64,000 bases of DNA. Source: a virus. Below, piece after piece: positions 1 to 64,000 of this stretch (positions are counted from its first letter, which is position 1; every line of letters begins with the position of its first letter). Both the position numbers and the translations under genes were made by a program. Under the pieces are notes generated by a model that ran no database searches, was not told the DNA's origin, and saw nothing but the letters and a program-made list of their open reading frames with translations. Where the stretch lies: the IMG/VR virus record IMGVR_UViG_3300041955_000531; one strand, 5' to 3'.

Positions 1-1
1 C

Positions 2-229
2 GCCGGGGCAACGATTTCGTGGTCTGGTGGAAGCACAACTGCGGATAGCTTGGGTAATTTCAACACAGGTCCGCTGGCGAATGGCAGCTACATTATTACT
101 CCGTCTAAAACTGGCTATACCTTCTCGCCCACCAACGCAAGCGAAACGGTCAGCGGCGCGGATATAACGGGCGTCAATTTTACAAGCACAGCATTAAATA
201 GAGTTCAAGTAGTAGTCATAGACTATTAA
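2..229 (+). CDS. 3' end of a virion protein with a carboxypeptidase-regulatory-like (Ig-like) domain; partial
   Basis: Translated by hand; frame 2 is open from the window start to TAA at 227-229: AGATISWSGGSTTADSLGNFNTGPLANGSYIITPSKTGYTFSPTNASETVSGADITGVNFTST. The pattern T-x-D-x-x-G-x-F...G-x-Y-x-I-T-P-x-K-x-G-Y-x-F is typical of this fold. Confidence 0.7.
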   Translation, partial: AGATISWSGGSTTADSLGNFNTGPLANGSYIITPSKTGYTFSPTNASETVSGADITGVNFTSTALNRVQVVVIDY

Positions 230-239
230 TTAGATTACA

Positions 240-3200
240 ATGCTCACACCTATAATCACTATTCAACGTGCCGTTCCTAATCGGGTGGTGCTAAACTGCC
301 AAGGTGAAGGTACGGCTGCTTCGTATCCTTTTGTCAAGCGCTCCTCGGCAGATCAGTGTGATTCCATCATCGTCCAAGCTACCGTGAATGGGACCGTTAC
401 AACTCTGACCTTCAACCTAGAGCTGTCACAAACACAAGGTGCGAGTTGGGTTGCTTTCGCTAGCTGGAATGCACTGACTTATCCCAGCATTGGTTTCTCT
501 GTTGCCGAGAACGTTCTATATCGTTTCAACTGCACAGGCTATGCAGGTACTGGTACCAACTCCGTTGAAGTTGATGCTGCTGTTGCTATTGGCGCGGCCG
601 CCGGACAAACACAAGGCGAAACAGTTGTAGCCAATCAAGGGCTAGCAGGTGCTTCTCCTTGGTTGGTGTCCGTAGCTAATGGTACTGTCACTGCTGTTGT
701 TCCTTCGACTGGGCAGAATAATGTTGCTGCCCCTTCTTATTCCACTTTGATAGGTGTGATCGACAGCGGCGGCAAGTTGCAAGGCGCATCAGCTTCCAAT
801 CCTGTTCGTATAGATCCTACTGGCACTACAATACAGCCTGTAGATGGCACTCTCATTCATAATAGCGGAGTTCCAGGAAGCACTCAGATTGGAGTTCTTT
901 CTGCTATTGCCAATGCTGCCAACCCATCCTTTACAGAAGGTAATCAGGTTCTCCTTTCTACTGACCTGAGTGGTAACCTGCGTGTATTGGGTACTTTCAC
1001 CGGCACGGTTACTGGCAGCCAGAATATCAACCAGTGGGCTGGCACAGCTCTTGGTGTTCCCACTATGTGGGGCACAGCTCCAACAGGTCAGGTTGTTATT
1101 GGTGTCAATGCTGACATTCTAGCAATGCCTGCTGTTACTATTGCGGCAGCGCAGACGATTGCTGTAACCAATGCAGGAACGTTCGCTGTCCAGGATGCGT
1201 CTGCTGAATCTTCTCTCTCCACAGTTGCTGGCGCGGTTTCAGGCGGCAAGATGCAGGTCAATATTGCATCAGGCTTCCCGAACCCAGCTCCGGTCAGCGG
1301 TACAGTTACAGCCAATGCTGGTACTGGTAACTTCACTGTTATCCAAGCAACAGGCACTAATCTTCATACTGTTGTAGATTCAGGAACTGTCAATGTTGGA
1401 ACTGTTACAACTCTGCCCGCTGTCACGATTGGAACTTGGTCGGCAGGAACCCTGACAGTCGGCGGCACAGTAAACGTAGGAACTGTAACAACTCTACCCG
1501 CTATAACAGTTGCTGCTGGACAGACTATCGCTGTTACCAACGCTGGAACATTTGCTGTTCAGGATTCAGCAGCAGAAGCTTCTCTCTCCACTATCGCTGG
1601 TTTTGGGGCCCCTCCGACCGCGGCATCTATTGCAGCAGCCATTGTTTCCAACCCGGCAACCAATCCTCTTCCTACAGCACAAGTCACAACTCTTACTCCT
1701 CCGACAGCAGCAGCCATTGGTGCTGCTGTTGCTGCGCCGTCTGCTGCTGCAATCGCTTCTGCTATAGTTTCCAACCCTCCCACAACATTCAACGGTGTGG
1801 TTAGCGGCACAGTCAGTTTGAGTGCTGGTACAATCAGTGCTATTACGCCTCCCACTGCGGCTGCAATCGGAGCAGCAGTTGCTGCGCCTTCAGCAGCAGC
1901 TATTGCTTCGGCAATCGTAAGCAACCCAGCTACAAATCCGCTTCCAACTGCTCAGGTTACAACCCTAACTCCTCCAACAGCAGCAGCTATCGGTTCAGCA
2001 GTTGCAGCAGCCCTCACCAATCCTCTTCCTGTTCACGATAGTGGGAACGTTGCTATCACAGCAGCCGCACTTCCTCTGCCTGCCAATGCTGCACAAGAGA
2101 CAGGTGGCAATCTCGCTGCCATCGCAGCTTCGATCACCACACCAGCAGACCAGACAGTTTCCAAGGTTGTAGCTGCTCAGCTCTATGCAGATAACGGAGC
2201 GTCTTACGATCATTATATAGATGCTGATGGCGATGTATGTTTGGCTGTTTCAACTATTCAGAATATCACAGCGGATGCCAACAATACTTCTTCGGCTAAT
2301 ATAGCTTCGGCCGCTACATATACAGGTACAGCAACCAACGCTCTTGGTATTGGCGCCATTCAAGTGATGTTGCTTGCTAGCCAGCCTTGCACAGTTTTCA
2401 TTGATCAATCTGGTGATGGTACTAACTATGACGTCACAGATTCTTATACCTATATCCCGGGCAAGCCTTTCGGTATTACAGTTCAATGCGTGGGCAAGAC
2501 TTATCGCGTCCGCGTGACAAACCTTGGTCCGATCACAACCACAACCTTCCGTGTTGAGACTTTCGCTGCTCCACAGATTGAGGCATTGCCTCGTTCTCTG
2601 GATACCAATGGCAACCTGCGCGCCGCAATCAATGGCATCGCAGATAAAGATGGCTTCCCAGTCGTCTCCAACGTTGCTCATACGCTGGCTGTCAATCAGC
2701 CTTATCACGTTGTGGGCACACCATTCGGCGCATCCAATGATACGAACTTCTGGACATTGGCAAATACCGGCACAGGCTCGGCGGCTGGTGTAGCAAACTC
2801 TATTGTAACTCTTACCAGCGGTACTGCTGCATCTGCTTATGGAAAGATTACATCTGTTCGTAGCGGGCGTTATATCCACGGACATCCTCTTTCCTTCGCA
2901 GCCAATGTTCGTTTGACAGCAGTTACAGTTGCCAACACTCTTCGTGGTTGGGGAGCTGTCACTCTTTCAACAGTGGCTCCGCAGAATGGTGTTTACTTCT
3001 CTGTCAATGCGGCCGGCGCTCTAAGTATAAACTATGTCAACGCTACCAGCATTCAAACAGTCACATCAGGCTCTTTCAATGGTGTGATCAATCAGTTTGT
3101 TCTGGATACCAATGTCCATCTGTATGAAATCCAATATTCAGTGACAGGTGCCTACTTCTTCGTAGACAATCTGCTCATTCACTCGGTCACACCGACAACA

Positions 3201-3617
3201 GGTATTCTCTATCAGCTTCCTACATTCCCTATTAGTGCCTGGGCTACAAGTACAGCAGCTAGTACGTCAGCTTCGTTAGAAATATGGGATGCTTCTATTC
3301 TGCGTGAAGGACGAGCAGAAACAGCTCCTAACTTCTTCTTCCAAGCTGGAGCAACTGCTGGTGTTAACTTGAAGGTTGGAGCCGGCGCAGTAAGAAGCGT
3401 TATTATTAGCAATATCACATCTGGATCTGTGGTTACACTTTATGATAACACAGCTGCTAGTGGTACTGTTCTTTGGGCATCAGGTAGTTTGACAACAGGT
3501 CCTGGAACGAATGTTTCAGAGCCTATTACCCTCGAGATGCGGGAAATCCCATTCTTCACAGGTCTGGAGCTGGTAATCGCAACAGCCAACTGTAACGTTC
3601 TTGTGGTCTATGAGTAA
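240..3617 (+). CDS. Large beta-rich virion fibre/decoration protein with internal repeats and a probable lectin-like C-terminal domain
   Basis: 1125-aa ORF, A/T/G/V/S-rich, tandem repeats in the middle, located next to the head genes. Confidence 0.6.
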   Translation: MLTPIITIQRAVPNRVVLNCQGEGTAASYPFVKRSSADQCDSIIVQATVNGTVTTLTFNLELSQTQGASWVAFASWNALTYPSIGFSVAENVLYRFNCTGYAGTGTNSVEVDAAVAIGAAAGQTQGETVVANQGLAGASPWLVSVANGTVTAVVPSTGQNNVAAPSYSTLIGVIDSGGKLQGASASNPVRIDPTGTTIQPVDGTLIHNSGVPGSTQIGVLSAIANAANPSFTEGNQVLLSTDLSGNLRVLGTFTGTVTGSQNINQWAGTALGVPTMWGTAPTGQVVIGVNADILAMPAVTIAAAQTIAVTNAGTFAVQDASAESSLSTVAGAVSGGKMQVNIASGFPNPAPVSGTVTANAGTGNFTVIQATGTNLHTVVDSGTVNVGTVTTLPAVTIGTWSAGTLTVGGTVNVGTVTTLPAITVAAGQTIAVTNAGTFAVQDSAAEASLSTIAGFGAPPTAASIAAAIVSNPATNPLPTAQVTTLTPPTAAAIGAAVAAPSAAAIASAIVSNPPTTFNGVVSGTVSLSAGTISAITPPTAAAIGAAVAAPSAAAIASAIVSNPATNPLPTAQVTTLTPPTAAAIGSAVAAALTNPLPVHDSGNVAITAAALPLPANAAQETGGNLAAIAASITTPADQTVSKVVAAQLYADNGASYDHYIDADGDVCLAVSTIQNITADANNTSSANIASAATYTGTATNALGIGAIQVMLLASQPCTVFIDQSGDGTNYDVTDSYTYIPGKPFGITVQCVGKTYRVRVTNLGPITTTTFRVETFAAPQIEALPRSLDTNGNLRAAINGIADKDGFPVVSNVAHTLAVNQPYHVVGTPFGASNDTNFWTLANTGTGSAAGVANSIVTLTSGTAASAYGKITSVRSGRYIHGHPLSFAANVRLTAVTVANTLRGWGAVTLSTVAPQNGVYFSVNAAGALSINYVNATSIQTVTSGSFNGVINQFVLDTNVHLYEIQYSVTGAYFFVDNLLIHSVTPTTGILYQLPTFPISAWATSTAASTSASLEIWDASILREGRAETAPNFFFQAGATAGVNLKVGAGAVRSVIISNITSGSVVTLYDNTAASGTVLWASGSLTTGPGTNVSEPITLEMREIPFFTGLELVIATANCNVLVVYE
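1125..2030 (+). repeat. Intragenic protein-level repeats
   Basis: QTIAVTNAGTFAVQD twice; GTVNVGTVTTLPA twice; SNPATNPLPTAQVTTLTPPTAAAIG twice; AVAAPSAAAIASAIVSNP twice. The DNA copies differ at synonymous sites. Boundaries approximate. Confidence 0.85.
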
Positions 3618-3620
3618 ACT

Positions 3621-3830
3621 ATGATCGAGATCATCGCAATCATAATCAGTGTTGTCAGCTTGGGTCTGTCGACCTATGCGGTGATCCATAAACCTAAGGT
3701 GGTAGCCCAGGCCCAGGTGGTTTTGGCTGCTACCCAAAGGGCAACGGTTTGCAGTAAGTGTGGACGTAAGGTAGTAAGATATGAGACCCAAAAGGATGGG
3801 TCGGCTATCTGTGCCAACTGCCCTAAGTAA
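3621..3830 (+). CDS. Small membrane-anchored zinc-ribbon protein
   Basis: N-terminal hydrophobic helix (IEIIAIIISVVSLGLSTYAVI), then CSKC...CANC. Confidence 0.65.
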   Translation: MIEIIAIIISVVSLGLSTYAVIHKPKVVAQAQVVLAATQRATVCSKCGRKVVRYETQKDGSAICANCPK

Positions 3831-3832
3831 GT

Positions 3833-3861
3833 TTGGCTAGATCCTGAGTTTATGGTATATT
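3833..3861 (+). promoter_or_regulatory. Sigma70-like promoter with extended -10
   Basis: TTGGCT (3833-3838), 17-nt spacer, TGn-TATATT (3856-3861); AGGAGG RBS before the ATG at 3885. Confidence 0.5.
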
Positions 3862-3884
3862 CTAAGAATCCCTAGGAGGATACA

Positions 3885-4214
3885 ATGAAGAAAGATAAGG
3901 TCACCCCGATTAGCAGTGCGAAGCCCGTTGAGACTGCTCCCGCCATAAAGCCGCTAGATGCTCATGAAAGCGCCATGCTTCAGCATCTTGTGCGTAAGCA
4001 AGAATACGCCAAGGCCCAGGCTCAGCTTATTGTCGATCAGGCTTCGAAGGAAGTATCGGATTTCGTAATCTCCGTTCTTAAGGACCGCGGTCTGTCGCAT
4101 ACCGAGTACGGTATTGCTCTCGCGGACTATAAGACGATCAATAAGCTTGAGAAGCCAGCTGTCCCAGCACCTGCCCCAGTTCCCCAGGCTGCCCCAGCGC
4201 CCGCTCAACCTTAA
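3885..4214 (+). CDS. Hypothetical protein (helical, Pro/Ala-rich tail)
   Basis: 109-aa ORF with a strong RBS, immediately upstream of the terminase. Confidence 0.75.
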   Translation: MKKDKVTPISSAKPVETAPAIKPLDAHESAMLQHLVRKQEYAKAQAQLIVDQASKEVSDFVISVLKDRGLSHTEYGIALADYKTINKLEKPAVPAPAPVPQAAPAPAQP

Positions 4215-4223
4215 TCAGGGCAA

Positions 4224-6287
4224 ATGAACCGCGATGAGTTCCTACTCCCGGTCGTAAAGCGTAACACACGACCGGACGGAAAGACCACTGCACCGGATAT
4301 CCTCCGGCGTATGGACAATCCTGTTTGTAGAGCTTGTCACGAGAAATACCAAGAGAAGTATCCTGGTAAGCCTTTCAGCATCATCTGTCAGGGTATCTAT
4401 ACTGAAGAAGATGTCAAGAAGACATGCGACCGTAATCCCGAGTTTAAGGAAGAGGATGTCCGTGACATCCTCGATCCTATTCATTGGGCTAAGAAGCATA
4501 TCCATGTAATCGATGATAAAGGTACGATCACGCCATTCACTCCGCGCGACTACCAGGAGCCTGTGCTCGCTTGCTCGGCCCGCTACAAAATCGACCGCAT
4601 GGGTCGTGGTATGGGTAAAACCCTCCTGGGTGTTATCGAGGAACTACACAAGATAACTACCCATAAGAACTACGAGCTACTGATCTTGTGTCCTGCGAAA
4701 GCACAAGCTCAGAAGTGGTTCGATGATATTCAGGGACAGTGCGATAATGATGCTGAGCTTGCCGAATGTATCAAGGGCAGAAAGCAGCAGCCTTATTATG
4801 AGATCTCATTCCGTAATGGTTCTAAGATCTCCATCTTCACTGCTGGTTCATCTTCTGGTCGCGGCGCCAATGTCATCCGTTCGCAATCACCGCGCCGTAT
4901 CAGACTGGAAGAGCAAGACCTGCTGACCGAAGCGGACTATGGGGCTGTAACGCCTCTCTTACGCCGCTATCGTAATACCGAGTTCCACGGCGCTTCAACG
5001 CCGACAGGAATGCGTTCTACATACTGGCAGATGTGCGTCCAGGATCCGACGTATCGTGAGTTCTATGCTCCGATCACGATGCATCCTGACTTCGATCAGG
5101 ATTATGAAGACGCGTGCAGACGTGAGGCAAGAACTGATGATGTGTTCCGTCATGAGTTCATGGCTGAGTTCGGAGACCTGAAGCAAGGTGTCTTCAAGTC
5201 CTTCTACGTAGATCGCGCCCGCACGAACTACAACTACAAGCAGTGCCGTCAACTGGGTGGTAAGTCTTATTACATGGGCGTGGATTGGAATGGTCAGGGA
5301 ACAGGTACTCGCATTCGTATAGTCGAGTATGATCCTGTATCCAAGATTCGCAAGATGGTAGAATCTGCTGTTGTGGATGGACCGCAGACCACTACGCAAG
5401 ATAGCCTTGATAAGATCAAGGACATGAATAAGTATTGGCACTGTGAAGGTGTTTATATTGACCGTGGGTTCGGTAATGTCCAGGATGAGATGCTTCGCCT
5501 TATGGGCAAGAATGCAACTGATCCTGACACCAAGCGCTTGATGGAAGTCAAGGTCATTGACTTCGGCGCCGAGATGGTGACTAACAAGCTTGTTCCCAAC
5601 CGCGGGAACTCTAAGTATATTGATAAGGAAGAAGAGAAGAGACGTACCAAGCCTTTCATGGTTGAAGGCGCGGTTATGTGTTTGGAAGGCGGGCTCTTTC
5701 AGTATTCTGATGCGGATAACATTCTGGATGCCCAGCTGCGCGCGTACAGAGTAAAGACTTGGTCTCAGCATGGCTTTGCCAATACCTATGAGTGCGGCAA
5801 AGAAGGAGACCATGATCTTGATGCTACAATGCTGGCGCTGCTCGGCGTCGAACTAAAGTACGGTATTACAGCCATACCAGCCCAACAGCGTATCGCACAT
5901 ATTGCTCATGGCACATTAGGTGGAGGACCAAGTGATCCGGTTAGAGACGCTCAGAAAGCAGCTGAGGCTCGTCAACGTGCTGAAGAGTCCTCTAAAGTAC
6001 CTTCGCGTCAGATGCCAGATAAGGAAACTGGTACAGAACCCAAGGTCGTTCTTCCTGGGCAGTTTAGTCATATCGTAATACCAGGTAAGGCTAAAGCTGC
6101 TAGCCAACGAGTTCCAAGTAGAACTTCTGCCTTTCGTCCACCCGGGCAGAATAGCAGAGTGCCATCGCGATCGCAGCCGAATACTTTACAAGGTCAGTAT
6201 CAAAGACCTCAGGGTAATCCTTTCGATAATCCTTTTATAGCTCCTCGCCGAGGTGGTAAGCCAAATGTCGGACCAGGTTCAGAGTAA
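4224..6287 (+). CDS. terL: Terminase large subunit
   Basis: PRDYQ adenine-binding motif, Walker A GRGMGKT, Walker B-like IRLEE, motif III ASTP, RNase H-like nuclease motifs YMGVDWN, DRGFG and DHDLDA. Confidence 0.93.
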   Translation: MNRDEFLLPVVKRNTRPDGKTTAPDILRRMDNPVCRACHEKYQEKYPGKPFSIICQGIYTEEDVKKTCDRNPEFKEEDVRDILDPIHWAKKHIHVIDDKGTITPFTPRDYQEPVLACSARYKIDRMGRGMGKTLLGVIEELHKITTHKNYELLILCPAKAQAQKWFDDIQGQCDNDAELAECIKGRKQQPYYEISFRNGSKISIFTAGSSSGRGANVIRSQSPRRIRLEEQDLLTEADYGAVTPLLRRYRNTEFHGASTPTGMRSTYWQMCVQDPTYREFYAPITMHPDFDQDYEDACRREARTDDVFRHEFMAEFGDLKQGVFKSFYVDRARTNYNYKQCRQLGGKSYYMGVDWNGQGTGTRIRIVEYDPVSKIRKMVESAVVDGPQTTTQDSLDKIKDMNKYWHCEGVYIDRGFGNVQDEMLRLMGKNATDPDTKRLMEVKVIDFGAEMVTNKLVPNRGNSKYIDKEEEKRRTKPFMVEGAVMCLEGGLFQYSDADNILDAQLRAYRVKTWSQHGFANTYECGKEGDHDLDATMLALLGVELKYGITAIPAQQRIAHIAHGTLGGGPSDPVRDAQKAAEARQRAEESSKVPSRQMPDKETGTEPKVVLPGQFSHIVIPGKAKAASQRVPSRTSAFRPPGQNSRVPSRSQPNTLQGQYQRPQGNPFDNPFIAPRRGGKPNVGPGSE

Positions 6288-6681
6288 TCTTGCCAGTGGT
6301 ATACTGGACCAGTTCCATGTCTCTCTAGGTCTGAATCTACAGACCAAGCTGCAGGATTGGCCTGGGCGCCAGAGCCTGCAATACGGATCCATGAAGGGCT
6401 TGATGAATCAAGACTGGCACAGTCTATCAGACTTCAAGTTCCAGATGAATCTGTATTCATCCTCAAGCCATACATTGCGTATCGCCTGGAGCTTAATCAA
6501 GAACTTAGTTTTGAACAATGCGAAGATGTTAGCTTCATTGATTCATCTCCCTGCATTCGGCAACGTGCCACTTGGGAGCCAGGTATTATCCTTGGTAGGT
6601 ATTCAGAATGTCCTGGTTGCACCACAGAACATACTTACTAGCCAGGCATCTTTCAATAGTACGATCAAGTCGGTAACCTAA
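6265..6681 (+). CDS. Hypothetical protein
   Basis: Part of ORF 6253-6681; the ATG at 6265 follows GAGGTGG and overlaps the end of terL. Confidence 0.6.
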   Translation: MSDQVQSNLASGILDQFHVSLGLNLQTKLQDWPGRQSLQYGSMKGLMNQDWHSLSDFKFQMNLYSSSSHTLRIAWSLIKNLVLNNAKMLASLIHLPAFGNVPLGSQVLSLVGIQNVLVAPQNILTSQASFNSTIKSVT

Positions 6682-6682
6682 C

Positions 6683-8302
6683 GTGTCCTTCAAGCCGATC
6701 AAGTTTAGTTACACTCCGCCTCCGACAATCCCTCCAATGAGTGTGCTCTCGCCGAGCACGAACCCAGTAGGGACTTCGGTAACTACTTCCAGTGCTTTTG
6801 GAAGTAGCGCTGCTGCCAACAGCAATGCGGCCGCATTAGTGACTCGACTGTCGGATCTGAATGATACAGCGGTGTACCTACAACAAGCGATCCTGTCATT
6901 AGTTCAGGGCCTGGGAGTTACGTTTGATCTAGCATCGAATCCAGATCTGGCTCGAGCGCTATCCCGTATATACAATGTGACGGATGCTCCAACAGCAATG
7001 GATATGACGATGTATACCGAGCTGTTGCAGACCGATATCAACTTCCTGAGATTCGATCTGCTGAACTCACCAGATTCTGCTGTGCAGATTCAGCCGTTGC
7101 AGCGCGCGGATGTGAGTCTGGCTAGTAAGGCTTTTGAGAGTGCCCTAATCAGTACTGGGCAGTATAACCAAACTCTCCCTATACTGCTTCGTTCATTGCA
7201 GGGTGATCAGGTAGTCTTCGATTCTTTGATGAACACCCTGACGAACTATCCTATTCTGTCGGTGCCGCAGTTGACGCCGGCACAGTTAGCTACCACTCAG
7301 AATCCATCAGGTTCTTCCGATCGTGATCTGAATGGTGCTTCGGTTGATGTCAGTAATAGTTTGTCGGAGCAACTAAATGGAGTACTGGATCAGTGGCAAC
7401 AAAGTTATGCGGGGATCTACCAGGTGGTGGCTTCCCCCGATCCAACTGAAACGTCGTTACCGTCTGTCGTGGCTGCGTTATCTACTCAGCCAACCTCGGA
7501 CCTTAATAGGATGATCGCAATGTTGCAGAACCTGGTTGCTTTCCAGCACCAGCCTGCAATAAAGAGTGCCCACGATAGCGTTGACAATCAGCTTCTTCCG
7601 AGACTGCTCAGTGATGTGGGGTCTACTGCTGGTGACCTTGATTATCTAAATCAGGTGGCCGTAGGGCCAGCAGCCAGCTTTGGTGGTTCTATAGGAACGT
7701 TGCAATCTGCTATGGCTTCGTTCAATATTGGTAGTATACTGAATGTAGGTATAACTGGTTCGGTGTCCGTGGCAGCTGGCGGATATAGTCCTCCTCCAAT
7801 CACCGCGGCACAGCAACAAACATTAGATGGGATACCAGAAGGTCTGCAGATACTGAGCGCCAATCTGTCCTGGTCGCAAACAGCATCAACTAGACAGTCG
7901 GCAACCATCTCAGCTTCCATTCAGCGCTTGAGCTTGCGCAAGCTGACGAATCAGGGTAATACAACCGAGTTCTTGACCAGCCTGAAATCATTGAGTTCTT
8001 CGCTGGGTATCATTCAGTCGATCGTGAAGTCGGGCGCCAATAATCCAACAGCTGTAGGTAACACTACCAGCCTGAATACAAATGCGGTGACTCCTAATGT
8101 CGGACTCCAATCATTCGGAACGCTTGTTAGCAGCTTATCATCGCAAAGCGGGTCGTCGTATGCTGTGGACGGGAACACCCTTGTTGTTACACCCCCTGCT
8201 ATACCTACAGCTCCGACGAATGTTCAAGCAGTACTTCAATCGGGTGGTGTTAAGCAAATAACTACCCAGCAACTACGTGTTCCGATTAATCTGTCTGTAT
8301 AA
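6683..8302 (+). CDS. Hypothetical, probably virion, protein
   Basis: 539-aa S/T/Q/L-rich ORF between terminase and portal; GTG start 1 nt after the upstream stop. Confidence 0.7.
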   Translation: MSFKPIKFSYTPPPTIPPMSVLSPSTNPVGTSVTTSSAFGSSAAANSNAAALVTRLSDLNDTAVYLQQAILSLVQGLGVTFDLASNPDLARALSRIYNVTDAPTAMDMTMYTELLQTDINFLRFDLLNSPDSAVQIQPLQRADVSLASKAFESALISTGQYNQTLPILLRSLQGDQVVFDSLMNTLTNYPILSVPQLTPAQLATTQNPSGSSDRDLNGASVDVSNSLSEQLNGVLDQWQQSYAGIYQVVASPDPTETSLPSVVAALSTQPTSDLNRMIAMLQNLVAFQHQPAIKSAHDSVDNQLLPRLLSDVGSTAGDLDYLNQVAVGPAASFGGSIGTLQSAMASFNIGSILNVGITGSVSVAAGGYSPPPITAAQQQTLDGIPEGLQILSANLSWSQTASTRQSATISASIQRLSLRKLTNQGNTTEFLTSLKSLSSSLGIIQSIVKSGANNPTAVGNTTSLNTNAVTPNVGLQSFGTLVSSLSSQSGSSYAVDGNTLVVTPPAIPTAPTNVQAVLQSGGVKQITTQQLRVPINLSV

Positions 8303-8310
8303 GGTGCGAT

Positions 8311-10527
8311 ATGCCTAAGGCTAAGAAGATAACCAAACCTGTTGAAGAGCCTCTCATCACTCTACAAGAGCAGAAGGCTCTCAATCTGCAACTGCGTATC
8401 GATAATCTCGAGCGTAAGAAGAGAGGACAGCTCTACGGCAAGTCTTTCGCTGTTGTAGATATGAAGAAGAGCAAGAAGAATCTTGATCCGATCGTGCTTG
8501 GTCTAGGTGATCGTAGTCAACACAGCATCCATCAGCTTACTGTGCCCGAACGAATCCGTGGCGCATATGAACTCTTCAAGAGTTGCTCCCCTATGGAATC
8601 CCGCACGAAGGATCCTTTCACATGGAAGGATAGAGATGAAGAGAAAGCTTCATTCGATCGCGTGCTAAGACTCCTTGACGCCGCACCGAGTTCTGAAGAC
8701 CTGCCACAGCTCGAGAAGAAGATCCGCAAAAAGATCGAGCAAGAGAAGGACTACCTCAACAGCTATTACGGCCATTATGGTACGATTCTGCCCGAGTACG
8801 ATCAATATGAACCATTCACAATGATCGATACCGAAGCATACCTCATGCAGGCCACAAAGCGCAAGCACTCTCTGATGTTCCGCCAGGGCTTCAAGATTGA
8901 AGGTATGAGTTCGCGCTTCACCAAGTACGTTAATAGCCGCATCAATCAGATTGGCTACATGATGGGAATGACTCCTGAGAACTTTATCAAGGATATTCTC
9001 TACAACCTGCTTATTATCTCGAACTGCTTCTTGCTGAAGATACGCGATGAGGAAGCTTCAGGTGGCGAGGCTAATGAGAAGAATGATGATAGAACTCCTG
9101 TAGCTGCTTATATGATTCTGCCTCCACACTCTATCTTCCCGTTCGTCAATCAGAAAGGTGAGATTATCAAGTGGCGCCGTTACTACGGCAGCGCGCGCAA
9201 GTACAAGGATTACAAGTTGGAAGACGTTGTCCATTTCAGATGGGACGTCAAGCCAGGACATGTTTATGGAACCCCGCGTACCGTATCCGTGCGAGACGAT
9301 ATTTTTGCTCTCCGCCGTCTTGAAGAAAATGTGGAAATGCTCCTCATTAACCACCTTTTCCCACTGTTTCATGTTAAGGTCGGTTCAGAGGATGCACCCG
9401 CTACCATGTTGGTTGACGGGATCACAGAAGTCGACCTTATCAAGGCAGAGCTTGAGAATATGCCTAAAGAAGGCGTATTCATCACTGACGAACGTGTCTC
9501 CGTAGACGTCGTTGGTATCAAGGGAGAAGCTCCAGATCCTTCCGAGATCATGAAGCACTACAAGGCTCGTATCTTTACTGGCCTGGGTGTGTCACCTATT
9601 GATATGGGTGAGACCGATACAGGCAACCGAGCTACAGCTGAGAACGTCTCTCAGAACTTGAAGGATTCGGTTAAGTCCGACCTCAACTGGTTCTGCGGTC
9701 AGTTCAAGATGTTCATATTCAAGGAGCTGTTCGAGGAGAATCCAACTAAGCTCTCCGTTCAGAATGCTCTTGCTGATGTGGACCTTGTCTTCCCAGACGT
9801 CGACGTTGATGGTCACATCAAGTGGCAGAATCACGTTATTGAAATGTTCAACAACCACTTACTCAATGAAGACGAAGCCCGTCGTGAACTGCAGCGTATA
9901 CCTTATACTAAGAAGGATGCTAAGCTCACCCACTATGAGTTGCATGTCAAGGATTTGCAGAACTCTGGTATCGAGTTGAAGAATAAGGGCATGATTGAAG
10001 CCATGGCTGTCCGCGGTGAAGTAGCTGCCGCGGAAACGGCTGGTGGTAAGAAAGGACCTAGCAAGGCCAGCAAGAGTGCTAAGTCCGTTGCTAACAAGAA
10101 TCGCCCAGCAAATCAATATGGACGCAACTTGGATCCACATTCCGCTCGCTCATCCATGGATCCAAACCTCCTATATGACAAGCTACTCGCTGAAATGGAC
10201 CGTCTGAAGGCAGAGGGTACTTTCGCGGCTGCTACCTGGGGAAAGGCTTCAGCTGCCGTAATCGATAAGTACGTCGAGACTTGCCTACGTGACGAGGCTG
10301 GGATTTACTATACTAATCAGGATCGAATGACGCTAGATACCTTCCGCCAGTTGGCGAAAGACCGAGTCGCTCAGACTACGGACCCCGACATTATGTCGGT
10401 CCTACTCACCGATCTTGTTTCAACCTACTTCGAGGAAATACATGCCGAAGAATCAACCGAAAGTAGCCCCGACCCGGGACCAGAAGCAGAGCATGATGAA
10501 CGGTCCTCTGGACAAGGTGATGAATAA
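8311..10527 (+). CDS. Portal protein
   Basis: 738 aa between terminase and protease. Portal-like segments DVVHFRWD...YGTP, IFTGLGVSPIDMG...NRATA and LLNEDEARRELQ. Confidence 0.88.
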   Translation: MPKAKKITKPVEEPLITLQEQKALNLQLRIDNLERKKRGQLYGKSFAVVDMKKSKKNLDPIVLGLGDRSQHSIHQLTVPERIRGAYELFKSCSPMESRTKDPFTWKDRDEEKASFDRVLRLLDAAPSSEDLPQLEKKIRKKIEQEKDYLNSYYGHYGTILPEYDQYEPFTMIDTEAYLMQATKRKHSLMFRQGFKIEGMSSRFTKYVNSRINQIGYMMGMTPENFIKDILYNLLIISNCFLLKIRDEEASGGEANEKNDDRTPVAAYMILPPHSIFPFVNQKGEIIKWRRYYGSARKYKDYKLEDVVHFRWDVKPGHVYGTPRTVSVRDDIFALRRLEENVEMLLINHLFPLFHVKVGSEDAPATMLVDGITEVDLIKAELENMPKEGVFITDERVSVDVVGIKGEAPDPSEIMKHYKARIFTGLGVSPIDMGETDTGNRATAENVSQNLKDSVKSDLNWFCGQFKMFIFKELFEENPTKLSVQNALADVDLVFPDVDVDGHIKWQNHVIEMFNNHLLNEDEARRELQRIPYTKKDAKLTHYELHVKDLQNSGIELKNKGMIEAMAVRGEVAAAETAGGKKGPSKASKSAKSVANKNRPANQYGRNLDPHSARSSMDPNLLYDKLLAEMDRLKAEGTFAAATWGKASAAVIDKYVETCLRDEAGIYYTNQDRMTLDTFRQLAKDRVAQTTDPDIMSVLLTDLVSTYFEEIHAEESTESSPDPGPEAEHDERSSGQGDE
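10309..10320 (+). promoter_or_regulatory. Putative phage promoter motif TATACTAATCAG, copy 1
   Basis: The same 12-mer occurs at 27434 and 51306. This copy is in the 3' end of portal, upstream of the protease and capsid genes. Confidence 0.55.
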
Positions 10528-10633
10528 CCTGCAACAAGCGGGTAAGGTAAAGCCTGGTCAGGTATTTGAGAAGTTTCTAACTACCCAGATCGGAGATATT
10601 TCTAAGGCAACGCCCTTCCGCGGACGCAGATAA
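10442..10633 (+). CDS. Small basic hypothetical protein overlapping the end of portal
   Basis: GAGG RBS then ATG at 10442 (MPKNQPKVAP..., 63 aa). It ends just before the AGGAGG RBS of the protease gene. Confidence 0.6.
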   Translation: MPKNQPKVAPTRDQKQSMMNGPLDKVMNNLQQAGKVKPGQVFEKFLTTQIGDISKATPFRGRR

Positions 10634-10644
10634 GGAGGCTCCCC

Positions 10645-13329
10645 ATGGGTCTCCTGTACATGCGAGACTTCGTTAACCTGAGGGTTAAAGAGGTTGACCG
10701 CAGCAAAAAGAACTTGGCTGAATGCCGAGATGATTCAGAGCCAACGGGTAAGTCCTTGCTTGTTAAAGTCGAGGCAACCCACTCTGGCATCGTAAACGGC
10801 AACCAGCGTTTCTACCGTCCGGACCGTATGCAAGACTCGGTCTACCGTTGGACGGAACCAGATAAGCCCCTAAAGCCAGTTCTGGTAGAGCATGACAAGG
10901 AACAGACCGCAATAGGTCGTATCCACCAGGCTCGCTATGTTGACCTCTCGCATAAGTACCGTATCGAGGTACCCGAGATCGGCAACATGTTGTTTTTCGC
11001 GGACGCTACAACAAAGCGTCTTGACCTGTATCGGTCAATCAATGTGGTTCTGGACAAGCTCCAGCCCCGTGAGGACTATAGAGGTCTAGGATTCATCGAG
11101 CTGGGGATGAAAATCACCAACCCTGATGGTATCCGAAAGGTGCTCACAGGTGAGTACCTTACAGTCTCGGTTGGTTTTCAAACTGACCAGGCCATTTGCT
11201 CCGCGTGCCATACCGATTGGGCTACTGACGACCGCTGCGAACACAAGCTTGGGGAACTGGTTGACGGCAAGAAGATGTTTCTTATCGCTGGCAACTTCTT
11301 CTACAAGGAAATGAGCTTCGTCAACTTCCCAGCCGACCCATTTGCTCAGGTTATCTCGAAGGAAATCCTCCAGGACAGCCTGAACAACAAGATGTTCTTC
11401 ATGGGTATGCGTCCCGAGCGCCAGACTAAACTCATGGCCTCGTTCGCAATGGCAGATAGCATTGACTTGGGAAAGATGTTCGAATCAGATATTCAGGTTG
11501 CGGACCCCGACATCAAGGACAGTGAGATGCTTGTTGAACTGCAGAGCTATCTAGACGAAATGAATAAGGCGCCTCTTTCAAAGGAGCGCGCAACAGAGAT
11601 CTCCGACAAGATCAAGGCATTGGACCCAAAGGAAGATGCCGAGAAGGAGATGGTGCGCAGGGTTTCAACAACTCTGAAGTCGCACATCCAGAAGCACGGT
11701 CTAGAGACCGTGGCTGACAAAAAGATTACGAAGGAACAGGTAGAAGCCAAAATAGAGGCTTTGATCCCGACCCTTCAGGATATGTCGGTTGAAGCGAGAA
11801 CTCACTATATAGCTCGCATCACCGAAGAGGCTAAGCAGTTTGAACTGGAAGTTCCAGCTATCGATGTCGAAAGCCTCACACCTTATCAGGATTGGAAGAT
11901 CGAAGAGCTGCCTGAGGATGAGCGCAGCTTCTTCGCGGACCCAGACGCCCTGTATGAACAAATGTTCACGAAGGCGGATAGCGAAGATGCTATCAAGGCT
12001 GAGGATGCTGAGTACGGTGAAATACTAACCGATGCTAAGCTATCCACTGAAAAGCGTAAGAGCCTTAAGGGTTCCGCTTTCTGTGGCCCGGGCCGTAGCT
12101 TCCCTGTTCCTGACTGTGCACACGTTACCGCTGCACGCCGTCTAATCGGCCGCGCGAAGGTAAGTGATGCAACTAAGTCCAAGATCCTTGGCTGCGTATC
12201 CCGCAAGGCTAAGGCAATGGGCTGCGAAAGTAAGAGCAAGAAGAAGGATGCAGATCCTATTCCAGTACTGACCGACTCGGTAAAGAATCTACTCGCCGAG
12301 CTTCACAAGGTCGAGCTCTTCTCTTTCGATGATGCAAAGGTTCCTGCAGATACACTGACTTGCCTGGACTCGCTCCACGGTCACTACCAGAAGGCTGATG
12401 ACCAAGGCAAGGGTGCAATGCGCTACGATCTATATGCCCATATGGGCAACTGGCAAGCCCAGTCGGATCGTGAATATGCTCACCAGCGTCTGACGGAGAT
12501 CGAAAAGGGTAATGAGAACAAAGACTCTATCCCTGACGTGATCCTGACGGATGCCGAGAAGAAGGCTCCTCTGATGACAGTGGGCGCCGGTCTCAAGAGT
12601 GAGATGGGCAAGGGTTTTGTGCCGACGGGTTGCTCGAGTTCCTACGAAGCACTCCACAAGGCACATGCAGCTGCTGACGCTGAGGGCAAGTCCCACATCG
12701 TTGGTGCGGCTGGCGCCCTCCTCGAACACTGGCATTCCGGATCCCTGCTTGAGTATCATCGCAAGCTGTTGGCTCCTGGGATGGCTCAGGGTGGAAAGGA
12801 TAGCGAAATCCTCCTGACGAAGGAAGAGCATGATACTCTGATCGTCGGTCAGGAAAAGCTCGAAGGTCAGCTGGCAGCAGTAAGAGCTGAAGTCGATGCT
12901 CTGCAGCAACAGAATACCGTACTGGTGAAGAGTCTCAAGAAGGACCGCGCCACCACATTAGTAGCAATCAAGGTGCTCACCGGAGAAGCAGGCTTCCAAG
13001 GTCTTACCGATGCCCAGATCACATCTAAGGTAGCGGAAAGAGAACAGCGTTCCCTGGCAAGCTTGAGAGATGCACTGGATGACGAGCTGGGTAAGCTGTC
13101 TGGCTTCACATTCCAGGGTGGAACATCAGCACCGACGCCCCAAGAGGCGGGTACGAAAGAAGTAGCCGACAAGGCGAAACTTAACCCAGATGGTTCTACA
13201 ACCGTGCAAGATAGCAAGGAGAAACCAACTCCTGCCGCACGTAAACTTCCAAAGGATCCAAAGGCTGCTTCAGCCATCTTGTTCTTCGAAGCGAAGACCA
13301 AGGACATTAAGCCAGCCCCAAAGGAGTAA
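10645..13329 (+). CDS. Prohead protease fused to a scaffold-like region
   Basis: N-terminal motifs ATHSG...NQRFY, KPVLVEHD...IGR, TVSVG...CSAC...CEH and EMSFVNFPAD; long charged coiled-coil C-terminus; lies between portal and capsid genes. Confidence 0.85.
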   Translation: MGLLYMRDFVNLRVKEVDRSKKNLAECRDDSEPTGKSLLVKVEATHSGIVNGNQRFYRPDRMQDSVYRWTEPDKPLKPVLVEHDKEQTAIGRIHQARYVDLSHKYRIEVPEIGNMLFFADATTKRLDLYRSINVVLDKLQPREDYRGLGFIELGMKITNPDGIRKVLTGEYLTVSVGFQTDQAICSACHTDWATDDRCEHKLGELVDGKKMFLIAGNFFYKEMSFVNFPADPFAQVISKEILQDSLNNKMFFMGMRPERQTKLMASFAMADSIDLGKMFESDIQVADPDIKDSEMLVELQSYLDEMNKAPLSKERATEISDKIKALDPKEDAEKEMVRRVSTTLKSHIQKHGLETVADKKITKEQVEAKIEALIPTLQDMSVEARTHYIARITEEAKQFELEVPAIDVESLTPYQDWKIEELPEDERSFFADPDALYEQMFTKADSEDAIKAEDAEYGEILTDAKLSTEKRKSLKGSAFCGPGRSFPVPDCAHVTAARRLIGRAKVSDATKSKILGCVSRKAKAMGCESKSKKKDADPIPVLTDSVKNLLAELHKVELFSFDDAKVPADTLTCLDSLHGHYQKADDQGKGAMRYDLYAHMGNWQAQSDREYAHQRLTEIEKGNENKDSIPDVILTDAEKKAPLMTVGAGLKSEMGKGFVPTGCSSSYEALHKAHAAADAEGKSHIVGAAGALLEHWHSGSLLEYHRKLLAPGMAQGGKDSEILLTKEEHDTLIVGQEKLEGQLAAVRAEVDALQQQNTVLVKSLKKDRATTLVAIKVLTGEAGFQGLTDAQITSKVAEREQRSLASLRDALDDELGKLSGFTFQGGTSAPTPQEAGTKEVADKAKLNPDGSTTVQDSKEKPTPAARKLPKDPKAASAILFFEAKTKDIKPAPKE

Positions 13330-13334
13330 TCTAA

Positions 13335-14834
13335 ATGTCTTTCGATATCAATAACAACTATCGTGGTACGCTCTACGGTCGCGATCGTTTGGGCTACACA
13401 ACTCCTGATGCCGATGCATCTGAGCCTCTCCGTCCGTTCCTTCCGGTCCCGTATCCAGCCCCCTGGCTGCCTGGCCGCCGTTTGGATGAAGGGCATCCAG
13501 TAGGCGCGCAGGTTGTGATCAGCTCGCACCAACTCGTCGGTCTCGACAAGTCTGGCGCCCTGGTTCCGGCCGGCTTGCTCTCCGGTACTCAGAACTCTTC
13601 GCAGATTCTGACTTCCAAGGGCCCGACCACTACTACCGCCAACGTTCTTGCTAGTGGTGTTAGCACGCTGACCTTGCTAGTATCTGAGTTCACACCTAGC
13701 GGTAACGTGTCGCCAAATACGACTACTGCTGCTACAGCATCGAACCTGTCGTTCAGCGCTGGTGATACGATTACGATCTCTGGTGTGACAACAGCTACAG
13801 GGCTCAATGGCGCTTATCAGCTGCTCAGCGCAGCTTACAACGGCTCCACAACCTGGACTCTGACATTTGCTGGCGGCGTATCTTCGGCTGCTGGTGCAAA
13901 CTTCGGTTCTGCAGTCATCCGCAACTATACTGGTTGCTACTGCGCAGTTCAGTACGGCCAGAATGACGTCGGTTTCGCACGCAACGTTGCAACTGGTAAT
14001 CCAGTGGCAGCTGCTGGTGAATACGAAGTTATCGCTGCTCCTTCTGATGCTGTTGCCGGCGACATTATCGTCTTCCCAGACGGCAATGTGATCACCGTCG
14101 CTGCTGGCGACGTGACATTTGGTCAGGCTTGCAACGTGATCCCGAACAGTGTTGCTCGCCCGATCGGCTACGCAGTTCGCAACGTCTTCCAGTTCCTCGG
14201 TGGTGTGAACCTGCTCTCCGCAACCGGCGGTGTGTTCTATACCTTGGAATCAATGGTTCCTCTTCAGTTCCGTGTTCACAACTACATGCATGAAATGGGC
14301 ACTGCAATCCAGACCCACTTTGTGCTCCGTATGCCTTGGATTGGCGCCAGCCCAACAGCTCTACAGGGCTATGCTACCCAGGACGGTATCTCCGGATACG
14401 TTCAGACGGACTTCGGCCGTAGCTTCGTTCACTGCACCGGTGGCACAGCAGGCAATCCATACGCCCTCAACGGCCTGTCGGTTGTTCCTAGCCGCCTCGG
14501 CTCTGGTACAGATGCTGGCAACTATTCCTTCTACAACTCCGCAGTCAACGGTTTTGACGAGATCTGCGGCCGCGTAATCGGTGTGGAAAGCCTGTATCCA
14601 ATCCGTGACTTCGCAAACCGCGTTCGTACACAGTTTGAGCGCGCGACGGAAGCTGTTGGTCCTTTTACAACCAAGACACCTTCAATCGGTCAGCTTGGTG
14701 GTTCGGCAACCCGCGGTATGGATTACATGGTCAACCTGACAAACGACGGTATCCTCCGCCTTGCCTCTGACCAGAATAAGACCATCCGTCCGGAATACGC
14801 AACGTACGTTTACATTCACTTCCTGGCTCGCTAA
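13335..14834 (+). CDS. Capsid decoration/cement protein with an inserted beta domain
   Basis: 499 aa between protease and MCP; LVGLDKSGALVPAG motif; insert AGDTITISGVT...LNGAYQL. Confidence 0.65.
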   Translation: MSFDINNNYRGTLYGRDRLGYTTPDADASEPLRPFLPVPYPAPWLPGRRLDEGHPVGAQVVISSHQLVGLDKSGALVPAGLLSGTQNSSQILTSKGPTTTTANVLASGVSTLTLLVSEFTPSGNVSPNTTTAATASNLSFSAGDTITISGVTTATGLNGAYQLLSAAYNGSTTWTLTFAGGVSSAAGANFGSAVIRNYTGCYCAVQYGQNDVGFARNVATGNPVAAAGEYEVIAAPSDAVAGDIIVFPDGNVITVAAGDVTFGQACNVIPNSVARPIGYAVRNVFQFLGGVNLLSATGGVFYTLESMVPLQFRVHNYMHEMGTAIQTHFVLRMPWIGASPTALQGYATQDGISGYVQTDFGRSFVHCTGGTAGNPYALNGLSVVPSRLGSGTDAGNYSFYNSAVNGFDEICGRVIGVESLYPIRDFANRVRTQFERATEAVGPFTTKTPSIGQLGGSATRGMDYMVNLTNDGILRLASDQNKTIRPEYATYVYIHFLAR

Positions 14835-14877
14835 AAACGGGTCAGGAAGTACCTTTATCTGGGCCCTGTGAGGACCT

Positions 14878-15099
14878 ATGCGTCTCTTAACGTTCATCAC
14901 CAAGGGGAAAGCTGTAATACAAGGCGACTCCCTGAGATGTGCAGCCCCCAGGGCCAATGATAGTCGTAGATCTTGCAATAAACTGCTCGCTAAGAAAAAT
15001 GAGCAGGGTCAAATCGCTGGCAACTTTCGGTGTGAGAGATGCCACCAAGAAATAGAAGTAAAACTCGCACCGGCTAGGGAAGACTTAGCCAAGTCTTAA
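14878..15099 (+). CDS. Com-family (phage Mu Com-like) zinc-ribbon regulator
   Basis: RC...CNKLLAK...FRCERC matches the Com pattern RCxxCNKLL...IRCPRC, with a longer first knuckle; GAGG RBS. Confidence 0.7.
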   Translation: MRLLTFITKGKAVIQGDSLRCAAPRANDSRRSCNKLLAKKNEQGQIAGNFRCERCHQEIEVKLAPAREDLAKS

Positions 15100-15135
15100 G
15101 AGATTCAAAGTAATCCTATCTCATTTGGAGAAATC

Positions 15136-16500
15136 ATGGCCAAGAACGTAAAACTCGAACAGCCCGACTGGAACGATGCTCAAGTCAAGACAGACTTGGT
15201 GCGTGTAGAAACAATCTTCCGTACCGGCGGCTTTGACCCAGTCGAGAACAAGAAAATCTCGATGAAGGACGCGTTGGATATCCCGAACGCAGCCTTCCTT
15301 ATCCCGCGCGTTCTGACTACCTTCGTCCAAGAAGGTATCGAACCGATGCTGATCGGGACTAGCCTGCTCCAGCGCGTTGACTACGTGCCTGGCATGCAGA
15401 CGGTCTTCCCAGCTATCGACGTCCTCACAGCTCGTGAGGTCGGCGATGGGATGGCACTACCCATCTTCAACATTAACGTTGGCGGTGCACAGACCTTTGG
15501 TGTGACAGTCAAGCGTCACGGCCTTGCTCTGCGCATTAGCGAGCGCTTCGTGGAACAGTCCACCTACCCGTGGATCCAGTACTGGATGCGTCTTGCCGGC
15601 AACGCGCTTGCCCGTCACAAGGAAGAGTTCATCTTCAACTTCATTACCGGCCTCGGCACGGTGATCTTTGATAACAGCCCGGCAGCTCGTGCGGCAACGT
15701 CGACTGTCCAGCCAATCAAGGGTATCACTACCGGCCGTAACCTGAAGGGTCAGTTCAACGGCTCAATGACCGCTGACGACGTGTACGACATGTACGCCCA
15801 GGTCCTCATGCAGGGTTTCATCCCTGACATGATGCTCATTCACCCGATGTCTTGGCTGCAATGGGTAAAGGACCCTGTGTTGCGCGAGTTCGCTATCCAA
15901 GCTGGCGGTGGTTCGTTCTTCGCCCAGTTCACTGGTAAGCCGAACGAGTTCGCAAACCCGTTCTTCAACTATGGTAACCTCGGCTTCGGTCAAGGTCAGA
16001 CAGGACAGTTCACCCAGGGTACTCAGACTGGTGGTCAGACAGCTACATCAGCTGGCTTGCCTCAGACTCAGAAGTCTGGTCCAACGCTTCCTAACTACCT
16101 CGGCCTGCCGTTCCGTATCGTAGTTAGCCCATTCATGAGCTTCGACCCGATCAACCGTGTCGTTGATACTCTCCTCTTCAATAGCCAGAACCTTGGCGCC
16201 TTGATCGTGGACCAGGATCCTCATGTCAACTCTTGGGACGACCCAATGTACGATCTGCGTAATATCGGAATCGAAGAGTCCTATGGCTTCGGTATCCTGA
16301 ACGAAGGTCAGGCAATCGGTGTCGCAAAGAACGTTAAGCTCCGCCCGAACGAAATCGTTCTGCCGGCTCGCTCCATCATGGATATCGGTGTTCAACAGTC
16401 TGCAGGCAACTTCCAGACTTACGAGAACGTCACGATCTTTGGTGCAGGCGCAATCGATCCAACTGCTGCAAACCTGTCGGATCTCCCAACAACCGACTAA
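15136..16500 (+). CDS. Major capsid protein (HK97 fold)
   Basis: 454 aa with FLIPRV, KRHGLALRISE, ALARHKEE, PDMMLIHPMSW, IVVSPF and ESYGFGILNEGQAI; strongly biased codon use; followed by a terminator-like structure. Confidence 0.9.
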   Translation: MAKNVKLEQPDWNDAQVKTDLVRVETIFRTGGFDPVENKKISMKDALDIPNAAFLIPRVLTTFVQEGIEPMLIGTSLLQRVDYVPGMQTVFPAIDVLTAREVGDGMALPIFNINVGGAQTFGVTVKRHGLALRISERFVEQSTYPWIQYWMRLAGNALARHKEEFIFNFITGLGTVIFDNSPAARAATSTVQPIKGITTGRNLKGQFNGSMTADDVYDMYAQVLMQGFIPDMMLIHPMSWLQWVKDPVLREFAIQAGGGSFFAQFTGKPNEFANPFFNYGNLGFGQGQTGQFTQGTQTGGQTATSAGLPQTQKSGPTLPNYLGLPFRIVVSPFMSFDPINRVVDTLLFNSQNLGALIVDQDPHVNSWDDPMYDLRNIGIEESYGFGILNEGQAIGVAKNVKLRPNEIVLPARSIMDIGVQQSAGNFQTYENVTIFGAGAIDPTAANLSDLPTTD

Positions 16501-16549
16501 TCGGTTGGCGGCTTGAGCAATATATTAGGGCAGCCTAGCTGTCCGCACT

Positions 16550-16615
16550 GAGGGTGGCCCGGTTATAGGCTCGGGAGACCGGGCCGAAAGAGCTGGACCA
16601 CCCTCTTTGTGTTTT
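16550..16615 (+). terminator. Branched stem-loop plus T-rich tract after the MCP gene
   Basis: GAGGGTGG (16550-57) pairs with CCACCCTC (16598-605); inner GGCCCGGT pairs with ACCGGGCC; followed by TTTGTGTTTT. Confidence 0.6.
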
Positions 16616-16656
16616 GGTTTACAATCAACTAGAGTTACCCTAAAAGAGGATTACAC

Positions 16657-18318
16657 ATGTCTCTCACGATTACAGTTCCCTTGAACAACGGCGACGGTTC
16701 AATCGCCTCCTTCGAGCTCACTCTGCCCGTCGGTGCTCCGGCTGGCAAGTATGCCTGGACTAGCAGCGTAGTAGGCACAGGTACGGTTACAGCTCGCAAT
16801 GATGGGCGCAGCGCGCTCTTCACACCAGTTGCTGTCAATAGCAGCACTGCTACAGTCATCACCGCAACGGTCAAGAATGCTCTTGGCGTTACAGCTGGCT
16901 GGCAACCTGGAAAGCTCTACTTCTTGAGTGATACGATCCTTGATTCCAATGGACACGTTCAACAGGTAAGCGCTGCAACCAAGTTCGTTCCTACTCGCTA
17001 TACTCCTAATGCCGGCTTCATCCCGGGCTCTGTCTCCCTGGTCCTGACGGGCGGTTCTGCTGCCAGCTCGACTGGTCAGGTTGCTATCACTGGCATTTCG
17101 GCATCCGTTCCTAGCACATTCGCGGCTGGACAGCCTGTAACTATTGCTGGTATGACAGGTGCAGTTGCATCTTTGAATGGTACCTGGACGCTGCTTGCTG
17201 TGGGTGCAAACAACATCACCATCAGCTACAACGGTGCTGCAGTCAGTGCTTCCGTTACGGCAGCCAGCACGGCTTATGTTCCTGGTGATGCCCTTATTTC
17301 TTCTCTTGCTGAAGGTGATCAAGGCCTTTTCAATGGTAACTATCAGTACGGTTTAGTACTGAACCAAGGTCAAGGTACGAATGGTGACTGGCCAGCTGGC
17401 GCCATTGCAGCCAACTCTGGCAACATCAAGACTCCTTATCCAACATCGTCAGCTAGTGTTTCTTTCACAGCTTGTGGTTATTCCAGTGGTGGATCCATTG
17501 GTAAGTTGGCTCATCCTTTCCTGTCTAGCTCCGATACAGGTACAGCTGGTATCAGCACTCCTGTCCCGATCGTTCCTTGGCTGCCGTACCACAACTACGC
17601 GCTTGGATTCCAGATCATTGATGAGAACGGTAACGTTCAGCAGGTTCTTAAGGCTGGTACTTCCGGAACTCAATACCCTGCTTTCTCGTTAAGCTCCACG
17701 ACTACGGATGGTACAGTAACCTGGAAGTACATCAGTGCAGCTACTCTGGGCTATTCGAATGTCAGTGTAACTGAGATCGCAAAGTACTCTGAAGTAGGCC
17801 CTGGTGCTCTGGGTTCGTTTGCAGTGACTGCCGCACTAAATGCGACAACCGCCGGAGTAACCCGTTATGCGGTTACAGGACTTCCATCAGCAGCTGCTTC
17901 AAACGGCTATGCTGGTTATGTTTTCACGGTTGCTGGCGATACAGTGGATGCAGGTAACAACGGAGTCTTCATCTGCACTGCGTCGACTACTACTTACCTC
18001 TATTTGGCTAACACAGGCGGTGTTACGCACTCCTTTACGGGAACTGCTGTTAACTCTGGTCTGCGTGCTTATGTTGACGGAGCTGGACTGGTACACGTTG
18101 GTTGGGTAACACAGGTCGGTGAAGTTCAGTTTGCTGAGCCTGCAGCTACAACCCCTGCCTTCAGTACAGGTGGTGGCACAGTAACCGACGGTGACTTGAC
18201 TTGGCATGATCTGGGTAATGGTGGTGGTGTCATTACTACTACGACATACAATGGTCTGTCAATCGTGATTGCCGCGGGTGCTCAACCGGTTCCATATAAC
18301 ACCTTCTCAGTTCTATAA
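16657..18318 (+). CDS. Virion decoration protein with nested beta modules
   Basis: 553 aa, G/T/S/A-rich; contains W-x5-Y...D-x-NG-x-VQ...TDGxxTW modules; GAGGA RBS. Confidence 0.65.
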   Translation: MSLTITVPLNNGDGSIASFELTLPVGAPAGKYAWTSSVVGTGTVTARNDGRSALFTPVAVNSSTATVITATVKNALGVTAGWQPGKLYFLSDTILDSNGHVQQVSAATKFVPTRYTPNAGFIPGSVSLVLTGGSAASSTGQVAITGISASVPSTFAAGQPVTIAGMTGAVASLNGTWTLLAVGANNITISYNGAAVSASVTAASTAYVPGDALISSLAEGDQGLFNGNYQYGLVLNQGQGTNGDWPAGAIAANSGNIKTPYPTSSASVSFTACGYSSGGSIGKLAHPFLSSSDTGTAGISTPVPIVPWLPYHNYALGFQIIDENGNVQQVLKAGTSGTQYPAFSLSSTTTDGTVTWKYISAATLGYSNVSVTEIAKYSEVGPGALGSFAVTAALNATTAGVTRYAVTGLPSAAASNGYAGYVFTVAGDTVDAGNNGVFICTASTTTYLYLANTGGVTHSFTGTAVNSGLRAYVDGAGLVHVGWVTQVGEVQFAEPAATTPAFSTGGGTVTDGDLTWHDLGNGGGVITTTTYNGLSIVIAAGAQPVPYNTFSVL

Positions 18319-18351
18319 TCTGAATGCTTGTTAGCGACCCCAGGAGGTCCT

Positions 18352-18825
18352 ATGGCAAAGATCATCGAGTTTCCAGTTACCCCAGACTATACTGGGAAGA
18401 TGGTGGCAGTCTCTCCAGAGACTCCTCTTACTCGTTTCCAGTGCCGGGGTTTCGTGGTATTTCGAAAGACTCCGCAGGTTGTACCTCCTGAAGCCGACAT
18501 GGCTTCTATTCATCATGCTATCTTGGATGGTCGGCTCCTCGAGTTGGCGCCAGGAACTGGCATAACATCCAAGAATGCCCAAGCTTCTCCCGCGGGCGAA
18601 CTTGGCGATACCGATTTGAAAATCTACACTCTTCAGACAAATGAGGGTGTAGTTGTGTTAACTCCAGAATCGCCAGAGCAGGCAGCGCAGATCGAGAAAG
18701 AGTTGCAGGACACAGGGCATCTCATATTGGCCAACTACCCGAACTTGCAGACCAAGAAGCAGGTTCAGCCTCATCTTACGGCGATTACGATCACCGAACT
18801 GGAACCAGAGCCTGAGAGTGCCTAA
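18352..18825 (+). CDS. Hypothetical protein
   Basis: AGGAGG RBS then ATG at 18352 (MAKIIEFP...) inside ORF 18328-18825. Confidence 0.7.
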   Translation: MAKIIEFPVTPDYTGKMVAVSPETPLTRFQCRGFVVFRKTPQVVPPEADMASIHHAILDGRLLELAPGTGITSKNAQASPAGELGDTDLKIYTLQTNEGVVVLTPESPEQAAQIEKELQDTGHLILANYPNLQTKKQVQPHLTAITITELEPEPESA

Positions 18826-19922
18826 TGCCTAACCCGACCATAGTAAGCGTTACTCCTGTACCAAATGCAACTGACGTTGTGTTGGGTTCATCGATCGTTG
18901 TTACCTTTTCTGAACCTATCGATACGGATTCGTACAATAACGCTACTTTTGTCCTCACTGGCCCTCTCCTCGCCACGATCGTAACCGATCAACAACTCAT
19001 AGAATATAACCCGAAGCCTTCACAAGGCCGCGGCTATATTCTCGGCAGTTTCAACTTCTCTACCAAAACCTACCAGCCCTGGCAGCCTTTCACGGTATAC
19101 ACCCTGAATGCACAGGTGGTAGACAGCAACGGAAACGTACAAACGATAGTCGAGCCTGGCGAATCTTCGCCATATGCGCCGGCATGGTTGACCACACCTG
19201 GAGCTTCCACTGTGGACAATAACATCCCGCAATGGCAAGCAGACCAGGCTATTTCTTTTGGTAGCTACATTGTCGATCCCAATCAGAATCTCCAGAAGTG
19301 CACAGTATCGGTTGGAGGTACGACTGGAACTACTCCTCCTGTCTGGAACAAGACTTTGCATGGTGTCACATTCGATGGCAGTGTAACCTGGACTGCAGTT
19401 CAAGTTCCAGTGGATGGCGGTCCTATTTGGATGAACGGTGGTGTGGCTAACAGTGGCCAGACTGTCGCTACATTCACTCCGTCCAAGCCGATGCTGCCAG
19501 GCACGATTTACACAGTTCTCGTGGTGGGGTCGGACTCTACACTCGCCAACACCTACGTTCATGACCTCTCTGGTAATCCACTCCTTCACTCCTACCAGTG
19601 GTCATTTACAACGGGTACTTTGAACCTCTCGGTTCCTCCTACACAGAATCCGACCCTTCCGCCCAAGACTTATCTCCAACCCAGCCAGGTGATTGTTGTT
19701 CCTCGTCCGCCAGTTGGAGTAGATGACCCTTCTGTGAGCAGTGTGACAACTATCGAGTTGATATTCCCTGCTCCAATCGACACTAACAGCTTCGACCCTT
19801 CTCAGTTACTTGTCGGAGTTGAGCCCATCATGAATGACCCTGACGTGATGGTGAACTATGGAGCCAACGCTTCATACATTGTCCAGGGCAATAAAATCAT
19901 TGTAACTGTGACAGGTGTATAA
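18825..19922 (+). CDS. Ig-like (SbsA/Big_5-type) domain virion protein
   Basis: PTIVSVTP..NATDV...IVVTFSEPID and FTP...PGTIYTV...DLSGNPL...WSFTTG are the two halves of a Big_5-like domain. Confidence 0.75.
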   Translation: MPNPTIVSVTPVPNATDVVLGSSIVVTFSEPIDTDSYNNATFVLTGPLLATIVTDQQLIEYNPKPSQGRGYILGSFNFSTKTYQPWQPFTVYTLNAQVVDSNGNVQTIVEPGESSPYAPAWLTTPGASTVDNNIPQWQADQAISFGSYIVDPNQNLQKCTVSVGGTTGTTPPVWNKTLHGVTFDGSVTWTAVQVPVDGGPIWMNGGVANSGQTVATFTPSKPMLPGTIYTVLVVGSDSTLANTYVHDLSGNPLLHSYQWSFTTGTLNLSVPPTQNPTLPPKTYLQPSQVIVVPRPPVGVDDPSVSSVTTIELIFPAPIDTNSFDPSQLLVGVEPIMNDPDVMVNYGANASYIVQGNKIIVTVTGV

Positions 19923-19962
19923 ATGGCTGATTGCGTTAAACCCATGAGTTCAGAGGTTCTTG

Positions 19963-20136
19963 ATGACGGATACAAACAGAAATGGCTTTAAGTTTCAATG
20001 TCACAGAGGTCACACAACGACTATCTGGACGGATGATAAGAATCCAACTCCGCCTACTTGTCCAAGATGCGGGGCTGGAACCTGGATTTTAGCATCTACT
20101 CTACTTCGGTTGCCTTCTCCGGAACCCAAGAAGTAG
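19963..20136 (+). CDS. Small zinc-ribbon protein (57 aa, below the ORF-track cutoff)
   Basis: Translated by hand: MTDTNRNGFKFQCHRGHTTTIWTDDKNPTPPTCPRCGAGTWILASTLLRLPSPEPKK, with CxxxH...CPRCG. Confidence 0.55.
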   Translation: MTDTNRNGFKFQCHRGHTTTIWTDDKNPTPPTCPRCGAGTWILASTLLRLPSPEPKK

Positions 20137-20142
20137 GTATAA

Positions 20143-20556
20143 ATGGCTGTATACTCTCATCAGCACTATCTGGCAAACAAAGAACGGTATCGTGCCAATA
20201 ATAAGCGATGGCTGAAAGAGCATCCAGATCATAATAAGGCTCGGTATCTTCGCAATGCTGGTAAGCTAACTGCTAAATACTCTTTATTGTGCGCGCACGC
20301 GAAGAAGCGAAAGTTGGATGTAACGATTTCATTTGAAGAGTATTGTGAGGTAGTGTCTCATCCTTGTTATTATTGTGGCGGAAATCTACCTGTAACAGGT
20401 CATGGATTAGACCGAATCAACTCGCAGGCTGGATATGTTTCGGGGAATATAAGACCTTGTTGTCAACAGTGTAATAGAGCAAAGAGTTCAATGACTGAAA
20501 ATGAGTTCAAGGAATGGATTCTAAAAGTCATGAATAAGTGGGTGTCATGTGGCTGA
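20143..20556 (+). CDS. Free-standing HNH-type endonuclease
   Basis: CYYCG...GLDRINSQAGYVSGNIRPCCQQCNRAKS; basic N-terminus; more AT-rich than its neighbours; TGA stop. Confidence 0.85.
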   Translation: MAVYSHQHYLANKERYRANNKRWLKEHPDHNKARYLRNAGKLTAKYSLLCAHAKKRKLDVTISFEEYCEVVSHPCYYCGGNLPVTGHGLDRINSQAGYVSGNIRPCCQQCNRAKSSMTENEFKEWILKVMNKWVSCG

Positions 20557-21064
20557 TTACAATAGCGCCATCGATTTCGTTATTCATCTCGAAGATTCCA
20601 CACTTAGTGGAAAAGTGGAACATGATTCGGACGGAGCCACTCGGTATGGCTTACTCGACCGCTGGAACCCTAGTCTTGTTGAAGCGGGTTTCTACACGAC
20701 TGATCCCGTTACTGCGCTCGCGATGGCAAAAGCATACTACAAGCCCAACTACTGGGATAAGTTCAAAGGTGATCAGCTTACCCATAATCGGGTTGCTGCA
20801 CAAATACTCTCGATTGGCGTTAACGATGGCATCGTCACAGGTATCAAGTTTGCGCAGAAGGCTGCGGGTGTTGACCCAGACGGCAACTTTGGCATTATCT
20901 CCTTGGCGGCCGTTAATGCTCTTGACGAAGCAACTTTCTTGCAGCGTTTTGACCAAACAGCCAAGGCTCACTACGATGCTGTCGTCGCAGCCAACCCAGC
21001 TAAAGCAGGTGATCTCAAAGGCTGGTACAATCGAGTCGACCTTATAAGTAAGTACGCAGGATAA
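20549..21064 (+). CDS. Endolysin, glycoside hydrolase family 108 with a peptidoglycan-binding C-terminus
   Basis: HLE...HDSDGATRYGL, AKAYYKPNYWD, GVNDG, GVDPDGNFG and terminal GWYNRV. Confidence 0.85.
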   Translation: MADYNSAIDFVIHLEDSTLSGKVEHDSDGATRYGLLDRWNPSLVEAGFYTTDPVTALAMAKAYYKPNYWDKFKGDQLTHNRVAAQILSIGVNDGIVTGIKFAQKAAGVDPDGNFGIISLAAVNALDEATFLQRFDQTAKAHYDAVVAANPAKAGDLKGWYNRVDLISKYAG

Positions 21065-21068
21065 CAAC

Positions 21069-21296
21069 ATGAAGACTATGGCTAATGTGTATGCTTTCTT
21101 CGGTGGTTCCACCGAGTTTTACGCACTGGTGTTTACAATCACAGCTACTGTGTTGGCTTTCATGAGTTTGTTGAAGGCCGAGTATGTGGCTGCTATTGGA
21201 GCCATTCAGGTTCTTATCACTGCAAACGATGTCCACAATGACATCAATGTCAAGACCGTCACCAATGTAAACGTAAACCCTGGAGGTTCGCAATAA
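21069..21296 (+). CDS. Putative holin
   Basis: 75 aa with two hydrophobic segments, directly after the endolysin. Confidence 0.6.
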   Translation: MKTMANVYAFFGGSTEFYALVFTITATVLAFMSLLKAEYVAAIGAIQVLITANDVHNDINVKTVTNVNVNPGGSQ

Positions 21297-22033
21297 TGGC
21301 AACAACACCAACCCCAACTCCGGCACCAACTAACTGGTTCACAAAAGACTGGATTTGGATTACTCAGCATATAATCATTCTTGTGCTGGCTGCTGCTTTG
21401 GTATTCGGTGGCGTCTATGAGATAGATGCTATGATCGCGCGTCACGACGCCTCAACAGAACAACACTACTCGCAACTCTTGATTCAACAGACAGCCTTGA
21501 CAAAGTCTATCGAAGACAAGTTCGATGCTTCTACTGCGCAGCATGCGCTGGAAGCACAGCAATACCAGGCTCAGATTGCAGCGGATCAAGCGGCTATGAA
21601 ACAGCGTGATGATCTACTCAAACTTGCAATCGCCAAGATTGGCACAATGACACCCGTTCAGATTCAAGCCGATCTTCAACCTAAGCTTCGTCAGGGACAG
21701 GCTACTGTTCTTGCTGATGGGATTAAGTTGGATACGGAAGCAGCGCGTGATGTAGACGCTCAGATTACGGAGGGCGCAAATGCAAAGGCAGACCTCGCTA
21801 CGACCCAGACAGCCCTTACTAAGGAAACAACGATTGCTGCCAACGCCACAGCCGATCTTCAAACAGCAAAGACAGCGATTGCTGCCGAGCAGAAAAAGAA
21901 CGACGATCAAGTAGTGGCTTGCAATGCAGCTATTGCGGTTGAGAAAGCCAATGCCCGCAAGGGTAAGCTGAAGTGGTTTGGTATTGGCTACATAGCTGGC
22001 TTCCTTTCTGGTCTGGCTGCTCACTTGGCTTAA
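21296..22033 (+). CDS. Spanin-like (Rz-like) membrane coiled-coil protein
   Basis: N-terminal TM helix, long Ala/Gln coiled coil, C-terminal hydrophobic Gly-rich helix; within the lysis cassette. Confidence 0.55.
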   Translation: MATTPTPTPAPTNWFTKDWIWITQHIIILVLAAALVFGGVYEIDAMIARHDASTEQHYSQLLIQQTALTKSIEDKFDASTAQHALEAQQYQAQIAADQAAMKQRDDLLKLAIAKIGTMTPVQIQADLQPKLRQGQATVLADGIKLDTEAARDVDAQITEGANAKADLATTQTALTKETTIAANATADLQTAKTAIAAEQKKNDDQVVACNAAIAVEKANARKGKLKWFGIGYIAGFLSGLAAHLA

Positions 22034-22042
22034 GGAGATTTC

Positions 22043-22735
22043 ATGTACTATCCCGGAGATACTTACAACTTCATCCTGAATATCCCCAATACGGGGAGCA
22101 CTGTGGTTTCTTCTGCTCCCTTGATCACCATTCTGGATATTCTCAATCCAGGCACTCCAATCGTGTCTGGTGCCAGCATGACTCTGGTGACCGGCACTAG
22201 CTATGTCTATTACTACTCCTTCACAATCCCCAATGCTTCACCGAAGGATTATATAGCCATTTATAGCTATGCTACTACTTCGCCGGCAGTTACGGTAAGC
22301 AACCAGTTAATCTCCTTAAAGGATGAACTGCACGTTGGTGATTCCTACGTTACAGGTCCAGTGGCTTTGAATGCCACAGTGGCTCAGAATGCTACTGTAG
22401 CCAAGGATGCTACGGTCATGAAGTCGTCTCAGTATGTGGCGCCTCAGAATGACCCGACCATTCAGACAATAGCTACTCAGACAGCAACAATCAACAGCAA
22501 TACTGCTTCAACTAGTACGCTGTTGGGTACGCTGGCGGCCGGCACATTGAGCGGTCTCATCCAAGACATCTACGATTATTCGTTCGGCGCCTGGAGCATT
22601 GACAATACAGTTGTTCCTCCTGTGCTCTATATCAGCCGTGTCAACGGCACGCCTATTGCCAGCTTCCAGCTATTGCAGAGTGTCAGCTCGACACAGCGTG
22701 TTGTTATTACATCACCTCCGGAGAGCAACGTCTAA
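22043..22735 (+). CDS. Virion structural protein
   Basis: 230-aa beta-rich ORF with an AGGAG RBS, coupled to the next gene. Confidence 0.6.
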   Translation: MYYPGDTYNFILNIPNTGSTVVSSAPLITILDILNPGTPIVSGASMTLVTGTSYVYYYSFTIPNASPKDYIAIYSYATTSPAVTVSNQLISLKDELHVGDSYVTGPVALNATVAQNATVAKDATVMKSSQYVAPQNDPTIQTIATQTATINSNTASTSTLLGTLAAGTLSGLIQDIYDYSFGAWSIDNTVVPPVLYISRVNGTPIASFQLLQSVSSTQRVVITSPPESNV

Positions 22736-23502
22736 TGTCTCAGCCTAATATCGTTGTGACAATCCAACTGCCCCAGGGATTCGCATTGACGAACGGTGCA
22801 CAAACCATCGAGCCGATGCAGTTCCAGGTGGTATCTGGACTCACGCCTTATTACTCTTCGGTTGACCTTGTTCGTTTGAATGGTGGCATCTATCTGCGTA
22901 AGGTCTCTGACCTGACGATCGCGGGTATGATCTATTACATGAGCAAGAACGCTGATGCTCTTACTTGGTCCCTGCCTATGGTGCCGCCGTCCTATGCTCC
23001 ATTTACTGACTTCCAGGAAACCCACTATCGCAACTTCGTTATGGCGCGCGTCAACTGGGTAACTTACAGTTCAGCCAAGCAGTTGATCCTGAACATGTTC
23101 GATTTGAACGCTGTTCGTGGAAGCAAGACCCTGGCTAACTTCTCGGTCAGCCGTCAGGACTTCTCGAATGACAGTGGTGTCCCGGGCAAACTCAAGGATC
23201 TGGACACGATGGTCAAGGATTGGGAACTGGCTTTGATGAGCGGTGGCTCAATCGGCTATAAGGGTCACGTCAAGCCTCGTATGGCTGCCAAGGGTTTGTA
23301 TGACGATAGTGATAACACACCTGGCCGTACATGGTTGAACTCAGGTCCTGGTGCTAACACTTATTCAATGACGGGCGTCAGTTCTTCGGGCGGCCGCAGC
23401 AAGACAGTTAAGTTCTACTCGCCAGTAGTGGTGGGTAATAGAATCGGAAGATATTTCGGTCCTACGGTGCTTGTAACATGGCCAAGAGTCCCAAGCTACT
23501 AA
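22735..23502 (+). CDS. Putative head-tail adaptor/neck protein
   Basis: TPYYSSVDLVR at the N-terminus and SKTLANFSVS (adaptor-like hairpin); lies between head and tail genes. Confidence 0.55.
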   Translation: MSQPNIVVTIQLPQGFALTNGAQTIEPMQFQVVSGLTPYYSSVDLVRLNGGIYLRKVSDLTIAGMIYYMSKNADALTWSLPMVPPSYAPFTDFQETHYRNFVMARVNWVTYSSAKQLILNMFDLNAVRGSKTLANFSVSRQDFSNDSGVPGKLKDLDTMVKDWELALMSGGSIGYKGHVKPRMAAKGLYDDSDNTPGRTWLNSGPGANTYSMTGVSSSGGRSKTVKFYSPVVVGNRIGRYFGPTVLVTWPRVPSY

Positions 23503-23510
23503 GAGGTTGT

Positions 23511-23876
23511 ATGCCTAGAAATGGTGATCGCCGGGCTGGTGCGAGCTCTGAACAACTGGTAGAGCTGACGAATAAGCTGGACCAGTTTGTCCTGAAAGTT
23601 ACTGATTCCAATGCTCGTACTGATGAATCAATCAAGTCTATGAAGGACCGCCTGTTCGGTGGTGAAGGCCACAAGGGCATGATTGAATATTTCAACCAAG
23701 AGTTCGTAGACATCAAGGCTGAGGTAGCTAATAAGGCACAGGCTTCGGATCTGAAAGAACTAACTAAGGACTTCGAATCTTTGAAGAATCGAGTTACTTG
23801 GTATGCGGGTATCCTGGCAGCAATACAGTTTCTTATCATGGCTGCCGCGACGGCCTACGCTGGCTGGCATCACTAA
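23511..23876 (+). CDS. Coiled-coil protein with a C-terminal TM helix (holin/XhlA-like architecture)
   Basis: GAGG RBS then ATG at 23511; C-terminal VTWYAGILAAIQFLIMAAATAYAGW. Confidence 0.55.
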   Translation: MPRNGDRRAGASSEQLVELTNKLDQFVLKVTDSNARTDESIKSMKDRLFGGEGHKGMIEYFNQEFVDIKAEVANKAQASDLKELTKDFESLKNRVTWYAGILAAIQFLIMAAATAYAGWHH

Positions 23877-23886
23877 AAGGTGGTAA

Positions 23887-24378
23887 ATGGCAGAAGTATC
23901 GGATGTCTTTACAATAAATGAGAACTATCCGACCACCGATGCCCTGCTAGTTCCTGGACCCAATCAGTCCTCGTACACAATCTTCATTTATCAGTACTCT
24001 GATTGGCTCGCTGGTAACCAGGGTACTCTCTATGCGTTAGCACAGAGCGGTGTCAACTCGGATGGTACGTGGCAAGGTGTGCTTGATCCTTATCAATCTA
24101 CTCCTGGCTCTCCTGTTTATGCTCCAGTTCAGCTGCCTATTCTGACATCAGATGCTGCTGGCAATGTTGCGTTCCTGCCTTTCACAGTTGTCGCGGTCAG
24201 CCAGACAAATACGATCGTTCTTGCATTAGAGGTAAACCCTCCGACGTATGTTCCGCCAACTCCAGAGGGTTCATTCAACGAATCTGTTTTTGTGGATAGT
24301 ACACCTATGTCGGATGATTACTGGTTAGCGGTTGATAATAACTATCCTGGTTGGCTCCTTCCGTTAACGGTTACATAA
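23887..24378 (+). CDS. Virion structural protein
   Basis: 163-aa acidic ORF with an AGGTGG RBS. Confidence 0.6.
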
Positions 24379-24380
24379 AA

Positions 24381-25118
24381 ATGTCCATCACACTCAATAG
24401 CACAACTCCAGCACCGCCTTCCTTACACCAGAATATTACCTGGCAAAAGGATAGCAGTGGTAATGTTTCTGGATATGTTCCTCTTGTTGCTGGACCAACA
24501 GGGCCAGCAGGTCCCACAGGCAGCACTGGACCGATCGGTCCAACAGGACCCACAGGGCCTACGGGCGCAACAGGGAACACAGGTAATACAGGGCCAGCTG
24601 GACAAGCAGGCCCAGCAGGCCCAGCAGGTCCAACAGGTCCGACTGGAGCAACTGGGAATACAGGTGCGACAGGGTCCGCTGGAGCTACAGGTCCGACAGG
24701 TCCGACAGGTCCGACAGGACCTAACTGGGTGCGTACTGATTACAGTAAGACTACAGCCAGTCTGGCTGATGGTGCTGTTGAAACAAGCAGTATGAGTTTT
24801 GCCAAGACTTTCTTGGTCTTGAAAGTTGTGGTCTCTGCTTATGCGCGCGTGAGATTGTATGCTACCGCGGCTGCAGCAACAGCCGATGTGGCACGTCTCT
24901 TTACCGTACCTCCTGCAGCTGGTACACAGCACGAAGTGATTATGGATATGCAACTGGATTCAGTCTACGGCTCTCTGAGCTTCGTTATGTCGCCGGTCAC
25001 GCCAGGAGCGAACATGGATACCAGCCCAGCTGATACCATCTACTATAATATCACCAATCTAAGCGGAACAACCGCAGCCATCACTGTCACTCTTACTGCA
25101 TTGCCGCTGGAGTCTTAA
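24381..25118 (+). CDS. Collagen-like fibre protein
   Basis: ATG at 24381 after the upstream stop; uninterrupted Gly-X-Y tract followed by a globular C-terminal domain. Confidence 0.85.
24492..24725 (+). repeat. Collagen Gly-X-Y repeat, 26 triplets
   Basis: [15 protein letters not shown] ... GPT GPT GPN; the Y position is mostly Thr. Confidence 0.9.
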
Positions 25119-25121
25119 CAC

Positions 25122-26003
25122 ATGCCAACCACAAAAGTATATTCATCGCTTTACTGCGATGCCGCAACACTCGCCAACTTTAATGCGTGGGGACAGTTCA
25201 TTTCGAATGCTTTCTCCTCGTTCGGCTGGACAGCGGGTACTGATACAGGTCAGGTGAGTTGGCCTGTCGGGTCTGTTCCAACAAGTTACGGCACATTCGA
25301 AATCTGGAAGTCGGCTGATGCTCTATCTTCGACGTGTCCTATCACTGTGCGCATTGACTATTGGAACAACGCTAAGCCTTGGGTCGCTATAGAGATAGGT
25401 ACAGGCGGCACCAACGGTACAGGGACCTTGCTTGCTCCGCATAGTGGCACTTATTCAATCGGTGCTAACTCAAACACCGCAACCATATACCAAACGTGCT
25501 ATGCATCTGGGGATACGGGAAGTTTTCGTTGTCTAATGTTTGCGACAAGCACTAATCAAAGCTCTCCTTACTTCTCTGAACCATTTGGTTTTGGCATCAA
25601 TCGTTCAATGAGTTCAGCAGGTGTAGCAACAGACGATTATGTGCATTTTCTAGGGTGGATGTCACACTCCGCAAGTACTTCTATTCAACAAGCTGTTCCT
25701 AATCCTTCGGTTGGAGGAACGTATGCTGTTGAATACAATAATATCAACGCTCCTCTTCCATACACGGCAAATCTTATGGCATATGGTGTTATCTATGTAG
25801 TGCCATTCTTCCCCATTGTTGGCGCACCTGGCAATCCGAGTGACGATTGGCTCTTTACAAAGTTAGGATATCTTGCTGATGACACGCAAGTCAGCGTCAC
25901 AATGTTTGGGACGCCGCATACCTACGTAGTTCTCAACAACACCGCGGGAAATCCACAGTTTGTCTATGGTATATCTACTGCTATTTTGATGCGTTATGAG
26001 TAA
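25122..26003 (+). CDS. Virion structural protein (fibre-associated)
   Basis: 293 aa, aromatic/Ser/Thr-rich, following the collagen gene. Confidence 0.6.
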   Translation: MPTTKVYSSLYCDAATLANFNAWGQFISNAFSSFGWTAGTDTGQVSWPVGSVPTSYGTFEIWKSADALSSTCPITVRIDYWNNAKPWVAIEIGTGGTNGTGTLLAPHSGTYSIGANSNTATIYQTCYASGDTGSFRCLMFATSTNQSSPYFSEPFGFGINRSMSSAGVATDDYVHFLGWMSHSASTSIQQAVPNPSVGGTYAVEYNNINAPLPYTANLMAYGVIYVVPFFPIVGAPGNPSDDWLFTKLGYLADDTQVSVTMFGTPHTYVVLNNTAGNPQFVYGISTAILMRYE

Positions 26004-26012
26004 GGATTAGCA

Positions 26013-26789
26013 ATGGCGACCTTTCGACAAGCCTATGGCACAACTCAAGGTGGGGCCCTAGTTCTCACCGTTGCACAATACGGCATATGGTACTCAGGGG
26101 ATTTGGTTTTAATGTATTGCCGTTGGGGATACATACCGGGTGTTACCGGAACTATTACCGACCCTCAAGGTAATGTGTGGACACCTTTTTTTGGTTCGGG
26201 AGTTAACACTCTTGGAACCCCACAGTTGGACGGAACAGGAGCAGAAGCTGTTCAAGTTTGGTGGACTATATTATCAAACTATGCCAGCTATAATGTGACG
26301 GTCACCTTTTCCACGAACGTAGCTTATCCTCTTCTAGGAGCTCAGGCTTTCTACAACTACTCCGGCAACCCATTGACGATTCAAGGGAAGTCGGCTGTTG
26401 GATCCCCCGGCAGTTCTCCTGATATCGTTGTTGCAGCAGGGCCAGGAACTCTTCTTTCTGGTTTTATCTTTGTATGGAATGAAGGATTATCAACACCGTC
26501 AGGCTGGACTTTAGGCTGGGGTTATAACAACTATGATTATTCATTCTATATTGAATCTCCAGCAGCGGGAAACTACAATATCAACACTGGTGGTTCGGCT
26601 GGATACTTTTCAGCGATTATTTATGAACCACCTGCCAGCGAAGAAACCTTTCCGGCTATTGACTTTGCTGATATGAAGATGAAGAATGTTATGTCAGGTG
26701 GGGATAGTTTGCTTGTGATGGGCAACGCAGGCAGCGGTCCTACACCCCCATCACACGGACAGGGATTCCCGACAGGACAGCAGACATAA
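26013..26789 (+). CDS. Virion structural protein (possible adhesin)
   Basis: 258 aa; GDLVLM...ITDPQGNVWT...TPSGWT beta-rich pattern. Confidence 0.55.
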   Translation: MATFRQAYGTTQGGALVLTVAQYGIWYSGDLVLMYCRWGYIPGVTGTITDPQGNVWTPFFGSGVNTLGTPQLDGTGAEAVQVWWTILSNYASYNVTVTFSTNVAYPLLGAQAFYNYSGNPLTIQGKSAVGSPGSSPDIVVAAGPGTLLSGFIFVWNEGLSTPSGWTLGWGYNNYDYSFYIESPAAGNYNINTGGSAGYFSAIIYEPPASEETFPAIDFADMKMKNVMSGGDSLLVMGNAGSGPTPPSHGQGFPTGQQT

Positions 26790-26790
26790 T

Positions 26791-27417
26791 ATGAGCCAAG
26801 TCATCATCAATAAAGGCATGCCGAGCTACAATCAGATGGATCCGAACAGACCCGTCTCGGGATCCTTTGAGGATACTGCTTATCCTGAGATGACTGCTTT
26901 TGATCTTCGTGAGTGGTTCGCGCGCACTATGAATGGTGATTTCGAGGATCCTGGTATTGGTCGGCCGGCGGTCTACCGCAAGCTATCCAATACTAAGTGC
27001 CAGTGCTTTGATATAAATAACGGCTCTCCTGACCCCAACTGTGTCTACTGTAATGGCGAAGGCTATCTCTTCACCGAGGAAGTAAAGACGGTCTATTTCG
27101 CCAAGAACTTTGGCTCGGTTTTGGGCTCCGCCACGCAGATACAGCAGCACAGCCAGATCTCTCCTATAGGCGTCCAGGACTCGGATCGCTGCCTGGCTTT
27201 CATGTTCTGGTATGATATCCCAGACTACGAACGTTATTCAATCCCCACCCGCCCGGCGCCGGATAAGCTCTTTGAGCTGAAGGTAGGCCCAGACGGGCAA
27301 ACAGACCCTGCTATGATTCGCACCGAAGTCTGGCGTGTACGTAGTCTTACAGGACACCACGGAGACAACGGAAGGATCGAGTTCTTTGAGCTGGGCTGTG
27401 AGAAGGTCACTATCTAA
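26791..27417 (+). CDS. Neck/head-closure protein with a Cys4 knuckle
   Basis: KCQC...PDPNCVYCNGEGY and terminal HGDNGRIEFF; upstream of tail completion and sheath genes. Confidence 0.65.
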   Translation: MSQVIINKGMPSYNQMDPNRPVSGSFEDTAYPEMTAFDLREWFARTMNGDFEDPGIGRPAVYRKLSNTKCQCFDINNGSPDPNCVYCNGEGYLFTEEVKTVYFAKNFGSVLGSATQIQQHSQISPIGVQDSDRCLAFMFWYDIPDYERYSIPTRPAPDKLFELKVGPDGQTDPAMIRTEVWRVRSLTGHHGDNGRIEFFELGCEKVTI

Positions 27418-27433
27418 AGGTCCTTGATTCTAC

Positions 27434-27445
27434 TATACTAATCAG
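27434..27445 (+). promoter_or_regulatory. Putative phage promoter motif TATACTAATCAG, copy 2
   Basis: Intergenic; TACTATACTAATCAGG is a 16-nt identity with copy 1; precedes the tail operon. Confidence 0.6.
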
Positions 27446-27447
27446 GG

Positions 27448-28158
27448 ATGAATGATTGGAGTTTGTCGATGGGCCCAACGAATGTAACAGGACAGCCGTT
27501 GTACTTGACCCGCTCACCACTCCCTGCCGTTGACTGGGATACCTTTTTTGATGCGGTTGCTGAAGCAATGAAGCTACATATTGCTTCCACAGGTCCTCCA
27601 GGCCAGCGAGCCCCGACTTTGGTTGCTGAGTATCCTAAGGATAACGAGGGAAACCCAACAACGCCTTTTGACCTTATCATTTACGGGATTCAAAAGTCGG
27701 TCAGAGCAGCAACAGACCCCAAGCAGCAGCGCATCCCTAAAGGACCGACGCTGCGAGAAAGACGCCCACACCCGACCAAGAAAGGCTACTCGCTGATTAC
27801 GATCGCGTGGTGGGAGATGATGACCGTACGCTTTGTGTGTTATGGACTCTCCAGTACGAGAGCGGATGAGATAACTAAGTGGTTTCATAAGATGATGATG
27901 CGGTACATCTTTGACCTTAGTTTCTTCAGAGTCCGCGGCGTACAGTACATGACATTTGAAGAGCGCGGCCCCTGTGAGTTCTCTAGAGAGTACGGACAAG
28001 AAGTTCATTTCCGTCATCTGGATTACAACGTTCGACTCGAGTTGATCGAGACTTTCGAATGTAAGAACCTTGAATCGATTAATGTCACGGTGGGCGGACC
28101 GCCCAACCCTGAGCAGTCCATCGATCTGGTCGAGCAATACAAGATTCCTAGTCCGTAA
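27448..28158 (+). CDS. Putative tail completion/terminator protein
   Basis: 236 aa immediately upstream of the sheath gene; assigned by synteny. Confidence 0.55.
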   Translation: MNDWSLSMGPTNVTGQPLYLTRSPLPAVDWDTFFDAVAEAMKLHIASTGPPGQRAPTLVAEYPKDNEGNPTTPFDLIIYGIQKSVRAATDPKQQRIPKGPTLRERRPHPTKKGYSLITIAWWEMMTVRFVCYGLSSTRADEITKWFHKMMMRYIFDLSFFRVRGVQYMTFEERGPCEFSREYGQEVHFRHLDYNVRLELIETFECKNLESINVTVGGPPNPEQSIDLVEQYKIPSP

Positions 28159-28178
28159 AGAAACTTCCGGAGGAAAAG

Positions 28179-30629
28179 ATGTCCTTCACATTTGCAAACT
28201 TGCCGGGTGTTCAGGTTCAGACCGTAGACGGTGGTCTGGCCGCCGTTAACACCCCAACAAATCAATCGATCATGGTCCTTGGCACCTCCGCGACTGGACC
28301 CGCAAACAGCCCTTACCAGGTTGTAAGCGTTGCTACAGCAACCACTCTTTTCGGGCTGGATGGCACGCTAATCCGCGGTATGTCTGAAGCGGCCGTATAC
28401 TGCGACAATGTTTACCTGATGCGTATCGGTACTGCTCAGGGCACACTTCTGGTGGGAACTTCTGGCAGTGGTTTTGGTCCGAACAATCCTATCGAGAGTG
28501 CGGTATTAGTCGGTGGACAGATTACCTACACGTTAGTTGGCACACCAACTCCTGATCTCTTGCAAGGTTCTCCGTTCACTGTCACGGGTTTCACGGCTGC
28601 TTATTACAACGTTACAGCACAGCCGATCGCATCGGTTGGTGCTAACACAATCGTTGTTAACCTCACTGGTCATGTTGATGAGGCAATCGAGTCGCCAACA
28701 GTTACCGACACTTATTCCAGCTTCCCGACAGCTCAAGCAACTAGCACGACTTCTTTGACCCTTAACTTTACTGGCTCCCCAACAGCGGGGGTTGTAGTTG
28801 GATCAGAAGTTGTTCTGAGTGCTCTGGACGATTCTGCTCATGATGTAGGTTCGTGGAATACGAACTACATCGTTTCCCAAGTCACTGCTCATACGCTTGT
28901 CCTGACTGGTACAGGTCTTGTTGTGGGTGGACCTTCCACTCTTATAGCAGGTGCTTTGTCTGCTACCAAGGCTATCGGCAAGCAGCCTGTAGCTGCACAG
29001 CCTGGATATTTGATCACTCTCGGTCAGGTTGAAGCAGATGCCAACTCGCGTTACAGCGTATGGTATGCTGCTGGTGCACTCTCGATTTGGTTGGACAATG
29101 AACTTGTCTACTCTAATGACCCTGTTGTAACAGGCAGCAGTGCTGTTATCAACACTGGTGATTGCGTTATTTCTGGTTCGGCAACAGGCGGCACAGCAAT
29201 CGGTACAGGTACCGACAGCTTGGCAACTGCCGTTCAGATCCAGAATATCAGCGGTGGTGCAACTTATGTTGCTCCTCAGACTGGTATTGGTCTCACCGGC
29301 CGCCAGCTGTACATCGCTCAACAGAATGCGATGAACCTGCTTCAGGGCTTCCCGATCGACGAAGTTATCGTTCCTGGTGCTCTTGGCGACAACCCGAACG
29401 TTGCGTTCTATCTTACTGGACCTTCGCCCAACAATCCAGCTACCAACCCCAATGCTCTTGATTGGTTGTGGACTGGTGTTGATGCTCAGGGCAATCCTAT
29501 CTATCAGTGGGCTTCCGAGACTTTGTTCTGGAACTCCACAAACCAGTCTGCTGCGAGTGCTTTGCTGCGAGGTCAAGGTTCCACTACTACAGCGGTTTCA
29601 TTCTCCTTCAGCGATCCAACAACTCGTTTGGCATCTGGTGTTGGTGCTGGTGGAACAGTCCAGCCGTCAGGCTTCCATGAAGTCAACTTCGCATATCAGC
29701 TCGCGCGCTTCTGCTTCAATCAGAGCGAAGCTCCCCAGGCTGACAACGGTGGTGCTCTCGGCTTCATCGGCTTTAGTGGCCCTGCAAGCTTGAGCAACTT
29801 CTCGCTCCCGGCCGTGAAGGCATGGATTGGCTACCTGCCAGTTTATGATCCTATCACTGGTCTTGCAACAGTATCTGGTGCTGGTTTGCTCGGTATTCCT
29901 TACCTGGTTGGCTGTGCAGCATCCAGTTTGAATACAGCAACTACAGAGGGTGGATCTCGCGCACGCGTTCCTGGCTTGTTTGATTCGGATTCGGGCGAAT
30001 ATGATGGTGGTCCAGAGATCGACAGCAACGGTTACAAGGTCGACATGGGCGCTTATCTCTGCCCACAGGGTGATTATGCCCTCCTGTCGAACGGCTACGG
30101 CACATATGTCGGCAACATCTCTGGTATCATCGCCGGCTTGGTCAGCACTCTTGACCAGCAGAAGGCGGTTACCAATAAGCCAGTTGCGGGAGCACAGCAG
30201 CTCTATCGTGCAAGCCTCAACCAGCTCGATGCTCTCACATTCGCAGACGTCAACATGCTCCGTTACAAGGGTGTGGGTGCTCTGCCAGTTGCCTTGATCG
30301 ACAAGACCGCGGCAACATCAGCAAGTGATTATACATTGGCCCTCCGTCAGCGCATCAAGTTCCTCGTGATCCAGACGCTGCTTACCGAAGCTAACAACTA
30401 CATCGGTAACGGAACCAATGATGGTTTGTCCTTGGTGGCCTTGAAGACTTCTCTTGACGCCGACTGCTTGAACCTCCAAAAGCGCGGCTACCTCTCGAGC
30501 TACAACTTCACGATCACCTCTACCCCAGCCCAGCAGAAGATTGGTCAGGCCTCCATCCAGATCAGTTTCGTTCCTGCTAATGAGCTGGTTCAGTTGAATG
30601 CCACAATCGGCATTAACCTGAACGCCTAA
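28179..30629 (+). CDS. Tail sheath protein
   Basis: N-terminal FANLPGVQVQTVDGGL...VLGTSATGP; C-terminal sheath domain (TNKPV...QLDAL...YIGN...ISFVPANELVQLNATI). Confidence 0.92.
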   Translation: MSFTFANLPGVQVQTVDGGLAAVNTPTNQSIMVLGTSATGPANSPYQVVSVATATTLFGLDGTLIRGMSEAAVYCDNVYLMRIGTAQGTLLVGTSGSGFGPNNPIESAVLVGGQITYTLVGTPTPDLLQGSPFTVTGFTAAYYNVTAQPIASVGANTIVVNLTGHVDEAIESPTVTDTYSSFPTAQATSTTSLTLNFTGSPTAGVVVGSEVVLSALDDSAHDVGSWNTNYIVSQVTAHTLVLTGTGLVVGGPSTLIAGALSATKAIGKQPVAAQPGYLITLGQVEADANSRYSVWYAAGALSIWLDNELVYSNDPVVTGSSAVINTGDCVISGSATGGTAIGTGTDSLATAVQIQNISGGATYVAPQTGIGLTGRQLYIAQQNAMNLLQGFPIDEVIVPGALGDNPNVAFYLTGPSPNNPATNPNALDWLWTGVDAQGNPIYQWASETLFWNSTNQSAASALLRGQGSTTTAVSFSFSDPTTRLASGVGAGGTVQPSGFHEVNFAYQLARFCFNQSEAPQADNGGALGFIGFSGPASLSNFSLPAVKAWIGYLPVYDPITGLATVSGAGLLGIPYLVGCAASSLNTATTEGGSRARVPGLFDSDSGEYDGGPEIDSNGYKVDMGAYLCPQGDYALLSNGYGTYVGNISGIIAGLVSTLDQQKAVTNKPVAGAQQLYRASLNQLDALTFADVNMLRYKGVGALPVALIDKTAATSASDYTLALRQRIKFLVIQTLLTEANNYIGNGTNDGLSLVALKTSLDADCLNLQKRGYLSSYNFTITSTPAQQKIGQASIQISFVPANELVQLNATIGINLNA

Positions 30630-30640
30630 TAGTATCAACG

Positions 30641-30682
30641 GTTTAATCTGGGGCTGACTCTCGTGGTTGGCCCCGGGTAAAC
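30641..30682 (+). other. Long intergenic hairpin between sheath and tube genes, no U-tract
   Basis: GTTTA..CTGGGGCTGAC, loop, GTTGGCCCCGG..TAAAC. Confidence 0.6.
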
Positions 30683-30719
30683 TTCCTCAGTAGTATCTCC
30701 TCCCAGGAGTCATAAACAA

Positions 30720-31418
30720 ATGGCTATTAATACAAATAGCGGTAACTCGCTCGAAAGCGAAATCGCTCGTTCCTACAACTCGTTCTCAGGCTCGGACATC
30801 CGTGCCCAGATCGGCAACATCCCGTTCGCCGAGATCCAGGCGATCAGCTACAGTGTTACCCGCGAGAAGGCGCCTATCTATACGATGGGATCACCAGATC
30901 CTCGTGCCTTTAGCCGTAACAAGCGTGGCGTTGCTGGCTCCTTGGTCTGGATTAACTTCGATCGTCATGCTCTGTTGAACATCATCTATGAAGCATCAGG
31001 TGTATTCGTGGCTAACGTCGACGACGTTCGTCCGGAATACAACCCTGCCTCTCAACAGCAGCTTTCTCAGACAGCGATCTTCTCTTCGTCTCTTACCCGT
31101 GCGGTTCCTATCCCGCTCCCGACGACTGTCGACTCGGCAGAAGTGCCAATCAACTCCGTCTCGGGCTTCAAGCAGGAAGCAACTCCATGGTACTCGGATC
31201 AAATCCTCCCCTTTGACATCACTCTGGCCGGCACGAATGAAATCGGAGCCGCCACTACGATGAAGATCTTCGGTGTTGAGATCCTAAATGAAGGTATGGG
31301 AGTCAGCATCGATGACGCGGTGACCGAGATGCAAGCAACGTGGGTTGCTCGTCTCGTTGAGCCTTGGTCCGCTGTTGCGACCGCCTTCCCGAACCTCGCT
31401 GGTGAGGGTGGCAGTTAA
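30720..31418 (+). CDS. Tail tube protein
   Basis: Follows the sheath gene; SFSGSDI...QAISYSVTREKAPIYTMG...RGVAGSL...DQILPFDIT...GVEILNEG. Confidence 0.85.
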   Translation: MAINTNSGNSLESEIARSYNSFSGSDIRAQIGNIPFAEIQAISYSVTREKAPIYTMGSPDPRAFSRNKRGVAGSLVWINFDRHALLNIIYEASGVFVANVDDVRPEYNPASQQQLSQTAIFSSSLTRAVPIPLPTTVDSAEVPINSVSGFKQEATPWYSDQILPFDITLAGTNEIGAATTMKIFGVEILNEGMGVSIDDAVTEMQATWVARLVEPWSAVATAFPNLAGEGGS

Positions 31419-31434
31419 TCCGTAGGAGTTACCT

Positions 31435-31674
31435 ATGGGTTTCTTCTCACGTTTTGGTAAAGTTGCCGATCAGATCAATGCTTTTGGGATTGCTCATCCA
31501 AAAGCTACATCTGCCGTCCTACTTGGCACTGCAGGCTTAGCTTTCGGTGCTGGTGGTTATCAGATGTATCAGCATCATCGTAAAGCTGCGGCAATGCGCA
31601 AGTTCAATTCCATGTGGGCAAATGCCCATGGGACATTGGAAGATTCACAAGGCCGTGTTCGTGCGGCCTATTAA
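31435..31674 (+). CDS. Small basic protein with one TM helix
   Basis: AGGAG RBS; AVLLGTAGLAFGAGGY hydrophobic segment. Confidence 0.7.
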   Translation: MGFFSRFGKVADQINAFGIAHPKATSAVLLGTAGLAFGAGGYQMYQHHRKAAAMRKFNSMWANAHGTLEDSQGRVRAAY

Positions 31675-31705
31675 CTCTCAGGTTCGAAGCTAGTGCTCTA
31701 TCCAG

Positions 31706-31741
31706 GGGCTGCTGCTGATTCAGCAGCAGCCCTTTTGCTTT
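31706..31741 (+). terminator. Rho-independent terminator
   Basis: Perfect 12-bp stem GGGCTGCTGCTG-ATT-CAGCAGCAGCCC followed by TTTTGCTTT. Confidence 0.88.
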
Positions 31742-31754
31742 ATCCCTCCCTCCT

Positions 31755-32738
31755 ATGTCCATTCCCTCCCTCAGTGTAGTTACAGCTGGCTTTTCTCCAG
31801 TTAACGGCGACCAGACTTCCCTCCTTACGTCTGGTCTGTTTCCCGTTACTGAAAAGCAGCCGGGTCAATACGACTCAACCTCTACAACAACTCAGGGACA
31901 GCCAAACCCCACAGTAAGTGATCTAACTGATCAGACAGGAGGTTTGATCCCTACTGCTGGGAATACATTTCAAACATCGATTGGTATTCCGATCGGGACG
32001 GGCTCAGTCCCTTATGATTTGGAAGACTTGATCAATAATCCCAATGGGGGAATGGGACTCTCCATCTACAATCCAGATGGTACACTTACCACAGATCTCC
32101 AGAACAACTATTCAACCTACACAGGGACAGATCTGAAGATCATCGTGGATCTAGTCAACACAGACACCACAAGCACGATTCGCAAGAACCAGAAACAGCT
32201 GATTGAATGCACTACTTTCACTGTCTCCATCCACAGAGAGAAGTCTGCTGTGCGCGCGGCAGGCTACATCAATCCTAAGGGCTTTGCCCGCGGGCGCCGT
32301 ACAATAGCCGGTACGATGGTGCTCACTCAGTTCACCGTTGATATCCTGTACAGGTTCCTGATGGCTAACCAGTTATCCGCTCACGACCTGTCCAAGGATA
32401 CCTTCTATGTCAAGGTCGACCAACTTCCTCCATTCAATATGACCATGATCTTCACGGATGAGTTTGGCAATGCCAGCTATCGGCGTGTACTTGGTGTAGA
32501 CTTTGTGACCGATGGTGTGGTATACTCTACTAACGACATGATGACTGAACAGACTATCAGTTACATGGCCTCGGACTTCACACCTCTCTTGAACTTTGAA
32601 GCCAGTGCTTTGTTCCGTTCTGACAACGCTGGCCAGAGCGTGGCTACCGAGAATACCGTCGAATCAGTCATGAACAGCAAGCAACAGTTTGCTATCCCTC
32701 CGACCAACATCTTTTCCACACAAGGTAGTGGGTACTAA
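31755..32738 (+). CDS. Tail tube paralogue (tube initiator-like)
   Basis: TYTGTDL...TVSIHREK...GFARGRRTIAGTM...DQLPPFNMT...GVDFVTDG aligns by eye with the tube protein. Confidence 0.8.
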   Translation: MSIPSLSVVTAGFSPVNGDQTSLLTSGLFPVTEKQPGQYDSTSTTTQGQPNPTVSDLTDQTGGLIPTAGNTFQTSIGIPIGTGSVPYDLEDLINNPNGGMGLSIYNPDGTLTTDLQNNYSTYTGTDLKIIVDLVNTDTTSTIRKNQKQLIECTTFTVSIHREKSAVRAAGYINPKGFARGRRTIAGTMVLTQFTVDILYRFLMANQLSAHDLSKDTFYVKVDQLPPFNMTMIFTDEFGNASYRRVLGVDFVTDGVVYSTNDMMTEQTISYMASDFTPLLNFEASALFRSDNAGQSVATENTVESVMNSKQQFAIPPTNIFSTQGSGY

Positions 32739-34072
32739 TGGCACTTTACAGCCCAGTCGTATTGACCGTCATTGATGGGACAACCAATGATCCTGTCGAT
32801 GATGCACAGGTGTTTATCAATGGCTCGGGCAACTTCGATCCCACGCAGTTCACAGTAGTAACTGACTCAACAGGCAGTGCGACATTCCAAGTGCCTTTGA
32901 ATCCCGTGCAGGTTCAGATGCAGATCAAGGCTGTTGGATATCAAACTCTGAGTCAGCTTCTGTCAGTTAGCACAACAGTTGCTCAGTCAATACAGATTAC
33001 ACTGACTCCTACTACCCCAGCCAAAACTAATATTGAGTTGTGGTTTATCCCCGCGGTCCCTGGTATCTCCTGGGGTCTTTCAGGACCAGCCAGCGACAGT
33101 GGAGTAACAGATAATGCAGGGACTTCCACAACCCTGAATCCCATCCCGCTCGGCACATATACCCTAGCCGCCACTCTCGCAGGCTATCAGCCTTATAGCC
33201 AACCCTTTGTAGTTACAAACCAGATTGATGCTTATACGATCACTTTGGTTAAGCTGGCTGACCCAAACAACGGACAGCAAACAGGCAATGCTACTGACTC
33301 ATCCCAAAGCACTTCCCAGCCTTCCAGCATTGTAAGCAGCACTTCTACCGTTCCTCCTGCGCCGGCGGAATACACCTATCCTAACTCCGAGTACGACAGG
33401 TACTTCACCGTCACCGGCGCGCGTATGTACATCGGAAATATCTTCATAGATGAGCTGAACTCCGTTCAGTATGCCCTCCAAGATAACGCGGTTCCTATCT
33501 ATGGTTATGCCAGCCGCTACGTGGATGCTTATGCCCAAGGTCGATCGCTGGTACAGGGGCAGTTCACTATCAACTTTGTGACAGAGGGGTATCTGTACAC
33601 TGTCATGCAGGAGTATCAGAGGTTCCTGCAGAACACTCAGAATACCCAGGCTCTGGTAAACAGCCCCGCCCAGCAAACTATCATTACTATTTTGGGTAAG
33701 ATGGCTGCTCGTGATAGTCTATTACAGCAGGCAAATAACAACCCGAACGATACAGGTTCGGCTAAGCAGGCGGCCAATCTACAGATCCAAATCAATGCTC
33801 TGAGAGCTGGTTTAACTCCAGAGCAGATGCAGACATTGGCGACGAACATCACACAGCAGAACACTAGCTTTTCTGATGTGATTGGGTTCGACAATGCCGT
33901 TTACCAGGATGTGCTGTTTGACATCCGCATTGAACTAGGTAACGAGATCACGGGAGTAAAGCGTGTTCGCTACTTGGAGAAGTGCAAGCTGATTTCGAAT
34001 GAACAGGTGATGGCCCAAGATGGCCAGACCATTCTGGACTCCTATGGGTTCATCGCAAGGCGGCTAAGATAA
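32738..34072 (+). CDS. Tail tube paralogue with N-terminal Ig-like (carboxypeptidase-regulatory/PEGA-like) domains
   Basis: C-terminal YFTVTGARMYIG...PIYGYAS...GRSLVQGQFTINF; N-terminal TDSTG/TDNAG...GTYTL...GYQ domains. Confidence 0.75.
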   Translation: MALYSPVVLTVIDGTTNDPVDDAQVFINGSGNFDPTQFTVVTDSTGSATFQVPLNPVQVQMQIKAVGYQTLSQLLSVSTTVAQSIQITLTPTTPAKTNIELWFIPAVPGISWGLSGPASDSGVTDNAGTSTTLNPIPLGTYTLAATLAGYQPYSQPFVVTNQIDAYTITLVKLADPNNGQQTGNATDSSQSTSQPSSIVSSTSTVPPAPAEYTYPNSEYDRYFTVTGARMYIGNIFIDELNSVQYALQDNAVPIYGYASRYVDAYAQGRSLVQGQFTINFVTEGYLYTVMQEYQRFLQNTQNTQALVNSPAQQTIITILGKMAARDSLLQQANNNPNDTGSAKQAANLQIQINALRAGLTPEQMQTLATNITQQNTSFSDVIGFDNAVYQDVLFDIRIELGNEITGVKRVRYLEKCKLISNEQVMAQDGQTILDSYGFIARRLR

Positions 34073-34191
34073 TGCATTGGGGTGATATCATATTTTGTGT
34101 CGTGGCTGTCATCGTTGTGGCCCGCGGCATGATCAAGGAGTGGAAACGAGTTTATGGAAACCATGGAAGATGTGATACGGAAGAGGGGTAG
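34072..34191 (+). CDS. Tiny membrane protein (39 aa)
   Basis: Translated by hand: MHWGDIIFCVVAVIVVARGMIKEWKRVYGNHGRCDTEEG; TAATG coupling to the upstream gene. Confidence 0.45.
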   Translation: MHWGDIIFCVVAVIVVARGMIKEWKRVYGNHGRCDTEEG

Positions 34192-34312
34192 TAAGTATTG
34201 TGTCCTCTCTGAGAAGGGTAAGAACCTAGGCTGCAGCAAGTCTAAGCATCAGGCTCACGTCCGACTTGGTCAAGTTGAGTTTTTCAAAAAGAAGTCTCGC
34301 AAGAAGAAGTAA
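34172..34312 (+). CDS. Small very basic protein (46 aa)
   Basis: Translated by hand: MIRKRGSKYCVLSEKGKNLGCSKSKHQAHVRLGQVEFFKKKSRKKK; GTG start, with in-frame ATGs at 34154 and 34163. Confidence 0.6.
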   Translation: MIRKRGSKYCVLSEKGKNLGCSKSKHQAHVRLGQVEFFKKKSRKKK

Positions 34313-34321
34313 TGTTATAAT
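34313..34321 (+). promoter_or_regulatory. Extended -10 promoter (TGnTATAAT)
   Basis: TGTTATAAT is the exact consensus; followed by an AGGAG RBS and the ATG at 34343. Confidence 0.6.
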
Positions 34322-34342
34322 AGATCATCAGGAGAATCTAGA

Positions 34343-34807
34343 ATGACTACCGAAGATGTAGTAGCTACACCAGAACAGCCCGAACCAAAGCCTGTCGACA
34401 AGTCAAACATGGACCCTCACGAGTTCCTCGCATCCCTGCCTGGCGCCCCCACGAAGGACATGATTGCTGCCTGGAAGCAGCAAGCTCCCAACAACAGACT
34501 CGAGGTCTTCACTCCCGACGGTAAGCGTGCTTACATCGTCCGCGGATTGACAGGTCTTGAACTGACCACGATCCAAAAGCAGATCCAATCCATGGCGACC
34601 CCAGTGGCGGATCCCGAACTCGAGATGCAACTCCATGCTGTTGTCAAGGCCGTTGTCTGGACGAACGCAGGCCAGAATGGAAAGCTCACCGATGTCGGTT
34701 TGCGCACTGGCGCTGCTGGCCTCCCGGCCACCTTGTTCACCAAGGTAACAAAGCTGTCGGATTTCATGGATCCGCAGCAGATTGAGTTCCTTTCCGCTGA
34801 GCTGTAA
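34343..34807 (+). CDS. Tail assembly chaperone
   Basis: IAAWKQQ...YIVRGLTGLE...AGLPATL...LSDF; lies between tube and tape-measure-like genes. Confidence 0.7.
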   Translation: MTTEDVVATPEQPEPKPVDKSNMDPHEFLASLPGAPTKDMIAAWKQQAPNNRLEVFTPDGKRAYIVRGLTGLELTTIQKQIQSMATPVADPELEMQLHAVVKAVVWTNAGQNGKLTDVGLRTGAAGLPATLFTKVTKLSDFMDPQQIEFLSAEL

Positions 34808-34809
34808 TC

Positions 34810-35376
34810 ATGACAACTAGGGCCGCCACTTGGCCCAGTGGGACACGTGTAATCTGGCGTGACCTCACTTGGGGAGAGTACCGAGATGCCCGTTCTCGTC
34901 AAGGGCCTCCCGCTGAAGTAGCCCTACACGTCTATAAACTATGTGTTATCCACGGTCCACGGCCGGAAGAGCTTCCGGCCGGGATCATGATGTGGATCTA
35001 CAAGGACCAGCTTGAGAAGAGCCCCTTCTCTGGATCCTTCCAGACTATATCTCTTCCGCTAGAGAATGCACGCAAGAAGGTATCAGAGTCTTATCTTCTG
35101 TGCGCGCAGGCTTTCATAGCATCTGTATTCAAGATCCCTTTCGAGGTGATGAATGACTGGAGCGCGGAAACACTACTCGTACGCCTCGCCCAGGCTGAGT
35201 TTGTTAGCGGCGTGCCACTCAACCCGGTGGATCCTAAGGCCACTAAGTCTGCTAAGGGCAGTAATAAGAGACCGAAGCGGCCCCTTACCGACGCCCAGCA
35301 AATAGCAATAGAGAGGAAAAATGATCCAGCTTTCAATCGCCGCCCAGGACAAGCTCGCCAGCGTCCTCAAAGATAA
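34810..35376 (+). CDS. Second tail assembly chaperone
   Basis: VIWRDLTWGEY...PAGI resembles the upstream chaperone; C-terminal LLVRLAQAE. Confidence 0.65.
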   Translation: MTTRAATWPSGTRVIWRDLTWGEYRDARSRQGPPAEVALHVYKLCVIHGPRPEELPAGIMMWIYKDQLEKSPFSGSFQTISLPLENARKKVSESYLLCAQAFIASVFKIPFEVMNDWSAETLLVRLAQAEFVSGVPLNPVDPKATKSAKGSNKRPKRPLTDAQQIAIERKNDPAFNRRPGQARQRPQR

Positions 35377-35659
35377 TCCAGATCTATCAGCCGTCAGGAT
35401 GGGTGTAGAAGGTGGCGGCTGTTCGGGCTTTCAATATCACATGAGTCTAGGGCCTTGTGAGAGGTGGCCTGCTGATTATGAGACAGCCTGGAATCTATAT
35501 ACTTTTGGAGACTTAAAGGTCTATGTTGACCCAATGAGTGAGATGTATCTAGATGGTGTTACCGTAGACTACATCGATACCATTCCTGAGTCCGGATTCA
35601 AGTTCACTAACCCAAACGTAAAGACAGCCTGTGGTTGTGGTAAGAGCTTCAGCGTTTAA
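35321..35659 (+). CDS. iscA: A-type iron-sulfur cluster carrier (IscA/ErpA/HesB family)
   Basis: VRMGVEGGGCSGFQY, VYVDPMSEMYLDGVTVDY and GFKFTNPNVKTACGCGKSF, with all three Cys ligands; GAGAGGA RBS. Confidence 0.95.
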   Translation: MIQLSIAAQDKLASVLKDNPDLSAVRMGVEGGGCSGFQYHMSLGPCERWPADYETAWNLYTFGDLKVYVDPMSEMYLDGVTVDYIDTIPESGFKFTNPNVKTACGCGKSFSV

Positions 35660-35664
35660 TATGC

Positions 35665-38600
35665 ATGGCAACCTGGCACCAAAAGCATTTCTTTCACGTT
35701 CTCGACGTCGAGACCACAGGCCTGTCCGCTGGACATAAGAATACAGGCCTGCTCCAGATCTTCGCTTCAAAACTCCCTCCTTACGTAGCATCCCCGTTTC
35801 ACCCCACCACGTTAGTAAAACCCCGCACAGGATACACCGATCCTGTGAGCGGGGTTCACATTCCATTTGCATACAACTATGAGAAAGGTCAGCATGTTCT
35901 TTCTCAGGCCATGAAGCTTGGCCAGGAGAGTGAAGAAGAGTCAGCTCGACGCTTCTTTGCTTCCGCTGAAGAAGAGCTGTCTCGTAAGAAGCGTTTCCTG
36001 CTAACTGGCTGGAACGTCAAATATGATACTGGTGTGCTCACTGAGATCGCCAATCGTTATCCCAGCCTGCATGGATACAAAGACTTCTTCCAGCGCAAGG
36101 GGGTAAAGGTCTTCGGTCTGGAGCAGTCGTTCTTCGAACTTGCTTTGGGCTATGGTCAAGACAACCCAGAGTTCGCAGAACGTTACCTGCGTATGGGTCC
36201 TTCCACACCTATTACCAAGACTACAGGTCCTGGTATGCTGGCACGTAATGTTGAAGAGATGCAATGGGTGCCTGGCTGGAAGGTGGAGAATATTGCTGGA
36301 GCGGCTGGCGGGATGGAACGACTGCTGGGTCCTAAGCTGGCTGGGGCTGCTGGGTATCATGAGGCCGTGACTGACGTCAAGGTCGAGCAGACTCTCTTTG
36401 AGCGCCTGCGCACAGCCAGAAAGAATCTGCAGCGCGGTCACAGCTGGGAAGAAGCTCTTGGATCCGCACAACTCTTACCTGAAGGTGAGACTGCGGAGAC
36501 GTTCTTCTCCAAGATCTATGCCAACCCGTGGGCTGAGAAAGTAGCTGCTCAGGCTGAGCGTGGCGCCAAGGTCCTGCCCAAGAAGATGAGCGGTATAGGG
36601 AAGGGTCTTTCTCTCGCTCTTGTATTCGCCGGTGCAGCAACTGCAGCCTGGGCTATTGCTAGCAGCAAGCGAAGTGATCGCCAGACTCAGATCACTGGTC
36701 TCAGTGATACAGGTATGGCTGCTGACAGCCGTCATAAACTTACTGATTTCGGTTCAGGTTGGCAAGGACAAGATAATAGCCATACACTGCGACTGGCTAG
36801 TCTTCTGGTCGGTGGCGCCGCAGTCTTGGGAGCTCACAAGTTTGCTCTCGAGAACTGGTCTGGCTACGCAGAAGGAATCTATCAGTTTGCGAAGAAGATA
36901 GAGACTCGTTCTCCTGGTGCAATCTTTGGCACCTTCAGATTCTCTGAGCGAATGTCCAGCTACCTGCCTGAGGAAGTCTCCTTCAAGGCCGAGCAGTTGG
37001 TGCGTGGTTCAGAGCTTACCGAAATGGGTAAGCACATCCAGCGATTGATTGGTGTCAGCGCCCTGGATAAACGCTTTGCTAAAGAGGGAATGAGATTCAC
37101 TAGAACTTCAGCTTCCTCTCCATACTTGAGTTTGGTTGGTGGAAGAGGCGAATCTATTCGCTTTGCCCAGCGCGGACGGCTGACAGGTTCGGCTGCTTCG
37201 TTCGGTGGCCCACTCAAAGAACAGGTATTCCCTCGTACCCTGACTACTGAGGGTCCTCTGGCTGAGATGTGGGAGATGTTCCAGAATCTCCGCGGTAGTC
37301 AGAGACCAGGCACTCCTCTTACCAAAGGTCAGGCATTCAAGCAACAAGCTGGTGGAGAGTTCCGCTTCTTCGAACCTCTCTACGGCCGCAAGCCTGGATT
37401 CGTAGGTGGTGTAGAGTCTGCTTATAGAACAGGACAGCGTGCACTGTTTGAAGCTGCCGAGCGTCCTCTTCGCCTGCTGTCTGATATCGGTATGGGTCTG
37501 CCTAAAGGCTCATACAACAAGCTGTTCCACATCCCATTCCATGGCGAAGGTGGAATGCTCAATGCGTTGATGCTCAAGCGCGTGCTGCCTGCATATCTTG
37601 CTATCACGGCCGCGCGTTACATCAACTACCAGCTGGACAACAAACCAGCTGAGAAGCTCGCCGAGATACCACTCAAAGCTCACCTCGCTTGGGCGCGCGC
37701 AACAGATACAATCCCGGGTCTTCGTGCGATCACCGACAAGTATGAGGAGATCGTACCAGGTCCACAGTACGGTCCTGCAGCCATACCGATCGGTGCTGGT
37801 GCTATCGGTGCGGGTATTCACTGGTTCAACATCGCTCGCGGAGCAGAAGAGTTCCAAGTTCATGCTGCTCGAGCCGCTGCTTCTCGCAAGGCCTTCTGGA
37901 AGGGATTCGGTATAGGAGTCCTCATTGCTGCACCATTTATCCCTGGGATGATTGGCAGCCGCAAGACCGAAGACGAACTGCAACGTATCTACTCTGGTGA
38001 AGAAGAAGTTCCAGTCCGTGCAGGTCGTTGGTGGGATGTAGGTTCCACTCCATTCAGTGGCGGTCGCATCAAGTACTTCCGTCCGCACTGGTATCAGTTG
38101 ATGAAGTCCAAGGCCGAGATGGTCTCGACTTATGGATCAGAAGATGCTTATTGGGAACACCACCCACTGCTACATCCGTTCAAGTATATCAAGGATCCAT
38201 ACTGGCTAGAACGCGCGAACTATGCTAGCCGTCCGTATCCAATCACCTCGCCTGCGTTCTCCAACGTTCCTCTCATCGGTCCGTTGCTAGCTGCCACAAT
38301 CGGCCGCATCGTAAAGCCACCACAGAGAATGCACGAGGGCGAATGGGATATCAACAACTATACGTTGTATAGCCCACGTCTGGAACCCAACATGGAGTTG
38401 GGTGGTCTGCCGCCATCCAAGCCTCGTGAGGAGTTCGGCTTCAAGGATGTAGCTACCCGTGAAGCTGTGTCCTTCGCTGAATACACAGGTCTGCCTGGTT
38501 TCATTGCTACGACACTCTATGGCCAAGCAGGCCCACAAGGAACTCCTGGCAAGGATGTGATCCTGCAGGGCAGCCGCCAGATGACAAACCTGGCTCGCCA

Positions 38601-40584
38601 GTATTATCAGCGTGAGTTGGGTGCCGTGTCAGGTTTCAACCCGAGTGGAACAGGCGGCATGCCATTCGGCTATTCAGAACCTCTCCGCCGTTTCATTCAG
38701 CCTGATAAGCTAATGCCTCAGGCCAATGAAATCCCCAATACAATGCCTCGCTGGCTGCCTGGCGAAGACTACATGATCAACTTCCGTACTGGCGATCCGT
38801 TCGCCAAGATACCGGAAGGTGGTGCTCGTCTCCCAGGCCGTGGCTATGCCGCTCTGCACCCAGAACTCCGCGGGCTAAAGCCTGAAGACTATCCAGACAT
38901 TACTCGCTACAAGATCCTGGCTGACGTTGCTCCTTGGAGCAAGGAGTACATGATCTATCGTGCCAAGGTACGTGCGGCCGCACAGAAAGATCAGCGTACA
39001 GCGATTGAGTTTGCACGCACTGAAGACCAAGTGCGTCAGATGAAGGAATCCACGATCCAGATCCAGCAGCGTCGTTTCACTGCTCCGATCGAACAGCTTC
39101 AGGGTACAATCACCAAGGCTACACCAGAGGGTATAGAGCTGGAGCAATACCCGGGTCGTAAGTTCATGCTCAGTTCTCTGGGTATGTCCGCGGCTGATCT
39201 CTCAGCTATGACCCTCGGCGAGGAGAATGAACTTACCCGCTCTCAGAGTGCCAAGGCAGTTACAGATAAGCAAGCCGCTCTCGAAGAGTATCTGACTGGT
39301 CAGATTGGTATGCAGGCTACTCTTGTGGTTCCTAAGGGAACTGAGCAGCATGCTGCTGAAGCTCGTGCTGTCCTCTTCGTCGATAACGTTAACATCAACA
39401 AGGAGATCATAGACAAGGGTCTCGGTCAGTTCAGAAAGGACTATGGCGGAGCTGAAGCTCAAGCCATGTATTCCTCCACCCAGGTGGCTCTAGGTAAGTA
39501 TGCTGAGACTTTGTCTTTCACTGGTGAAGGTGGTCCTCTTCGTTTCGTCCCGACTCCATTCCATACTAAGTACTGGAATGAGCGCACAGCTCTGTCCCTT
39601 TATCAGGAGCAGGAAGTCTACGGTGCTCGTATGCGTAGATGGCAGCACCCGTTCCGTGATATGATTGCTCCATGGGCTCGTGGTGCGTACCGTCGTTTCA
39701 CTGGCGGTATGTTGGTGCCAGAGCAAGTTGAAAATCGCCGTCTGATGGACAGCTTGGTTGATCAGTTGGAATATCTGCGTGCAGATATCCAAGCAGGTGC
39801 ACATCCTGGGCAGAAAGGCAGGTATACTAGTCAGGGAAAGAGAACGAATATAGGTGCCAATCTATTTGGCAATCCTCAGTTTATCTCTCAAACCCTCCCT
39901 CGGCGCGAGAAGCTTTACTTCCCAGCATTCCTCCAAGAAACAGATCCGGAGAAGCGCCAGCAGATCCTACAATCTGTCTCTCCGGAACTAGCTCGAGCCC
40001 TTACTGCTCAGTGGGTAAAAACTGATGCTATACTTGCTCGCCTCGCGGGCAAGAGTGTGCCAGCCATTGAAGAAGGCGGAGTCCTCTACACAGAGGAAGG
40101 CCTCAAAGAGTATGAGCAAGCGAAAACAGACCTCAGCTATTCCGACTACATCCGTTCGAAACAAATCGCCGAAACCTTTGGCAAGCTCGGCTTTGATATC
40201 CCCGGTCCTGGTTCTCCGCTATGGGAGCAAGGCATTGACTATGAGGATGTCAAGCTTAAGATTATTCAGAACGAGGGCTATGATTACCACGACTTCAACA
40301 TCTACGACGACAGGGCAGCCCTCCTCTGGCGCAAGCCCTACATCGATGGAGCTGTTAGAGAGCTTGTTTCTAGCGGTTCACAACCTACAGAGCGCATACG
40401 ACAAACTGTGGAGCGTATTATCCTCGAGGGACAAGATAAGAATCCGCAAGTGGTCGCCTCGGGCGGTCCTAACCGAGTGGCAGGCTCCAACGTGTCTATA
40501 AACGTCGACGAACAGGGTGACAAAGAGGTTATGAGGGATATTCGCCGTAATGAGGACGAGTACCGGGAAGAGAGTACCAGCTAA
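35665..40584 (+). CDS. Tape-measure-like/ejected protein with an N-terminal DEDDh exonuclease and an internal SNase-like domain
   Basis: 1639 aa after the tail chaperones; LDVETTG, GWNVKYD and HEAVTD; several Gly/Ala hydrophobic helices; ARAVLFVDNVNINKEIIDKGLG. Confidence 0.75.
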   Translation: MATWHQKHFFHVLDVETTGLSAGHKNTGLLQIFASKLPPYVASPFHPTTLVKPRTGYTDPVSGVHIPFAYNYEKGQHVLSQAMKLGQESEEESARRFFASAEEELSRKKRFLLTGWNVKYDTGVLTEIANRYPSLHGYKDFFQRKGVKVFGLEQSFFELALGYGQDNPEFAERYLRMGPSTPITKTTGPGMLARNVEEMQWVPGWKVENIAGAAGGMERLLGPKLAGAAGYHEAVTDVKVEQTLFERLRTARKNLQRGHSWEEALGSAQLLPEGETAETFFSKIYANPWAEKVAAQAERGAKVLPKKMSGIGKGLSLALVFAGAATAAWAIASSKRSDRQTQITGLSDTGMAADSRHKLTDFGSGWQGQDNSHTLRLASLLVGGAAVLGAHKFALENWSGYAEGIYQFAKKIETRSPGAIFGTFRFSERMSSYLPEEVSFKAEQLVRGSELTEMGKHIQRLIGVSALDKRFAKEGMRFTRTSASSPYLSLVGGRGESIRFAQRGRLTGSAASFGGPLKEQVFPRTLTTEGPLAEMWEMFQNLRGSQRPGTPLTKGQAFKQQAGGEFRFFEPLYGRKPGFVGGVESAYRTGQRALFEAAERPLRLLSDIGMGLPKGSYNKLFHIPFHGEGGMLNALMLKRVLPAYLAITAARYINYQLDNKPAEKLAEIPLKAHLAWARATDTIPGLRAITDKYEEIVPGPQYGPAAIPIGAGAIGAGIHWFNIARGAEEFQVHAARAAASRKAFWKGFGIGVLIAAPFIPGMIGSRKTEDELQRIYSGEEEVPVRAGRWWDVGSTPFSGGRIKYFRPHWYQLMKSKAEMVSTYGSEDAYWEHHPLLHPFKYIKDPYWLERANYASRPYPITSPAFSNVPLIGPLLAATIGRIVKPPQRMHEGEWDINNYTLYSPRLEPNMELGGLPPSKPREEFGFKDVATREAVSFAEYTGLPGFIATTLYGQAGPQGTPGKDVILQGSRQMTNLARQYYQRELGAVSGFNPSGTGGMPFGYSEPLRRFIQPDKLMPQANEIPNTMPRWLPGEDYMINFRTGDPFAKIPEGGARLPGRGYAALHPELRGLKPEDYPDITRYKILADVAPWSKEYMIYRAKVRAAAQKDQRTAIEFARTEDQVRQMKESTIQIQQRRFTAPIEQLQGTITKATPEGIELEQYPGRKFMLSSLGMSAADLSAMTLGEENELTRSQSAKAVTDKQAALEEYLTGQIGMQATLVVPKGTEQHAAEARAVLFVDNVNINKEIIDKGLGQFRKDYGGAEAQAMYSSTQVALGKYAETLSFTGEGGPLRFVPTPFHTKYWNERTALSLYQEQEVYGARMRRWQHPFRDMIAPWARGAYRRFTGGMLVPEQVENRRLMDSLVDQLEYLRADIQAGAHPGQKGRYTSQGKRTNIGANLFGNPQFISQTLPRREKLYFPAFLQETDPEKRQQILQSVSPELARALTAQWVKTDAILARLAGKSVPAIEEGGVLYTEEGLKEYEQAKTDLSYSDYIRSKQIAETFGKLGFDIPGPGSPLWEQGIDYEDVKLKIIQNEGYDYHDFNIYDDRAALLWRKPYIDGAVRELVSSGSQPTERIRQTVERIILEGQDKNPQVVASGGPNRVAGSNVSINVDEQGDKEVMRDIRRNEDEYREESTS
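39823..39834 (+). promoter_or_regulatory. One-mismatch copy of the promoter-like motif (TATACTAGTCAG)
   Basis: GGTATACTAGTCAGGG, intragenic, about 830 nt upstream of the RNA polymerase-like gene. Confidence 0.35.
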
Positions 40585-40618
40585 ACTCCTAGAATGCCCC
40601 GTAAAGGGCCCTAGGAGT
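40585..40618 (+). other. Intergenic hairpin between the two giant genes
   Basis: ACTCCTAG pairs with CTAGGAGT, inner GCCC/GGGC; no U-tract. Confidence 0.55.
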
Positions 40619-40664
40619 CGATTAGAGCCATTAAATCAGTGAGATAGGACCAGACTACCAGATT

Positions 40665-43600
40665 ATGTTTACCGGGTTCCTAAAAGCCGTTAAAAGCCTT
40701 GCAACCGAACATCCAGGTGTGGCCTTTGCCACTGCCTTTGCCTCGGCTACGGCCCCTATTTTCCTTAGGGATGAGAACCGCGGTTACTTCCGGACTGCCG
40801 TCATAACTACCCCTATCGTAGCGGCTATGGGTCTTGCCGGCCCGGGCTTGGTAACATCTGCCTCCCGCACAGCTCGAGCTGGCATGCAGTTCGCACGTGA
40901 GATGCCTATGTTTTTTGGTAGCAATAAAGCTACTAGATTCAAGGACTTACGTTCAGCTCTGGAAAAGACAGGTGGGGGTGCAGGAGCTCTCAATCCCATC
41001 TTCCGTACCTGGGCCGACAATGCGGCCGTAGACTTCTTCAGCCAGGTTGACCGCGGTGGTCCACCGATCGAGAAGAGCATGGAGCAGGCGGAGAACCTCT
41101 TTCATGAGCTTCTGGGCATGTCCAACAAGCGTGATCTGCTTACCTATGCTGTGGAAGGCGCCAGACAGCGGGTAGCTTCTCCGTTAGATCTTACTAGAGT
41201 TGCGCGCGGAGGTCCTCTGGCCGGCATGGCAGAGTCAGAGCTCCGCGGTATCGTCAACGCCAATAGAGCTGATCCCCGCTTCGTCAAGGAGTTGAGCAGC
41301 CGTCTTGGCTGGGCCAAGAAGCTCAAGGATCTCGGTCCGTTTGCTAATCCACTCAAGATGAGCATGACTGGGAAGACTACCAGTATGGAGTGGCTGGAAG
41401 CTTATGGTCAGTTGCATGGTCAGCGTCCAGAAGTGGCTGATGCTATTCAGCGCGCGATCCGTCAGGGACAGGTGTCCTCTGCTACGGTCGTTGCCGAGCA
41501 GGTGGCAGATGGAACTGTCGGCCGCATGCTGGGTGTCAATATCAAGGGTCCAAAGGGCGAACTTCATATTCCTCTGTTTGATCCCAAGACAGGATCCGTC
41601 AACATTGAAGGCAAGGTTGGAGTCGGGCGCCACATTCACACACCAGAACGAGTATTCGAACTGGATACATTCGTTGCTGAACACCTGACTCAGGATTGGG
41701 GAAAGCTGAAAGGTGACATTGGTCGTGCTGCTTATTTCGGCGGCGTGGTCCCCGAAGACCCATTCAAGCTTCAAACACGTCTTGAATCTCAGCTTGCCAA
41801 CCTTTCTCCACAAGCTCTGTATATCCGTTCTCGTGCTGCTATTCCTAGCAGCTTGCCTGTTTATGGAGGCAAGGTATTTGAGGATCTGTCAGACCTGGAA
41901 CGGATCCAGTACACTATCAAGATGCTGGGTCGTGGTATGACTCGCATTGGTTCTGAGGGAGGCACATCGAAAGGTGTGTTCGAGTTCGCTGAATCGGAAC
42001 TCTACATCCCGGGAGGTGCGCCTTCGCTCGCTAAGCAAACGTATTTCTATAGATCCTTCACCAAGGACTTGCAGCTGAAAGCTGAGACCATTGGTGAGGA
42101 GTTCCGTCCAAGCTTTACAACCTCCGCGGTTGAATCCATCGGAGGCGTTCCGGAAATACAGATGTCCGTGGCTGGTGTGTCGCCACAACAGAAGTCGCTG
42201 TTCGGCGACTTGCCGAAAACAGCAGAAGGATTGGCTGGCTATAAAGAGACTGCTATCCAACGTATACTCGCCGACAATCCAAAGCTGACACGCGCCCAGG
42301 CAGAAGCTGCTTGGGGTAAGATCAGTGGTAAGCTCGGAGAGAAGGGCTACCTAGAGGCCGGTCGCGGCCTGGGTGGACTAGGTGAAGGTGACATCATCCT
42401 CCACGAGAAGTTCCGCCGGCTGAAGATGGAGTCGCGTAAGAACGTCTATGTCGACAAGCTCCATCTCAATCCCGAGGATTACATCAAAAAGTCTCTCAGC
42501 CCAGAGACACTAATCGGATTTGAGGGTTTGAATCCTGTCACATCGGAAGCTCCTTCTACATTCATAGAAGGCTGGTCCACTACGCCTAGCGGTCAGTTTG
42601 AGCTCAAGCTGCGTCAGGAGTATCCAGTCGAGACAGGAGCTAAGATAGACATCGCTGGTGTGAAGGGTTTGGCTATAGTACCCGAGGAAGACATCTTCCG
42701 TCGCCAGGTCGAGCTGTTGAATCTATACGGTGAGGCTACTGGGTCTAAGACTGCTATCCCTAGCTTTGTGGAAGCTCTAGCTCCGCTACACTACATGCAA
42801 GCTAAGACTAGCGATCCTTTCCGCCTTATGGTATCGCAAGCAGCTGCCGTGTCTAGCGACATTGCTGCTAACAGTGTGCATCTAAAGGCTGACTGGGCAA
42901 ATCTGGAAGCGTTGGATCGTGTCGATAAGTACATGGCTGATCTTGCTGCTCAGGGTATTCGTGCGCAGCGTACTGGTACTGGAAACAATGTCTTCCGTCT
43001 GCTCGAAGATTCGGAATACGTACGCAGCCTGGATCTGGAAGGCCGTCGACTCCGTATGCAATCGGTGGGACAGCTCACAGAAGACTACCTGCGTGATGTT
43101 GCTGGCTTTGCTCAGCGCGGTGCTCCTGGAACCGAGGGTGAACTCTTCTCTGCCTTCAGACGCAGTGGTGAAGAAAGTCTGATGAACTACATGCAGAAGA
43201 ACGCCATGTTCTCCTTTGCGGCGTTCTGGGATAGCACTCGCCGTAATGTACCTCAGATGGTCGGCGCCACATACGATATGTTCTCCGAGATGTGGAGAGC
43301 TGGTAATGTGGAAGGTATGCGGGAGTTGATGAGCCGCTTGGATTTCCATGGTGGAGATCCGGGAAGAGCTTCTGCTTTTGCTGCCCAGTTCGTAGGTGGT
43401 GACTTCACCAAGCCTCTGGGGACTGTTATCCCCATAGAGGAGGCTGCAGCCAATCTCAGAATAGGCATGATGGAAGGCCGAGTTGGAGGTATCTTTGATC
43501 CCTCAAACAAGCTCGTCCAAGAGAACTTTTCTATCAAGCTCGATCAGCCGGTGTATGCGCGTGTGGCTGGGCGTGACCTTGAGGTTACTCACATTCCTGT

Positions 43601-45434
43601 CCTGGGTAAGCTGGCACATGGCGGTGGTAGCAACCTCTATGAAAAGATTGGTGAGGGTCTTACTTATAGCCCCACGGATTATGAAAAGACACTGGCGGAT
43701 GTAGTCAAGTGGCAGAAGGATCCCGTCATGATGTCCGCGGCGATCTCTGCCCACCTCGATGAAGCTCAGCGTGTACTGTTCGGAAAGGAAGGATTCTACC
43801 GTGCCCGCGGCACAGATGTTCTGGGAGCTGTGTCTGGCTTCATTCAGACGCGCGCCCAGGAAAACCCATTTGAACTCCTTATCAATGAGCAGATGGCCGG
43901 CCGAGTCCGCGACCCTGAGATCCGTAAAGCATTACTCGCCGGAGAAGATATCTACGCTACGGCTGCTCGTCACCCTATTCAGTCAGCTCCTTACATGCGT
44001 GTGAAGGTGGCTCCTGATGCTGGCATGGGTCCTAACATGGTCGGTATGGATGAGCGCATCCGTGGCTTGTTCGGCGCCGATGATGATAAGGATATCCTGA
44101 ATCTGTTCTTCTATCGCAAGGGTTCTCAAGCCGAACGTGAAGCCCAAGCTGCTATCAATGCTCTGAATAGCAACCAGTGGAGAAGCCTGAAGACCCTTGA
44201 GATGCTGTACGGGAGCGTTGAAGACTCACGCAACATCGCAGAAGCTGGTGTGAAGACTCTGCCTTCTATGCTTGAAGAAAGTCTTAAGTTGGCTAGTGCA
44301 GGTGGAAGAGCAGAACAAGTCACACAGCGTATGGCTGGTGGTGTGGTTGGTGCTTACTCGAACTTGCTGACTCGTTTGTACATGAACGTCGAGATGCATC
44401 CTACGATCGGTGTGAAGCCGATGGAAAGAGATCTCCTCGGTCACATGCTGTGGACGATCCGTCAGGTACCTATCTCTGCCCAGAAGGGCAAGATGAAGTT
44501 GAATCCTGAGGATCCTCTGGGGTTGTACAGAAGACTGGTAGGTGGTTTGGAATCTCGCACGCCAGAAGGTGTGGCTAAGTTCACCGAAGGTATGAGAGAA
44601 GTCATCGCTGGTTACGGTAAGGAATCGATCATTACCGCAGAGACTGCTCCTTTGTTTGAAGAGCTTACTGGGATGAAGGTAGCTCCTGGCACTAAGCGGA
44701 ATGTCTTGATGGACGTGCTGGACTCCGAGAAGTTCCAAGGTACACTCTCCGAGTTTATCACAGGACGTAATGTTAGGGCAGATCGTGCTGCCGAGCTTCT
44801 GACTAAGGCAACTACGGATATGGAGGGTGATTCCCTCTATCGTCTGCAAGCTTTGTACAAGGAGATGGGTACGCCTCCTCCTTGGTTGATTGGCCTGGCG
44901 CGCGAGAAAGGCTCGGGGATGTCTGTATCCAAGGTCCTCGGAGCTATCAATGAAGGCCTCAAGAGTACTTATAGAGAGTCCAAAGGTAACCTAGGTGTTC
45001 TGGCTATTGGAGTCGGAGCCGCGGCTGTAGGAGCAGTTCTTACCAGCCATGTCAAGAAGGTTACTCCGACGCAGGCTACTTTCGGTCGGCCGCGTGGGAA
45101 CTTCAGACCAGAGACTACCGAGACTGTAACAGATCAAGTCCCGGGCGAGCCAATAACCGGTGCTATGTCTTCTGTTAACCCACCTCGTCGTCAGCTTCCT
45201 CTGCGTGGTGGTACATCTACAACGATCGTGGCGCCAATGCGCCAGCGTACAGATCTGGAAGTAAGAATGAAGGCTCAGAATCGCCAGGATACGATTGAAA
45301 TGCAACGTATGATTAGTCAGATCTCTGGCAATAATGGTGTATCAAATATCAATGTGAACTATCGCAACGGATGGAGAAACAAGATGAGTACTCTCCGCCG
45401 TCGTGAGACGATTCGAGAACAACTGGAATCCTAA
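40665..45434 (+). CDS. Candidate single-chain virion RNA polymerase (fused beta and beta' double-psi-barrel cores)
   Basis: Collinear motifs GEGDIILHEKF (aa 573), GAKIDIAGVKGLAIVPEED (aa 658), FGKEGFYR (G1040), RHP (aa 1102) and GADDDKD (aa 1137-1143). Confidence 0.75.
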   Translation: MFTGFLKAVKSLATEHPGVAFATAFASATAPIFLRDENRGYFRTAVITTPIVAAMGLAGPGLVTSASRTARAGMQFAREMPMFFGSNKATRFKDLRSALEKTGGGAGALNPIFRTWADNAAVDFFSQVDRGGPPIEKSMEQAENLFHELLGMSNKRDLLTYAVEGARQRVASPLDLTRVARGGPLAGMAESELRGIVNANRADPRFVKELSSRLGWAKKLKDLGPFANPLKMSMTGKTTSMEWLEAYGQLHGQRPEVADAIQRAIRQGQVSSATVVAEQVADGTVGRMLGVNIKGPKGELHIPLFDPKTGSVNIEGKVGVGRHIHTPERVFELDTFVAEHLTQDWGKLKGDIGRAAYFGGVVPEDPFKLQTRLESQLANLSPQALYIRSRAAIPSSLPVYGGKVFEDLSDLERIQYTIKMLGRGMTRIGSEGGTSKGVFEFAESELYIPGGAPSLAKQTYFYRSFTKDLQLKAETIGEEFRPSFTTSAVESIGGVPEIQMSVAGVSPQQKSLFGDLPKTAEGLAGYKETAIQRILADNPKLTRAQAEAAWGKISGKLGEKGYLEAGRGLGGLGEGDIILHEKFRRLKMESRKNVYVDKLHLNPEDYIKKSLSPETLIGFEGLNPVTSEAPSTFIEGWSTTPSGQFELKLRQEYPVETGAKIDIAGVKGLAIVPEEDIFRRQVELLNLYGEATGSKTAIPSFVEALAPLHYMQAKTSDPFRLMVSQAAAVSSDIAANSVHLKADWANLEALDRVDKYMADLAAQGIRAQRTGTGNNVFRLLEDSEYVRSLDLEGRRLRMQSVGQLTEDYLRDVAGFAQRGAPGTEGELFSAFRRSGEESLMNYMQKNAMFSFAAFWDSTRRNVPQMVGATYDMFSEMWRAGNVEGMRELMSRLDFHGGDPGRASAFAAQFVGGDFTKPLGTVIPIEEAAANLRIGMMEGRVGGIFDPSNKLVQENFSIKLDQPVYARVAGRDLEVTHIPVLGKLAHGGGSNLYEKIGEGLTYSPTDYEKTLADVVKWQKDPVMMSAAISAHLDEAQRVLFGKEGFYRARGTDVLGAVSGFIQTRAQENPFELLINEQMAGRVRDPEIRKALLAGEDIYATAARHPIQSAPYMRVKVAPDAGMGPNMVGMDERIRGLFGADDDKDILNLFFYRKGSQAEREAQAAINALNSNQWRSLKTLEMLYGSVEDSRNIAEAGVKTLPSMLEESLKLASAGGRAEQVTQRMAGGVVGAYSNLLTRLYMNVEMHPTIGVKPMERDLLGHMLWTIRQVPISAQKGKMKLNPEDPLGLYRRLVGGLESRTPEGVAKFTEGMREVIAGYGKESIITAETAPLFEELTGMKVAPGTKRNVLMDVLDSEKFQGTLSEFITGRNVRADRAAELLTKATTDMEGDSLYRLQALYKEMGTPPPWLIGLAREKGSGMSVSKVLGAINEGLKSTYRESKGNLGVLAIGVGAAAVGAVLTSHVKKVTPTQATFGRPRGNFRPETTETVTDQVPGEPITGAMSSVNPPRRQLPLRGGTSTTIVAPMRQRTDLEVRMKAQNRQDTIEMQRMISQISGNNGVSNINVNYRNGWRNKMSTLRRRETIREQLES

Positions 45435-48400
45435 TGGGACAGATAATCACAACTCGAGATGACAATCAAGCGGGATACTTCCGTATTGGTAACCTTGTAC
45501 TGAACATTCCTCCGGAACAGATTCAGTGCCACAAGGTTATCAACGGCGAAGAGGTTATGCCTCTGCGCTTCCCGTTCGCTATTCCTATCAAGACTGGTCA
45601 GTCGCGTTGGGATGTAACGTGGACCTGGAAGTGCGTTGCTGATTATGATAATGCCGACTACTCAGCATGGACTGATGTACAGATGCTCCTGGCTATGTTT
45701 AAGGCTGCTCCCTTCGTTGAAGTAGAGAACGATCATATCCGTCAGATCGTGAACCCTGCGGTTCTAACTCAAGGGGCTACTGCAGATGACGTTATGGCTT
45801 TTGCTCTGCGTCAGATGCGTGTGGAAACTAATCCTGATTTGATTGACACGCTGCAAGTTACCATGACGATGTCGTACTTCAACTATCGTCCGTACTCCAA
45901 GAACTTCCAGTATGATGATTGGACAGGCAACTCTACTTCCAGTGCTCTGAACTCGCCACTTTTCACAGCTTACTTGTTGAACTGGATCCAGACGAATCTG
46001 AACAGTGATCCTACCCAACAGCCTGATACAGGTATGACTGTCTCCTCCACGAACTGGCAGGGACAGATACCTGGCAGTATTACGTTTACTGCGCGCGAGT
46101 ATGCTGCTTGCGCACTGCCTAATGATACAGGTCTCAATCCTCCGCCGGCCGGATCTGGAGCCCTCAATCCAGCCAATCCTGGAGCCACTCGACAGGGTAC
46201 TGCTGCACAGGGGAAAGCCAGCGCTGGAAACTTCGTAGATAACATCGTTATCGACACAACTGATATACACAATCCTGCTATTCAGTGGTGGGTGAAGTCT
46301 GCTGCCTTTCCGGAATCCAACAACAACTATTCGGCGATCAACAAGTCTACAGTGACCAATACCGGCAAGCCTTCGGCTGCAGTAGGTCTTCTGCAGTGGG
46401 TGCGCGCGGCTGCTATTGATGCTATGAAGGCAGCTGATACTTATCTTGGCACACACTATGTTTCTGTGGCTGTGCAGAGTGGTTATCTGGTTGCTGCTCG
46501 TACTAACAATGGATACAACTGGGCATCTAAGTCTGTTCCAAGTCCACAGTCAACAGATCCTGTATTGGCAACCTATATCTCTTGGATGATGAGCCCGCCT
46601 ATCACAGGTGGACAAGCCCAGCTTCAGAATGACATGGCTACAGGTTGGGCTATCCTCAAGCTGCGTGCTAACAATGGTTCTGCTCTGTCGGCTTGGGAAG
46701 CACATCGTTTTGGACAAGGCATCGTGAATAATGGACAAGGTTCTCCAAGTATGGATAACACTTGGTTCACGAAGGCTACGAATACTTACCGCACACTATC
46801 GAATGATCCAAATGCTTTCACTCCTCAGGAAGGTACAATACCGCCTGCTGGTAATCCTAACCCGGCAACGAATACTACTCCAGTGGTAAGCGGTAACAAC
46901 ACAAACACACCTCCAAACATTTCTAACTCAACCAACCCACCACCGACTGCGACAACTCCGCCGCCGATGACAACGCAGATTCGCTATCTGTTGAACAACA
47001 ACTATACGTATGACTACGCTACTGAGTCTGCTGCGTTCCTATACAAAGAACACTACATCAAGATGACAGCTAAGGAGAATGATGATCAGCCGGCCAGCTC
47101 GGATATCGAAGATATAGATCCAGAGCACTTTATCTATCCGATGCAGATCTCTGTTGTGTTCGTCAATAACATCTCCCAGATCCCGTTGGCTGGGTATCAG
47201 TATCCGACCTATCAGCACTTGGGTCCTGGGTCTACACTGGTGTCTGTTGGCTTGCTGTCGAATGCCAAGATTCCAGAAGCTGCTGACAGTTATCCAGAAC
47301 CGGAACATACTGGACTCAGCTTGCTGTCCAACATGACTAAGATGCTGGAAGATCAGTTCCAGAGCTTGCGCAATGAGTGGCGCCGTGTGAACTCTATTCA
47401 TCGTATGCAATCGATAGCAGTCCAGAACCAAGTCCTTAACATGCTGGGTATTCGCGGCTTGTTGACAAAAGAACTGACAACTGAAACCATACCTGAAGCA
47501 GCAAGTGAAGTAACTGCCCAGTACAATGCCATTCAATATGAGAACGTCTATTATGCTGAGGGCCCAAATCCATATCAGGTGAATACAACACCCTTTGGAT
47601 TCTCTCAAATCTGGCTGAAGATCCTGCGTGACGGCACGATCGTCAATGACTTCTCTGGTGATACATCACTCACTGCCTTGGTGAACTTGGCAAAGATGAT
47701 GACGTATTCAAATACAGTATCTACCGCTGTTTCTTCAGTGACGGGTACTACTGCTACTGGAGCAGAAGCTAATCAGTTCTTGTGGAACTGGTTAACTCAG
47801 CAATCACCGACTGTAACACCAGCCGGAGGTGCAGTATCAGGTGCTATTGGGGGTGTTGCATTAGGCACAGCGGTGCAGCAAGCGCTTACGCATTTTCTGG
47901 CTCCGCCTCCTATCTCTAGTGAAGCTTACAATGTGTTGTCTCCTGCTCCTTTCGAGCAACAGGAGCAACTGCTGATGGTTAAGTTGCTAGATGAGTTTCC
48001 AAGCAGCCTGACGGGTCTGAGAGACAATACCTTCACCGAAGACTTCCCAGATATAGCGAATCGAATCAAGAGTCATGGTGGTCAGTTAAACTACTCCGAC
48101 TATTTCCTGATTAAGAACTGGCCAACTCTATCTGAGCTGCCGGATTATCAGCTGTTTCAAACCTACTCCAAGAATATTGATGCCCGTGTCTCTGCGGCTC
48201 TGGCTGCGGATCCTGCTTTAGAGTCACCAGTCAATCAGCTGTGGGATCAGTTTGTAGGCTTTGCCTATGCTAACAACTATCAGTTGATTCGTGACCAAAT
48301 GCAACGCGCGCAGTCGTCTCCACAGCTGAAACCTCTGTTTGTGACAACACAGACGACTACCACACCTGGTAATGCTCAGCTCCCAGGACACTCGTGCTAT

Positions 48401-51292
48401 CTGGATATGGGTCTCAAAGATGTTACATACGTCGGCCGCGATAACAATCCGGCCATGTACTTCCATGATGACAATGCTGACTTGATTGCCAGTATGCAGA
48501 AGCAGATCACTTCCATTGTTTCGCAGACAATGACTTCGGTAACAAACTTCGAACAAGTAACTCCTAATGTCGACACAGGGAAGCTGGTTCATACAAATAC
48601 AGCATCCTTCACGGGTAATGCACAGGCTATCATTTCAAATGTTAAGCCTTCTAGCTACACGATGTCCAAGGCATTCCCCACATTCAAGTTGTTCCTGATG
48701 GAAGACAACGCGCAGAAACCGTTTTATGCTTACGATAACTTCTACTCGTACGCTACGGTTCTTGACATGGAGATCATTCGCTATCGGGATAGACCCGACA
48801 CAGCGGTCATTCAGGTCTCCAATCTACTGCACATGCTGGATCAGCACATGTTCGATGGCACGCCGCAAGGTCGCCAGGAAGCAAGACTGCACGCGCCGGT
48901 AACAACTAATATACCAGCCGATCAGCAGCTTGTCATCCCTGCTGGTGGTGTGGCTAGTATGGATATCAATCAGCCTACAGCTGATGCATGGACTCTTGAC
49001 AATCGATTCCCTCAGATCGCGGCCCATCATCCTGTTGACACTACTACAGCGAATCGCCAGATCGATAACAAGTTTCCGCTTCGTTATTTTGCTCTGCAAA
49101 CAGGCACTAAGGTACAGGTGCGTATGGGGTTCTCGAATAACCCTGACTTGCTTGTGCCTGTCTTTACCGGCCAGGTAACGCAAATCGAAGGTGACGAGAT
49201 TCTCTCGATCGTTTGCCAGAGTTACATGCTCGAACTGGTTGTGCCGGCTCAAGATGAGATCCGTAAGGATGGATTCACGATTGATGGCCGCATCAATAAG
49301 CTGACCAATGCTCTAGTGAAGAGTGTTCGCGATTTCCCTAGCAATATACCTAATATTCCAGGTGATTTGCTTGGTGGTATCTTTGGTAATACACCTGCCT
49401 TTGGAGGCAACAGCACTGTTGGAGGCTATAAGATTCCTGGGCTTAACTCTCCAGGTGGGACTGTGGCTGATGTTATGAGTGCCATGCTGGGTGTTAGCAC
49501 AGCTAAGCATTTTGGTCGTTGGCAGCTTGGCGCTCCGACGGATCACTATATCAAGGGCCACAACTGGAACACCCTGCTGGGTTCAGTCTTGATTCTGACT
49601 AGCAGTTCGCCTCTGACTGCTGGGGCAACCGGTTTGGAATCAGGCTATGATCGTAGCTTTGAGAACATTCTAACAACACACATCTTTGGACCAGATGGTA
49701 CAGCTGTAGCTGATGCAAATGGTGGAGCTCGTACGTGGTGGTACGAACTGCCGGGCGGCTATGGTTCGCCAGAGTACTATATTCCCAAGGACTCTATCAT
49801 GACTCCTTGGACGTATATCCAGGACATCGCGCGCCGCTATCCTGAGTTTATCCTCGCCGTTAAGCAATATGGTTTTCCATATACTGCGGATGCTACTCTT
49901 GTGTTTGCTAATCCACACGATTTCTATTCTTCGCGTACGCCAGTGCCAGGCGAAGTCGAGTTGCAGCAGCAGGCAGCTTCAGATACGACCCAGTTTAATC
50001 TCTGGTGGACAGGTGGCACCAATAGTGGACAGGCTCAGTTCAGGGCCTTCTGCAATGGTGTTGGTTCTCAATGGGCCTCTAGTGCAGAGAACCAATACGA
50101 ATATACTCTGAATGGCGCCACAGAAGGCTCAGAGTTCTATACTTTCTTCATAGCTACTGTGGGTGCAACTTTACAAAGTCCTAATGCGGCCGCTGATAAG
50201 ATGATAGGCTACATCAATGGTGGTGGGCCTGGAGTCTTCTTCAACATCACTAATATCTTCGCGCAGCAGATGGCAAGTAATGTTTCTTCTCTTGGCTTGG
50301 TTATAGGCACGACTCCTGGCAAAACCATCTCTCCATTCCAAGGTGAACAGGGTCTTCAGCAACTAGTCCAGAACTACTATACTTGGCTGAATCAACAGAC
50401 TCAACCAGGTGCCAATCTGGCTGTGAACGCTCGTATGAAACCCGTCCGTCGTTGGCACTTAGTGAATGGTGACAACATCATTCATAATGGTATCAATCTG
50501 AATGAGAACTTCTACAACACAGTCCGTTTGGTGAATCAGACGTTACCAGCGAACGAAGCGATCCCATCACAGTATCGTCGTATGTTGCTTGCTGATCCAT
50601 TCATTGTGGACAAGAAGAACATCAAGGGTGATACACCTTACACGAATGCTTACATGCAGAGCTTTTTGCGTGATGAACTAGCTAAGGCTTATCGTGGTGA
50701 GCTTGTGCTTCTTGGTAACCCGGAGATCGAGCCTTTCGATGTCCTGATGCTTCTGGATCCTTCCACTGGCATCTCGGGCCCAGTTGAGGTTGATAGTGTG
50801 ATCCACTCATTCAATCAGGAAACTGGCTTCATTACGATCGTGCGTCCACGCGCGTTTGTTGTGATCAATGATAAGCTGAGCATGCCTATACACCAGGCTG
50901 TGTGGGATATGCTGACCAGAATGGAAACCCAGATTGAAGGTTGGACGATACACAATCCACTAATCAATAGCTCTAACTTGCCTGTGGTTCAGGCTGAGTT
51001 AGGTATTCTTGCCTTGATTGGCGCCGCGGCTATCAGTCCTTGGATTGCTGTGCCGGCCGCGCTAGCAGGCGGAGCGGCTATCTTCTGGACTGGTAAGGTC
51101 GTTAACCGCCTCAATCCAATGGGGATTGCTCCGCTTACCCGCTTCCAGAGACCCTGGATTTCAGGTCTCGAAGGCTGGAAGGTGGACGATGTCCTGGGTA
51201 CTTTGCAGACAAAGTGGCAGTATTTCAAGGAAGACGAAATCGAGCCCCTTATGTTCTCGTTCCGCCAGGCCCGCAATATGGGTCTTATCTAA
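45434..51292 (+). CDS. Baseplate hub protein with a lytic-transglycosylase-like domain
   Basis: 1952 aa; PESNNNYSAIN...AVGLLQW (E294); hub-like GTKVQVRMGFSNNP...FTGQV and YRGELVLLGNPEIEPFD...VIHSF...GFIT; C-terminal hydrophobic helices. Confidence 0.75.
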   Translation: MGQIITTRDDNQAGYFRIGNLVLNIPPEQIQCHKVINGEEVMPLRFPFAIPIKTGQSRWDVTWTWKCVADYDNADYSAWTDVQMLLAMFKAAPFVEVENDHIRQIVNPAVLTQGATADDVMAFALRQMRVETNPDLIDTLQVTMTMSYFNYRPYSKNFQYDDWTGNSTSSALNSPLFTAYLLNWIQTNLNSDPTQQPDTGMTVSSTNWQGQIPGSITFTAREYAACALPNDTGLNPPPAGSGALNPANPGATRQGTAAQGKASAGNFVDNIVIDTTDIHNPAIQWWVKSAAFPESNNNYSAINKSTVTNTGKPSAAVGLLQWVRAAAIDAMKAADTYLGTHYVSVAVQSGYLVAARTNNGYNWASKSVPSPQSTDPVLATYISWMMSPPITGGQAQLQNDMATGWAILKLRANNGSALSAWEAHRFGQGIVNNGQGSPSMDNTWFTKATNTYRTLSNDPNAFTPQEGTIPPAGNPNPATNTTPVVSGNNTNTPPNISNSTNPPPTATTPPPMTTQIRYLLNNNYTYDYATESAAFLYKEHYIKMTAKENDDQPASSDIEDIDPEHFIYPMQISVVFVNNISQIPLAGYQYPTYQHLGPGSTLVSVGLLSNAKIPEAADSYPEPEHTGLSLLSNMTKMLEDQFQSLRNEWRRVNSIHRMQSIAVQNQVLNMLGIRGLLTKELTTETIPEAASEVTAQYNAIQYENVYYAEGPNPYQVNTTPFGFSQIWLKILRDGTIVNDFSGDTSLTALVNLAKMMTYSNTVSTAVSSVTGTTATGAEANQFLWNWLTQQSPTVTPAGGAVSGAIGGVALGTAVQQALTHFLAPPPISSEAYNVLSPAPFEQQEQLLMVKLLDEFPSSLTGLRDNTFTEDFPDIANRIKSHGGQLNYSDYFLIKNWPTLSELPDYQLFQTYSKNIDARVSAALAADPALESPVNQLWDQFVGFAYANNYQLIRDQMQRAQSSPQLKPLFVTTQTTTTPGNAQLPGHSCYLDMGLKDVTYVGRDNNPAMYFHDDNADLIASMQKQITSIVSQTMTSVTNFEQVTPNVDTGKLVHTNTASFTGNAQAIISNVKPSSYTMSKAFPTFKLFLMEDNAQKPFYAYDNFYSYATVLDMEIIRYRDRPDTAVIQVSNLLHMLDQHMFDGTPQGRQEARLHAPVTTNIPADQQLVIPAGGVASMDINQPTADAWTLDNRFPQIAAHHPVDTTTANRQIDNKFPLRYFALQTGTKVQVRMGFSNNPDLLVPVFTGQVTQIEGDEILSIVCQSYMLELVVPAQDEIRKDGFTIDGRINKLTNALVKSVRDFPSNIPNIPGDLLGGIFGNTPAFGGNSTVGGYKIPGLNSPGGTVADVMSAMLGVSTAKHFGRWQLGAPTDHYIKGHNWNTLLGSVLILTSSSPLTAGATGLESGYDRSFENILTTHIFGPDGTAVADANGGARTWWYELPGGYGSPEYYIPKDSIMTPWTYIQDIARRYPEFILAVKQYGFPYTADATLVFANPHDFYSSRTPVPGEVELQQQAASDTTQFNLWWTGGTNSGQAQFRAFCNGVGSQWASSAENQYEYTLNGATEGSEFYTFFIATVGATLQSPNAAADKMIGYINGGGPGVFFNITNIFAQQMASNVSSLGLVIGTTPGKTISPFQGEQGLQQLVQNYYTWLNQQTQPGANLAVNARMKPVRRWHLVNGDNIIHNGINLNENFYNTVRLVNQTLPANEAIPSQYRRMLLADPFIVDKKNIKGDTPYTNAYMQSFLRDELAKAYRGELVLLGNPEIEPFDVLMLLDPSTGISGPVEVDSVIHSFNQETGFITIVRPRAFVVINDKLSMPIHQAVWDMLTRMETQIEGWTIHNPLINSSNLPVVQAELGILALIGAAAISPWIAVPAALAGGAAIFWTGKVVNRLNPMGIAPLTRFQRPWISGLEGWKVDDVLGTLQTKWQYFKEDEIEPLMFSFRQARNMGLI

Positions 51293-51305
51293 CCGCGCGA
51301 TATGG

Positions 51306-51317
51306 TATACTAATCAG
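51306..51317 (+). promoter_or_regulatory. Putative phage promoter motif TATACTAATCAG, copy 3
   Basis: Intergenic TGGTATACTAATCAG followed by a GAGGAGG RBS; precedes the baseplate operon. Confidence 0.6.
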
Positions 51318-51328
51318 AGGAGGTAGAT

Positions 51329-51988
51329 GTGGCAAAGGATCAACGTAACGCTGAGCTAGGTCTCAGGATTGCCAGCACATCGGATTCTACTAAGTCAGCT
51401 GCTCAGAAAGAGTTGGCGGTAGTTAGTCCCTGCTCGCACTGTCAGAACTTCAGCAAAGCCGGCGATACATCTACTGACCCATACCGTACCTCCTGTCCGC
51501 GGCGTATCTGGATTCAGCAACAAGCAAATGCAGATCCTGATAGTGGTCAAGGACCCGACCCCGTTCTATATCTCTCCGGTACGACTGACCCTAATAAACT
51601 TGCGAATCCGGTCGTGGATCAGAATACTGGTAACTACTTGGTCTGGATTGCCGCGGTAGAAGACAATGCAGGCGTTGTGGATGACCAGGGGAATGTTGTC
51701 ACTACAGGGATCCTCGATAGCAAGTTCGACAACACCTACATCAGATGCCGACTTCTTCCGTATGTATCGGAACAGCATCATGATATTCTTCGCACCCTGG
51801 GTCCATTCCAGGAGATGGATCATGTCGTGGCAGAATCACATCGTATTCCTCCCATGACTACTCCATTCACCTCTACCAGTGTTCAGTATCAGGAAACACC
51901 TATAGCGGGCACTGTTTCAAAGGCCTCCTTCGCATATTCCTTCAATACGGTCAACCCAGATGATCATGGGATAGTTGGTGGCACCTAA
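51329..51988 (+). CDS. Baseplate-region protein with four Cys (possible spike-associated)
   Basis: 219 aa with CSHC...C...C; directly after the hub gene. Confidence 0.55.
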   Translation: MAKDQRNAELGLRIASTSDSTKSAAQKELAVVSPCSHCQNFSKAGDTSTDPYRTSCPRRIWIQQQANADPDSGQGPDPVLYLSGTTDPNKLANPVVDQNTGNYLVWIAAVEDNAGVVDDQGNVVTTGILDSKFDNTYIRCRLLPYVSEQHHDILRTLGPFQEMDHVVAESHRIPPMTTPFTSTSVQYQETPIAGTVSKASFAYSFNTVNPDDHGIVGGT

Positions 51989-52404
51989 TGTCAACTCCTG
52001 CCAATGCGATCGTGAATGACCAGCAGCTTCCCTTGTTTGCTCCGCCGGGCACGCAAGTACCTAAGCTTATACACGCTGGTACGGATTGGGTTGGACAGCC
52101 ATACGTCTTCATTGATGACGCGTCGGCCGCTATGTACAGTAAGTTGGGCCTCGGCATCTTGGTAGACAACATCTTCGGTATCGCTATCAGTGGTCCGACA
52201 TCGTTCTCCGAATCATTGGAGAATATCCACTTTGGTTGTGGTTATTGGACTCTCAATCCAGTCCAGCTTTCAAGTATAGGGTCGAGCGCTGCGGTTCCGG
52301 TGCCAACCCTAGTGAACGATACTCCTCGTCTTTTGTCCTCAGCTGCTACTGTCTCCAGTTCAGTCAGCAATCTACAAGCAGCTGATCCTAGTTTCCCAAG
52401 CTAA
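51988..52404 (+). CDS. Baseplate-region hypothetical protein
   Basis: 138 aa, TAATG-coupled on both sides. Confidence 0.6.
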   Translation: MSTPANAIVNDQQLPLFAPPGTQVPKLIHAGTDWVGQPYVFIDDASAAMYSKLGLGILVDNIFGIAISGPTSFSESLENIHFGCGYWTLNPVQLSSIGSSAAVPVPTLVNDTPRLLSSAATVSSSVSNLQAADPSFPS

Positions 52405-52811
52405 TGGCAACTTCACCTACAATCCCGGGCGGCTTCGTAGACTTCCAGTGGATGTCGCAAGGCGACTTTATCCTCTCTGGCGGTGATCTTGCTACCACTA
52501 ACCCTTCTACCCTGGCAAGTATCCAGGACATGACACGTACCCGATTGAAGGCGGCGCTTAATGGCTGGCAGCTATATCCAATCGGGGCTGACCTGCAAGC
52601 CAGACTAGGTGATACGATTAATCAGGAGCTTAACATCACCTTGCGTCGGCAGGTAAATAACTCTCTGACCAATCAGTTCCTTCCTCGCGGTTCCTTCAAT
52701 GTCCAGAGTATTCAGGACAATGATATCATCACGATCTACGTTTATCTCAATCAGTCCTTGATCGCAACAGCAACGCTGAATCCATTGACAGGGACATCGA
52801 CGGTTTCCTAA
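52404..52811 (+). CDS. Baseplate wedge/sheath initiator (gp25/gpW-like)
   Basis: GDFILSGGDLA...RLKA...WQLYPIGADL; precedes baseplate J. Confidence 0.75.
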   Translation: MATSPTIPGGFVDFQWMSQGDFILSGGDLATTNPSTLASIQDMTRTRLKAALNGWQLYPIGADLQARLGDTINQELNITLRRQVNNSLTNQFLPRGSFNVQSIQDNDIITIYVYLNQSLIATATLNPLTGTSTVS

Positions 52812-52812
52812 T

Positions 52813-54015
52813 ATGCCCATACAGCAACCTACCTCAGCGACCACATTCCAAAATCAGATCCTAAGCGCTCTGGCAACTACAGCCATCACTCAGTTGTCGC
52901 CTGGTGGTAAGGCGCGCGCGATCGCTGACATCGTTGGAGATGTGCTGGGCACTACAGAGACAGACTGTTTCAATATGGTGTCTCAGAGTCTGCTGCCTTA
53001 TGCTACTGGCAGCTCCCTAGATTTGATTGGAGATGTCTTTGGTGTGACGCGTCTAGCTCAGACGAATACTACGGTCATTCCAGATGACAACAACTTCGAG
53101 TTCTACGTACGTTCTGGAACCTTCGGTACAATCAATAACGGTCAGAACATCGTAGTGCCTGTAGGTACTACAGTCAGTTCTAGTAGTCCTGGTGGGCCAG
53201 TATTCGTTCTTACGCAGCCTGTGACTTTGGTGGCTGCAAACAGTTCGGCTTATTTTGCCGCAGCCAGCCAGACACCTGGTTCCGCAGGTAACATTGCTTC
53301 AGGTGTCATTGATACTTGCAACTTCCTGAACTATGCACAGTCACAGTACGGCACCCTGCTTGTAACGAACAACTTCGGTGTGGTTGGCGGCGCCGACGCG
53401 GAAGGTGATGATGACTACCGCTACAGAATCAACCTCAAGATCACGTCCAGAGCTGGAGCCAATCAAGCGGCTCTACAGTTCGCTATTCTACAAGTCCCCG
53501 GCGTGCAGAATGTTGTTTTCCAGCCTCAGGCGGGCACGTTTATCTGTTATGTTTATGGGATCGCCCCTCAAGTCCCTCCAAGTTTGCTCCAGCTCGTCCA
53601 AACAGCTATCAATAACACCGCAGCCTATCCATTAACAGGGTTGGCTGTAGCACCGAATCTCGTCGGCATTAGCCTTGAGACAACAGTCACCTTTGTTGCT
53701 GGTGTGTCTTCGGCCAATCAAGCCAGCATCATTCAAAATGCCGTGGCGGCCGCACAGAACTACATCAACAACTTAAGCATCGGGAGTCCCTTGATCATCA
53801 ACGAACTCGCAGCCCAGATAATCAACGCTGATCAGAATATTCTTGACATTGGAACTCCCGATGATCCTATAAACAGTATCTTCATCTGGCGCAGCCGCGC
53901 AGACAATACAAGATACAGCCGCTTCCTAGTACAAGACTACACGCCGGCTTTGGGCGAACGTATTGTAACTGAGTACTCGATCTCTAACCCGATCAACTTG
54001 ATCCCAGCATCCTAA
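52813..54015 (+). CDS. Baseplate J-like protein
   Basis: ATGSSLDLIGDVFGVTR, VPVGTTV, PGSAGNI, GGADAEGDDDYRYRI and LQVPGV. Confidence 0.92.
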   Translation: MPIQQPTSATTFQNQILSALATTAITQLSPGGKARAIADIVGDVLGTTETDCFNMVSQSLLPYATGSSLDLIGDVFGVTRLAQTNTTVIPDDNNFEFYVRSGTFGTINNGQNIVVPVGTTVSSSSPGGPVFVLTQPVTLVAANSSAYFAAASQTPGSAGNIASGVIDTCNFLNYAQSQYGTLLVTNNFGVVGGADAEGDDDYRYRINLKITSRAGANQAALQFAILQVPGVQNVVFQPQAGTFICYVYGIAPQVPPSLLQLVQTAINNTAAYPLTGLAVAPNLVGISLETTVTFVAGVSSANQASIIQNAVAAAQNYINNLSIGSPLIINELAAQIINADQNILDIGTPDDPINSIFIWRSRADNTRYSRFLVQDYTPALGERIVTEYSISNPINLIPAS

Positions 54016-55553
54016 TGAGCACACCGCCAACAATCTATTCGCACCTGACCCAGGTGATGCTGAACTATTACCCTGATACGGATATCCGTGTTCGAGAGAA
54101 TCCTGTCACTGTTGTTGCTCAGCTGTTAAACTCTATTGCTAATCCGATGGAGCTTCAGAACATGCAGATCCAACGGGAACTTCGCGCGCTGAATCTATCG
54201 GATGTCCCGATGAACATAGATAATGGCGGTGTCTACTATGGAGCTTTGGTCCCTCTATCGTTTAACCTGCCTTATGATGCTCAAGGCAATCTCCTGCCGC
54301 CGACCACTATCAAGGGTCAAATAGTTGGGGGACCTTTAGTCACGTTGACAGCCTATGATGATACGCTTCCGGTGCCTACGCGTATCTATCAGGACTCTAG
54401 TATTCCAGCTGTGGCTTTGTCGAACCCTCAGCTCATCAATGTGACTGGAGATGGGGTTACGCCCTTCAATCTTAGTCCTGGTGTCTTGCCTCTGCCTAAT
54501 GCTATCTTGTTCACAGTACACGGGATGGGCTCAGTAACCACAGCCTTTAGTATCTCGATTACAGGATACCTGAATCCTCCTGCTGTGTGGCCCCAGGACA
54601 TCAGTACCCGCAATGAAGTCCTGGTCATTTCAGATGACGGCTTCTATCAGACAGACTCCGTCTGGTATTCGATTAGCAGCATTAGTGTGACAGGTCTGCC
54701 TGCAGGCTGTCAGCTGATAGGTTATGTGCTGGGTGTTCAGCTCCCGGCCGAGCAGGATATAGATCGTCCATTCACACATCCTGCCTACCGTGGCATTACC
54801 TTCCCACGTTACTGGCAGCTAGATGATGTGACGCTAAAGGAAGTCTACAAGCGCAATAGATTCGCTGGGTATGAAACCTACCAGACTTATCTACTGACAT
54901 CTACGATGGTTGATTGTGCGGTAGAACCGAATACCAACGGTATGTTCCTGGCTGACGGTACGAACTTGATCTACGCCGATCGTCGAACACCGATGCCAGC
55001 CAATCTGATCGAGACTGGACATACGTCAGAGCCACCCTATACCATCAATGTGTGGTATGATTACAACAAACCTGGGGATACGAAGTATGCTTACATTTCC
55101 CCAATAGCAATGGCACAAGCCTCAACAGTAACGCAATGGCGTTACATCATTGAGGATCCGAATGGTGTTCTGTATGTGCTTTTGCCGAGCGGTATTCTTC
55201 AGCAGTACTCAGGTACAGGAGGCTGGAGTGATGGCTATCCTACACCTGTTGCGTTTCCACTGACGGTCATTGGTACTTGGCTAATCTCCCTGGAAACATT
55301 GGGGACAAACAATGTCAAAGCAGCCGACACCTTCCCGTTCGGAAACTTCGAAGCCCAAATCAAAACTACTGTCAGTCTGGCCTCTGTGGTTCCTGCCATA
55401 CAGGGTATTGCGTTTGATGCCTACGACAAGCTCTGGGCCTGGACCGGACAGTTCGCAATCCCGCTAAAGATCTCCTACGATGCCTATGTGTGGGATCCTA
55501 GCACTAGAACGATTTACGCAACAGACGATTATTCGTCCGTCACTATAAGCTAA
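54015..55553 (+). CDS. Baseplate structural protein
   Basis: 512 aa, coupled to baseplate J. Confidence 0.65.
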   Translation: MSTPPTIYSHLTQVMLNYYPDTDIRVRENPVTVVAQLLNSIANPMELQNMQIQRELRALNLSDVPMNIDNGGVYYGALVPLSFNLPYDAQGNLLPPTTIKGQIVGGPLVTLTAYDDTLPVPTRIYQDSSIPAVALSNPQLINVTGDGVTPFNLSPGVLPLPNAILFTVHGMGSVTTAFSISITGYLNPPAVWPQDISTRNEVLVISDDGFYQTDSVWYSISSISVTGLPAGCQLIGYVLGVQLPAEQDIDRPFTHPAYRGITFPRYWQLDDVTLKEVYKRNRFAGYETYQTYLLTSTMVDCAVEPNTNGMFLADGTNLIYADRRTPMPANLIETGHTSEPPYTINVWYDYNKPGDTKYAYISPIAMAQASTVTQWRYIIEDPNGVLYVLLPSGILQQYSGTGGWSDGYPTPVAFPLTVIGTWLISLETLGTNNVKAADTFPFGNFEAQIKTTVSLASVVPAIQGIAFDAYDKLWAWTGQFAIPLKISYDAYVWDPSTRTIYATDDYSSVTIS

Positions 55554-56356
55554 TGGCCCCTACAACAATCACAACGATTACCCAGACCAACAGCACTACC
55601 TATGCTGATGAGGTAGGAGTACTGATAGGTCTAAGCCGCCTGCCTGGTGAGACGTCTGAAGCGTACATCAAGCGCCTGAATAACGCTACTCGCATCGATA
55701 CTAGTCAGGACTATGTAGGGTTGCTGAATGAGTTGACCCTTCAGCTGGGTCTGACGATAGGTAACGTGATCTCCCTGGCTAGTGTGTCTGGTAATCCACT
55801 GCAGGTGGATATAGCTTTGAATGGTATCACTTTAACTGATACAATAACTCTAGCTACCCAGACCGTTCCAGTTGTGTTGGTGGATATCGACGATGCTTGG
55901 ACTTGGTACATGCTATCTGATGTTGTGGGGACGATCAACGCGGGCACGGTTGCAACGGCTACGCTATTGGTTGCAGACGGGCCAACTATTCGAATATCTC
56001 GGCAGTCAAACCTCCTCACAGTCATTGCGCAGCCGATCTCTGGTCAGAATGTTAACGTTGGGTATACCAATGTTATCCCTGGCTCAGAACTCTTTAACGT
56101 GCCTGTTTCCTCTTACACACCCAACTATGCTACTGGCACGTTTGTCTTCAGCTCTCCAGTCCCAACTGGCACACAAATAACCTATAAGCGTTTGGTGTGG
56201 CCATACAATATCATTGGTGGGGATGTTTCTCTCTACTCGTTGCTGGATCCCGCCGTCGGTCAGATGGCACAAGGTCCTGCGGGTACTATGGTGTATCAGA
56301 TTCAAGAAGCTGTTGAAGCTATCATGCAGCAAGATCAGAGTTATTGGGCGACCTAA
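55553..56356 (+). CDS. Baseplate wedge protein (tail protein I-like N-terminus)
   Basis: DEVGVLIGLSRLPGETSEAYIKRL motif. Confidence 0.65.
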   Translation: MAPTTITTITQTNSTTYADEVGVLIGLSRLPGETSEAYIKRLNNATRIDTSQDYVGLLNELTLQLGLTIGNVISLASVSGNPLQVDIALNGITLTDTITLATQTVPVVLVDIDDAWTWYMLSDVVGTINAGTVATATLLVADGPTIRISRQSNLLTVIAQPISGQNVNVGYTNVIPGSELFNVPVSSYTPNYATGTFVFSSPVPTGTQITYKRLVWPYNIIGGDVSLYSLLDPAVGQMAQGPAGTMVYQIQEAVEAIMQQDQSYWAT

Positions 56357-59300
56357 TGCTACAGTTCTTCAAAGATGCAGGCTTGACCCTGCCTATCACA
56401 AACTTCACACCTAAGTGGACGTCTGTTCCGACGAAAGGCGCCATCAAGATCACATCCGTGTATCTTGGAGATGCTTATACATCTATTGTTTCGCAGGTTG
56501 TGTCGCCCTCGGCAACAACGATTTACTTGACCCAAGTGGATGAGCTCTCTCCATCAGGTGGTACGGTTACCATTGATGGCGAAGTTATACCTTACGCTGC
56601 GGCTTCCAAAACCCCATCTCCAAACATCAGTGGTTGTACTCGTGGCGTAGGGGCTGCTGGACATCTGGTAGGTGCGATTGTTTACCCACAGACTACATAT
56701 CCTACTGTGTCTGGTGGCAACATCACGATTTTGATTAACGGTATGACAGCTGCCCCGATTGGTTTGGGCTTGGCTACCGCGTCGGGTATCTTTGGACCTC
56801 CTGGTGTTCCCCTCCTGCTTCCAGTAAGTAGTGTGGTTTCAGGTGTAGCTGGGGCAATCCAAATAAGGCTGCAGTTTACTGCGCCGGCTGGAGCAGAGGC
56901 ACAATATCACAACCTCTCTATCATACCTATATTGATGTATCATCCTGCTGATGTGAATGATGTGTCTCACTACTTTGTGCAGCCTTCATGTATTTTGTAT
57001 GTTCAGCAGCGTGACCAAGGTTTGGTTCAGAGGATGCGTTTGCTACCAGCAAATCGCCAGGTGACTTCCGATCTGCCTGGCTTCACTTGGGGACAGTATC
57101 GCTGGCGCGACAACACAACCGAGAACTCGGTTGCTATCGTACCTACAAAGTGGGATACAGATACTAATCTAATCACACAAGACTTCATTGGTGGTGTGGG
57201 CAGCATCGGTGAGACAAACGACCTGGAGCCTATTGAACTACAGGAGATCGATAGTTCCATCTACCTGCGTGCGCGCCAGGGGCAGTACTTCACAGGTGTG
57301 AAGCGCTACTTCTTTCCATCAGATAACTGGAACCTAGAGTTCCTTCCGTGTGCTATCGGCGGTTCTTTGACATACCAACTCATTGCTCCACCGCGTGAAC
57401 AAACTACAGTCTTTGTTGGTAACTGGCGCTTGGATGGTCAGGGCTTCTATGAATATAATCTGAATGCTCGCTATACCTTCGGACCGAACTTCAATCCTAC
57501 GGATACAGTCAACCCACAGTTTACCGTCGATCGTGTAACAGGGATATTGACAATCAATCCTGCAGTTCAAAGTCCCCAGACAACTATCTTACTAGGTGTG
57601 TTGTCGGGCGGTGTTACCGAGTACTTTGATCTGCCATACTATCCAGTTGATAGTGTGCTCCAACTATACGTTACAGGCCCTATAGTCAATATCCCTGCCT
57701 ACACCTTCAATCGTGAGCAGGGATTCATCACGTTCCCAAAGGCTAGCGGTACTGCTGCTGGGCAGCCGCTCTTTGCCTTGGTCAACCCAGCTATAGCAGT
57801 CGAGTATGAGTATGATGTTCCAGATGAGACTGAGATCCAGAATACGAATATCCCAGATGAACAGGATCTCCTGAAGGATACACGCCTTCTGACTCCAGAT
57901 GTGAATCCTGCATTCTCTGGACTGTCAAGTGGTTATATGTACTTACAGCATCGCGTTCTTCGTCCAGTGGCTGTGACTCTGTCGGCAGACAAGCCGCAGA
58001 TTGCCATCCCTCCGACGCTCGACTCGATTATAGGCTTAATAGCCTATGGTCCTGTCTATTACAATGGTGATCATGCGCTACTGACAGCTACGGCCATCGG
58101 AAGCTTGCCAAATGAAGTGATACCTGGCGCCCAGCTACAAGTTGTGCCTGGTGGTTATAACCCATTGAATGGTCAGCCGCTGCAGAGCTATCCTTTCCGC
58201 GGCTTGATCAACGGTGTAGATCCCAATACTACTCCAGTGATTGTTGTAACTGGTGGTGACGGGATTGCAAACCTTGTATATCAGCCTGACAATGATTTTG
58301 GTTTCTACATTCCAACTACTGCTCCGTGGCTTGTCACTAGTGTCACACAGACTCCTTCAGCTACACCTACCTGGACTGCAGTTTCAGGTGGTGGTTATGC
58401 AACCGTTGAACTGCCATCTCCTCTGCTGCATGAATACTGGGCAGGTGGTAATCTTCGCCTGACGGGCTTTGCGCCTGCGACATGGAATGGTGACTGGCAA
58501 ATATTGACAGTTGATGCTGCTATCAATACGCTGACTATTAATATGCCGAATGATCCAGGAGCGGTAACTGTACCTGGATTGGCCGGACCAACAGATACGC
58601 TAGTCCTGCCTGTTCCAATCTCTATTAGCCAACTTTGGGCTGCGCCGCCATCTAATGAAGGCTGGCTGGATTATGTTTATCCTGTTCTGAGTAATCAGCC
58701 TCTGTTCGGTCTGAGTTCTCTGCCTCTGACAGGTAATGCTTCCATTGTAGGTGGTACTGGAACCGTACAAGTAGTAAACAATCCACCGATAATGTTGGCA
58801 GCCGGCAATCCTATTACTATCTCCAATGCCACTTCATGGATATTGGATGGCCCTTGGGTTATCAGTACGGCATCTTTGGTTTCTGGTGTATGGACAGTTA
58901 CATTCGCTGCTCCTGGGTCTCTGTCATCGATAGCACAGACGGCTGGTAGTTTGCTTGCTACAGGCGCCGTGCCTTTCGTAACAGATGGTACTGTGGATGG
59001 CGCCGAGACTATTCTTAGTGTCACATGGGCAAGTAATGTTGCCCACTATACACTAGCTGCTACTCCGACCAATCTTGAAGAAGGACAGAACGTCCAGATC
59101 AAGGGATGTACGACCTCTACTTTGAATGGCTTTCAGAATGTCCTGTCGATCGTCGGCAATGTGGTTAGCACTCCCACAACTACTGCAGGTTCAGGAACTG
59201 AGTCTGAAGCTGGAGCCACACTGACATACAGCAACTTTGTTATGAACGGTGTGATCACTGAATGGACTAAGAGTCTTATTCCTTGGACTTCAGGTTATGC

Positions 59301-60081
59301 TTATCAAGCTGGGGATGTGATTCTGGATCCCAATGGAAACATTCAGCTGGTCACTATTGGTGGTACGTCTGGTGTATCTGTTTCCTGGAGCGCTTTATTC
59401 AATCAGCCGACGGTAGATAATGCTGTTACTTGGGTCAATCGTGGTGTACCTGGACCAAGTACAGCTGTTCCTATCCATGTCTATGATAAGAATGGGAACG
59501 ATTACTTTGATAACATTTTCAGTCTAATAGGGAATGCAAGTATTGATGGTTCTGGTGTAGCAACAGTTGAGGTTGTGCAAGGACCTGGTGCGAGCACGCT
59601 GACTGTAAATGATATCATCAATGTCTACAATGCAACATCTGCTAGCCTAGACGGCTCATGGAAGATTTTGACTGCATCTCCAAGCACTCCATCGGCTGGC
59701 TTTACAACTATTACGTATCAAACGAATGCTGCGATACTTGCTCCTACGTTCCAACATTCTGGTACGTTGAATGATACCTCACAGGGATTCAACGGTGACG
59801 CCGTGCAGGTTGTATTCAACCAGACGCTGCCTAATCCATCTCAGGGATTCGTACAGGCTTATCTGTTCCAGTTCCTGGAAAGAGAGATCATCCAGATGCA
59901 GGTGGTGGGTACAAACATCTATAGCAACTCAATCATGTTGCAGATGCAGCCGCCAAATCAGCTTATCAATAATCCGTATATCGTACCAAGTACGGACCAA
60001 ACTGCAGTTCCGCCGTATTATCCGACGCCGCTTTCAAACAGCGTGCTCAACCAAAACAGATTGGGGATCGTCACTCCATAA
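56356..60081 (+). CDS. Large baseplate/tail-fibre-associated protein with repeated beta modules
   Basis: ATG at 56356 by TAATG coupling (the ORF track starts it at 56344); four I-x-G/N...L-N/D-G-x-W-type modules and one DPNGNIQ module. Confidence 0.7.
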   Translation: MLQFFKDAGLTLPITNFTPKWTSVPTKGAIKITSVYLGDAYTSIVSQVVSPSATTIYLTQVDELSPSGGTVTIDGEVIPYAAASKTPSPNISGCTRGVGAAGHLVGAIVYPQTTYPTVSGGNITILINGMTAAPIGLGLATASGIFGPPGVPLLLPVSSVVSGVAGAIQIRLQFTAPAGAEAQYHNLSIIPILMYHPADVNDVSHYFVQPSCILYVQQRDQGLVQRMRLLPANRQVTSDLPGFTWGQYRWRDNTTENSVAIVPTKWDTDTNLITQDFIGGVGSIGETNDLEPIELQEIDSSIYLRARQGQYFTGVKRYFFPSDNWNLEFLPCAIGGSLTYQLIAPPREQTTVFVGNWRLDGQGFYEYNLNARYTFGPNFNPTDTVNPQFTVDRVTGILTINPAVQSPQTTILLGVLSGGVTEYFDLPYYPVDSVLQLYVTGPIVNIPAYTFNREQGFITFPKASGTAAGQPLFALVNPAIAVEYEYDVPDETEIQNTNIPDEQDLLKDTRLLTPDVNPAFSGLSSGYMYLQHRVLRPVAVTLSADKPQIAIPPTLDSIIGLIAYGPVYYNGDHALLTATAIGSLPNEVIPGAQLQVVPGGYNPLNGQPLQSYPFRGLINGVDPNTTPVIVVTGGDGIANLVYQPDNDFGFYIPTTAPWLVTSVTQTPSATPTWTAVSGGGYATVELPSPLLHEYWAGGNLRLTGFAPATWNGDWQILTVDAAINTLTINMPNDPGAVTVPGLAGPTDTLVLPVPISISQLWAAPPSNEGWLDYVYPVLSNQPLFGLSSLPLTGNASIVGGTGTVQVVNNPPIMLAAGNPITISNATSWILDGPWVISTASLVSGVWTVTFAAPGSLSSIAQTAGSLLATGAVPFVTDGTVDGAETILSVTWASNVAHYTLAATPTNLEEGQNVQIKGCTTSTLNGFQNVLSIVGNVVSTPTTTAGSGTESEAGATLTYSNFVMNGVITEWTKSLIPWTSGYAYQAGDVILDPNGNIQLVTIGGTSGVSVSWSALFNQPTVDNAVTWVNRGVPGPSTAVPIHVYDKNGNDYFDNIFSLIGNASIDGSGVATVEVVQGPGASTLTVNDIINVYNATSASLDGSWKILTASPSTPSAGFTTITYQTNAAILAPTFQHSGTLNDTSQGFNGDAVQVVFNQTLPNPSQGFVQAYLFQFLEREIIQMQVVGTNIYSNSIMLQMQPPNQLINNPYIVPSTDQTAVPPYYPTPLSNSVLNQNRLGIVTP

Positions 60082-60091
60082 GGAATAACAC

Positions 60092-62722
60092 ATGCCTTCT
60101 ACTCCATCTCTCTATCGCTATATTGACTTCATCGGGGGTAACATCCTCGATGCCAGCAACGTGACGTTGCTGCAGACTATACTCGAGGGTCGCTCGGTCT
60201 CCGCGGTGAACGGAATCACGGGTATGGCACAGCTGTTTGCGCAAGGTACGCTGCTCAACTGTGTGTTCAATATCACTGGCTCCACGATCGTAATGACGCA
60301 TGCAAATGCTAGCTATCCAATCTATGTATTGGTGAACGATCGCTTTGAATCACTTGGTAATACTGTTACGATCGCCGGCTCGCAGCCAGGTTCTGGCACG
60401 GTAAACCTCTATTTGAACTGGGCATGGAATCAAGTTACCAGTGCAACCGATCCATCATTCCTTGATGGTATTACTGGCCAGCCTACGATTCAGGCTGGGC
60501 AGTTGGCATTGGATGTAGACTGGGCAGACACTCATGGCTCTCCAAGTCCAACTCAGTTTGCAATAAACTCTGCGCCGATCGTCCTGGCTATCTTCAATAT
60601 GAGTGCTACACCGAATGTAACGGTCACTTACATCAACGGTGTGCTTCCTTATGCTCAAGGCAATCCTAATCAAGCTGGACTGGTAGCTCTTACAGATGAT
60701 TCTGGTCTTGCTGTTGGCAGTACAGATTCTCGTCTGAGTGATGAACGTGTTCCTGCACCAGGAAGCGTTTATAGCTCCTCGGTTGCCACATTGTTGGTGA
60801 CAGGTATACGTAGTTCTGGTTTGCCAGCTTGGCTGCCAGGTCTCGCCGCTCCAGGAGCAGAAGTAGTAGACTCTGCTGGGAATCTCGAGACTTGTATCGG
60901 TACAGTGATAACCGCTCAGGCTGTAGTACCTTGGATACCTGCGGATATCCCTGCAACACTCGTAACTGACCTCTACTACAATAATGTACCTGGCGGACCT
61001 GCCTGGGGTTGGAACCCCGTTATTGGCAATCTTACACTTCAGATCATCGCCAATAACGTCGGTGCTGCTTTGTGGTGGGCATGGCGGAATGGTGGACCAG
61101 CAGGTGTACCTGCTTATAGCCCGACAGCTTCTGTTGCTTTCACCCTCACAGGCGTTACAGTTTCTGGAAATACCGCAATCTATGCTGGAGCTATTACAGG
61201 CACTATCGGTAGTGAACCTATCACTGGTGCTGCTAGTGCTCTTGCTGGCTTGCGCTTTACCATTACAGGATTTACCAATGCAGGAAACAACGGTCCAGAG
61301 TTGCTCTGCACCTCTTCTACTGCTACAAGCCTGACGTTAGTAAATCAGTATGCAGTACCAGAAGGCCCAGGAACATATACAGCCACTCTCAATCAGGGTG
61401 GTGTCTCCAGCGATGATCTCATCTATTCAACTCAAAGCCAGACTGTAACACAAGCTCTGGACGCATTGAATGCTGGGTTGGCTGGTAGTGGTACAGTCAA
61501 GTCCGTTTTCGGCCGCACTGGAATCGTAGTAGCCCAAGCCGGGGACTATACAGCTTCTCAGGTTGGCGCTGCTCCTTCTTCCCACGTTGGTCTACAGCTG
61601 GGATTACCTGCAAGTCACCCTGCTTCCGTGACTTCTAACACAAGTGGTTTCACAGTTAATGAGGGTGTGGGTGCTTTGTCTGGTGATGCGGTTGCTTTGC
61701 TGGATAGCGCCAGTTCTCGTAAGGCAGCTATCACTCACAGCGGAGATATCTATTCCCTATTGGCGAATGCAGCTAATGCTCAAGGTAAGAGTGGAACCGG
61801 CGGGCCGGCTACCTATCGTGGCACTTTGGGACTTATGTCCCTGATTGCTAACGTACTCGCTGAGCACGTTAACTATAACACCTCGCCCAATAACAATCCT
61901 CATGGTTTGACTGCAGGGGATATCGGTGCAGCCAGCGAGACTTATGTTAATACCACCGTGGCTGGTATTATCTCAGATGTCACCGCTTATACTGATGCAA
62001 AGACAAACATCTCTATTCGTGTTGTGACTACTCCTGGACCTGCCTTCCCGAATGACATGATCAATCCTGCGGGCGGAAGTACGACAGGTCAGCCTGGGTT
62101 GCCCCATAACTCTCCAGGTCAAGCAGCTATTGCTTACCCAAGTACTTCGGCTTCTATTACCTATGTCATCGTGAACTTTGGCGGCTTCTTCGAAATCGCT
62201 TTCGGTAACGGTGTGTACGCTGGTACTCAGCAAGTAGCTCTGCCTGAAGCAACAGGTTGGAGTGGTACAAACTTCTATGCTAGTGCCTCATTGTCGTTTG
62301 CTATGGATATCACCTATGATACCAAGGGCAACTATTATGAAGCCGTCGTTAATAATAGTACTCGTATTGTCAAGGTCATTGGTACAGCTGATGAGAGCCA
62401 CAACTACGTATGGAACGGTATCGCTGCAGTAACAGCGATTGCATGGAGAAATCTGACTGCGAATGCATTGATCATCAGTGCATTCGATACAACAACTCAG
62501 ACCTTCAACCAGGGTTCTGTTGGAAACACTGTTCAGATACAAGGTCGTAACTTTGGCAGCTCCGGCACACTTTCTTTCAATGGCTATGCTGCGTCAATCT
62601 CTGGCTACTCTTCGACAAGTATTACTTGCACAATCCCTGGGACTGCAACAACAGGTGTTCTGACTGTTACCCCAACAGGTGGTACGCCAGTTAGCAGCCC
62701 ATTCGTCTTTACAATCGTGTAA
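60092..62722 (+). CDS. Tail fibre protein with a C-terminal IPT/TIG domain
   Basis: N-terminal ILDASNVTLLQTIL; fibre motifs VKSVFGRTGIVVAQAGDYTASQVGA and NNPHGLTAGDIGA; C-terminal GNTVQIQGRNFG...SITCTIPGTATTG. Confidence 0.78.
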   Translation: MPSTPSLYRYIDFIGGNILDASNVTLLQTILEGRSVSAVNGITGMAQLFAQGTLLNCVFNITGSTIVMTHANASYPIYVLVNDRFESLGNTVTIAGSQPGSGTVNLYLNWAWNQVTSATDPSFLDGITGQPTIQAGQLALDVDWADTHGSPSPTQFAINSAPIVLAIFNMSATPNVTVTYINGVLPYAQGNPNQAGLVALTDDSGLAVGSTDSRLSDERVPAPGSVYSSSVATLLVTGIRSSGLPAWLPGLAAPGAEVVDSAGNLETCIGTVITAQAVVPWIPADIPATLVTDLYYNNVPGGPAWGWNPVIGNLTLQIIANNVGAALWWAWRNGGPAGVPAYSPTASVAFTLTGVTVSGNTAIYAGAITGTIGSEPITGAASALAGLRFTITGFTNAGNNGPELLCTSSTATSLTLVNQYAVPEGPGTYTATLNQGGVSSDDLIYSTQSQTVTQALDALNAGLAGSGTVKSVFGRTGIVVAQAGDYTASQVGAAPSSHVGLQLGLPASHPASVTSNTSGFTVNEGVGALSGDAVALLDSASSRKAAITHSGDIYSLLANAANAQGKSGTGGPATYRGTLGLMSLIANVLAEHVNYNTSPNNNPHGLTAGDIGAASETYVNTTVAGIISDVTAYTDAKTNISIRVVTTPGPAFPNDMINPAGGSTTGQPGLPHNSPGQAAIAYPSTSASITYVIVNFGGFFEIAFGNGVYAGTQQVALPEATGWSGTNFYASASLSFAMDITYDTKGNYYEAVVNNSTRIVKVIGTADESHNYVWNGIAAVTAIAWRNLTANALIISAFDTTTQTFNQGSVGNTVQIQGRNFGSSGTLSFNGYAASISGYSSTSITCTIPGTATTGVLTVTPTGGTPVSSPFVFTIV

Positions 62723-62723
62723 T

Positions 62724-64000
62724 ATGCCAACAGCCAATCGTGGAGTACAGTTCGTTTACTACACTCCGAATCTACCCAATAGGTCGATTCCGATAGCTCA
62801 TGTGTCTACTACGCCTGAGTCACCATCCCAGCTGACAGATGTGAACAATAACGTCTATCAGCCTGGCGCGCTGACAATGACGCAGTTGACTACTCCCTTT
62901 ACAGTGTTTACTGCTCCTGCCCTACAATCCTCTATATCTATCTCTGGGGCTACGCAGTATCAGTTTGCGAACCAGTTCTTCGAACTGACTGATCAGGTTG
63001 ATGGGTCTGGGAGTCCGCTGTATTACCAGCACTATCTGCCCACTGAGGTATCAAACGTAACGATCTTAGATCTGAATGGTAATACTGTAGCAACTCCGAC
63101 TATGACATCTACATCAGGTCCTATTATTCGTTCACTGACTCGGGGAAGTGTCACAGCTAACTTCCTGCTTCACTCCTTCCCGAGTGTCAACAATACTACC
63201 TTGCCTTACGTGCAGTATCAGGTGCGTTATATCGATGATGTTGGCTTCCTCCATCTGGAGATCTTGAAGTTCTACAATGTAATCGCTCCCGCTGTGTTTA
63301 CGCCCAGCTCGAGTACATATGTAACCTCAACGATTGTTCTTACAGTCAATGCAATCACAGCTTACTATTTGAGATGGTATGCTCAGAACGGGTATCAAAT
63401 CCTGCAGCCGTACAACGACATTCCAAATGACCCTTGGCGCGCGCGTATACGATTCAGTCTGCAGAACATCCCGCCTGAATATGGCAATCAAGTATGGACT
63501 CCGCAAAAGCCTTACCAACTTGGTACCTGGGTCCCAGGAACTTCAACAGCGACGCACTTGATTCAGTTCGAGCGTCGTCCTATCCTCTATAACAACACCT
63601 ATCCTAATGTGTTGATATACGATAAGAACTATGTCTTGAAGTATGCCTTGGCTGGTCAGACAGGCAATGGTTTCCTGTATCCGTGGCGTCTCAATCAGTT
63701 CGTGGATATCGATCCTAATACTGGGGTTGTACAGGTGGCCGTCGAGACAGATCCAACGGACATCATATTCGGATTCTTCTCCTACCTGGAGCCAGATGTA
63801 GTCTTCACTGGCCTAGATATAAACCCATACACTAATCCGAGTGTTCGGAACAAAGTCATTTCGTTCTATCAAAAGACTAATGGGGAAGATCCTCTGCATT
63901 ACATCTACTACCAGGTACTGGATGAGAGCGGCAATGTAACTGCTACGAATGACCCAGCCCCTGCTACAGGAACCAACCATTTCTTTGGTACGATTCTGGT
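62724..64000 (+). CDS. Baseplate/tail structural protein; partial, runs off the window
   Basis: ATG 1 nt after the upstream TAA; reads MPTANRGVQFVYYTPNLPNRSIPIAH...PLYYQHYLP...DPWRARI; missing from the ORF track, consistent with no stop inside the window. Confidence 0.75.
   Translation, partial: MPTANRGVQFVYYTPNLPNRSIPIAHVSTTPESPSQLTDVNNNVYQPGALTMTQLTTPFTVFTAPALQSSISISGATQYQFANQFFELTDQVDGSGSPLYYQHYLPTEVSNVTILDLNGNTVATPTMTSTSGPIIRSLTRGSVTANFLLHSFPSVNNTTLPYVQYQVRYIDDVGFLHLEILKFYNVIAPAVFTPSSSTYVTSTIVLTVNAITAYYLRWYAQNGYQILQPYNDIPNDPWRARIRFSLQNIPPEYGNQVWTPQKPYQLGTWVPGTSTATHLIQFERRPILYNNTYPNVLIYDKNYVLKYALAGQTGNGFLYPWRLNQFVDIDPNTGVVQVAVETDPTDIIFGFFSYLEPDVVFTGLDINPYTNPSVRNKVISFYQKTNGEDPLHYIYYQVLDESGNVTATNDPAPATGTNHFFGTIL

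Follow-up and report, generated by a model that had tools for sequence, protein, structure and literature searches.

Two giant proteins in the tape-measure slot of a 0305phi8-36-like jumbo phage: a predicted single-chain RNA polymerase and its exonuclease-bearing partner

The tape-measure slot and its first gene

The window analysed here is the whole 64,000-nucleotide stretch of the IMG/VR record IMGVR_UViG_3300041955_000531, and its source phage is a jumbo myovirus of the 0305phi8-36 type with a genome of about 215 kb. On the plus strand we confirmed two intact open reading frames, gene 1 (P0001; 35665-40584, 1639 aa) and gene 2 (P0002; 40665-45434, 1589 aa), two genes of about 1600 residues occupying the place where a single tape measure gene is expected. 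A sequence-only reading of this DNA had claimed two giant genes at a tape-measure locus; both frames were intact at exactly the coordinates it gave, we find them flanked by a chaperone homologue and a hub, and every peptide it quoted was found, at residue 312 of P0001, at residues 19 and 1443 of P0002 and, for the C-termini, at residues 1608 and 1558.

Upstream of the pair lies a tail assembly chaperone homologue of 188 aa (34810-35376, plus strand), recognized by BLASTP to gp144 of 0305phi8-36, a "hypothetical tail chaperonin" (E = 1.8e-7). It is preceded by a 154-aa ORF (34343-34807) assigned from its position only, and just 5' of gene 1 there is an A-type Fe-S carrier of 112 aa, IscA/ErpA-like (35321-35659, plus strand; PF01521, E = 4.6e-15; phrog_17776). 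By comparison with 0305phi8-36, homologues of the tube protein, a tube paralogue, gp142 and gp144 sit upstream of gene 1. On the other side, a baseplate hub-like giant of 1952 aa (45434-51292, plus strand), whose start overlaps the stop of gene 2, matched phrog_20474 (E = 2.9e-37) and is placed like the gp147 and ME3_37 hubs; it carries a C-terminal hydrophobic pair, with a Kyte-Doolittle value of 1.95 at residues 1858-1876. With tail chaperone homologues before them and the hub after them, both genes hold the position of a tape measure gene, and the locus is the tape-measure slot of the 0305phi8-36-like lineage. Within the tail-module stretch, neither terminator-like nor promoter-like sites exceeded the background given by shuffled sequence.

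Gene 1 belongs to the gp145 family by homology over the conserved core and by its identical gene position. A tblastn search related it to 0305phi8-36 gp145, ME3_35 and others, 85 homologues being found, and its residues 599-1336 share 27.6% identity with gp145 (best E = 7e-21). Its head, residues 1-290 (35665-36534, plus strand), is by conserved residues and profile a DEDDh (DnaQ/RNase T-like) 3'-5' exonuclease. The Exo I DxE, the Exo II Asp and the Exo III Hx4D motifs occur in this order, the residues D14, E16, D121, H232 and D237 are invariant across 16 sequences with identities down to 25%, and the profile aligned with RNase T (2f96; E = 1.2e-6), each of the three Exo motifs being matched. 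This nuclease head is swappable: variants of the gp145 family of about 1300 aa exist without the exonuclease, while others have an inserted REase-like domain instead. BLAST mapping placed the start of the exonuclease-less variants (P0050 and P0043) at about residues 377-395 of gene 1.

Behind the head, a Gly/Ala-rich hydrophobic segment with K/R flanks spans residues 314-332 (36604-36660, plus strand; Kyte-Doolittle 1.79 over 19 residues), followed by a second one at residues 377-395 (36793-36849, plus strand; 1.58) and by a conserved one at residues 747-765 (37903-37959, plus strand; 1.64). The latter sits inside a long helical hairpin, with model residues 252-339 resembling membrane helical hairpins at Z below 7, and residues 745-766 are hydrophobic in 90% of 20 relatives. 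The best-conserved block of the family, residues 780-1090 (38002-38934, plus strand), contains among its invariant residues R788, W790, E849, R856, K884, H890, E1005, R1008, R1009 and D1044, and it found no match in the PDB, either by sequence or by fold. A relative, P0096, harbors an intein at the equivalent of residue 1047.

A further module, residues 1140-1273 (39082-39483, plus strand), adopts an SNase/Tudor-SN-like OB fold in the model, with VIA Z scores of 8.3-9.0 (rmsd 3.0-4.2 over 90-106 residues) and Foldseek matches to SNase at E values of 0.06-0.3. The Ca-binding and catalytic Asp/Glu/Arg residues of SNase were not found in it, and residues 1140-1290 lack conserved columns in 36 relatives; this module is probably non-catalytic. 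The plural "nucleases" of the sequence-only reading is thus weak as regards this second module. Within the core of gene 1, for which AF2 produced a confident model of about 1200 residues, sequence and fold searches recognized the SNase-like module and the helical hairpin as the only known folds.

A predicted single-chain two-barrel RNA polymerase

Judged from its motifs and its model, gene 2 encodes a two-barrel RNA polymerase in one chain, a beta-like half being followed by a beta'-like half. The AF2 model of residues 240-1435 (pLDDT 74.5) retrieved with Foldseek RNA polymerase largest subunits as all of the top 50 PDB matches; in BFVD the matches included RNA polymerase subunits of NCLDV, and the best one was annotated as a "minor tail protein".

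The beta-subunit-like half, residues 254-867 (41424-43265, plus strand), aligned with beta-class chains at Z of about 11 over 291-439 residues in the VIA comparisons. Under VIA wide it matched Xanthomonas RNA polymerase beta (6j9e_C) at Z 11.0 (rmsd 5.3, 439 residues) and the Pol I subunit A135 (4c2m_B) at Z 11.2 (370 residues), and the non-virion RNA polymerase (nvRNAP) chains of phiKZ (7ogp_C) and AR9 (7s00_C) at Z 11.3 and 10.9, respectively. It holds the first barrel of the chain, of the beta type, with its two basic residues in the sequence G-A-K660-I-D-x-A-G-V-K667-G, both lysines being at least 90% conserved.

The beta'-subunit-like half, residues 910-1375 (43392-44789, plus strand), contains the catalytic barrel and matched the largest subunits of Pol I, Pol II and ASFV at VIA Z scores of 12.4-13.0, with an rmsd of 3.9 over 191 residues for 6rwe_A. 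Model residues 815-936 superposed on DPBB domains (7dww; Z 10.7, rmsd 1.9, 84 residues). The putative metal-binding motif, R1102-H-P ... G-A-D1139-D-D1141-K-D1143 (43968-44093, plus strand), has the DxDxD loop preceded by [RK]xP that is expected of a beta'-type barrel, with 34 residues between R1102-H-P and D1139. P1104, D1139, D1141 and D1143 are invariant and R1102 is at least 90% conserved in 22 relatives of 20-32% identity; the motif passes the filter of Supplementary Data 4 of PMC10770324, and its DDDKD is the motif of the AR9 nvRNAP. Further on, model residues 973-1005 form a long helix that holds the invariant R1222, G1229, Y1231, S1232 and N1233, and the alignments to RPB1-type chains continue to about model residue 1134. 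This helix may resemble the bacterial bridge-helix motif.

The enzyme is bordered by hydrophobic regions. The N-terminal one, residues 19-63 (40719-40853, plus strand), bears the family motif RGY..T..TTP, with R39, G40 and P50 invariant in 22 distant relatives, and reaches a Kyte-Doolittle value of 1.71 at residues 45-63. At the other end, a transmembrane-like segment at residues 1443-1461 (44991-45047, plus strand) reaches 2.03, and residues 1445-1464 are hydrophobic in all 22 distant relatives. It is followed by a conserved C-terminal tail (45105-45431, plus strand; RPE...PGEP...PPR...NVNY...R.R..RE.L) in which R1481, P1493, G1494 and G1499 are invariant. Neither an exonuclease HMM nor Pfam scans of six long N-terminal extensions revealed exonuclease-polymerase fusions in the gene 2 family. 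Together with the head of gene 1, this enzyme bears out the claim of the sequence-only reading that both giants carry nucleic-acid enzyme domains.

The relatives of gene 2 form 100 sequence clusters, none of which was detectable by tblastn in GenBank phage records, and gene 2 itself found no match in GenBank phages by megablast or tblastn. Searches of the 0305phi8-36, ME3 and P23-45 genomes with the gene 2 HMM were also negative, and hhalign of the gene 2 family with gp146, ME3_36 and residues 1-1200 of gp96 gave nothing significant. Neither gene 1 nor gene 2 matched anything in Pfam and PHROG scans or in phmmer searches of the PDB.

A 970-aa ORF with a DDDGD motif in the 215-kb sister genome was considered as a second polymerase candidate; it lacks an upstream [RK]xP, and we do not claim it as such. 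It had no Pfam, PDB or phage match and only identical copies in IMG/VR. The same genome gave no match to PF05183 (RdRP).

Features common to both proteins and conservation of the pair

Hydrophobic segments were called from 19-residue Kyte-Doolittle windows together with conservation in relatives. Windows of at least 1.6 occur in both proteins (314-332 and 747-765 in P0001; 45-63 and 1443-1461 in P0002), in agreement with the hydrophobic segments claimed earlier; on hydropathy and conservation, both are predicted to have membrane-helix character. A second common feature is the lack of cysteine: there are 0 Cys in the 3228 residues of both proteins, 0 in each of them, as compared with 0.62% in the other ORFs of the window (P ~2e-9). 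The families also avoid this residue, with 2 Cys in 58,284 residues of the polymerase family and 2 in 53,897 of the gp145 family, and gp96, gp145, gp146, ME3_35 and ME3_36 have none. Both AF2 models are compact, globular and mixed alpha/beta (pTM 0.57 and 0.78); neither protein forms an extended alpha-helical tape, and both models are too large to sit folded in the tail tube.

The sequence-only reading had also held that both proteins end similarly and that this shared C-terminus could be a packaging or assembly signal. BLASTP of the two tails gave E = 0.7, and a profile-profile comparison of the last 70 residues gave a probability of 2.8% over 12 columns, leaving neither the similarity nor the signal with statistical support. 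At the C-terminus of gp145 and gp146, too, there is a strand in which N and hydrophobic residues alternate and, after it, a charged helix, but this loose pattern likewise found no statistical support.

The pairing of a gp145-like gene with the polymerase gene was kept in 4/4 loci examined by sequence, at polymerase identities of 22-30%, and in phage ME3 it is supported by fold. The order chaperones, gp145-like gene, polymerase gene and hub is maintained in the loci L006 and L021 and in a JGI contig. In two relatives, an AAA+ unfoldase-like (Clp-like) gene lies between the gp145-like and the polymerase genes, which hints at handling of the proteins in a non-native state. In Ma-LMM01, a structurally related giant protein is encoded outside the tail module.

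The Bacillus phage 0305phi8-36 belongs to the same lineage and has the same gene order, gp145/gp146/gp147 (Hardies et al. 2007, PMC2147016). Its slot proteins gp145 and gp146 are Cys-free like those of genes 1 and 2, and both are listed in the phage record as MS-identified virion proteins, gp145 being the homologue of gene 1. In contrast to gene 2, gp146 has 2537 aa, no DxDxD and no detectable similarity to it, and the RdRP/YonO-like polymerase of this phage is a separate non-virion gene, orf99 (PMC2147016). The Acinetobacter phage vB_AbaM_ME3 also shows the same order, ME3_35 (gp145-like), ME3_36 (1603 aa, annotated as a hypothetical protein) and a hub. The ME3_36 family keeps K632, K639 and R1174-E-P...D1217-x-D-x-D1221. 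In BFVD, an ME3 protein of 1603 aa, equated with ME3_36 by length only, matched the model of gene 2 with each of its halves (E = 8e-6 and 6.5e-3). ME3_36 and gene 2 share no significant sequence or profile similarity: pairwise BLASTP gave only noise, and hhalign of the two family profiles was not significant, the two lysine motifs facing each other at a probability of 0.6%.

Proposed delivery of the pair and alternative explanations

The closest functional precedent is gp96 of P23-45, a virion two-barrel RNA polymerase fused to the tape measure, also found in P74-26, G20c and TSP4 (Chaban et al. 2024, PMC10770324; structures PDB 8h2m and 8h2n), which in the model of that paper transcribes at the pore where the DNA enters. 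Gene 2 resembles gp96 in its two barrels, the DxDxD motif, the tape-measure position, the hydrophobic membrane segments and the absence of cysteine. However, gp96 is a siphovirus protein of 5002 aa that includes a metallopeptidase and a tape of about 3800 aa, whereas gene 2 encodes 1589 aa in a contractile-tailed jumbo phage, lacks tape and peptidase, and is preceded by a second giant protein with an exonuclease. The two have no detectable sequence relation, and the fold of gene 2 matches gp96 at Z 8.4 as against 11-13 for cellular-type beta/beta' chains.

By analogy with gp96, the phage probably injects both proteins to start its own transcription. Gene 2 would be an active single-chain RNA polymerase, produced late with the tail, packaged in the virion and brought into the cell upon infection, where its conserved C-terminal hydrophobic segment may hold it at or near the inner membrane while it transcribes the first phage genes, as was shown for the tape-measure-fused enzyme gp96. 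The conserved core of gene 1, with its hydrophobic hairpin, could serve as a delivery or assembly scaffold, and its DEDDh exonuclease as an exchangeable cargo acting on nucleic acid ends where the DNA enters. As a whole, the explanation of a conserved pair of giant proteins that delivers a polymerase for first-gene transcription together with an exonuclease is the one we consider likely, with some reserve.

In this scheme the presence of gene 2 in the virion would follow from the gp96 analogy, as would a genome import driven by transcription, and we infer that the proteins pass down the tail while not natively folded, insertion in the membrane, early transcription and the substrate of the exonuclease. 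Tail delivery, membrane insertion and coupled entry are plausible because of the gp96 precedent and the position in the tail operon, because the gp145 homologue was identified by MS in the virion and the hydrophobic segments are conserved, and because the near-total lack of cysteine is common to gp96, gp145 and gp146. T5 pb2 is an example of an enzyme-bearing, membrane-active tape measure protein. Like such proteins, and like the injected "polyvalent proteins" of phages mentioned by Iyer et al. 2021 (PMC7824862), gene 1 would be a delivery scaffold with hydrophobic segments whose catalytic modules can be exchanged and target the host when the phage enters. It differs from enzyme-bearing tape measures in that its cargo is a DEDDh exonuclease (an REase-like insert in sister phages) and not muralytic domains, and in having a large core without a recognized fold in place of a helical tape.

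Both proteins might instead be injected after being stored folded in the capsid as internal ejection proteins, the gene position being historical. Known proteins of this type are the N4 vRNAP, gp66 of crAss-like phages and the T7 core. The compact, globular and confident models, neither with a long helical tape, speak for such storage, and the related giant of Ma-LMM01 lies outside the tail module. However, in the window the genes stand in place of a tape measure gene and not beside one, they come after the tail chaperone homologues, the gp96 polymerase is physically part of its tape measure (PMC10770324), and an unfoldase-like gene separates the pair in two relatives. We lean slightly toward hub-anchored storage in the tail and regard the capsid version as conceivable, if rather unlikely.

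In a more far-reaching form of tail storage, the lineage would have no conventional tape measure: two Cys-free globular enzymes would enter the tail tube in a non-native state, be held at the hub through their C-terminal tails, help to set tail length and refold at the membrane. In its full version, the Clp-like AAA+ unfoldase encoded between the genes of some relatives would help the threading; after sheath contraction, an exonuclease-polymerase machine would form at the inner membrane and, by transcribing the leading end of the 215-kb genome, help to pull it in. Taken with all these steps, the idea is unlikely.

The preferred reading, an injected polymerase with its exonuclease partner, also has to be weighed against gene 2 being a non-virion polymerase made during infection for middle or late genes, like the phiKZ and AR9 nvRNAPs, with an incidental place in the tail operon. 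Counting against injection, the solved phage enzymes nearest to gene 2 in fold and catalytic motif are those non-virion polymerases, which are the best phage structural matches of gene 2 (PDB 7ogp and 7s00), AR9 having the identical DDDKD. Those enzymes, however, consist of four or five polypeptides encoded outside the tail module, unlike the one chain with terminal hydrophobic segments of gene 2, and an enzyme expressed along with the late tail genes would not be in time to drive middle or late transcription. Moreover, the place of gene 2 after the gp145-like gene and before the hub is fixed at 22-30% identity, the C-terminal hydrophobic segment and the tail are present in every relative, and cysteine has been lost almost completely, as in tape-measure-slot proteins, gp96 included; a non-virion role is thus improbable. 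Finally, that both are ordinary length-determining tape measure proteins with decayed, inactive enzyme relics, as the slot, the hydrophobic segments and the lack of cysteine, all typical of tape measure proteins, and the assignment of gp146 as tape measure from tail length (PMC2147016) could suggest, is very hard to reconcile with globular predicted structures in place of extended helices and with catalytic residues invariant down to 20-25% identity in both enzymes.

In summary, the P23-45 group of Thermus siphoviruses is the only one in which a polymerase has been demonstrated to be delivered together with the tape measure, and our work suggests that a similar strategy may operate in jumbo phages with contractile tails, in a large lineage that is almost wholly uncultured and is represented here by 100 sequence clusters. 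New in this lineage would be a cellular-type beta+beta' enzyme in one chain, the loss of the tape and a paired giant with exchangeable nucleases. The finding sharpens the question of how a globular enzyme of about 1100 residues could be stored in a tail tube with a width of about 4 nm and travel along it. Handles on this question are that cysteine is strictly avoided, that the membrane segment and the tail behind it are conserved, and that relatives have a Clp-like ATPase gene between the two genes. Because the Acinetobacter phage ME3 is cultured and seems to share the arrangement, the idea that these phages bring their own polymerase into the cell would be testable at the bench.

Gene 2 and the RNA polymerase fold

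P0002 (gene 2), the ORF at 40665-45434 on the plus strand (1589 aa), had no match in Pfam, PHROGs or PDB sequence searches. Its family is defined by 20 full-length metagenomic homologues and by a profile search against 1.84 billion representative sequences. Of the 100 clusters that passed E ≤1e-3 in this search, 73 reached ≤1e-30, and members are mostly 1550-1700 aa long. Among 22 members sharing 20-32% identity with P0002, residues D1139, D1141, D1143 and P1104 were invariant, and R1102, K660 and K667 were conserved in at least 90%. The family signatures are R-H-P ... G-A-D-D-D-K-D and G-A-K-x-D-x-x-G-x-K-G. The survey of Chaban et al. gives the same DDDKD loop for the AR9 non-virion polymerase, implying that the variant found in gene 2 is compatible with activity.

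An AF2 model of residues 240-1435 was obtained with a pLDDT of 74.5, and all of its best 50 Foldseek matches were RNAP largest subunits. Using VIA-align, model residues 671-1136 aligned with the largest subunits of Pol I, Pol II and ASFV (Z 12.4-13.0), for example with 6rwe_A over 191 residues (rmsd 3.9). A second structure search, run independently of Foldseek, matched model residues 15-628 to the bacterial beta subunit 6j9e_C (Z 11.0, 439 residues), to Pol I A135 (Z 11.2) and to the nvRNAP chains of phiKZ (Z 11.3) and AR9 (Z 10.9), and residues 815-936 to isolated DPBB domains; the score for P23-45 gp96 was only 8.4. Together, the conserved motifs and the beta-class and beta'-class fold matches indicate that gene 2 encodes a single chain of the cellular type, beta followed by beta'. 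The invariant catalytic residues and RNAP fold matches thus support the polymerase proposed by the sequence-only reading.

Gene 1 and its nuclease modules

The first 290 residues of P0001 (gene 1; ORF at 35665-40584, plus strand, 1639 aa) constitute a DEDDh exonuclease, as five residues (D14, E16, D121, H232 and D237) invariant in 16 sequences with identity down to 25%, and a profile match to RNase T (E 1.2e-6) in which all three motifs line up, bear out the nuclease assignment made earlier. This head is modular, since many relatives of ~1300 aa lack it and begin at P0001 residue ~372. Other headless relatives (P0043 and P0076) carry an REase_MTES_1575/DUF559 (Vsr-like) domain inserted in frame at P0001 908/909, equivalent to window position ~38388. 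It could be a nuclease cargo of another kind, or else a mobile insertion.

The remaining 1200 residues were modeled as a confident, compact body (pLDDT 84.5, pTM 0.78) for which no convincing solved relative was found, except for an SNase-like module and a helical hairpin. The former, a weakly conserved SNase/Tudor-SN-like OB module, spans residues 1140-1273 (Z 8.3-9.0), while the hairpin contains a conserved hydrophobic segment, 745-766. Conservation in the gp145 family peaks at residues 780-1090, a block with many invariant charged residues, and within it the relative P0096 harbors an intein (Intein_splicing + LAGLIDADG_3) at P0001 position 1047 (window ~38803 equivalent), adjoining an invariant G-D-P motif. 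An intein at this point suggests a functionally critical site and hints that the block holds an activity of some kind or a key interface.

The tape-measure locus and its lineage

The window consists of one long plus-strand run of genes for the structural proteins of a phage with a contractile tail. Pfam supports the portal (8311-10527) and the major capsid protein (15136-16500), and PHROGs the sheath (28179-30629). Matches to Bacillus phage 0305phi8-36 identify the tube (30720-31418), its paralogue (31755-32738), and homologues of gp142 (32738-34072) and of the "tail chaperonin" gp144 (34810-35376). Downstream of genes 1 and 2 lie the hub-like P0003 (45434-51292, plus strand, 1952 aa, phrog_20474) and then the baseplate genes. 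No promoter-like or terminator-like site exceeded the shuffled background within the tail stretch, except for one GC-rich hairpin of 14 bp, followed by a T-rich tail, at 31704-31734, directly 3' of the tube gene, the sole strong terminator-like site within 30-46 kb. A 99% identical P0002 is encoded in IMG/VR, on a record that spans 215,395 bp and has a completeness rating of 100%.

In tblastn searches, P0001 residues 599-1336 matched gp145 of 0305phi8-36, ME3_35 of Acinetobacter phage ME3, and Bacillus and Moorella jumbo phages. The order in 0305phi8-36 is chaperonins gp143/144, gp145 (1930 aa), gp146 (2537 aa) and hub gp147, and ME3 has the same order at this slot; hence the giant gene pair is a trait of the lineage and not a peculiarity of the window. 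In the 0305phi8-36 record gp146 is labeled "hypothetical tape measure", and identification by virion mass spectrometry is noted for both gp145 and gp146. Hardies et al. (PMC2147016) designated gp146 the tape measure chiefly on tail length, reported its conservation with BtI1 as confined to the last 60 residues, and placed the RdRP-like polymerase of this phage in a separate gene, orf99. One relative of gene 1 (P0035, 67% identical) is deposited on a 52-kb contig under a Candidatus Acidiferrales (Acidobacteriota) MAG, which may hint at host range or else be a binning artefact.

The order chaperones, gp145-like gene, polymerase and hub was found again in three other loci: a contig with a 30% identical polymerase and a partner bearing the exonuclease head, the JGI 3300071358 contig, whose gp145-like partner lacks it, and locus L021. 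The postulated pairing of the two giant genes is therefore upheld. An AAA+ ATPase gene (357-364 aa, AAA_2 + ClpB_D2-small, ClpX/HslU-like) lies between the gp145-like and polymerase genes in L021 (7796-8869) and in the JGI contig, followed in one of them by a trypsin-like protease gene. The window contains no such ATPase gene. The interposed enzyme may serve the giant proteins specifically, unfolding or loading them.

A tape-measure-slot polymerase also appears to be present in cultured phage ME3. Both halves of an ME3 protein of 1603 aa, which by its length is probably ME3_36 (L002:14397-19208; currently annotated as a hypothetical protein), matched the P0002 model in BFVD, and the ME3_36 family retains the K...K pair and R-E-P...D-x-D-x-D; sequence profiles did not connect the two families. 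A second ME3 protein (798 aa, BFVD A0A172Q0S6) appears polymerase-like because its fold matches the gene 2 model. In the 215-kb sister genome, a 970-aa ORF (G001 163948-166860; L015:3948-6860) with an R-D-D-D-G-D-M motif is a possible second polymerase; the upstream [RK]xP is absent, and there were no Pfam, PDB or GenBank-phage matches. Outside the tail module of Microcystis phage Ma-LMM01, gp080 (L020:1-8389, opposite strand, 3562 aa) structurally matched the gene 2 model, as did its MaMV-DC homologue, and may be a further unrecognised virion polymerase.

Proposed delivery of the polymerase

Kyte-Doolittle windows scoring ≥1.6 were located at 314-332 and 747-765 in P0001 and at 45-63 and 1443-1461 in P0002. 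In P0002, segment 1445-1464 keeps its hydrophobic character in each of the 22 distant relatives; in P0001, segment 745-766 does so in 90% of relatives. P0003 also ends in a hydrophobic pair (aa 1858-1884, Kyte-Doolittle 1.95), so that membrane-like helices occur in all three giant tail proteins. The similarity between the ends of P0001 and P0002 was not significant, and the shared C-terminal signal once proposed for them is unsupported.

Genes 1 and 2 encode no Cys, against ~20 expected from 0.62% in the other window ORFs (P ~2e-9), and the two families contain 2 in 58,284 and 2 in 53,897 residues. Cys is likewise absent from gp145, gp146, ME3_35, ME3_36 and the 5002-aa gp96 of P23-45; hubs and other neighbours of the giant genes do contain it. 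We infer a constraint shared by proteins that traverse tail and envelope without their native fold. At 35321-35659, a gene for an A-type Fe-S cluster carrier (112 aa; PF01521, E 4.6e-15) overlaps the tail chaperone gene by 56 nt and lies just ahead of gene 1, although neither gene 1 nor gene 2 encodes Cys.

Gene 2 belongs to the late tail operon, so a role in early transcription is possible only if the enzyme is packaged. This need, the conserved hydrophobic anchor and the Cys pattern make virion delivery the best reading, one we hold to be reasonably probable: the polymerase would be packaged in the particle and would serve early transcription after infection. The injection, membrane insertion and transcription-driven genome import put forward by the sequence-only reading are hypotheses. 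One rival is a non-virion polymerase, a reading to which the likeness to phiKZ and AR9 enzymes lends itself, set against the anchor and the Cys pattern. Storage in the capsid instead of the tail would equally place the enzyme in the particle, and is set against a gene lying among tail genes. A decayed tape measure would account for the locus and is disfavored by the invariant catalytic residues.

Virion delivery has a precedent in P23-45: Chaban et al. (PMC10770324) showed that its tape measure gp96 carries an active two-barrel polymerase at the N-terminal end. This polymerase occurs in virions and transcribes pre-early genes, and the authors proposed that it acts at the tape-measure pore while DNA enters. 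Gene 2 resembles the polymerase of gp96 plus its membrane end, minus the tape; however, it belongs to a contractile-tailed jumbo phage and not to a siphovirus, and its fold is nearer to the cellular and phiKZ/AR9 enzymes. While the principle of a tape-measure-linked polymerase is already published for one siphovirus group, what is new is the myovirus and jumbo-phage setting, the single-chain beta+beta' form without a tape, the obligate partner protein with swappable nucleases, and the avoidance of Cys across whole families.

Follow-up and report, generated by a model that had tools for sequence, protein, structure and literature searches.

The window, a 64,000-nucleotide stretch of viral DNA, belongs to an uncultured giant contractile-tailed phage of the 0305phi8-36/ME3/WH1 myovirus lineage, and within its tail genes a preliminary description, made from the letters alone, had placed a cryptic single-chain two-barrel RNA polymerase. 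The question raised by this locus is whether the large open reading frame does encode such an enzyme and, if so, what an RNA polymerase is doing among tail genes. Our answer is that it quite likely encodes an active, late-made, virion-packaged and injected single-chain two-barrel DNA-dependent RNA polymerase serving the first phage genes; this phage, in other words, probably injects its own transcription enzyme. The gene and its surroundings are as follows:

28179..30629, plus strand: tail sheath (contractile tail), phrog_16991, E 9e-41
30720..32738, plus strand: two tail-tube paralogues, phrog_9206; the like-annotated 0305phi8-36 pair is noted as tail tube and paralog
35665..40584, plus strand: gp145 homologue, 1639 aa (tblastn to 0305phi8-36 ORF145, E 7e-21), with DEDDh exonuclease motifs at the N-terminus and hydrophobic helices
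39823..39834, plus strand: late-type promoter-like motif TATACTAGTCAG within the gene upstream; the polymerase gene starts 842 nt further on
40585..40617, plus strand: intergenic hairpin without U tract (fold of the 80-nt gap, -19.5 kcal/mol), its arms kept in the sister phage
40665..45434, plus strand: single-chain two-barrel RNA polymerase, 1589 aa, in the gp146 (tape-measure) slot
45434..51292, plus strand: baseplate hub, gp147 homologue
52813..54015, plus strand: baseplate J, PF04865, E 2.6e-24

The reading frame is genuine, being free of indels in contigs from four sequencing studies (one of these may be the source of the window itself), and computation places the gene under purifying selection, with a dN/dS of 0.029 against the sister phage at 89% DNA identity. 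Its position, also established by computation, is fixed: in all 10 loci having both neighbours the gene lies between a gp145 homologue and a gp147 hub, with three inserted genes at most, and, as in 0305phi8-36, it stands one gene away from the tail chaperone pair and is then followed by the hub. The place first proposed, between a tape-measure-like gene and the hub, was right on the hub side, whereas on the other side the polymerase itself fills the tape-measure slot and the upstream giant is the gp145 homologue, whose DEDDh motifs LDVET, GWNVKYD and HEAVTD recur in five relatives. The proposed coupling to the hub fared likewise in part: polymerase stop and hub start do overlap in the window as TAATG (45432-45436), but the overlap recurs in 3 of 9 relatives and, being missing from the others, is not a defining feature.

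All five polymerase motifs were found where they had first been placed, and counts in a family alignment of 74 proteins, mostly 22-35% identical, refer to the rows covering each site:

42375..42389, plus strand: GLGEG motif, aa 571-575 (G573 71/71, E574 69/71)
42636..42668, plus strand: GAK..VKG motif with K660 and K667, G658-A-K660 starting at nt 42636 (K660 69/72, K667 67/71)
43782..43802, plus strand: switch-2-like GKxGxxR, aa 1040-1046, here GKEGFYR (G1040 72/72, K1041 71/72, R1046 70/72)
43968..43976, plus strand: RxP motif, R1102-H-P1104 (R1102 71/72, P1104 72/72)
44079..44093, plus strand: catalytic DxDxD, D1139/D1141/D1143 (each Asp 71/71), within G1137-A-D1139-D-D1141-K-D1143 (GADDDKD, nt 44073-44093)
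41802..43349, plus strand: beta-like half, aa 380-895, with the two-lysine barrel, by structural alignment
43383..44624, plus strand: beta'-like half, aa 907-1320, with clamp-like segment, switch 2, catalytic barrel and bridge-helix region, by structural alignment

Conservation in homologues was borne out, since the catalytic aspartates are kept in every row and K660, K667, GKxGxxR and RxP in 93-100%, and the five motifs are more than chance. Searching Pfam, PHROG, PDB sequences and 50,697 phage records with the protein yielded nothing of use, tblastn among those same records gave no match, all matches of an Atlas feature search stayed below 0.9, and a GTDB genome scan found no family member. 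The AlphaFold model of aa 380-1330, with a pLDDT of 92.7 and a pTM of 0.90, predicts both barrels, and the best 50 Foldseek matches in the PDB are, every one, RNA polymerase chains, which agrees with the structure first proposed. The beta-like half aligns with E. coli beta 517-1297 (Z 12.2-12.5, 376-379 residues), with Pol II Rpb2 (Z 13.1) and also with the phiKZ and AR9 beta-like chains, and aa 380-864 with Rpb2 and beta (Z 12-13); the beta'-like half aligns with Rpb1/Rpa1, starting near residue 17 and reaching the bridge-helix region (290-360 residues, Z about 12), and aa 1054-1150 with designed and natural double-psi barrels (Z 11.3, rmsd 1.9). Single rigid alignments across both barrels were obtained with QDE-1 (406 residues, Z 9.8, rmsd 4.5), P74-26 gp62 (354, Z 10.0), P23-45 gp96 (303, Z 9.0) and RDR2, and the best whole-core matches are fused Rpb2_6+Rpb1_2 clusters (TM 0.51 and 0.50 over 591 and 566 residues), the scores against solved polymerases being moderate (Z 9-13, best Foldseek E 5e-5). 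Two features of the superfamily are present, namely a barrel with DxDxD after RxP and a second barrel with two basic residues (K660, K667); as in the fused and cellular type, beta precedes beta' and a clamp-like segment, switch 2 and a bridge helix occur. Predicted fold, subunit order and family-wide catalytic conservation, all computational results, together uphold the two-barrel RNA polymerase identity.

As to when the gene is expressed, TATACTA recurs at the same place upstream of the polymerase gene in 9 of 13 distinct loci, where the motif also keeps its codons; this late-type motif, found by computation, resembles a -10 element and precedes the head, tail and baseplate blocks as well, and a gene for a sigma-70-region-4 protein is present in the sister genome. 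When 65 intergenic gaps of that genome were searched for an early promoter motif, nothing rose above shuffled sequence (best 6 vs. 5). The virion reading is supported indirectly: the position is fixed, the promoter is of late type, and the positional counterpart, 0305phi8-36 gp146 (ORF146), is recorded as “identified as virion protein by mass spectrometry”. From these data we infer catalysis, late expression, packaging, injection, the target genes and the role of the sigma-like factor, in the following order. The polymerase, with its core at about aa 380-1320 flanked by two hydrophobic helices, and with a short C-terminal end that is conserved, would be synthesized late together with the tail proteins, and the ends proper to the tape-measure slot would anchor it in the particle; sheath contraction would then deliver it into the host, where it would transcribe the first phage genes, that of the phage sigma-like factor included, after which host core polymerase with this factor would read the TATACTAATCAG promoters. 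Precedents for such an enzyme are P23-45 gp96 (PMC10770324) and phi14:2 gp66 (10.1101/2020.03.07.982082).

Outside the core, which is central, with flanks of about 380 and 270 aa, the protein has the following parts:

40713..40853, plus strand: N-terminal hydrophobic helix pair, aa 17-63, with conserved RGY..TTP (hydropathy peak at aa 45, conservation, helices in the model), a possible membrane segment
44991..45047, plus strand: C-terminal Gly/Ala-rich hydrophobic helix, aa 1443-1461, with a hydropathy peak in most family members
45102..45431, plus strand: conserved C-terminal domain, aa 1480-1589 (44% mean identity, 60 rows), a candidate assembly or anchoring end

A helix similar to the C-terminal one lies 120-150 aa from the end in gp146, WH1 gp95 and ME3 gp36, and the C-terminal domain gives a weak profile match to the cultured slot proteins (E 0.004, controls 0.08 or worse). 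The model of aa 1-420 shows helices and a small beta domain, with no structural match above background (best Z 7.6, a DinB-like bundle). Complex prediction for the C-terminal 125 aa and the final 360 aa of the gp145-like neighbour scored 0.00, which is no evidence either way. The flanks seem too short to span by themselves the tail of a myovirus (the only tail length found, 486 nm, is that of 0305phi8-36), so that as a tape the enzyme would have to travel unfolded and refold after ejection, and otherwise it would ride as tube, baseplate or head cargo.

As a tentative alternative, the active polymerase may be packaged as a head or baseplate ejection protein that joins its gp145-like neighbour in a trans-envelope channel, as happens in crAss and N4 phages. 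It would then be no ruler, and the tape would be the gp145-like protein or some other one; this is a sub-case of our best explanation, differing in location alone. Such cargo fits a chain of which about 60% is globular enzyme with short flanks, the hydrophobic helices in both giant genes, and a DEDDh module that shifts among relatives between the gp145-slot and gp146-slot genes, as cargo would; the tape-measure role of gp146 was, moreover, assigned mainly by length (Hardies et al. 2007, PMC2147016). Against it, tape measures are classically encoded where this gene lies, behind two chaperone-sized genes and ahead of the hub, and family lengths, clustering at about 1500-1830 aa, are compatible with a length constraint.

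In a further reading, which we consider rather unlikely, the polymerase is the tail ruler itself, threaded unfolded into the tube of the contractile tail, setting tail length, shot through the envelope, and refolding into an active enzyme, anchored in the membrane, that would carry out transcription and assist in drawing the genome inside. Unlike a tape measure protein, the chain does not consist mostly of extended helices or repeats, aa 380-1330 being a confident globular enzyme, and tape-measure profiles found no match in the protein. Some relatives carry a stand-alone ClpB/ClpC-type unfoldase gene directly before the polymerase, which, if the ruler reading were true, would load or refold it; no ClpB-type gene was found in the sister genome or in four cultured phages.

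Returning to the packaged polymerase, its activity has to be weighed against the residues between its catalytic aspartates, where DDDKD had been taken for an unusual active-site variant. That claim did not hold, as D and K are simply the commonest of many states: the first spacer is D in 33 rows, F in 7, A in 6 and V, S or Q in 5 each, and the second K in 37, G in 14, L in 8 and R in 5. ADFDGD occurs in two members only, the Asn of NADFDGD is retained in 1 of 71 rows, and the Gly invariant in cellular DFDGD is mostly substituted. On a tree from which eight near-identical rows were excluded, K and G at the second spacer interchange about 7 times, at least 4 of these changes being forced by well-supported branches; a distinct DDDKD class is ruled out by such repeated flips, and DDDKD is, on this sequence evidence, a tolerated spacer state. 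A dead or repurposed polymerase fold acting as a structural tail protein, or another nucleotidyl transferase (primase-like, RNA-dependent or DNA polymerase), would agree with the non-canonical spacers, the lost Asn, the slot proteins of 0305phi8-36 and MTATph1, from which the polymerase domain is wholly absent, and the fact that RdRP and PolD also use two-barrel folds (PMC10770324). We nevertheless judge it improbable, given that the three aspartates stay invariant though both spacers vary, that the lysines, RxP and switch 2 are kept across 22-35% identity, and that the folds closest to it belong to DNA-dependent RNA polymerases possessing a clamp-like region.

Very improbable is a non-virion polymerase, YonO-like in role, lying in the tail operon by chance and transcribing late genes, which would supply the reader that a phage-specific late-gene motif needs and would suit the sole two-barrel polymerase detected in the 215-kb sister genome (no second one was found, by searches that also miss known-divergent members; PF05183 gave no match there, with 0305phi8-36 gp99 as positive control at E 1e-20), but the gene is itself downstream of the same late-type motif and so its product would appear too late to switch on its own class, the sister genome has a sigma-70-region-4 protein and the motif a -10 likeness, and hydrophobic end helices in a fixed tail slot are unexpected for a soluble late enzyme.

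The two spacer positions of the catalytic DxDxD accept almost any residue, and DFDGD searches therefore overlook such enzymes, just as Pfam, PHROG and PDB sequence searches are blind to this version. Large “structural” or “hypothetical” genes of WH1, Edson, KLEB27-3 and probably ME3 can be re-annotated. The WH1 gp095, Edson orthologue, KLEB27-3 gp034 and ME3 gp036 proteins share with the window polymerase the slot and RxP plus DxDxD (ADHDGD, ADYDGD, GDHDQD), and are annotated merely as structural or hypothetical, the records giving no basis for the “structural” labels on WH1 gp095 and KLEB27-3 gp034. The family catalytic half matches the WH1 and KLEB27-3 slot proteins at E 4e-10 and 2e-8 (13 targets), with RYP..ADHDGD in WH1 gp95 and RYP..ADYDGD in KLEB27-3 gp34, and WH1 gp95 weakly matches Pfam RNA_pol_Rpb1_2 (PF00623, E 5e-4); both proteins carry the same catalytic core, unannotated. 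ME3 gp36 probably carries it too, its sequence match to the family being weak (E 0.009); BFVD fold matches have part lengths fitting WH1 gp95 (E 2e-11, TM 0.43) and ME3 gp36 (E 2e-5). In the cultured slot proteins the second lysine appears, by eye, to be arginine, and those of WH1 and KLEB27-3 are longer (about 2450-2500 aa), and their N-terminal region is similar to the exonuclease portion of MTATph1 gp27. With the core in slot genes of cultured phages, passage of a folded enzyme of about 100 kDa through a tail becomes directly testable.

In the same lineage, 0305phi8-36 gp146, the one slot protein for which mass-spectrometry support is stated, occupies the same slot between gp145 and the gp147 hub and has a hydrophobic helix near its C-terminus, but has 2537 aa and DEDDh-like motifs in place of DxDxD; no polymerase domain is detectable in it, and position plus the weak C-terminal likeness link it to the family. 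The gp146 slot exchanges cargo within one lineage: polymerase, exonuclease or both. 0305phi8-36 has a separate YonO-like polymerase, gp99 (RdRP-like, PF05183), no counterpart of which was found in the sister genome, and gp99 and SPbeta YonO are, like ours, single-chain two-barrel phage polymerases, but are encoded outside the tail module. In Iyer et al. 2021 the YonO-like enzyme is the sole entry from 0305phi8-36, the supplements of Chaban et al. (PMC10770324) do not name ME3, WH1, KLEB27-3 or 0305phi8-36, and we found no paper naming gp146-slot proteins polymerases, in a search whose thin coverage of subscription papers makes this absence no proof.

Fused beta-beta' polymerases (ESM Atlas clusters, PF00562 plus PF00623) have the same domain order as the window core, but measure about 900-1000 aa and match Pfam, whereas the window protein has about 650 residues more, hydrophobic helices, matches neither Pfam model, and has GADDDKD instead of the cellular-type NADFDGD. 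The phi14:2 gp66 enzyme, which is injected and transcribes early genes while the host enzyme does the middle and late ones (Drobysheva et al., 10.1101/2020.03.07.982082), is likewise a single-chain two-barrel polymerase whose gene adjoins virion genes and whose motif, DFDID, has a spacer other than G; it differs in virion type and gene context, the phenylalanine of its DFDxD is D in the window protein and is kept in only 7 of 71 family rows, and it most resembles QDE-1, whereas the window core scores best against fused beta-beta' enzymes. It is absent among the structural matches listed, and is not thereby excluded.

Virion polymerases in tape-measure position were previously known from one Thermus phage group, and computation now reveals a widespread, structurally different version in contractile-tailed jumbo phages. 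Thermus P23-45 gp96, the tape-measure-fused virion RNA polymerase (PDB 8H2M/8H2N; Chaban et al. 2024, PMC10770324), shares with ours a single-chain two-barrel DxDxD core, tape-measure position and hydrophobic segments. There, however, the polymerase lacks a clamp and forms the N-terminal domain of a 5002-aa tape, and the phage, whose tail is very long, has gp64 as a second polymerase; here about 270 aa follow a core central in 1589 aa, the clamp-like beta' segment and switch 2 are kept, and the tail is contractile.

All five motifs on which the preliminary description had based a single-chain RNA polymerase were found at their positions in the following reading frame:

40665-45434, plus strand: polymerase ORF called in the window, 1589 aa

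Its stop overlaps the start codon of the downstream gene as TAATG, and no frame-breaking indel was found in the gene across contigs from four wetland/peat sequencing studies, one of which may be the source of the window itself. Compared with a 215-kb sister phage, to which the window is ~89% identical in DNA, the gene has accumulated 143.5 silent and 14.5 replacement changes (dN/dS 0.029). The 80-nt gap preceding its start holds a stable hairpin (window 40585-40617) without a U tract, whose arms are also found in the sister phage, and a clear Shine-Dalgarno sequence is absent.

No useful sequence match to the 1589-aa protein was found in Pfam, PHROG, PDB sequences or 50,697 phage records. The AlphaFold2 model of aa 380-1330 (pLDDT 92.7, pTM 0.90) predicts, as had been proposed, a two-barrel RNA polymerase fold with a beta-like half followed by a beta'-like half, and RNA polymerase chains made up 50 of the 50 best Foldseek rows against the PDB. 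The first half aligns with E. coli beta 517-1297 (Z 12.2-12.5) and with Rpb2 (Z 13.1), and aa 907-1320 align with beta'/Rpb1, starting near its residue 17 and reaching the bridge-helix region (Z ~12); the predicted core thus includes a clamp-like segment and switch 2. Both barrels are covered by one alignment in QDE-1 (406 residues, Z 9.8), P74-26 gp62 (Z 10.0) and P23-45 gp96 (Z 9.0), and the best match over the whole core is with ESM Atlas proteins in which beta and beta' are fused (TM 0.51, 591 residues); a YonO-like identity was rejected, PF05183 giving no match in the sister genome. The predicted enzyme occupies ~60% of the chain, the first 420 residues being predicted as helices and a small beta domain without a recognised fold; aa 45-63 and aa 1443-1461 are hydrophobic helices.

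Retrieval gave 19 close proteins and 79 clusters at 50% identity, most full-length members having 1500-1830 aa. The motifs proved conserved in a 74-row alignment: the catalytic aspartates are invariant (71/71), and the lysines K660 (69/72) and K667 (67/71), as well as G1040 (72/72), K1041 (71/72), R1046 (70/72), R1102 (71/72) and P1104 (72/72), are nearly so. The DDDKD residues are present as first described, but they are not special: the first spacer is D in 33, F in 7 and A in 6 members, plus others, and the second is K in 37, G in 14, L in 8 and R in 5. We reject DDDKD as a separate active site because the spacers vary freely, ADFDGD is present in two members, and the second spacer changes between K and G about seven times on the tree of the catalytic half; judged by the alignment, it is the most frequent form of a motif that tolerates variation.

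The window comes from a contractile-tailed phage, as its terminase, portal, capsid, sheath, two tube and baseplate J genes show, and the matches of its capsid, of the giant gene upstream and of the hub fall on one set of six cultured phages (0305phi8-36, ME3, WH1, Edson, KLEB27-3 and MTATph1). The gene had been placed between a tape-measure-like gene and the hub; it does adjoin the hub, but the upstream giant gene is a homologue of gp145 of 0305phi8-36 and the downstream gene is the gp147 hub, and therefore the polymerase itself fills the gp146 (tape-measure) slot. This order was kept in 10/10 loci checked, with at most three inserted genes. Mass spectrometry places gp146 of 0305phi8-36 in the virion. 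Its designation as tape measure was made chiefly on the basis of tail length, and its similarity to the corresponding protein of a related phage of the lineage is confined to the last 60 residues (PMC2147016).

Among the cultured slot proteins, WH1 gp95 (E 4e-10) and KLEB27-3 gp34 (E 2e-8) are matched by the family profile in their catalytic half and carry RYP and then ADHDGD or ADYDGD; in ME3 gp36, whose profile score is weak, the motifs read REP and GDHDQD, and WH1 gp95 weakly matches PF00623. BFVD fold matches include parts whose lengths sum to WH1 gp95 and ME3 gp36, the WH1 identity being taken from length. The best BFVD match (E 7.5e-13, TM 0.46) is a protein from Siphoviridae sp. ctnpt50 labelled "minor tail protein"; others are another ME3 protein (798 aa), possibly a non-virion polymerase, part of a Ma-LMM01 giant protein and a protein from Microcystis phage MaMV-DC. 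DxDxD is absent from gp146 and MTATph1 gp27. What they carry instead are DEDDh-type motifs, which the window and five relatives have at the beginning of their gp145-like gene:

Window 35665-36400, and relatives' loci L004, L024, L025, L034 and L035: DEDDh module, N-terminal on the gp145-like protein
L006:17624-25237 (0305phi8-36) and L008:15513-19442 (MTATph1): DEDDh module inside the gp146-slot protein (Pfam RNase_T, E 5e-5)

Since some slot proteins carry these motifs and others a polymerase core, the slot, as read from sequence, swaps cargo within this phage lineage. The exonuclease module shifts from one giant gene to the other, and further gp145-like proteins have a DUF559/Vsr-like or thermonuclease domain. 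The MTATph1 slot is seemingly split (L008:15513-22869) into a 1309-aa gene, a transposase insertion and a 313-aa gene, whose product ends in a stretch that matches the C-terminal ends of KLEB27-3 gp34 and WH1 gp95. The KLEB27-3 gp145 homologue (L010:5827-12980) lies in two pieces of 1340 and 677 aa flanking a 211-aa ORF, which suggests an intron or mobile endonuclease. P0108, 76% identical to the C-terminal region of the gp145-like neighbour, is listed under a Candidatus Acidiferrales MAG, which points weakly to an acidobacterial host but may be a binning artefact.

A late-promoter-like motif was found four times at ≤1 mismatch (0.24 expected):

Window 10309, 27434, 39823 and 51306: TATACTAATCAG

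Eleven exact copies are present in the sister genome, mostly preceding gene blocks. One window copy lies 842 nt upstream of the polymerase start, within the gp145-like gene, where it encodes Tyr-Thr; TAT ACT codons with a following A occupy the same position in 9/13 distinct loci, against a codon-usage expectation of 0.1-0.45 per locus (five loci computed), a recurrence that kinship may inflate. In three of the four loci lacking the upstream TATACTA, the polymerase start overlaps the upstream stop. Seven relatives also have this core ahead of the gene that follows the hub. Among the products of the sister genome is a sigma-70-region-4 protein (G002 60152-61288), with a TATACTAATCAG copy near the gene end, and no second two-barrel polymerase was detected in the 215 kb of that genome. 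The simplest reading is that late RNA would be made by host core and phage sigma, and that the polymerase would itself be made late and be of use only when the particle carries it.

Most likely, the polymerase would be produced late in infection, incorporated into the particle, delivered into the host upon contraction, and would there transcribe the first phage genes; both packaging and activity are probable. Counting against this reading, gp146, the sole slot protein with stated virion proof, has no polymerase. The C-terminal likeness tying the family to gp146 is weak (E 0.004). Set against the 486-nm tail of 0305phi8-36, gp146 gives 0.19 nm per residue, and therefore the flanks by themselves would reach along only a small part of a tail. 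Of the two alternatives this leaves, that the polymerase is packaged cargo without a ruler role is possible, though we lean away from it, and that the enzyme itself is the tape, travelling unfolded, seems rather unlikely. A dead or repurposed polymerase fold and a non-virion role both fit less well and are improbable. As a lead for loading or refolding of the polymerase, three of the more distant relatives have a stand-alone ATPase gene that separates the polymerase from the gp145-like gene:

L023:7793-8944, L026:8906-9994 and L027:8796-9869: ClpB/ClpC second-ring AAA+ genes, ~360-380 aa (E 3e-63 to ClpC)

Walker A is intact in these genes, L026 has a GYVG pore loop, and in L023 the ATPase gene is joined there by one for a C1 peptidase; no such ATPase gene was found in the sister genome or four cultured phages.

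In summary, the polymerase interpretation is supported once the gp146 slot and the tolerated DDDKD state are taken into account. Within the literature accessible to us, we found none describing gp146-slot proteins as polymerases, and the cultured phages carrying slot relatives make direct tests possible. Virion-delivered polymerases transcribing the first genes have been shown for P23-45 gp96 (PMC10770324) and phi14:2 gp66 (10.1101/2020.03.07.982082). The polymerase here, proposed to work in the same way as gp96, has no detectable sequence match to the gp96 family and differs from its architecture in having a central core, a short C-terminal part and a clamp-like region and in belonging to a contractile-tailed phage.
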